From: Macrostomum lignano
Lineage: Eukaryota
DNA: 37,015 bases
Direction of reading: 5' to 3'
NCBI GenBank assembly: GCA_002269645.1
Contig: NIVC01004724.1
Location: 1 to 37,015 of the forward strand
Of this stretch, positions 1 to 37,015 are shown piece after piece. The first letter of the stretch is position 1. Each line of letters begins with the position of its first letter. A model generated the notes under the pieces. The model worked only from the letters and a program-made list of their open reading frames with translations. It was not told where the DNA came from and searched no databases. Position numbers and translations under genes: made by a program.

Positions 1-660
1 AAATGCATGAATTTTTAGTGATTGCGCACAACTTTTCCCTATCTCTGTAGTGTATTTTCTTTCCATGGGGGGTGGGAGCGTTCTCAGCTGGCTGCGTGTG
101 TACACTTGGACCCTGGCTCACTGGCTGACTTTATAGATAATTGCGCAATGATATGGCTACTGATAAGTTTTCCTGCCTTTCAATGGGCAGTCCTGTGTAT
201 TTGTTGGACATTGAAATTCAATGCATCAACTTGCAAGCAGGCAGTGAACGTACACTCGATACTTCAATGCTATAAATCAGACAGTTTCAAACGCTAACTG
301 TTCCTCGAGTTTTAAACTTTGAGAGAGAAACTTATATTGCTGGCAAGATCTTGCAACGCTGAGTTCGGGGATATAAGTTGTTTGCTTTAAATATGAAAAG
401 AAAAAGCACAGCATTTGAAAAACTATTTCCATACTTTTAACTTTCTGCAAAGATTGTACTTTAATCTGCAAAGATTGTTGGGGGGAGGGTTCAACTTCTC
501 ACTGCTGTGTGTATTGGAGGGTTGATTTAGATTGCGCAATGTTTTTGTTAACTTTACCTGAGGCTGATACTGACTGACTGTGAAATCGGTTGCGCAATGA
601 ATTGATTTAATTAGTTCAATATTTTTATCTGTGCCTTTTAACACGAAGCTGTGCGTAGTT

Positions 661-689
661 CTAACCCTAACCCTAACCCTAACCTAACC
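661..689 (+). repeat. Interstitial telomere-like (TAACCC)n tract
   Basis: ctaaccctaaccctaaccctaacctaacc. Confidence 0.9.
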
Positions 690-940
690 AATGAATCCGG
701 AGAGTTGAGTTGTTTGACGGAAAAAATTCGATTGAGTCCAGTTTAGCGGAGACGATTTCAATGTTTTAATTTGACGGAGAGGATTTCTGTTTCGTGGAGA
801 GGATTTCGATGGTGTTCAGTTTCACGGAGAGGATTTTGATGATGTTCAGCCTCACGGAGAGGATTTCTGTTTCGCGGAGATAATTAATGATGATTCTGCT
901 TTATGGAGACGATTTTGATGGATTTAAGTTTCAAGGAGAG

Positions 941-1090
941 GATTTCGAAGGAGTCCAGTTTCACGGAGAGGATTTCGAAGGAGTCCAGTTTCACGGAGAG
1001 GATTTCGAAGGAGTCCAGTTTCACGGAGAGGATTTCGAAGAGTCCAGTTTCACGGAGAGGATTTCGAAGGAGTCCAGTTTCACGGAGAGG
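941..1090 (+). repeat. 30-bp minisatellite, 5 near-perfect copies (GATTTCGAAGGAGTCCAGTTTCACGGAGAG)
   Basis: Direct tandem copies (one is 29 bp); this explains the FEGVQFHGED repeats in ORF 887..1183. Degenerate versions occur in every unit. Confidence 0.95.
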
Positions 1091-2201
1091 ATTCGATGGT
1101 TTCAGTTGTACGGACAGGATTTCTGCTTCGCGGAGAAGATCTTGATAGATTTGGCATCTTCAATCAGTCAGAGAAGAGAGTAAAGAGAAGAATGAAAAGA
1201 GAAGAGAGATGAGATGAGATGGTAGAAAACAGAGTAGAAATGAGACTTGAGAAATTGTCCCCTCTTTTCTGCTTGGAGCTGAAAATTTGCATGAATTTCA
1301 AGTGATTGCGCCACAACTTTTCCCTATCTCTGCAGTGTATTTTCTCTCCAGTGGGGGGATGGGGCGTTCTAAATGGCTGCCTGTGTACAATCGGACCCTG
1401 GCTCACTGGCTGACTGTATAGACAATTGCGCAAAGATTTGTGTTCTAATTTTCAATAGGCAGCCCTGTGATTTTGTTGAACCTTGAAATTCAATGCATAA
1501 ACTTGCGGGCCTCTTTAGCAGGCAGTGAACGTACAATCGATATTTCAATGCTTTAAATCAGAAAGTTTCAAACGCAAACTGTTGCTCGAGTTTTTAACTT
1601 TGAGAGAAAAATTTATATTGCTGGAAAGAACTTGCAAAGCTGATTTCAGGGATATAAATTGTTTGCTTCAAATATGAAAACTAAAAGCTCTGCATTGCAA
1701 AAACTATTTCCATACTTTAAACTTTCTGCAAAGATTGTACTCATTTTGGCGAAGGTGAGAGATAAAGTTGGGGGTTTCGACTTAGGCTAATACTGAGGCT
1801 AATACGCAGGGCCGATAATAAAAAAGCTAACCAATTGAATCAATTGATTGCGCAATATATTTCTGTGTTAGTCAGTATAAGTCTCAGTTAAAGTTAACAC
1901 AAAGTTTGCGCAATCTAATCAACCCTCCAATACAAAGCAACTGACCCCCTTCCTATACACATTGGACGGCTGATTTAGATTGCGCAATCTTTTTGTTAAC
2001 TTTACTGAGACTGATTCTGACTGACTGTGAAATCGGTTGCGCCATCAATTTGTTATTATCTGTGCCTTTCAATAGGCTGCCCTGTGTAGTAGCCGGCCTG
2101 TGTAATGAATGAATAGACTTGCGAGCCTCTTTGGTAGGCAGTGAACGTACACTCGATGTTTCAATGCTTTAAAACGGGAACTTTAAAACGCTAACTGCTC
2201 T

Positions 2202-2280
2202 TCCTATATACTAAAAATGGTCTGTCTGTGTCTATGTGATCGATTAGAGAAAAATGGCTGGACCGATTTTGTTCGAACTT
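2202..2280 (+). other. Helitron-type 5' terminus (TC, TATA-rich, TCTG microsatellite, GGCTGGACCGATTTT)
   Basis: The layout resembles the 5' ends of invertebrate non-autonomous Helitrons as I recall them; not database-checked. Confidence 0.75.
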
Positions 2281-2820
2281 GCACTGTTCGATCAGAAATT
2301 TTCCTGTGACTGTACATGCATCGTGGCTAAGAAATTGCTCGATGCTAAAGGCATTAAATATTCGAAAAACATGCTTTTTTGCAAAGGTCAAGCAAACTTT
2401 TCGACTTGAAATGTATTGTAGCTCGTAAGAATGCTAGAGAAAAAAACTGACTGGTTGAATTCTGATTCTGAAATAGATTGCATCATAACTGAATTGTAAC
2501 TTCGACTTGAATTGAAAATGCAGTGTGAAGCGTAGCACCAGACTTGATTTAAATTGCGTAACCATATTGTTAACTGATACTGACTGACTGAGAAACTGAT
2601 TATGTCATAACTGCTTCGTGTGATTTACTCTATGCTTGGATTTTAGAGTGTTGAATTATATAAGTGAAAAATTTGATGATATCAAAACGATGAGAGCTAG
2701 CCTAGAGGTGAACAAATTGAACTGCTAAATGCAGCGACGATGGTTCGAAATTTCATAGTGTATAATTTTTTTAATTAAAGCTTTTCAACATCAGGAAAAC
2801 TAAAAGACTTTTTAAAAAGA

Positions 2821-4215
2821 ATCGTCATGTGAAAATCATAGAAGCGTCATGTAAAAAATCGTAGAAGCGTCATTTAAAAAATCATAGAAGCATCATGTAA
2901 AAATCGTAGAAGCGTCATTTAAAAAATCATAGAAGCGTCATATAAAAATCATAAATGCGTCATTTAAAGAATCATTGAAGCGTCATGTAAACAATCATAG
3001 AAGCGTCATGTAAACAATCATAGAAGCGTCATGTAAAAAATCATATCTAAGAGTCTTGTAAAAAATCGAAGCGTCATGTAAATAATCATAGAAGCGTCAT
3101 GCAAACAATCGTAGAAGCGTCATATAAAAATCATAGAAGCGTCATGTAAAAAATCATACAAGCGTCATGTAAAAAAGTATAGAAGCGTCATGTAAACAAT
3201 CATAAAAGCGTCATGTAAACAATCGTAGAAGCGTCATATAAAAATCATAGAAGCGTCATTTAAAAAATCATAGAAGCGTCATGTAAACAATCATAGAAGC
3301 GTCATGTAAAAAAGTCATAGAAGCGTCATGTAAACAATCATAGAAGCGTCCTGTAAACAATCATAGAAGCGTCATGTAAAAATCATAGAAGCGTCATGTA
3401 AAAAATCATAGAAGCGTCATGTAAACAATCATAGAAGTGTCATGTGAAAATCATAAAAGCGTCATTTCAAAATCATGGAAGCGTCATTTAAAAAATCATG
3501 GAAGCGTCATATAAAAATCATGGAAGCGTCATATAAAAATCATAGAAGCGTCATTTAAAAAATCATGGAAGCGTCATATAAAAATCATAGAAGCGTCATT
3601 TAAAAAATCATAGATGCGTCATGTAAAAAATCATAGAAGCGTCATGTAAACAATCATAGAAGTGTCATGTGAAAAATCGTAGAAGCTTCATTTTAAAATC
3701 ATGGAAGCGTCATTTAAAAAATCATAGAAGCGTCATGTAAAAAATCATAGAAGCGTCATGTAAAAAATCATAGGAGCGTCATGTAAACAATCATAGAAGC
3801 GTCATGTAAACAATCATAAAGCGTCATGTAAACAATCATAGAAGCGTCATGTAAAAAATCAGAGAAGCGTCATGTAAACAATCATAAAAGCGTCAAGTAA
3901 ACAATCATAAAAGCGTCATGTAAACAATCATAGAAGCGTCATGTAAACAATCATAAAAGCGTCATGTAAACAATCATAGAAGCGTCATGTAAAAAATCAG
4001 AGAAGCGTCATGTAAACAATCGTAAAAGCGTCATTTAAAAAATCATAGAAGCGTCATATAAAAATCATAGAAGCGTCATGTAAAAAATCATAGAAGCGTC
4101 ATGTAAAAAATTATAGAAGCGTCATGTAAAAATCATAGAAGCGTCATGTAAAAAATCATAGAAGCGTCATATAAAAATCATAGAAGCGTCAAGAAAAAAT
4201 CATAGAAGCCTCATT
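2821..4215 (+). repeat. 22-23 bp minisatellite, roughly 60 copies (core AATCATAGAAGCGTCAT + GTAAAC/GTAAAA/TTAAAA/ATAAA)
   Basis: Direct tandem copies with no unique spacers; they degenerate toward ~4310. Confidence 0.96.
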
Positions 4216-5114
4216 TAAAAACTAATGAAAGTGTCATTTAAAAAATTAAGAAGCATCATGGTAGAATAAAAGAAGCGTCATGTCAGACATGAAGGGTGTC
4301 ATGTAAAAATTAAATGCAGCTATAATGCTGTGCTGGGAGAAAAACTGAGACGTAAAGGCTCTCAGAGAATAACTGACATTACGGGGGGGGGTTCTGAGAT
4401 GTCAAAGCAAAAGTCAGAAGCTACTTCAAAGTTCATGTACTTTACTCAATTTTTTTGTTGCATTCTTTGTTGGCTCGCCACGGGGGGGTCGCTGATAGAA
4501 GAAGAGTCATGTAAAAAATAAAAGTAGCACTATGTATACATAAAAGAAAAGTCATGTCGAAGTTAAAAGATTCATTTGGGAATTGCTACGATGTCAAAGC
4601 TAGGTGGAAATCGTTATAGTGCTGTGATTCTTAAAGAAGGAATCACTAAAATGTCAAGGCTTAGGGGAGAAGAATTGCTGAGATTTCAAGGCTTTAGGTT
4701 GGGTTAAAGTTAGGTTTAGGTCAAGTGTGGGTTGAGGGTTATATTTTATCGGGTTTCAAGGTTAACAGAATAACAGGGGATTTTTTAGATTTCAAGGTTT
4801 ATGGGGGCCATCGCTGACATGTTAAGGCTTACGGGGGAATAGCTGAGATGTCAAGGCTCACGGGGTATAAATGAGATTTCAAGGCTAAAGCCAGAAGCTA
4901 CATGTAGTTTATTGAAAACTTTTTATTACATTATTTGATGCCTCCTCAGGGGAGGGATCGCTGATAAAAAAAGCGTAATGTAAAAAATAAAAGAAGCTTC
5001 ATGTCGAAGTTAAGAGATTCATTTGGGAATCCCTACGATGTCGAGGCTTGCAGGGAATCGCTATAATGCTGTAGTAGTGCTATAATGACTCAGAATTACT
5101 GAAATTTCAATGTT

Positions 5115-5192
5115 TTAGGGTTAGGTTAGGTTAGGGTTAGGGTTAGGGTTAGGCTAGGGTTAGGGTTAGGGTTAGGCTAGGGTTAGGGTTAG
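5115..5192 (+). repeat. Degenerate (TTAGGG)n tract inside the nested element
   Basis: Mixture of TTAGGG, TTAGG and CTAGGG units, in the opposite orientation to the host TAACCC tracts. Confidence 0.92.
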
Positions 5193-5384
5193 AAGGTTGA
5201 CAGTTTTTAGATTTCCAAGGCTTATTGGGGGCATTGCTGTGATGTCAAGGGGGGAAGTTGATAACTTAAAGCTTGTGGGGGGGAATTACTGACATGTCAA
5301 GGCTTACAAGGTTTGACAGGAGATTTTTTTAAGATTTCAAGGATACATGTAGCTTATTAAAAAAACGTGTATTGCATTTCTTTG

Positions 5385-5413
5385 GCTCCCCAACGGGGGG
5401 CGTAGATTGCTAG
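5385..5413 (+). other. Helitron 3' terminus: GCTCCCC-AAC-GGGGGGC hairpin, 8-nt spacer, CTAG
   Basis: 7-bp stem with one G:T pair, then GTAGATTG, then CTAG at 5410-5413. The following T belongs to the target. Confidence 0.85.
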
Positions 5414-5780
5414 TCGAGTTCTAAACTTTAAGAGAAGAGACTTATACTGCTGAAAAGATCTTGCAACACTGAGTTCGAGGGTGTAAGTTTTTTGCTTTAA
5501 ATATGAAAAGAAAAGCACAGCATTTAAAAAACTATTTCCATACTTTTACTTTCTGCAAAGATTGTACTCAGTTTTGCGAGACGTAATAGATAAAGTTGGG
5601 GGGAGGGTTCAACTTCTCACTGCTGCTGTGTATTGGAGGGTTGATTTAGATTGCGCAATCATTTTGTTAACTTTAACTGAAACTGATACTGTCTGACTGT
5701 GAAATCGATTGCGCAATGAATTGATTCAATTAGTTCAATATTTTAATCAGTGCCTTTTAACACGAAGCTGTGCGTAGTTC

Positions 5781-5815
5781 TAACCCTAACCCTAACCCTA
5801 ACCCTAACCCTAACC
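5781..5815 (+). repeat. Interstitial telomere-like (TAACCC)5 tract
   Basis: Five perfect hexamers plus TAACC. Confidence 0.92.
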
Positions 5816-6266
5816 AATGAACCCTGAGAGTTGAGTTGTTTGACGGAAAAAATTCGATAGAGTCCAGTATAGCGGAGACGATTTCAATGTTTTAATTTCA
5901 ACAGAGAGGATTTCTGTTTCGTGGAGAGGATTTCGAAGGAGTCCAGTTTCACGGAGAGGATTTCGATGGTTTTCAGTTGTACGGACAGGATTTTTCTGCT
6001 TCGCGGAGAGGATCTTGATGGATTTGGCATCTTCAATCAGTCAGAGAAGAGAGTAAAGAGAAGAATGAAAAGAGAAGAGAGAGAGAGAGGGTTTAGAGAG
6101 ACGATAGATAAGTGAGTAGAGATAAGATATGAGAGGAGAGAAGAGGGAGAGATAAAAGAGAAGAGAGGAGACACGAGACAGGAGAGGGTACAGACGAAAG
6201 AAGGGGTTGGGCTTGGGCTGAGTGTACATAGCAGTTGTACAGTGTAAACAGATAGACTGTGTCGAG

Positions 6267-8697
6267 ATTCAATTGGTTTTATTATTGGCGCCTTTTTTCT
6301 ATACGCAGCCCTGTGTATTAGTTTGGCAGTGAAATTCAATGAATTGCGAGCTTCTCTAGCAAGCAGTCGGGAAATCGGTAAATTTCAAACGCTAACTGTT
6401 CCTCGAGTTTTAAACTTTGAGAGGAGAAACTTATATTGCTGGATAGATCTTGCAACGCTGAGTTCGGGGATATAAATTGTTTACTTTAAATATGAAAAGA
6501 AAAAGCACAGCATTTGAAAAACAATTTCCATACTTTTAACTTTTTGCAAATATTGTACTCAGTTTTGCGAGACGTAATTGATAAAGTTGGGGGGAGGGTT
6601 CAACTTCTCACTACTGCTGTGGATTGGAGGGTTGATTTAGATTGCGCAATGTTTTTGTTAACTTTAACTGAGACTGACTCTGACTGACTGTGAAATCGGT
6701 TGCGCCATCAATTTGTTTCATTATCTGTGCCTTTTAATAGGCTGCCCTATGTAATAGCCGGCCTGTGTAATGAATGAATAAACTTGCGAGCCTCTTTGGC
6801 AGGCAGTGAACGTACACTCGATATTTCAAACGGGAACTTTCAAACGCTAACTGCTCTTCGAGTTCTAAACTTTAAGAGAAGAGACTTATACTGCTGAAAA
6901 GAAATAAATTGTTTGCTTTAAATATAAAGACTAAAAGCACAGCATACAAAAACTATTTCCATACTTTTAGCTTTCTGCAAAGATTGTACTCATTTTTACT
7001 TCAATGCCCCCAACAACCGGGTTCAATTTCTAACTGCCACTGCGTATTGAAAAGGGGTCTGCCTCTGTGTACTGGAGGGTTGATTGAAATTGCGCAATCT
7101 TTTTTTTAACTTTAACTGAGACTGATACTGACTGACTGAGAAATCGGTTGCGCAATGAATTGATTCAATTAGTTCAATATTTTTATCAATGCCTTTTAAC
7201 ACGAAGCTGTGCGTAGTTCTAACCCTAACCCTAACCAATGAATCCGGAGAGTTGAGTTGTTTGACGGAAAAAATTCGATTAAGTCAAGTTTAGCGGAGAC
7301 GATTTCAATGTTTTAATTTTGACGGAGAGGATTTCTGTTTCGTGGAGATAATTTATGATTAATTTCTGTTTAATGGAGACGATTTTGATGGATTTAAGTT
7401 TCAAGGAGAGGATTTCGAAGGAGTCCAGTTTCACGGAGAGGATTTCGATGGTTTTCATTTGCACGGACAGGATTTCTGCTTCGCGGAGAGGATCTTGATG
7501 GATTTGGCATCTTCAATCAGTCAGAGAAGAGAGTAAAGAGAAGAATGAAAAGAGAAGAGAGATGAGATGATAGAAAACAGAGTAGAAATGAGTGGAGAGA
7601 TTAGACATGACAGATGGGAGAGAAGAGGGGAGTAAGGCGGGAACGAAGGAGAGAGAAGAGAAGAGGAGAGAAGAGATGAAGGGAGAGGATATGAGAGAGG
7701 AGATATGAGATAGCAGAGAGGAGACAGGAGAGAGAAGAAAGGAGGGATAAGAGCGTACAGAGGCAATAGAAGAGAGAAAAGAGAAGAGAGAGGTTAGAGG
7801 TGAGAGAGAGAGACGAAAGATCAGAGATCAGAGATTTAAGAGAAGAAAGTAGTGAGGAGAAAGAAGAGGGTAAAGATGAGAGTGCAGAGAGGAGAGAAAC
7901 GAGAGGAGACAGGTGGTAGAAAGGAGTGTAAAAAACAGGAGATAAGAAAGGAGAGGGTGAGAGTGAGAGCATATAGGAAAGTGTAAAAGGGGAGCAGAGG
8001 AGAGAGAATAGATAAGTGAGTAGAGAAGAGATATGAGAGAGGAGAGATGAGAGATGGGATGAGAAGAGATGCGTGAGAACATAAGAGAGAAGAGATTAGA
8101 GATTAGAGAAGAGGAGAAGATGAAAGGAGAAAGGAGAGGAGAAAAAGAGAGAAGAGAAGAGACAGGGGATAGTGGAAAGGAGGAAAGAAAGATGGGAGAT
8201 AAGAAAGTAGAGTGTGAGAGCGTATATGAGATATGAGAAATGAGAGCAGAAAGGAGAGAGAGGGTAAAAAGAGACGATAGATAAGTGAGTAGGGATGACA
8301 TATGAGAGAGGAGAGAAGAGGGAGAGAGAAGAGAGAAGAAAATAGACAGGAGACAGAAGTGAAGAGGAGAGATATGAGAGAAGAGAGGAGACAAGAGACA
8401 GGAGAGGGTACACACGAAAGACGAGGGAGAAGAGATACATAACGGAGTAGGGGTAGGGATAAGATGAGAGAGAGGAGAGAGAAGAGAGTCACGATAAAAA
8501 TGCGAAGAGAGGAGAGAAAAGATATGAGACTTGAGAGTCTTTGAGCTATGGTCTTTGAAATGTTTTGTAAAGAATTTGGAGACAATTTGGAAGATAGGGT
8601 TCAAGACATAGAATTTCAGTTGATGGATATTTCAGGGAATGGAATTCCGGTGATGGGAGTTCTTCCCCTTTCTCCTCCGAAGGAGGATTTCCACTCG
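6267..8697 (+). repeat. 5'-truncated array unit (two B modules, TAACCC 7220-7236, long GA tract, intact 3' module)
   Basis: Begins mid-module after the 6201-6266 filler and ends at the first full junction, CCACTCG|TCTATC. Confidence 0.8.
7520..8535 (+). repeat. GA-rich polypurine low-complexity tract (representative; one per unit)
   Basis: Strongly purine-biased + strand of GAGA/GAAGAG/GGAGAG motifs. Equivalents at about 10050-10755, 12254-12958, 14454-15157, 16668-17735, 19450-20105, 21494-22203, 23856-24965, 26455-26628, 28305-29310, 31289-31990, 33795-34450 and 36412-36720. Confidence 0.95.
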
Positions 8698-10921
8698 TCT
8701 ATCTATCTATATATACTAAAGTTGACGTGTTGTTTGTCTGTCTGTCTGTGTGTGTGTGTGTGTGTGTGTCATTTCGACAACTCCTCCTTGAATAGTGGCA
8801 ACTCAGCGTTGAAACTTATATGGGAAGATTGGAAATTATCCGAGGTCGGCTATAGGCTATTTTAATTCTGAAATTTTAATTTCTAAGATCCTCAAAAAAG
8901 CAGAAAACGGCGGTCTTGACCTTTGATAATCTTAATTGTCCCCTCTTTCTGCTTGGAGCTGAAAAAATGCATGAATTTTTAGTGATTGCGCCACAACTTT
9001 TCCCTATCTCTGTAGTGTATTTTCTTTCCAGTGGGGGTGGGAGCGTTCTCAGTGGCTGCGTGTGTACACTTGGACCCTGGCTCACTGGCTGACTTTATAG
9101 ATAATTGCGCAATGATATGGCTACTGATAAGTTTTCCTGCCTTTCAATGGCAGTCCTGTGTATTTGTTGGACATTGAAATTCAATGCATCAACTTGCAAG
9201 CAGGCAGTGAACGTACACTCGATACTTCAATGCTATAAATCAGACAGTTTCAAACGCTAACTGTTCCTCGAGTTTTAAACTTTGAGAGGAGAAACTTATA
9301 TTGCTGGCAAGATCTTGCCACGCAGAGTTCGGGGATGTAAGTTGTTTGCTTTAAATATGAAAAGAAAAAGCACAGCATTTGAAAAACTATTTCCATACTT
9401 TTAACTTTCTGCAAAGATTGTACTTTAATCTGCAAAGATTGTTGGGGGGAGGGTTCAACTTCTCACTGCTGCTGTGTATTGGAGGGTTGATTTAGATTGC
9501 GCAATGTTTTTGTTAACTTTACCTGAGGCTGATACTGACTGACTGTGAAATCGGTTGCGCAATGAATTGATTCAATTAGTTCAATATTTTTATCTGTGCC
9601 TTTTAACACGAAGCTGTGCGTAGTTCTAACCCTAACCCTAACCCTAACCCTAACCCTAATGAATCTGGCGAGTTGAGTTGTTTGACGGAAAAAATTCGAT
9701 TAAGTCAAGTTTAGCGGAGACGATTTCAATGTTTAAATTCTGACGGAGAAGATTTCTGTTTCGTGGAGAGGATTTCGATGATGTTCAGTTTCACGAAAGG
9801 ATTTCCATGGTGTTCAGTTTCACGGAGAGGATTTCGATCATGTTCAGCTTCACGGAGAGGCTTTCTGTTTCGCGGAGATAATTTATGATTGATTTCTGTT
9901 TTATGGAAACAATTTTGATGGATTTAAGTTTCAAGGAGAGGATTTCGAAGGAGTCCAGTTTCACTGAGAGGATTTCGATGGTTTTTAGTTGCACAGACAG
10001 GATTTTTGCTTCGCGGAGAGGATCTTGATGGATTTGGCATCTTCAATCAGTCAGAGAAGAGAGTAAAGAGAAGACTGAAAAGAGAAGAGAGAAGAGATGA
10101 TAGAAAACAGAGTATAATTGAGTGGAGAGATTAGACATGACAGATTGGAGATGATAGGAGAGAGAATAGATGAGGGATAAGAGCGTACAGAGGCAATAGA
10201 AGAGAGGGGAGAGTAGAGGAGAAAGAAAGAGTGAGATGAGGAGATGAGGAATGAGAGAGGAGGGGAGAGAGGAGACAGGAGAGAGTACAGACGAAAGACT
10301 AGGGAGAAGATATAAATAAGGTAGTAAAGATGAGAGGAGAGAGAGGAGAGAGAAGCGAAAGAGAAGAGAGTGAGGAGAGAGGAGAGATATGAAAGGAGCA
10401 AGGAAAGGAGAAAAGAGAGAATGGAGAGAATAGAAAAGAGAGAAGAGAAGAGACAGGGGATAGTGAAAAGGAGGAAGAAAGATGGGAGACAAGAAAGTAG
10501 TGTCAGAGCGTATATGAAATATGAGAAATGAGAGCAGAGAGAAGAGAAAAGAGAAGAGAGAGAGAGGGTTAAGAGAGACGATAGATAAGTGAGTAGAGAT
10601 GACATATGAGAGAGGAGAGAAGAGGGAGAGATAAGAGTGAAGAGAGGAGACAGAAGACAGGAGAAGGTACAGACGAAAGACGAGGGAGAAGAGATAAATA
10701 AGGGAGCAGGGGTAGAGATGAGATGAGAGAGAGGAGAGAGGAGATATGAGAGACTTGAGAGTCTTTGAGCTATGGTCTTTGAAAGATTTTGTAAAGAATT
10801 TGGAGACGATTTGGAAGATAGGGTTAAAGACATGGAATTTCAGTTGATGGATATTTCAGGGAATAGAATTCCGGTGATGGGAGTTCTTCCCCTTTCTCCT
10901 CCGAAGGAGGAGTTCCACTCG
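8698..10921 (+). mobile_element. Array unit 1 (putative non-autonomous Helitron monomer, 2224 bp)
   Basis: Starts TCTATCTATCTATATATACTAAAG; one B module; TAACCC 9627-9659; ends hairpin-TTCCACTCG. Confidence 0.6.
8736..8770 (+). repeat. (GTCT)n(GT)n microsatellite near the unit start (representative)
   Basis: Length-variable; follows TACTAAAGTTGACG(T/C)GTTGTTT at all 13 junctions. Confidence 0.93.
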
Positions 10922-13124
10922 TATATACTAAAGTTGACGCGTTGTTTGTCTGTCTGTATGTCAGTTCGATAACTCCTCCTAGAATACTTGCAACTCAGCG
11001 TTGAAACTTATATGGGAAAACTGCAAATTTTCCGAGGATGGCTTTAGGCTATTTTAATCTTTCATTTTCAATTTTTAAGATCCCTAAAAAAGCAGAAAAC
11101 GGCGGTCTTGACCTTTGATAATCTTAATTGTCCCCTCTTTCTGCTCGGAGCTGAAAATTGGCATAAATTTTGAGTGATTACGCCACAACTTTTTCCTATG
11201 TCGCCAGTGCATTTTCTCTCCTGTGGGGGAATGGGCGCGTTCTCATTGGCGGCGTGTGTACAATTGGACCCTGGCTCACTGGCTGACTTTATAGATAATT
11301 GCGCAATGATATGGCTACTGATAAGTTTTCCTGCCTATCAATGGGCAGTCCTGTGTATTTGTTGGACATTGAAATTCAATGCATCAACTTGCAAGCAGGC
11401 AGTGAACGTACACTCGATACTTCAATGCTATAAATCAGACAGTTTCAAACGCTAACTGTTCCTCGAGTTTTAAACTTTGAGAGGAGAAACTTATATTGCT
11501 GGCAAGATCTTGCAACGCTGAGTTCGGGATAAAAGTTGTTTGCTTTAACTATGAAAAGAAAAAGCACAGCATTTGGAAAACTATTTCCATACTTTTAACT
11601 TTTTGCAAATATTGTACTCAGTTTTGCAAGACGTAATAGATAAAGTTGGGGGGAGGGTTCAACTTCTCACTGCTGCTGTGGATTGGAGGGTTGATTTAGA
11701 TTGCGCAATCTTTTGTTAACTTTACCTGAGGCTGATACTGACTGACTGTGAAATCGGTTGCGCAATGAATTGATTCAATTAGTTCAATATTTTTATCTGT
11801 GCCTTTTAACACGAAGCTGTGCGTAGTTCTAACCCTAACCCTAACCCTAACCCTAACCCTAATGAATCTGGCGAGTTGAGTTGTTTGACGGAAAAAATTC
11901 GATTAAGTCAAGTTTAGCGGAGACGATTTCAATGTTTAAATTCTGACGGAGAAGATTTCTGTTTCGTGGAGAGGATTTCGATGATGTTCAGTTTCACGAA
12001 AGGATTTCCATGGTGTTCAGTTTCACGGAGAGGATTTCGATCATGTTCAGCTTCACGGAGAGGCTTTCTGTTTCGCGGAGATAATTTATGATTGATTTCT
12101 GTTTTATGGAAACAATTTTGATGGATTTAAGTTTCAAGGAGAGGATTTCGAAGGAGTCCAGTTTCACTGAGAGGATTTCGATGGTTTTTAGTTGCACAGA
12201 CAGGATTTTTGCTTCGCGGAGAGGATCTTGATGGATTTGGCATCTTCAATCAGTCAGAGAAGAGAGTAAAGAGAAGACTGAAAAGAGAAGAGAGAAGAGA
12301 TGATAGAAAACAGAGTATAATTGAGTGGAGAGATTAGACATGACAGATTGGAGATGATAGGAGAGAGAATAGATGAGGGATAAGAGCGTACAGAGGCAAT
12401 AGAAGAGAGGGGAGAGTAGAGGAGAAAGAAAGAGTGAGATGAGGAGATGAGGAATGAGAGAGGAGGGGAGAGAGGAGACAGGAGAGAGTACAGACGAAAG
12501 ACTAGGGAGAAGATATAAATAAGGTAGTAAAGATGAGAGGAGAGAGAGGAGAGAGAAGCGAAAGAGAAGAGAGTGAGGAGAGAGGAGAGATATGAAAGGA
12601 GCAAGGAAAGGAGAAAAGAGAGAATGGAGAGAATAGAAAAGAGAGAAGAGAAGAGACAGGGGATAGTGAAAAGGAGGAAGAAAGATGGGAGACAAGAAAG
12701 TAGTGTCAGAGCGTATATGAAATATGAGAAATGAGAGCAGAGAGAAGAGAAAAGAGAAGAGAGAGAGAGGGTTAAGAGAGACGATAGATAAGTGAGTAGA
12801 GATGACATATGAGAGAGGAGAGAAGAGGGAGAGATAAGAGTGAAGAGAGGAGACAGAAGACAGGAGAAGGTACAGACGAAAGACGAGGGAGAAGAGATAA
12901 ATAAGGGAGCAGGGGTAGAGATGAGATGAGAGAGAGGAGAGAGGAGATATGAGAGACTTGAGAGTCTTTGAGCTATGGTCTTTGAAAGATTTTGTAAAGA
13001 ATTTGGAGACGATTTGGAAGATAGGGTTAAAGACATGGAATTTCAGTTGATGGATATTTCAGGGAATAGAATTCCGGTGATGGGAGTTCTTCCCCTTTCT
13101 CCTCCGAAGGAGGAGTTCCACTCG
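10922..13124 (+). mobile_element. Array unit 2 (2203 bp)
   Basis: 5' variant GTTCGATAACTCCTCCTAG; TC dinucleotide missing; TAACCC 11830-11862. Confidence 0.6.
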
Positions 13125-15319
13125 TATATACTAAAGTTGACGCGTTGTTTGTCTGTCTGTATGTCAGTTCGATAACTCCTCCTAGAATACTTGCAACTCA
13201 GCGTTGAAACTTATATGGGAAAACTGCAAATTTTCCGAGGATGGCTTTAGGCTATTTTAATCTTTCATTTTCAATTTTAAGATCCCTAAAAAAGCAGAAA
13301 ACGGCGGTCTTGACCTTTGATAATCTTAATTGTCCCCTCTTTCTGCTCGGAGCTGAAAATTGGCATAAATTTTGAGTGATTACGCCACAACTTTTTCCTA
13401 TGTCGCCAGTGCATTTTCTCTCCTGTGGGGAATGGGCGCGTTCTCATTGGCGCGTGTGTACAATTGGACCCTGGCTCACTGGCTGACTTTATAGATAATT
13501 GCGCAATGATATGGCTACTGATAAGTTTTCCTGCCTATCAATGGGCAGTCCTGTGTATTTGTTGGACATTGAAATTCAATGCATCAACTTGCAAGCAGGC
13601 AGTGAACGTACACTCGATACTTCAATGCTATAAATCAGACAGTTTCAAACGCTAACTGTTCCTCGAGTTTTAAACTTTGAGAGGAGAAACTTATATTGCT
13701 GGCAAGATCTTGCAACGCTGAGTTCGGGGATATAAGTTGTTTGCTTTAACTATGAAAAGAAAAAGCACAGCATTTGGAAAACTATTTCCATACTTTTAAC
13801 TTTTGCAAATATTGTACTCAGTTTTGCAAGACGTAATAGATAAAGTTGGGGGGAGGGTTCAACTTCTCACTGCTGCTGTGGATTGGAGGGTTGATTTAGA
13901 TTGCGCAATCTTTTGTTAACTTTACCTGAGGCTGATACTGACTGACTGTGAAATCGGTTGCGCAATGAATTGATTCAATTAGTTCAATATTTTTATCTGT
14001 GCCTTTTAACACGAAGCTGTGCGTAGTTCTAACCCTAACCCTAACCCTAACCCTAACCCTAATGAATCTGGCGAGTTGAGTTGTTTGACGGAAAAAATTC
14101 GATTAAGTCAAGTTTAGCGGAGACGATTTCAATGTTTAAATTCTGACGGAGAAGATTTCTGTTTCGTGGAGAGGATTTCGATGATGTTCAGTTTCACGAA
14201 AGGATTTCCATGGTGTTCAGTTTCACGGAGAGGATTTCGATCATGTTCAGCTTCACGGAGAGGCTTTCTGTTTCGCGGAGATAATTTATGATTGATTTCT
14301 GTTTTATGGAAACAATTTTGATGGATTCAGGTTTCAAGGAGAGGATTTCGAAGGAGTCCAGTTTCACTGAGAGGATTTCGATGGTTTTTAGTTGCACAGA
14401 CAGGATTTTTGCTTCGCGGAGAGGATCTTGATGGATTTGGCATCTTCAATCAGTCAGAGAAGAGAGTAAAGAGAAGACTGAAAAGAGAAGAGAGAAGAGA
14501 TGATAGAAAACAGAGTATAATTGAGTGGAGAGATTAGACATGACAGATTGGAGATGATAGGAGAGAGAATAGATGAGGGATAAGAGCGTACAGAGGCAAT
14601 AGAAGAGAGGGGAGAGTAGAGGAGAAAGAAAGAGTGAGATGAGGAGATGAGGGATGAGAGAGCAGGGGAGAGAGGAGACAGGAGAGAGTACAGACGAAAG
14701 ACTAGGGAGAAGATATAAATAAGGTAGTAAAGATGAGAGGAGAGAGAGGAGAGAGAAGCGAAAGGAGAAGAGAGTGAGGAGAGAGGAGAGAGATGAAAGG
14801 AGCAAGGAAAGGAGAAAAGAGAGAATGGAGAGAATAGAAAAGAGAGAAGAGAAGAGACAGGGGATAGTGAAAAGGAGGAAGAAAGATGGGAGACAAGAAA
14901 GTAGTGTCAGAGCGTATATGAAATATGAGAAATGAGAGCAGAGAGAAGAGAAAAGAGAAGAGAGAGAGAGGGTTAAGAGAGACGATAGATAAGTGAGTAG
15001 AGATGACATATGAGAGAGGAGAGAAGAGGGAGAGATAAGAGTGAAGAGAGGAGACAGAAGACAGGAGAAGGTACAGACGAAAGACGAGGAGAAGAGATAA
15101 ATAAGGGAGCAGGGGTAGAGATGAGATGAAGAGAGGAGAGAGGAGATATGAGAGACTTGAGAGTCTTTGAGCTATGGTCTTTGAAATGTTTTGTAAAGAA
15201 TTTGGAGACGATTTGGAAGATAGGGTTAAAGACATGGAATTTCAGTTGATGGATATTTCAGGGAATTTCCGGTGATGGGAGTTCTTCCCCTTTCTCCTCC
15301 GAAGGAGGAGTTCCACTCG
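13125..15319 (+). mobile_element. Array unit 3 (2195 bp), near-identical to unit 2
   Basis: Same 5' variant as unit 2; TAACCC 14030-14062. Confidence 0.6.
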
Positions 15320-17901
15320 TATATACTAAAGTTGACGTGTTGTTTGTCTGTCTGTCTGTCTGTCTGTGTGTCTGTCATTTCGACAACTCCTCCTTGAATA
15401 GTGGCAACTCAGCGTTGAAACTTATATGGGAAGATTGGAAATTATCCGAGGTCGGCTATAGGCTATTTTAATTCTGAAATTTTAATTTCTAAGATCCTCA
15501 AAAAAGCAGAAAACGGCGGTCTTGACCTTTGATAATCTTAATTGTCCCCTCTTTCTGCTTGGAGCTGAAAAATGCATGAATTTTTAGTGATTGCGCCACA
15601 ACTTTTCCCTATCTCTGTAGTGTATTTTCTTTCCAGTGGGGGGTGGGAGCGTTCTCAGTGGCTGCGTGTGTACACTTGGACCCTGGCTCACTGGCTGACT
15701 TTATAGATAATTGCGCAATGATATGGCTACTGATAAGTTTTCCTGCCTTTCAATGGGCAGTCCTGTGTATTTGTTGGACATTGAAATTCAATGCATCAAC
15801 TTGCAAGCAGGCAGTGAACGTACACTCGATACTTCAATGCTATAAATCAGACAGTTTCAAACGCTAACTGTTCCTCGAGTTTTAAACTTTGAGAGGAGAA
15901 ACTTATATTGCTGGAAAGATCTTGCAACGCTGAGCTTCGGGGATATAAGTTGTTTGCTTTAAATATGAAAAGAAAAAGCACAGCATTTGAAAAAGTATTT
16001 CCATACTTTTAACTTTCTGCAAAATTGTACTCAGTTTTGCGAGACGTAATAGATAAAGTTGGGGGGAGGGTTTAACTTCTCACTGCTGCTGTGTATTGGA
16101 GGGTTGATTTAGATTGCGCAATGTTTTTGTTAACTTTACCTGAGGCTGATACTGACTGACTGTGAAATCGGTTGCGCAATGAATTGATTCAATTAGTTCA
16201 ATATTTTTATCAGTGCCTTTTAACACGAAGCTGTGCGTAGTTTTAACCCTAACCCTAACCCTAACCAATGAATCTGGAAAGTTAAGTTGTTTGACGGAAA
16301 AAAACTGATTGAGTCCAGTTTAGCGGAGACGATTTCAATGTTTTAATTTTGACGGAGAGGATTTCTGTTTCGTGGAGAGGATTTCGATGATGTTCAGTTT
16401 CACGAAGAGAGGATTTCGATGATGTTCAGTTTCACGAAGAGAGAATTTCGATGATGTTCAGCTTCACGGAGAGGATTTCTGTTTCGCGGAGATAATTTAT
16501 AATTGATTTCTGTTTTATGGAGACCATTTTGATGGATTTAAGTTGAGAGAATGAGAGGATTTCGAAGGAGTCCAGTTTCACGGAGAGGATTTCGATGGTT
16601 TTCAGTTGCACAGACAAGATTTCTGCTTCGCGGAGAGGATCTTGATGGATTTGGCATCTTCAATCAGTCAGAGAAGAGAGTAAAGAGAAGAATAAAAAGA
16701 GAAGAGAGATGAGATGATAGAAAACAGAGTATAATTGAGTGGAGAGATTAGACATGACAGATGGGAGAGAAGAGGGGAGTAAGGCGGGAACGAAGGAGAG
16801 AGAAGAGAAGAGGAGAGAGGAGATGAGAGGGGAGATATGAGATAGAGGGAGACAAGAGAGATGATAGGAGAGAGAATAGATGAGGGATAAGAGCGTACAG
16901 AGGAAATAGAAGAGAGGGGAAGTAGAGGAGAAAGAAAGAATGAGATGAGGATGAGAGATGAGAAGGAGGGGAGAGAGAGAGAAAAGAGGAGAAAAGAGGG
17001 GAGAAAGGAGACAGGAGAGAGTAAAGACAAAGACCAGGGAGAAGATATAAATAAGGTAGTAGAGATGAGAGGAGATAGAGGACATCGAGAAGCAAGAGGA
17101 GAAGAGACAGGCGAGAGGAGAGAGATGAAGGATCAGAGATGAGAGAGTTAAGAGAGGAAAGTAGTGTGGAGAGGAGAGATGAGAGATGCGATGAGAAAGG
17201 AGATGAGAGGAGCGATGAGAAAAGAGATGAGTGAGAACATAAGAGAGAAGAGATTAGAGATTAGAGAAGAGAGGGGAGAAGATGAAAGGAGAAAGGAGAG
17301 GAGAGAAGAGAGAATGGAGAGGATAGAAAAGTGAGAAGAGAAGAGACAGGGAAAAGTGGTAAGGAGGAAAGGAAGATGGGAGACAAGAAAGTAGAGTGTG
17401 AGAGCGTATATGAGATTTGAGAAACGAGAAGCAGATAGGAGAGAAAAGAGAAGAGAGAGAGGGTTAAGAGATACGATAGATAAGTAAGGAGAGATGACAT
17501 ATGAGAAAGGAGAGAAGAGGGAGAGATAAGAGAGAAGAGAGAAGAGAGGAGACAGGAGACAGAAGTGAAGAGGAGAGATATGAGAGAAGAGAGGAGACAA
17601 GAGACAGGAGAAGGTACAAACGAAAGACGAGGGAGAAGAGATAAATAAGGGAGTAGGGGTAGAGATGAGATGAGAGAGAGGAGAGAGAAGAGAGTCACGA
17701 TAATAGCGAATAGAAGAGAGAGGAGATATGAGAGACGTGAGAGTCTTTGAGCTATGGTCTTTCAAAGGTTTTGTAAAGAATTTGGAGACGATTTGGAAGA
17801 TAGGGTTCAAGACATGGAATTTCAGTTGATGGATATTTCAGGGAATGGAATTCCGGTGATGGGAGTTCTTCCCCTTTCTCCTCCGAAGGAGGAGTTCCAC
17901 T
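15320..17901 (+). mobile_element. Array unit 4 (~2582 bp)
   Basis: One B module; TAACCC 16244-16266; long GA tract; ends CCACT. Confidence 0.6.
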
Positions 17902-20271
17902 TATATACTAAAGTTGACGTGTTGTTTGTCTGTCTGTCTGTGTGTCTGTCTGTCATTTCGACAACTCCTCCTTGAATAGTGGCAACTCAGCGTTGAAACT
18001 TATATGGGAAGATTGGAAATTATCCGAGGTCGGCTATAGGCTATTTTAATTCTGAAATTTTAATTTCTAAAATCCTCAAAAAAGCAGAAAACTGCTTTTT
18101 TGACCCCCAATGACCTTCTCTTTGCCACTCTGCCTGGGGCTTCAGCCAGTTTGTAAAAATAGCCACCCCAACCTCCGCCCGCGGGCCGCTGTGTATTGAG
18201 GGGTGGTGGGTGGCGCGTGTTCTGCGTTCAATGCAAATAAAACCCCCGCGAGTTGAGGGGTTGTCCCCTCTTTCTGCTTGGAGCTGAAAAATTTGCATGA
18301 ATTTCAAGTGATTGCGCCACAACTTTTCCCTATCTATGCAGTGTATTTTCTTTCCAGTGGGGGGTGGGAGCGTTCTCAGTGGCTGCGTGTGTACACTTGG
18401 ACCCTGGCTTACTGGCTGACTGTATAGATAATTGCGCAATGATATGGCTACTGATAAGTTTCCTGCCTTTCAATGGGCAGTCCTGTGTATTTGTTGGACA
18501 TTGAAATTCAATGCATCAACTTGCAAGCCAGGCAGTGAACGTACACTCGATACTTCAATGCTATAAATCAGACAGTTTCAAACGCTAACTGTTCCTCGAG
18601 TTTTAAACTTTGAGAGAGAGACTTAATATTGCTGGAAAGATCTTGCAACGCTGTTCGGGATATAAATTGTTTGCTTTAAATATGCAAAGAAAAAGCACAG
18701 CATTTGAAAAACTATTTCCATACTTTTAACTTTTTGCAAATATTGTACTCAGTTTTGCGAGACGAAATAGATAAAGTTGGGGGGAATTTGTTTCATTATC
18801 TGTGCCTTTTAATAGGCTGCCCTGTGTAATAGCCGCCTGTGTAATGAATGAATAAACTTGCGAGCCTCTTTGGCAGGCAGTGAACGTATACTCGATATTT
18901 CAATGCTTTAAAACGGGAACTTTCAAACGCTAACTGCTCTTCGAGTTCTAAACTTTAAGAGAAGAGACTTATACTGCTGAAAAGATCTTGCAACGCTGAG
19001 TTCGAGGATATAAATTGTTTGCTTTAAATATAAAGACTAAAAGCACAGCATACAAAAACTATTTCCATACTTTTAGCTTTCTGCAAAGATTGTACTCATT
19101 TTTAGTTCAATGCCCCCAACACCCGGGTTCAATTTCTAACTGCCACTGCGTATTGAAAAGGGGCCGGTCTCTGTGTAATTGGCTCAGCTCTAACCCTAAA
19201 CACGCAGCTGTGTGTAGCTCTAACCCTAACCTAACCCTAACAATAACCCTAACCAATGAATCCTAATATTTTATTCTTTTTGACGGAGAAAATTTCGATT
19301 GAGTCCAGTTTTAAAGAGATAATTTCGATGGTTTTCAGTTTCACGGAGAGGATTTCTGTTTCGCGGAGAGGATTTCAATGGTTTTCAGTTTCACGGAGAG
19401 GATTTCTGCTTCGCGGAGAGGATCTTGATAGATTTGGCATCTTCAATCAGTCATAAAAGAGAGTAAAGAGAAGATCGAAAAGAGAAGAGACATGAGATGG
19501 TATAAAACAGAGTAGAAATGAGTGGATAGATTAGACATGACCGATGGAAGAGAAGAGGGGAGTAAGGCGGAAACGAAGAGGGAGAGAGAAGAGAAGAGGA
19601 GAGAGGAGATGAGAGGGGAGATATGAGATAGCAGAGGGAGACAAGAGAGATAATAGGAAAGAGAATAGATGACGGATAAGAGCGTACAGAGGAAATAGAA
19701 GAGAGGGGAGAGTAGAGGAGAAAGAAAGAGTGAGATGAGGGAAGAGATATGAGAGAGGAGATATGAGAGACGTGAGAGTCTTTGAGCTATGGTCTTTGAA
19801 AGGTTTTGTAAAGAATTTGGAGAGATGATAGGAGAGAGAATAGAGATGAGGGATAAGAGCGTACAGGGGAAATAGATGAGAGGGGAGAGTAGAGAAGAAA
19901 GAAAGAGTGAGATGAAGGATGAGAGATGAGGGAGGAGAGGGGAGAGAGAAGAGAGGAGAAAAGAGGGAGAAATGAGACAGGAGAGAGTAGAGACGAAAGA
20001 CCAGGGAGAAGATATAAATAAGGGAGTAGGGGTAGAGATGAGAGGAGAGAGAGGAGAGAGAAGAGTCACGATAATAGCGAAGAGAGGAGAGAGGAGATAT
20101 GAGAGACGTGAGAGTCTTTGAGCTATGGTCTTTCAAAATTTTGTAAAGAATTTGGAGACGATTTGGAAGATGGGATTCAAGTCATGGAGTTTCAGCTGAT
20201 GGATTTCAGGGAATGGAATTCCGGTGATGGGAGTTCTTCCCCTTTCTCCTCCGAAGGAGGAGTTCCACTCG
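17902..20271 (+). mobile_element. Array unit 5 (~2370 bp) with a GC-rich insert and an internal duplication
   Basis: Insert at 18092-18260; two B modules; TAACCC 19221-19254; duplicated 3'-module fragment at 19768-19823. Confidence 0.6.
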
Positions 20272-22371
20272 TCTATATACTAAAGTTGACGCGTTGTTTG
20301 TCTGTCTGTATGTCAGTTCGATAACTCCTCCTAGAATACTTGCAACTCAGCGTTGAAACTTATATGGGAAAACTGCAAATTTTCCGAGGATGGCTTTAGG
20401 CTATTTTAATCTTTCATTTTCAATTTTAAGATCCCTAAAAAAGCAGAAAACGGCGGTCTTGACCTTTGATAATCTTAATTGTCCCTCTTTCTGCTCGGAG
20501 CTGAAAATTGCATGAATTTTAAGTGCATTGCGCCTCATTGACAATTTGGCTGACTTGGCGCAGGCTGAACGTACTGATACTTTGCTATAAATCAGTCCTG
20601 TGTATTTGTTGGACATTGAAATTCAATGCATCAACTTGCAAGCAGGCAGTGAACGTACACTCGATACTTCAATGCTATAAATCAGACAGTTTCAAACGAG
20701 AGGTTCCTCGAGTTTTAAACTTTGAGAGGAGAAACTTATATTGCTGGCAAGATCTTGCAACGCTGAGTTCGGGGATATAAGTTGTTTGCTTTAACTATGA
20801 AAAGAAAAAGCACAGCATTTGGAAAACTATTTCCATACTTTTAACTTTTTGCAAATATTGTACTCAGTTTTGCAAGACGTAATAGATAAAGTTGGGGGGA
20901 GGGTTCAACTTCTCACTACAGCTGTGGATTGGAGGGTTGATTTAGATTGCGCAATCTTTTGTTAACTTTACCTGAGGCTGATACTGACTGACTGTGAAAT
21001 CGGTTGCGCAATGAATTGATTCAATTAGTTCAATATTTTTATCTGTGCCTTTTAACACGAAGCTGTGCGTAGTTCTAACCCTAACCCTAACCCTAACCCT
21101 AATGAATCTGGCGAGTTGAGTTGTTTGACGGAAAAAATTCGATTAAGTCAAGTTTAGCGGAGACGATTTCAATGTTTAAATTCTGACGGAGAAGATTTCT
21201 GTTTCGTGGAGAGGATTTCGATGATGTTCAGTTTCACGAAAGGATTTCCATGGTGTTCAGTTTCACGGAGAGGATTTCGATCATGTTCAGCTTCACGGAG
21301 AGGCTTTCTGTTTCGCGAGATAATTTATGATTGATTTCTGTTTTATGGAAACAATTTTGATGGATTTAAGGTTTCAAGGAGAGGATTTCGAAGGAGTCCA
21401 GTTTCACTGAGAGGATTTCGATGGTTTTTAGTTGCACAGACAGGATTTTTGCTTCGCGGAGAGGATCTTGATGGATTTGGCATCTTCAATCAGTCAGAGA
21501 AGAGAGTAAAGAGAAGACTGAAAAGAGAAGAGAGAAGAGATGATAGAAAACAGAGTATAATTGAGTGGAGAGATTAGACATGACAGATTGGAGATGATAG
21601 GAGAGAGAATAGATGAGGGATAAGAGCGTACAGAGGCAATAGAAGAGAGGGGAGAGTAGAGGAGAAAGAAAGAGTGAGATGAGGAGATGAGGAGATGAGG
21701 GATGAGAGAGGAGGGAGAGAGGAGACAGGAGAGAGTACAGACGAAAGACTAGGGAGAAGATATAAATAAGGTAGTAAAGATGAGAGGAGAGAGAGGAGAG
21801 AGAAGCGAAAGGAGAAGAGAGTGAGGAGAGAGGAGAGAGATGAAAGGAGCAAGGAAAGGAGAAAAGAGAGAATGGAGAGAATAGAAAAGAGAGAAGAGAA
21901 GAGACAGGGGATAGTGAAAAGGAGGAAGAAAGATGGGAGACAAGAAAGTAGTGTCAGAGCGTATATGAAATATGAGAAATGAGAGCAGAGAGAAGAGAAA
22001 AGAGAAGAGAGAGAGAGGGTTAAGAGAGACGATAGATAAGTGAGTAGAGATGACATATGAGAGAGGAGAGAAGAGGGAGAGATAAGAGTGAAGAGAGGAG
22101 ACAGAAGACAGGAGAAGGTACAGACGAAAGACGAGGGAGAAGAGATAAATAAGGGAGCAGGGGTAGAGATGAGATGAAGAGAGGAGAGAGGAGATATGAG
22201 AGACTTGAGAGTCTTTGAGCTATGGTCTTTGAAAGATTTTGTAAAGAATTTGGAGACGATTTGGAAGATAGGGTTAAAGACATGGAATTTCAGTTGATGG
22301 ATATTTCAGGGAATAGAATTCCGGTGATGGGAGTTCTTCCCCTTTCTCCTCCGAAGGAGGAGTTCCACTCG
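20272..22371 (+). mobile_element. Array unit 6 (2100 bp)
   Basis: Starts TCTATATACTAAAG; module A scrambled or deleted at 20525-20595; TAACCC 21076-21102. Confidence 0.6.
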
Positions 22372-25135
22372 TATATACTAAAGTTGACGTGTTGTTTGTC
22401 TGTCTGTCTGTGTGTGTCTGTCATTTCGACAACTCCTCCTTGAATAGTGGCAACTCAGCGTTGAAACTTATATGGGAAGATTGGAAATTATCCGAGGTCG
22501 GCTATAGGCTATTTTAATTCTGAAATTTTAATTTCTAAATCCTCAAAAAAGCAGAAAACGGCGGTCTTGACCTTTGATAATCTTAATTGTCCCCTCTTTC
22601 TGCTTGGAGCTGAAAATTTGCATGAATTTCAAGTGATTGCGCCACAACTTTTCCCTATCTCTGCAGTGTATTTTCTCTCCAGTGGGGGGATGGGGCGTTC
22701 TAAATGGCTGCCTGTGTACAATCGGACCCTGGCTCACTGGCTGACTGTATAGACAATTGCGCAAAGATTTGTGTTCTAATTTTCAATAGGCAATTTTGTT
22801 GAACGTTGAAATTCAATGCATAAACTTGCGGGCCTCTTTAGCAGGCAGTGAACGTACAATCGATATTTCAATGCTTTAAATCAGAAAGTTTCAAACGCAA
22901 ACTGTTGCTCGAGTTTTTAACTTTGAGAGAAAAAATTTATATTGCTGGAAAGAACTTGCAAAGCTGATTTCAGGGATATAAATTGTTTGCTTCAAATATG
23001 AAAACTAAAAGCTCTGCATTGCAAAAACTATTTCCATACTTTAAACTTTCTGCAAAGATTGTACTCATTTTGGCGAGAGGTGAGAGATAAAGTTGGGGGT
23101 TTCGACTTCCAACTGGCGCTGTGTATAGGAAGGGGGTCAGTTGCTTTGTATTGGAGGGTTGATTTAGATTGCGCAATGTTTTTGTTAACTTTAACTGAGA
23201 CTGATACTGACTGACTGTGAAATCGGTTGCGCAATGAATTGATTCAATTAGTTCAATAGTTTATCAGTGCCTTTTAACACGAAGCTGTGCGTAGTTCTAA
23301 CCCTAACCCTAACCCTAACCAATGAATCCGGAGAGTTGAGTTGTTTGACGGAAAAAATTGATTGAGTCCAGTTTAGCGGAGACGATTTCAATGTTTTAAT
23401 TTTGACAAAGAGGATTTCTGTTTCGTGGAGAGGATTTCGATGGTGCTCAGTTTCACGGAGAGGATTTTGATGATGTTCAGCTTCACGGAGAGGATTTCTG
23501 TTTCGCGGAGTTAAATTTATGATTGATTTCTGCTTTATGGAGACGATTTTGATAGATTTAAGTTTCAAGGAGAGGATTTCGAAGGTGTTCAGTTTCACGG
23601 AGAGGATTTCGAAGGTGTTCAGTTTCACGGAGAGGATTTCGATGATGTTCAGCTTCACGGAGAGGATTTCTGTTTCGCGGAGATAATTTATGATTGATTT
23701 CTGTTTTATGGAGACGATTTTGATGGATTTAAGTTTCAAGGAGAGGATTTCGAAGGAGTCCAGTTTCACGGAGAGGATTTCGATGGTTTTCAGTTGCACG
23801 GACAGGATTTCTGCTTCGCGGAGAGGATCTTGATGGATTTGGCATCTTCAATCAGTCAGAGAAGAGAGTAAAGAGAAGAATGAAAAGAGAAGAGAGATGA
23901 GATGATAGAAAACAGAGTAGAAATGAGTGGAGAGATTAGACATGACAGATGGGAGAGAAGAGGAAAGTAAGGCGGGAACGAAGGAGAGAGAAGAGAAGAG
24001 GAGAGAGGAGATGAAGGGAGAGGATATGAGAGAGGAGATATGAGATTGCAGAGAGGAGACAGGATGGAGAAGAAAGGAGGGACAAGAGCGTACAGAGGCA
24101 ATAGAAGAGAGGAAAGAGAGGAGAGAGGTGAGAGGTGAGAGGAGAGAGATGAAAGATCAGAGATCAGAGATTTAAGAGAAGAAAGTAGTGAGGAGAAAGA
24201 AGAGGGTAAAGATGAGAGTGCAGAGAGGAGAGAAACGAGAGGAGACAGGTGGTAGAAAGGAGTGTAAAAACAGCAGATAAGAAAGGGGAGGGTGAGAGTG
24301 AGAGCATATAGGAAAGTGTAAAAGGGGAGCAGAGGAGAGAGAATATATAAGTGAGTAGAGAAGAGATATGAGAGAGGAAAGACGAGGGGAGAGAGGAGAC
24401 AGGAGAGAGTAAATTTGAAAGACCTGGGAGAAGAGATAAAAAAGATAGTACAGATGAGAGGAGAGAGAGAGAGGAGAGATGAGAGATGCAATGAGAAAAG
24501 AGATGAGTGAGAAAATAAGAGAGAGAAGAGATTAGAGATTAGAGAAGAGATGAGGGGAGATGAGAGTAGAGAAGAGAGAATGGAGAGGAGAGAAAAGAGA
24601 AGAGAGGAGACAGGTGATGCAGTAGAAAGGAGGGAAGAAAGATGGGAGATAAGAAAGGAGAGGGTGAGAGCGTATAAGAGATACGAGAAATGAGAGCAGA
24701 GAGAAGAGAGAAAAAAGAAGAGAGAAAGTAGAGCGGAGACGATAGATAAGTGATTAGAGATTAGATATGAGAGAGGAGAGAAAAGGGGAGAGATAAGATA
24801 GAAGATAGGAGAGTAGACAGGATAGGGTACAGACGAAAGACGAGGGAGAAGAGATAAATAAGGGAGTAGAGATAAATAAGAGAGTAGGGGTAGAGATGAG
24901 ATGAGAGAGAGGAGAGAGAAGCGAGTCACGATAATAGCGAAGAGAGGAGAGAGTAGATATGAGAGACGTAAGAGTCTTTGAGCTATGGTCTTTGAAATAT
25001 TTTGTAAAGAATTTGGAGACGATTTGGAAGATAGGGTTAAAGACATGGAATTTCAGTTGATGGATATTTCAGGGAATAGAATTCCGGTGATGGGAGTTCT
25101 TCCGGCTTTCTCCTCCGAAGGAGGAGTTCCACTCG
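22372..25135 (+). mobile_element. Array unit 7 (2764 bp)
   Basis: TAACCC 23298-23320; minisatellite block expanded by a ~172-bp duplication (starts 23481 and 23653); long GA tract. Confidence 0.6.
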
Positions 25136-26781
25136 TCTATCTATATATACTAAAGTTGACGCGTTGTTTGTCTGTCTGTCTGTGTGTCTGTCTGTCATTT
25201 CGACAACTCCTCCTTGAATAGTGCCAACTCAGCGTTGAAACTTATATGGGAAGATTGGAAATTATCCGAGGTCGGCTATAGGCTATTTTAATTCTGAAAT
25301 TTTAATTTCTAAGATCCTCAAAAAAGCAGAAAACGGCGGTCTTGACCTTTGATAATCTTAATTGTACCCTCTTTCTGCTTGGAGCTGAAAATTTGCATGA
25401 ATTTCAAGTGATTGCGCCACAACTTTTCCCTATCTCTGCAGTGTATTTTCTCTCCAGTGGGGGGATGGGGCGTTCTAAATGGCTGCCTGTGTACAATCGG
25501 ACCCTGGCTCACTGGCTGACTGTATAGACAATTGCGCAAAGATTTGTGTTCTAATTTTCAATAGGCAGCCCTGTGATTTTGTTGAACCTTGAAATTCAAT
25601 GCATAAACTTGCGGGCCTCTTTAGCAGGCAGTGAACGTACAATTGATATTTCAATGCTTTAAATCAGAAAGTTTCAAACGCAAACTGTTGCTCGAGTTTT
25701 TAACTTTGAGAGAAAAAATTATATTGCTGGAAAGAACTTGCAAAGCTGATTTCAGGGATATAAATTGTTTGCTTTAAATATGAAAAGAAAAAGCACAGCA
25801 TTGAAAAAACTATTTCCATACTTTTAACTTTCTGCAAAAATTGTACTCAGTTTTGCGAGACGTAATAGATAAAGTTGGGGGGAGAGTTCAACTTCTCACT
25901 GCTGCTGTGTATTGGAGGGTTGATTTAGATTGCGCAATGTTTTTCTTAACTTTACCTGAGGCTGATACTGACTGACTGTGAAATCGGTTGCGCAATGAAT
26001 TGATTCAATTAGTTCAATATTTTTATCAGTGCCTTTTAACACGAAGCTGTGCGCAGTTCTAACCCTAACCCTAACCCTAACCCTAACCAATGAATCCGGA
26101 GAGTTGAGTTGTTTGACGGCAAAGAAATTCGATTGAGTCCAGTTTAGCGGAGACGATTTCAATGTTTTAATTTTGACGGAGAGGATTTCTGTTTCGTGGA
26201 GAGGATTTCGATGGTGTTCAGTTTCACGGAGAGGATTTCGATGATGTTCAGCTTCACGGAGAGGATTTCTGTTTCGCGGAGATAATTAATGATTGATTTC
26301 TGTTTTATGGAGACGATTTTGATGAATTTAAGTTTCAATGAGAGGATTTCGAAGGAGTCCAGTTTCACGGAGAGGATTTCGATGGTTTTCAGTTGCACGG
26401 ACAGGATTTCTGCTTCGCGGAGAGGATCTTGATGGATTTGGCATCTTCAATCAGTCAGAGAAGAGAGTAAAGAGAAGAATGAAAAGAGAAGAGAGATGAG
26501 ATGATAGAAAACAGAGTAGAAATGAGTGGAGAGATTAATAAGGGAGTAGGGGCAGAGATGAGATGAGAGAGAGGAGAGAGAAGAGAGTCACGATAATAGC
26601 GAATAGAAGAGAGAGGAGATATGAGAGACGTGAGAGTCTTTGAGCTATGGTCTTTGAAAGGTTTTGTAAAGAGTTTGGAGACGATCTGGAAGATAGGGTT
26701 CAAGACATGGAATTTCAGCTGATGGATTTCAGGGAATGGAATTCCGGTGATGGGAGTTCTTCGAAGGAGGAGTTCCACTCG
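25136..26781 (+). mobile_element. Array unit 8 (1646 bp, deleted derivative)
   Basis: TAACCC 26060-26088; most of the GA tract deleted at ~26535; left arm of the 3' hairpin deleted at 26762/26763. Confidence 0.6.
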
Positions 26782-29472
26782 TCTATATATACTAAAGTTG
26801 ACGCGTTGTTTGTCTGTCTGTCTGTCTGTCATTTCGACAACTCCTCCTTGAATAGTGCCAACTCAGCGTTGAAACTTATATGGGAAGATTGGAAATTATC
26901 CGAGGTCGGCTATAGGCTATTTTAATTCTGAAATTTTAATTTCTAAGATCCTCAAAAAAGCAGAAAACGGCGGTCTTGACCTTTGATAATCTTAATTGTC
27001 CCCTCTTTCTGCTTGGAGCTGAAAATCTGCATGAATTTTAAGTGATTGCGCCATAAAATTTTGCTAACTTGGCAGTGTTTTTTCTCTCCAGTGGGGGATA
27101 GGAGCGTTCTCAGTGGCGGCGTGTGTACACTTGGACCCTAGCTAACTGGCGGACAGTGAAATTCAATGCATCAATTTGCGAGCCTCTCTAGCAGGCAGTG
27201 AACGTACACTCGATATTTCAATGCTTTAAATCAGAAAGTTTCAAATGCTAACTGTTGCTCGATTTTTGAACTTTGAGAGGAGAGACTTATATTGCTGGAA
27301 AGATCTTGCAACGCTGAGTTCAGGGATATAAGTTGTTTGCTTTAACTGTAAAAATTAAAAGCACAGCATTCAAAAAACGATTTTATTACTTTTACTTTTA
27401 ACTTGCTGCAAAGATTGTACTTATTTTTGCGATAGGTCAGAGATAAATTTGGGGGGTTCAATTGCTAATTGCCACTGCGTAGTGGAAGGCGGTCGGGCGC
27501 TGTGTATTGGAGGGTTGATTTAGATTGCGCAATGTTTTTCTTAACTTTAACTGAGACTGATACTGACTGACTGTGAAATCGGTTGCGCCATCAATTTGTT
27601 TTATTATCTGTGCCTTTCAATAGGCTGCCCTGTGTAATAGCCAGCCTGTGTAATGAATGAATAAATTTGCGAGCCTCTTTGGAAGGCAGTGAACGTACAG
27701 GCGATATTTCAATGCCTTAAAACGGGAACTTTCAAACGCTAACTGCTCTTCGAGTTCTAAACTTTAAGAGAAGATACTTATACTGCTGAAAAGATCTTGC
27801 AACGCTGAGTTCGAGGATATAAATTGTTTGCTATAAATGTAAAGACTAAAAGAGCAGCATCAAAAAAACTATTTCCATACTTTTAGCTTTATGCAAAGAT
27901 TGTACTCATTTTTTGGTTCAATGCCCCCAACAGTTCGGCGTTCAATTTCTAACTGCTACTGCGTATTGAAAAGAGGTCGGTCTCTGTGTACTGGAGGGTT
28001 GATTTAGATTGCGCAATCTTTTTGTTAACTTTAACTGAGACTGATACTGACTGACTGAGAAATCGGTTGCGCAATCAATTGATTCAATTGGTTCAATTTT
28101 TATTTGAACACGCAGCTGTGTAGCTTTAACCCTAACCCTAACCCTAACAATAACCCTAACCAATGAATCCTGATATTTATTTTTTTTGACGGAGAAAATT
28201 TCGATTGAGTCCAGTTTAAAAGAGAGAATTTCGATGGTTTTCAGTTGCACGGACAGGATTTCTGCTTCGCGGAGAGGATCTTGATGGATTTGGCATCTTC
28301 AATCAGTCAGAGAAAAGAGTAAAGAGAAGAATGAAAGCAGAAGAGAGATGAGATGATAGAAAACAGAGTAGAAATAAGTGGAGATATTAGACATGACAGA
28401 TTGGAGAGAAGAGGGGATTTAGGCGGGAACGAAGAGGGAGAGAGTAGAAAAGAGGAGAGAGGAGAGAAAATAGATTAGGGATAAGAGCGTACAGAGAAAA
28501 TAGAAGAGAGGGGAGAGTAGAGGAGAAAGAAAGAGTGAGATGAGGGGATGAGGGATGAGAGAGGAGGGGAGACAGGAGAGACAAGAAAGGAGAAAAGAGG
28601 GGAGAAAGGAGAAAGGAGAGAGTAGAGACGAAGGACCAGTTAGAAGATATAAATACGGTAGTAGAGATGAGAGGAGAGATAGGAGAGAGAAGCGAGAGAA
28701 GAAGCGAGAGGAGAAGAGAAAGAGGAGAGAGGAGAGAGATGAAATAGATAAGAGAGTTAAGAGAGGAAAGTAGTGAGGAGAGGAGAGATGAGAGATGCGA
28801 TAAAAAGAGATGAGTGAGAACATAAGAGAGAAGAGAGAAGAGATTAGAGAAGAGAGGGGAGAAGATAAAAGGAGCAAGGGGAGGAGAAAAGAGAGAATGG
28901 AGAGGATAGAAAAGAGAGAAGAGAAGAGACAGGGAAAAGTGGAAAGGAGGAAAGAAAGATTGGAGACAAGTAAGTGGAGTGTGAGAGCGTATATGAGATA
29001 TGAGAAATGAGAGCAGAGAGGAAAGAAAAGAGAAGAGAGAGAGGGTTAAGAGAGACGATAGATAAGTGAATAGGGATGACATATAAAAGAGGAGAGAAGA
29101 GGGAGAGATAAGAGAGAAGAGAGAAGACAGGAGACAGAAGTGAAGAGGAGAGATATGAGAGAAGAGAGGAGACAAGAGACAGGAGAGGGTACAGACGAAA
29201 GACGAGGGATAAAACATAAATAAGGGAGTACGGGTAGAGATGAGATGAGAGAGAGGAGAGAGAAGAGAGTCACGATAATAGCGAATAGAAGAGAGAGGAG
29301 ATATGAGAGACGTGAGAGTCTTTGAGCTATGGTCTTTCAAAGATTTTGTAAAGAATTTGGAGACGATTTGGAAGATGGGATTCAAGTGGAGTTTCAGCTG
29401 ATGGATTTCAGGGAATGGAATTCCGGTGATGGGAGTTCTTCCCCTTTCTCCTCCGAAGGAGGAGTTCCACTC
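26782..29472 (+). mobile_element. Array unit 9 (~2691 bp)
   Basis: Starts TCTATATATACTAAAG; two diverged B modules; TAACCC 28127-28161. Confidence 0.6.
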
Positions 29473-32158
29473 TCTATCTCTATCTATCTATCTATATATA
29501 CTAAAGTTGACGTGTTGTTTGTCTGTCTGTCTGTGTGTCTGTCTGTCATTTCGACAACTCCTCCTTGAATAGTGCCAACTCAGCGTTGAAACTTATATGG
29601 GAAGATTGGAAATTATCCGAGGTCGGCTATAGGCTATTTTAATTCTGAAATTTTAATTTCTAAGATCCTCAAAAAAGCAGAAAACGGCGGTCTTGACCTT
29701 TGATAATCTTAATTGTCCCCTCTTTCTGCTTGGAGCTGAAAATTTGCATGAATTTCAAGTGATTGCGCCACAACTTTTCCCTATCTCTGCAGTGTATTTT
29801 CTCTCCAGTGGGGGGATGGGGCGTTCTAAATGGCTGCCTGTGTACAATCGGACCCTGGCTCACTGGCTGACTGTATAGACAATTGCGCAAAGATTTGTGT
29901 TCTAATTTTCAATAGGCAGCCCTGTGATTTTGTTGAACCTTGAAATTCAATGCATAAACTTGCGGGCCTCTTTAGCAGGCAGTGAACGTACAATCGATAT
30001 TTCAATGCTTTAAATCAGAAAGTTTCAAACGCAAACTGTTGCTCAAGTTTTTAACTTTGAGAGAAAAAATTTATATTGCTGGAAAGAACTTGCAAAGCTG
30101 ATTTCAGGGATATAAATTGTTTGCTTCAAATATGAAAACTAAAAGCTCTGCATTGCAAAAACTATTTCCATACTTTAAACTTTCTGCAAAGATTGTACTC
30201 ATTTTGGCGAGAGGTGAGAGATAAAGTTGGGGGTTTCGACTTCTAACTGGCGCTGTGTATAGGAAGGGGGTCAGTTGCTTTGTATTGGAGGGTTGATTAG
30301 ATTGCGCAAACTTTTTGTTAACTTTAACTGAGACTTATACTGACTAACACAGAAATATATTGCGCAATCAATTGATTCAATTGGTTCACTTTTTTATTAT
30401 CGGCCCTGTGTATTAGCTTGGCAGTGAAATTCAATGTACAAAATTGCGAGCCTCTCAGGCAAGCAGTCGGGAAATCGGTAAATTTCAAACGCTAACTGCT
30501 CCTTGAGTTTTAAACTTTGAGAGGAGAAACTTATATTGCTGGAAAGATCTTGCAACGCTGAGTTTAGGGATATAAGTTGTTTGCTTTAAATATGAAAAGA
30601 AAAAGCACCGCATTTAAAAAACTATTTCCATACTTTTAACTTTCTGCAAAAATTGTACTCAGTTTTGCGAGACGTAATAGATAAAGTTGGGGGAGGGTTC
30701 AACTTCTCACTGCTGCTGTGTATTGGAGGGTTGATTTAGATTGCGCAATGTTTTTGTTAACTTTAACTGAGACTGATACTGACTGACTGTGAAATCGGTT
30801 GCGCAATGATTTGATTCAATTAATTCAATATTTTTATCAGTGCCTTTTAACACGAAGCTGTGCGTAGTTCTAACCCTAACCCTAACCCTAACCCTAATGA
30901 ATCTGGCGAGTTGAGTTGTTTGACGGAAAAAATTCGATTAAGTCAAGTTTAGCGGAGACGATTTCAATGCTTAAATTCTGACGGAGAAGATTTCTGTTTC
31001 GTGGAGAGGATTTCGATGATGTTCAGTTTCACGAAAGGATTTCCATGGTGTTCAGTTTCACGGAGAGGATTTCGATCATGTTCAGCTTCACGGAGAGGCT
31101 TTCTGTTTCGCTGAGATAATTTATGATTGATTTCTGTTTTATGGAAACAATTTTGATGGATTCAGGTTTCAAGGAGAGGATTTCGAAGGAGTCCAGTTTC
31201 ACTGAGAGGATTTCAATGGTTTTTAGTTGCACAGACAGGATTTTTGCTTCGCGGAGAGGATCTTGATGGATTTGGCATCTTCAATCAGTCAGAGAAGAGA
31301 GTAAAGAGAAGACTGAAAAGAGAAGAGAGAAGAGATGATAGAAAACAGAGTATAATTGAGTGGAGAGATTAGACATGACAGATTGGAGATGATAGGAGAG
31401 AGAATAGATGAGGGATAAGAGCGTACAGAGGCAATAGAAGAGAGGGGAGAGTAGAGGAGAAAGAAAGAGTGAGATGAGGAGATGAGGGATGAGAGAGCAG
31501 GGGAGAGAGGAGACAGGAGAGAGTACAGACGAAAGACTAGGGAGAAGATATAAATAAGGTAGTAAAGATGAGAGGAGAGAGAGGAGAGAGAAGCGAAAGG
31601 AGAAGAGAGTGAGGAGAGAGGAGAGAGATGAAAGGAGCAAGGAAAGGAGAAAAGAGAGAATGGAGAGAATAGAAAGAGAGAAGAGAAGAGACAGGGGATA
31701 GTGAAAAGGAGGAAGAAAGATGTGAGACAAGAAAGTAGTGTCAGAGCGTATATGAAATATGAGAAATGAGAGCAGACAGAAGAGAAAAGAGAAGAGAGAG
31801 AGAGGATTAAAGAGACGATAGATAAGTGAGTAGAGATGACATATGAGAGAGGAGAGAAGAGGGAGAGATAAGAGTGAAGAGAGGAGACAGAAGACAGGAG
31901 AAGGTACAGACGAAAGACGAGGGAGAAGAGATAAATAAGGGAGCAGGGGTAGAGATGAGATGAGAGAGAGGAGAGAGGAGATATGAGAGACTTGAGAGTC
32001 TTTGAGCTATGGTCTTTGAAAGATTTTGTAAAGAATTTGGAGACGATTTGGAAGATAGGGTTAAAGACATGGAATTTCAGTTGATGGATATTTCAGGGAA
32101 TAGAATTCCGGTGATGGGAGTTCTTCCCCTTTCTCCTCCGAAGGAGGAGTTCCACTCG
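29473..32158 (+). mobile_element. Array unit 10 (~2686 bp)
   Basis: Starts with an expanded TCTA microsatellite; two B modules; TAACCC 30871-30897. Confidence 0.6.
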
Positions 32159-34614
32159 TATATACTAAAGTTGACGCGTTGTTTGTCTGTCTGTATGTCT
32201 GTCTGTATGTCTGTCTGTATGTCTGTCTGTCATTTCGACAACTCCTCCTTGAATAGTGCCAACTCAGCGTTGAAACTTATATGGGAAGATTGGAAATTAT
32301 CCGAGGTCGGCTATAGGCTATTTTAATTCTGAAATTTTAATTTCTAAGATCCTCAAAAAGCAGAAAACGGCGGTCTTGACCTTTGATAATCTTAATTGTC
32401 CCCTCTTTCTGCTTGGAGCTGAAAATTTGCATGAATTTCAAGTGATTGCGCCACAACTTTTCCCTATCTCTGCAGTGTATTTTCTCTCCAGTGGGGGGAT
32501 GGGGCGTTCTAAATGGCTGCCTGTGTACAATCGGACCCTGGCTCACTGGCTGACTGTATAGACAATTGCGCAAAGATTTGTGTTCTAATTTTCAATAGGC
32601 AGCCCTGTGATTTTGTTGAACCTTGAAATTCAATGCATAAACTTGCGGGCCTCTTTAGCAGGCAGTGAACGTACAATCGATACTTCAATGCTATAAATCA
32701 GACAGTTTCAAACGCTAACTGTTCCTCGAGTTTTAAACTTTGAAAGAAGAGACTTATATTGCTGGAAAGATCTTGGAACGCTGAGTTCGGGATATAAATT
32801 GTTTGCTTTAAATATGAAAAGAAAAAGCACAGCATTTGAAAAACTATTTCCATACTTTTAACTTTTTGCAAATATTGTACTCAGTTTTGCGAGACGAAAT
32901 AGATAAAGTTGGGGGAGGGTTCAACTTCTCACTACTGCTGTGGATTGGAGGGTTGATTTATATTGCGCAATGTTTTTGTTAACTTTAACTGAGACTGATA
33001 ATGACTGACTGTGAAATCGGTTGCGACATCAATTTGTTTCATTATCTGTGCCTTTTAATAGGCTGCCCCGTGTAATAGCCGGCCTGTGTAATGAATGAAT
33101 AAACTTGCGAGCCTCTTTGGCAGGCAGTGAACGTACACTCGATATTTCAATGCTTTAAAACGGGAACTTTCAAACGCTAACTGCTCTTCGAGTTCTAAAC
33201 TTTAAGAGAAGAGACTTATACTGCTGAAAAGATCTTGCAACGCTGAGTTCGAGGATATAAATTGTTTGCTTTAAATATAAAGACTAAAAGCACAGCATAC
33301 AAAAACTATTTCCATACTTTTAGCTTTCTGCAAAGATTGTACTCATTTTTAGTTCAATGCCCCCAACACCCGGGTTCAATTTCTAACTGCCACTGCGTAT
33401 TGAAAAGGGGCCGGGCTCTGTGTACTGGAGGGTTGATTTAAATTGCGCAATCTTTTTGTTCACTTTACCTGAGACTGATACTGACTGACTTTGAAATCGG
33501 TTGCGCAATCAATTGATTCAATTGGCTCAATTTTTTATTTAAACACGCAGCTGTGTGTAGCTCTAACCCTAACCCTAACCCTAACAATAACCCTAACCAA
33601 TGAATCCTAATATTTTATTCTTTTTGACGGAGAAAATTTCGATTGAGTCCAGTTTTAAAGAGATAATTTCAATGGTTTTCAGTTTCACGGAGAGGATTTC
33701 TGTTTTGCGGAGAGGATTTCAATGGTTTTCAGTTTCACGGAGAGGATTTCTGCTTCGCGGAGAGGATCTTGATAGATTTGGCATCTTCAATCAGTCATAA
33801 AAGAGAGTAAAGAGAAAGATCAAAAAGAGAAGAGACATGAGATGGTATAAAACAGAGTAGAAATGAGTGGATAGATTAGACATGACCGATGGAAGAGAAG
33901 AGGGGAGTAAGGCGGAAACGAAGAGGGAGAGAGAAGAGAGAGGAGAGAGGAGATGAGAGGGGAGATATGAGATAGCAGAGGGAGACAAGAGAGATAATAG
34001 AAAAGAGAATAGATGACGATAAGAGCGTACAGAGGAAATAGAAGAGAGGGGAGAGTAGAGGAGAAAGAAAGAGTGAGATGAGGGAAGAGATATGAGAGAG
34101 GAGATATGAGAGACGTGAGAGTCTTTGAGCTATGGTCTTTGAAAAGGTTTTGTAAAGAATTTGGAGAGATGATAGGAGAGAGAATAGAGATGAGGGATAA
34201 GAGCGTACAGGGGAAATAGATGAGAGGGGAGAGTAGAGAAGAAAGAAAGAGTGAGATGAAGGATGAGAGATGAGGAGAGAGGGGAGAGAGAAGAGAGGAG
34301 AAAAGAGGGGAGAAATGAGACAGGAGAGAGTAGAGACGAAAGACCAGGGAGAAGATATAAATAAGGGAGTAGGGGTAGAGATGAGATGAGAGAGAGAGAG
34401 AAGAGAGTCACGATAATAGCGAAGAGAGGAGAGAGGAGATATGAGAGACGTAAGAGTCTTTGAGCTATGGTCTTTCAAAGGTTTTGTAAAGAATTTGGAG
34501 ACGATTTGGAAGATGGGATTCAAGTCATGGAGTTTCAGCTGATGGATTTCAGGGAATGGAATTCCGGTGATGGGAGTTCTTCCCCTTTCTCTCCTCCGAA
34601 GGAGGAGTTCCACT
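32159..34614 (+). mobile_element. Array unit 11 (~2456 bp)
   Basis: Two B modules; TAACCC 33564-33598; same internal duplication as unit 5 at 34110-34167. Confidence 0.6.
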
Positions 34615-36936
34615 TCTATATATACTAAAGTTGACGTGTTGTTTGTCTGTCTGTCTGTGTGTGTGTGTGTCATTTCGACAACTCCTCCTTGAATAGTGGC
34701 AACTCAGCGTTGAAACTTATATGGGAAGATTGGAAATTATCCGAGGTCGGCTATAGGCTATTTTAATTCTGAAATTTTAATTTCTAAGATCCTCAAAAAA
34801 GCAGAAACGGCGGTCTTGACCTTTGATAATCTTAATTGTACCCTCTTTCTGCTTTGGAGCTGAAAATTTGCATGAATTTCAAGTGATTGCGCCACAACTT
34901 TTCCCTATCTCTGCAGTGTATTTTCTCTCCAGTGGGGGATGGGGCGTTCTAAATGGCTGCCTGTGTACAATCGGACCCTGGCTCACTGGCTGACTTATAG
35001 ACAATTGCGCAAAGATTTGTGTTCTAATTTTCAATAGGCAGCCCTGTGATTTTGTTGAACCTTGAAATTCAATGCATAAAACTTGCGGGCCTCTTTAGCA
35101 GGCAGTGAACGTACAATCGATATTTCAATGCTTTAAATCAGAAAGTTTCAAACGCAAACTGTTGCTCGAGTTTTTAACTTTGAGAGAAAAATTTATATTG
35201 CTGGAAAGAACTTGCAAAGCTGATTTCAGGGATATAAATTGTTTTTTCTTCAAATATGAAACTAAAAGCTCTGCATTGCAAAAACTATTTCCATACTTTA
35301 AACTTTTCTGCAAAGATTGTACTCATTTTGGCGAGAGGTGAGAGATAAAGTTGGGGTTTCGACTTCTAACTGGCGCTGTGTATAGGAAGGGGTCAGTTGC
35401 TTTGTATTGGAGGGTTGATTAGATTGCGCAACTTTGTGTTAACTTTAACTGAGACTTATACTGACTAACACAGAAATATATTGCGCAATCAATTGATTCA
35501 ATTGGTTAGCTTTTATTATCGGCCCTGTGTATTAGCTTGGCAGTGAAATTCAATGTACAAAATTGCCGAGCCTCACAGGCAAGCAGTCAGGAAATCGGTA
35601 AATTCAAACGCTAACTGATCCTTGAGTTTTAAACTTTGAGAGGAGAGACTTATATTGCTGGAAAGATCTTGCAACGCTGAGTTTAGGATATAAGTTGTTT
35701 GCTTTAAATATGAAAAGAAAAAGCACCGCATTTAAAAAACTATTTCCATACTTTTAACTTTCTGCAAAAATTGTACTCAGTTTTGCGAGACGTAATAGAT
35801 AAAGTTGGGGGAGGGTTCAAACTTCTCACTGCTGCTGTGTATTGGAGGGTTGATTTAGATTGCGCAATGTTTTGTTAACTTTAACTGAGACTGATACTGA
35901 CTGACTGTGAAATCGGTTGCGCAATGATTTGATTCAATTAATTCAATATTTTATCAGTGCCTTTTAACACGAAGCTGTGCGTAGTTCTAACCCTAACCCT
36001 AACCCTAACCCTAACCCTAATGAATCTGGCGAGTTGAGTTGTTTGACGGAAAAAATTCGATTAAGTCAAGTTTAGCGGAGACGATTTCAATGTTTAAATT
36101 CTGACGGAGAAGATTTCTGTTTCGTGAGAGGATTTCGATGATGTTCAGTTTCACGAAAGGATTTCCATGTGTGTTCAGTTTCACGGAGAGGATTTCGATC
36201 ATGTTCAGCTTCACGGAGAGGCTTTCTGTTTCGCGGAGATAATTTATGATTGATTTCTGTTTTATGGAAACAATTTTGATGGATTTAAGTTTCAAGGAGA
36301 GGATTTCGAAGGAGTCCAGTTTCACTGGAGAGGATTTTCGATGGTTTTTAGTTGCACAGACAGGATTTTTGCTTCGCAGAGAGGATCTTGATGGATTTGG
36401 CATCTTCAATCAGTCAGAGAAGAGAGTAAAGAGAAGACTGAGAAGAGAAGAGAGAAGAGATGATAGAAAACAGAGTATAATGAGTGGAGAGATTAGACAT
36501 GACAGATTGGAGATGATAGGAGAGAGAATAAATGAGGGATAAGAGCGTACAGAGGCAATAGAAGAGAGGGGAGAGTAGAGGAGAAAGAAAGAGTGAGATG
36601 AGGAGATGAGGGATGAGAGAGCAGGGGAGAGAGGAGGGAGAGAGAGATGGAAGATAGAGATGAGAGAGATAAAGTGCAGAGAGAAGTAATTAGTGAGGAG
36701 AAGAAGAAGAGAGTAAAAATAAAAATCAGAGCGCAGGCCGCAAGAGTTGAGAGATGGGAGTTGATAGATTGTAGAGGGATTTGGAGATGATTTAAGATGG
36801 GATTCAATTCATTGAATTTCAGCTGATAGGAGTTCTTCCCCTTCAGAATTCCGTGAGTGTGATGGGAGTTCTTCCCCTTCAGAATTCCGGTGATGGAGTT
36901 CTTCCCATTTCTCCTCCAGAGGAGGAGTTCCACTCG
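34615..36936 (+). mobile_element. Array unit 12 (~2322 bp) with a divergent 3' part
   Basis: Resembles unit 10 up to ~36620; TAACCC 35988-36020; divergent 3' module with triplicated GGAGTTCTTCCC. Confidence 0.55.
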
Positions 36937-37015
36937 TATATACTAAAGTTGACGCGTTGTTTGTCTGTCTGTCTGTGTGTCTGTCTGTTCATTTCGACAA
37001 CTCCTCCTTGAATAG
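36937..37015 (+). repeat. Start of the next unit (array continues past the window)
   Basis: TATATACTAAAGTTGACGCG...GACAACTCCTCCTTGAATAG. Confidence 0.9.

What the first reader, a model, noticed from the sequence alone, without database searches (positions are those of the whole stretch)
22346..22441. Conserved inverted repeat that can compete with the 3' hairpin across each junction (possible anti-terminator switch)
Seen: the hairpin's right arm lies within AAGGAGGAGTT (22354-22364), the exact reverse complement of AACTCCTCCTT (22431-22441) just after the TCTG microsatellite of the next unit. The divergent 5' variant keeps 10 bp of this pairing (13108-13117 with 13174-13183) although its flanks differ. 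In single-stranded DNA spanning a junction, this 10-11 bp helix excludes the 7-bp hairpin and loops out the CTCG|TC junction. Inference: this could suppress termination in tandem or circular forms and favour concatemers. Alternative: the two motifs are asymmetric subterminal inverted repeats of the Helitron2/Helentron type, read on the minus strand.
Basis: partly seen in the sequence, partly recalled or inferred. Interest (0 to 1): 0.7.

Follow-up and report, generated by a model that had tools for sequence, protein, structure and literature searches.

The report
Inverted repeat spanning Helitron array junctions
An 11-base inverted repeat bridges every head-to-tail junction in this array of Helitron-type transposon copies and could compete with the 3' hairpin, but the copies available give no evidence that it is under selection or stops termination.

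Summary
AAGGAGGAGTT, which contains the descending arm of the 3' hairpin CTCCTCC-GAA-GGAGGAG, is complementary to AACTCCTCCT[T/A] lying 56-89 nt downstream. This is true at all 13 unit junctions in the window, with 9 perfect copies. A match this long between one 3' end and one 5' end is unlikely by chance (about 6e-4). A solo nested insertion of a related element at 2202-5413 (TC...hairpin...CTAG, between T|T, no target duplication) shows the units are + strand Helitron-like non-autonomous elements. It also fixes the junction position and rejects the minus-strand reading.

The two folds exclude each other and are almost equal in energy (-6.3 against -6.4 to -6.8 kcal/mol). The anti-terminator reading is not supported:
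- No compensatory changes occur.
- The arms are no more conserved than their flanks.
- The competing arm lies 3' of the hairpin, so it becomes single-stranded only after the termination point.
- The C-GAA-G loop is probably more stable than the model assumes.
- The related element lacks any such repeat and still inserted cleanly.

My best reading is a family-specific subterminal inverted repeat, akin to those of Helitron2, DINE-1 and Hel-2, but placed unusually so that it overlaps the 3' hairpin. A neutral coincidence is almost as likely. No copies outside the window could be found.

The parts
22346..22362 (+). 3' (RTS) hairpin: CTCCTCC, GAA, GGAGGAG. It has a 7-bp stem and a C-GAA-G triloop, and ends 9 nt before the unit end.
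   Evidence: It is the only perfect GC-rich hairpin followed by CTNR-T found on either strand, and it recurs at the junctions.
22354..22364 (+). 3' copy of the inverted repeat, AAGGAGGAGTT. It comprises two loop bases, the descending hairpin arm and TT.
   Evidence: 13 copies, 11 exact.
22365..22371 (+). 3' terminal tail CCACTCG. The end is CTCG, not the canonical CTRR.
   Evidence: The tail is shortened to CCACT at j17886 and j34599, and to CCACTC at j29456.
22372..22389 (+). 5' (LTS) terminus TATATACTAAAGTTGACG. Other junctions carry TC or (TCTA)n in front of it. It is the best conserved block, with 1 of 31 columns variable.
   Evidence: It is homologous to the proven 5' terminus of the solo element at 2202.
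22398..22422 (+). (TGTC)n/(TG)n microsatellite inside the LTS. It sets the variable spacing between the two arms.
   Evidence: gap 56-89 nt.
22431..22441 (+). 5' copy of the inverted repeat, AACTCCTCCTT, lying 60-70 nt inside the LTS.
   Evidence: The last base is A in LTS variant B.
22446..22456 (+). Second LTS segment, AGTGGCAACTC, complementary with one bulge to GAGTTCCACT (22360-22369). It is specific to one LTS subtype.
   Evidence: part of the minimum free energy fold.
8698..37015 (+). Head-to-tail array of 12 full units of 1.6-2.8 kb plus the start of a 13th, with 13 RTS-LTS junctions. The LTS and RTS subtypes are combined as a mosaic.
2202..5413 (+). Solo nested insertion of a related non-autonomous Helitron ('Hel-B'). 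It runs 5'-TCCTATATACTAAA...GCTCCCC-AAC-GGGGGGC-N8-CTAG-3', lies between T|T, and has no target-site duplication.
   Evidence: The joined flanks match three uninterrupted paralogous sites at 94-97% identity.

Best explanation
Interval 22346-22441 is the junction between the 3' end (RTS) of one non-autonomous Helitron-like element and the 5' end (LTS) of the next, read on the + strand. The 11-bp repeat is most likely a subterminal inverted repeat specific to this family. One copy sits 60-90 nt inside the LTS. The other copy is the descending arm of the RTS hairpin plus two bases on each side.

Shown: the sequence, its recurrence, its improbability by chance, the element ends and strand, the mutual exclusivity of the two folds, and their near-equal energies.

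Inferred: in the displaced + strand the LTS copy can pair with the RTS copy. This is the kind of LTS-RTS pairing proposed for Helitron2, DINE-1 and Hel-2 elements, where it is thought to mark or juxtapose the ends. Here the RTS copy is also half of the hairpin, so this pairing can only form at the hairpin's expense. The hairpin forms first and is at least as stable. Any effect on termination should therefore be weak and late, a modulation rather than a switch. The repeat is not required for transposition by this transposase group.
For: - An exact 11-mer complement between RTS (45 nt) and LTS (200 nt) arose in 3/5000 shuffles. Its edges are sharp, with no extended direct or inverted homology.
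- Both motifs occur on the + strand essentially only at junctions.
- Strand and ends are fixed by the solo element at 2202-5413, which has empty paralogous sites and a shared LTS terminus plus (TGTC)n.
- The architecture matches elements known to carry subterminal inverted repeats: a GTCY-type microsatellite in the 5' block, central tandem repeats, no ORFs, a 3' stem-loop and a T|T target. Compare DINE-1 (PMC2374699) and lepidopteran Hel-2, which has TC/CTAG ends, SIRs and (CTGT)n (PMC4344730).
- Bao and Jurka proposed that ATIR pairing competes with a terminal hairpin and sets the endpoint (PMC3627910).
- In FoHeli1/2 the repeat is itself part of GAA-looped hairpins (PMC5148889).
- Energies are -6.3 (local) against -6.4 to -6.8 kcal/mol (long range).
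Against: - No compensatory change exists, and 9 of 11 pairs never vary, so the alignment carries little information.
- The arms are no more conserved than the flanks. Between the two LTS lineages, which are about 10% diverged, the arm shows 1 change in 11 positions.
- Hel-B has no LTS complement to its hairpin; its best match is an unrelated 7-mer.
- The 5' copy is not at the terminus, and the spacing varies from 56 to 89 nt.
- Copies with a damaged arm (j8680) or a deleted left hairpin arm (j26764) persist in the array.
- The finding was selected post hoc from a 37-kb scan, which inflates the apparent significance.
- No copy outside the window was found.
Confidence: 0.4

Rival explanations
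1. Neutral coincidence or by-product. The founder element happened to carry an 11-mer in its LTS complementary to its RTS hairpin arm, or acquired it by some non-selected rearrangement. Every copy inherited it as the array grew, and it has no role.
For: All 13 copies are paralogues with only two LTS lineages. There is no covariation and no excess conservation. Hel-B transposed cleanly without any such repeat. The feature was picked post hoc from a long repetitive window.
Against: The chance of so long a complement in this specific RTS-LTS comparison is about 6e-4. Four of the 11 pairs extend beyond the 7-bp hairpin core. The motifs are otherwise absent from the + strand. No extended duplication accounts for it.
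Confidence: 0.33
2. The downstream LTS arm acts as a selected anti-terminator. By sequestering the descending arm of the RTS hairpin across the junction, it suppresses termination in tandem or circular forms and so favours concatemers.
For: The two folds exclude each other. When the downstream arm is included, the centroid fold becomes the long-range helix. The hairpin is the terminator in Helraiser, and its loss raises read-through (PMC4778049). Anecdotally, the family with the repeat is in an array of at least 13 units while the relative without it is solo.
Against: The competitor lies 3' of the hairpin. Behind a 5'->3' helicase it is still duplex when the cleavage site emerges, so the hairpin forms first (inference from PMC4778049 and PMC5876387). 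The energies are equal at best, and the model omits the stability of the C-GAA-G triloop. There is no covariation. The units are mosaic and heterogeneous, with LTS 80-100% and RTS 77-100% identical and lengths of 1.6-2.8 kb. This points to a long history of unequal exchange rather than one concatemer.
Confidence: 0.12
3. Iteron-like protein-binding sites in duplex DNA. The short motif GGAGTT(C)/(C)AACTC occurs twice in the RTS and twice, inverted, in the LTS, flanking the nick site. It would be a recognition repeat for the transposase or a host factor, and base-pairing between the copies would be irrelevant.
For: 25 of 27 GGAGTTC and all 22 CAACTC on the + strand lie at junctions, two per end. 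Rolling-circle replicons commonly have repeated Rep-binding motifs beside the origin hairpin (general knowledge).
Against: The common core is only 5-6 nt. This is again a single ancestral arrangement. Hel-B shares the LTS terminus but not these motifs. No protein is known.
Confidence: 0.1
4. Helitron2/Helentron-type asymmetric terminal inverted repeats read on the minus strand.
For: On the minus strand the order is: repeat, spacer, then a hairpin whose first arm is the other repeat copy. This superficially resembles a Helitron2 3'-ATIR followed by a 5' hairpin across a junction (PMC3627910, PMC5148889).
Against: The solo element shows 5'-TC...hairpin-N8-CTAG-3' on the + strand, with a T|T target. 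The GTCY microsatellite lies in the 5' block and the stem-loop near the 3' end only in the + orientation. On the minus strand no stem-loop follows the right repeat (one search shows only a 3-4 bp GTC/GAC stem). No repeat involves the true terminus.
Confidence: 0.03

Closest known systems
Helitron2 asymmetric terminal inverted repeats (Bao & Jurka 2013, PMC3627910)
   Same: A short (8-15 bp) repeat links the 5' and 3' end regions. One copy is also an arm of a terminal hairpin, so the long-range pairing and the hairpin exclude each other. The authors proposed that this competition sets the rolling-circle endpoint.
   Different: [quoted passage not shown] Here the shared copy is the 3' hairpin's descending arm and the 5' copy lies 60-90 nt inside the LTS. 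Compensatory changes were reported there and none are seen here.
DINE-1 / Helentron-associated non-autonomous elements (Yang & Barbash 2008, PMC2374699)
   Same: No ORFs, a GTCY-type microsatellite in the 5' block, a variable central tandem-repeat region, a 3' stem-loop with a 7-11 nt stem, T|T insertion (shown here for Hel-B), and tandem expansions.
   Different: DINE-1 has 13-bp subTIRs with the 5' copy terminal and the 3' copy a few nt upstream of the stem-loop, and it has no TC/CTRR ends. Here no repeat touches the terminus and Hel-B has TC...CTAG ends.
Lepidopteran Hel-2 Helitrons (Coates 2015, PMC4344730)
   Same: 5'-TC(C) and 3'-CTAG termini, a 3' stem-loop, predicted subterminal inverted repeats, and a (CTGT)n microsatellite near the 5' end.
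   Different: In Hel-2 the microsatellite lies downstream of the 5' repeat, whereas here it lies upstream. Hel-2 has A/T flanks. Sequence homology was not tested. The internal TTAGGG-type repeats here argue against a lepidopteran source.
FoHeli1/FoHeli2 of Fusarium oxysporum (PMC5148889)
   Same: Stem-GAA-stem hairpins whose arm is also one copy of a 12-bp inverted repeat between the two ends.
   Different: In FoHeli the GAA hairpin is at the 5' terminus, the partner lies in a second hairpin 38-51 bp from the 3' end, and the ends are TCAG...ATTTT.
Helraiser/Helibat RTS hairpin (PMC4778049, PMC5876387)
   Same: A palindrome about 10 nt before the 3' end on the transposed + strand. It acts as the terminator, and tandem arrays and precise RTS-LTS junctions are known.
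   Different: No LTS complement of the hairpin is described for Helraiser. Its end is CTAG, not CTCG.
Bacterial transcription attenuators (terminator/anti-terminator alternatives)
   Same: Three segments in which the middle one can pair with either neighbour.
   Different: In attenuators the competitor lies upstream and forms first. Here it lies downstream of the terminator, and the molecule is DNA behind a helicase.

Membership tests
Canonical Helitron (Helitron1/HLE1) | 5'-TC terminus | tested here: met
   Hel-B starts TCC at 2202. Array units start TC(TA)n at 7 of 13 junctions and TATATAC at 6.
Canonical Helitron (Helitron1/HLE1) | 3'-CTRR terminus | tested here: not met
   Array units end CTCG, or CCACT/CCACTC in 3 copies. 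Hel-B does end CTAG.
Canonical Helitron (Helitron1/HLE1) | Short hairpin about 10-12 nt from the 3' end | tested here: met
   The array stem ends 9 nt before the end. In Hel-B it ends 12 nt before the end.
Canonical Helitron (Helitron1/HLE1) | Insertion between A and T, no target-site duplication | tested here: inconclusive
   Hel-B has no duplication, but its target is T|T, not A|T. The array has no host flank in the window.
Canonical Helitron (Helitron1/HLE1) | RepHel-encoding autonomous partner of the HLE1 clade | not testable with these tools
   The window holds no coding sequence beyond low-complexity ORFs. All external searches were empty.
Helitron2 / Helentron (HLE2), including DINE-1 | 5' inverted repeat 0-2 bp from the 5' end, forming a 5' hairpin | tested here: not met
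   The terminal 35 nt of the LTS have no complement (10-mers, up to 2 mismatches) in the last 200 nt of the RTS for the array. Hel-B has only one weak hit.
Helitron2 / Helentron (HLE2), including DINE-1 | 3' inverted repeat upstream of, and separate from, the 3' hairpin | tested here: not met
   The 3' copy, 22354-22364, overlaps the hairpin's descending arm, 22356-22362.
Helitron2 / Helentron (HLE2), including DINE-1 | Insertion in TT, 3' stem-loop, GTCY microsatellite and central repeats (DINE-1 hallmarks) | tested here: met
   T|T target for Hel-B, stem-loop, (TGTC)n plus 30-bp minisatellite and GA-rich repeats.
Functional paired element (structure maintained by selection) | Compensatory changes, or conservation above the flanks | tested here: not met
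   No pairs change on both sides and 9/11 are invariant. Variable columns are 2/22 against 50/255, p=0.39. Power is low, with only two LTS lineages.
Attenuator-type anti-terminator switch | Competitor available before or while the terminator folds | tested here: not met
   The competitor lies 56-89 nt 3' of the hairpin. Folding up to 22425 gives only the local hairpin.

The most novel reading that the evidence does not exclude
A Helitron family carries a cis-encoded anti-terminator. Its LTS arm sequesters the descending arm of the RTS terminator hairpin across RTS-LTS junctions, or via its own tethered LTS. This lowers termination by design, so the family makes concatemers and seeds satellite-like arrays. 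It would be a built-in route from transposon to tandem repeat.
Probability: 0.1. Interest if true: 0.7.

Novelty: new variant of a known kind. Interest (0 to 1): 0.3.

Why it matters
How Helitrons end a round of rolling-circle transposition, and why some families form long tandem arrays, is understood only from the Helraiser hairpin experiments. If this repeat were functional, a repeat that shares an arm with the terminator hairpin would give a simple, mutable handle on termination efficiency. It would also link Helitron1-type ends with the subterminal repeats of Helitron2/Helentron elements. As the data stand, it is a well-documented sequence feature of one family in one array, with no evidence of selection.

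Tried and rejected
External copies for a covariation test. All searches failed:
- Exact-pattern scans of metagenome contigs, twice, viral contigs and bacterial/archaeal genomes returned nothing.
- Look-ups of two window ORFs returned nothing.
- A protein search with the 73-aa ORF that spans the junction returned nothing.
- The 17-mer LTS terminus hit 29 phage contigs, almost all in one conserved coding context; none shows any Helitron feature.

Other negative results:
- Rfam and tRNA scans were empty.
- Origin of the LTS arm as a decayed direct copy of the hairpin: only the 7-mer aligns, and 23% of shuffles score as high.
- A degenerate arm at 30494 is an unrelated one-mismatch match.
- The minus-strand Helitron2 reading is rejected on orientation evidence.
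- Overall fold stability of the junction is not above shuffled controls (z -0.41 and -0.05), so there is no global structure signal.
- The source organism could not be identified from the literature.
Full report
What is in the sequence.

The interval 22346-22441 reads CTCCTCC-GAA-GGAGGAG-TT-CCACTCG | TATATACTAAAGTTGACG...(TGTC)n...TCATTTCGAC-AACTCCTCCTT. AAGGAGGAGTT (22354-22364) and AACTCCTCCTT (22431-22441) are exact reverse complements. The first contains the descending arm of a 7-bp hairpin with a 3-nt loop.

A search for the 11-mer with up to one mismatch finds 27 sites, against 2.8 expected. Twenty-six of them form 13 ordered pairs, the first copy on the + strand and the second on the - strand. 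Nine pairs are perfect. Three have AACTCCTCCTA, giving 10 bp; these are LTS variant B at 10904, 13107 and 20254. j8680 has a G>T change in the shared arm and j36919 an A>G change at arm position 1.

On the + strand CTCCTCC occurs 25 times, and all 25 are these arms. GGAGGAG occurs only 14 times despite the GA-rich composition. The gap between arms ranges from 56 to 89 nt, because of a (TCTA)n run at the junction and the (TGTC)n run.

What the surrounding sequence is.

From 8698 to the window's end there is a head-to-tail array of non-coding units of 1.6-2.8 kb. Each unit carries a (CTAACC)n block, a 30-bp minisatellite and a long GA-rich tract. Positions 1-8697 hold rearranged unit fragments without junctions.

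The decisive context is a second element that I call Hel-B, at 2202-5413. It begins TCCTATATACTAAA and ends with an imperfect hairpin, GCTCCCC-AAC-GGGGGGC, followed by 8 nt and CTAG. When its flanks are joined they align without interruption to three paralogous unit sites at 94-97% identity. The insertion falls exactly between T and T, with no duplication or loss.

This is a textbook Helitron insertion signature. Hel-B shares the TATATACTAAA terminus and the following (TGTC)n run with the array units. That fixes the array units' 5' end, the position of the junction, and the + strand as the element strand.

The array unit therefore has:
- a Helitron-type 3' hairpin 9 nt from its end;
- a non-canonical CTCG end;
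- a 5' T(C)TATATAC start.

Its overall layout resembles DINE-1 (PMC2374699) and lepidopteran Hel-2 (PMC4344730). The shared features are a GTCY microsatellite in the 5' block, central tandem repeats, no ORFs, a 3' stem-loop, and a T|T target for the relative.

Is the repeat more than chance?

I compared the last 45 nt of a unit with 5000 shuffles of the next 200 nt. An exact complement of 11 nt or more appeared 3 times, and the typical longest match was 5-6 nt. The repeat has sharp edges. The direct similarity between the hairpin region and the LTS arm region is only the 7-mer, which is not significant.

So it is unlikely to be a pure coincidence for this one comparison. Two caveats apply. The finding was picked post hoc from a 37-kb scan. 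The 13 copies are paralogues of one ancestor and count as one event.

Is it maintained by selection?

There are only two LTS lineages, A and B, about 10% apart. Between them the right arm has 1 change in 11 positions, which is the background rate. Variable columns number 2/22 in the arms against 50/255 in the non-microsatellite flanks (Fisher p=0.39). The strongly conserved block is the LTS terminus, with 1/31 columns variable.

Formal pair counting gives no pairs with changes on both sides. Nine of 11 pairs never vary and the rest break. The same holds for the local hairpin. One copy, j26764, has lost the hairpin's left arm altogether.

Hel-B serves as a natural comparison. It has no LTS segment complementary to its own hairpin arm. 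Its best match is an unrelated 7-mer and it has no 10-mer with two or fewer mismatches involving the hairpin. It nevertheless inserted cleanly. The repeat is therefore not a requirement of this group of elements.

Can it compete with the hairpin?

With DNA parameters the local hairpin alone scores -6.3 kcal/mol and the long-range helix alone -6.4 to -6.8 kcal/mol. In junction-spanning ssDNA the modelled probability of the long helix is 0.15-0.85, depending on the spacer. Truncating before the downstream arm gives only the local hairpin. Including the arm makes the long helix the centroid. Overall fold energy is not above shuffled controls.

The parameter set treats all triloops alike. From the literature as I recall it, C-GAA-G DNA triloops are unusually stable. 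A bonus of 1-2 kcal/mol would put the local hairpin at 0.7-0.96 in a two-state estimate.

Kinetics also favour the hairpin. Helraiser work shows that the + strand is the active strand, that the helicase runs 5'->3', and that the hairpin acts as terminator (PMC4778049, PMC5876387). The downstream arm is still duplex when the hairpin and the cleavage site emerge. It can act only after read-through has already happened. The element's own LTS arm is single-stranded earlier, but it lies about 2 kb away. By my estimate the extra loop cost is roughly 3-4 kcal/mol unless the transposase tethers the 5' end nearby.

Interpretation.

The closest precedent is the Helitron2 ATIR arrangement. There one repeat copy is also a hairpin arm, and the competition was proposed to define the endpoint (PMC3627910). 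FoHeli1/2 even use stem-GAA-stem hairpins (PMC5148889).

The present case differs. The shared copy is the 3' hairpin arm, the 5' copy is internal, and no repeat touches the true terminus. The Helitron2 definition is therefore not met. The canonical Helitron definition fails on CTRR, and on the A|T target for Hel-B.

I place about 0.4 on a real family-specific subterminal repeat that pairs LTS with RTS and at most modulates the terminator. For that last reading, GGAGTTC occurs twice in the RTS and CAACTC twice in the LTS, and both motifs are otherwise nearly absent from the + strand. The minus-strand reading is essentially excluded.

The array itself looks old and reshuffled. Its LTS and RTS subtypes are combined as a mosaic and its unit lengths are unequal. 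It does not look like a fresh concatemer.

Limits.

No copy outside the window could be retrieved from any collection.

Noticed in passing
window 2202-5413: A solo nested non-autonomous Helitron ('Hel-B') with TC...hairpin-N8-CTAG ends. It lies precisely between T|T inside an array-unit fragment, with no target duplication, and three uninterrupted paralogous sites are still present in the window.
   Followed up: yes
window 2818-4283: A 23-bp satellite (AGAAGCGTCATGTAAAAAATCAT, about 64 copies, 86% match) carried inside Hel-B.
   Followed up: no
window 661, 5780, 9626, 11829, 14029, 21075, 26059, 30870 etc. (CTAACC)n; 5115-5192 (TTAGGG)n: Most array units and unit fragments contain a short C-strand telomere-type hexamer run; TRF listed none in, for example, the 22372 and 15320 units. 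Hel-B carries the same repeat in the opposite orientation, with some TTAGG/CTAGGG variants. This suggests a subtelomeric or telomere-capturing Helitron family in a host with TTAGGG telomeres.
   Followed up: no
window 4455-4510, 4925-4985, 5355-5413: Three RTS-like modules inside Hel-B, about 450 bp apart, each with a different G/C-rich hairpin stem. The middle one folds far better than shuffles (z -4.6). They may be serial 3' ends from read-through or internal duplication.
   Followed up: partly
junctions at 17902, 34615, 29474: The junction sequence is heterogeneous. The 3' tail is CCACT at two junctions and CCACTC at one, instead of CCACTCG. The 5' start carries 0-6 TCTA-type units. This could reflect imprecise end joining or microsatellite slippage.
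   Followed up: partly
window 26749-26775: Copy j26764 has a deletion that removes the left arm of the 3' hairpin, while the shared arm and the downstream arm remain intact. In this copy only the long-range helix can form.
   Followed up: partly
window 22310-22322: A second small palindrome, GGAAT-AGA-ATTCC (GGA loop in other copies), lies about 35 nt upstream of the 3' hairpin. It also has a GNA-type triloop and is lost in copy j15302.
   Followed up: no
window 22329-22340, 22358-22364, 22430-22435 and 22451-22456: GGAGTTC occurs twice in each 3' end, and CAACTC twice in each 5' end (once in the three variant-B copies, where the first reads TAACTC). Together they account for 25/27 and 22/22 of all + strand occurrences in 37 kb. 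This is an iteron-like arrangement around the junction.
   Followed up: partly
window 18093-18262: In the unit starting at 17902, a segment of about 28 nt in the LTS region is replaced by about 170 nt of GC-rich sequence that is absent from all other units.
   Followed up: no
units starting 26786, 29495, 32159, 34619, 17902: These units carry an internal tandem duplication of roughly unit positions 444-880. Adjacent units also combine different LTS and RTS subtypes, indicating unequal exchange or conversion within the array.
   Followed up: partly
L001-L029 (IMG/VR contigs): The 17-mer TATATACTAAAGTTGAC recurs in 29 phage contigs, in all but one within a single conserved coding context (FVELYTKVD...). 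They are unrelated to the Helitron terminus.
   Followed up: yes
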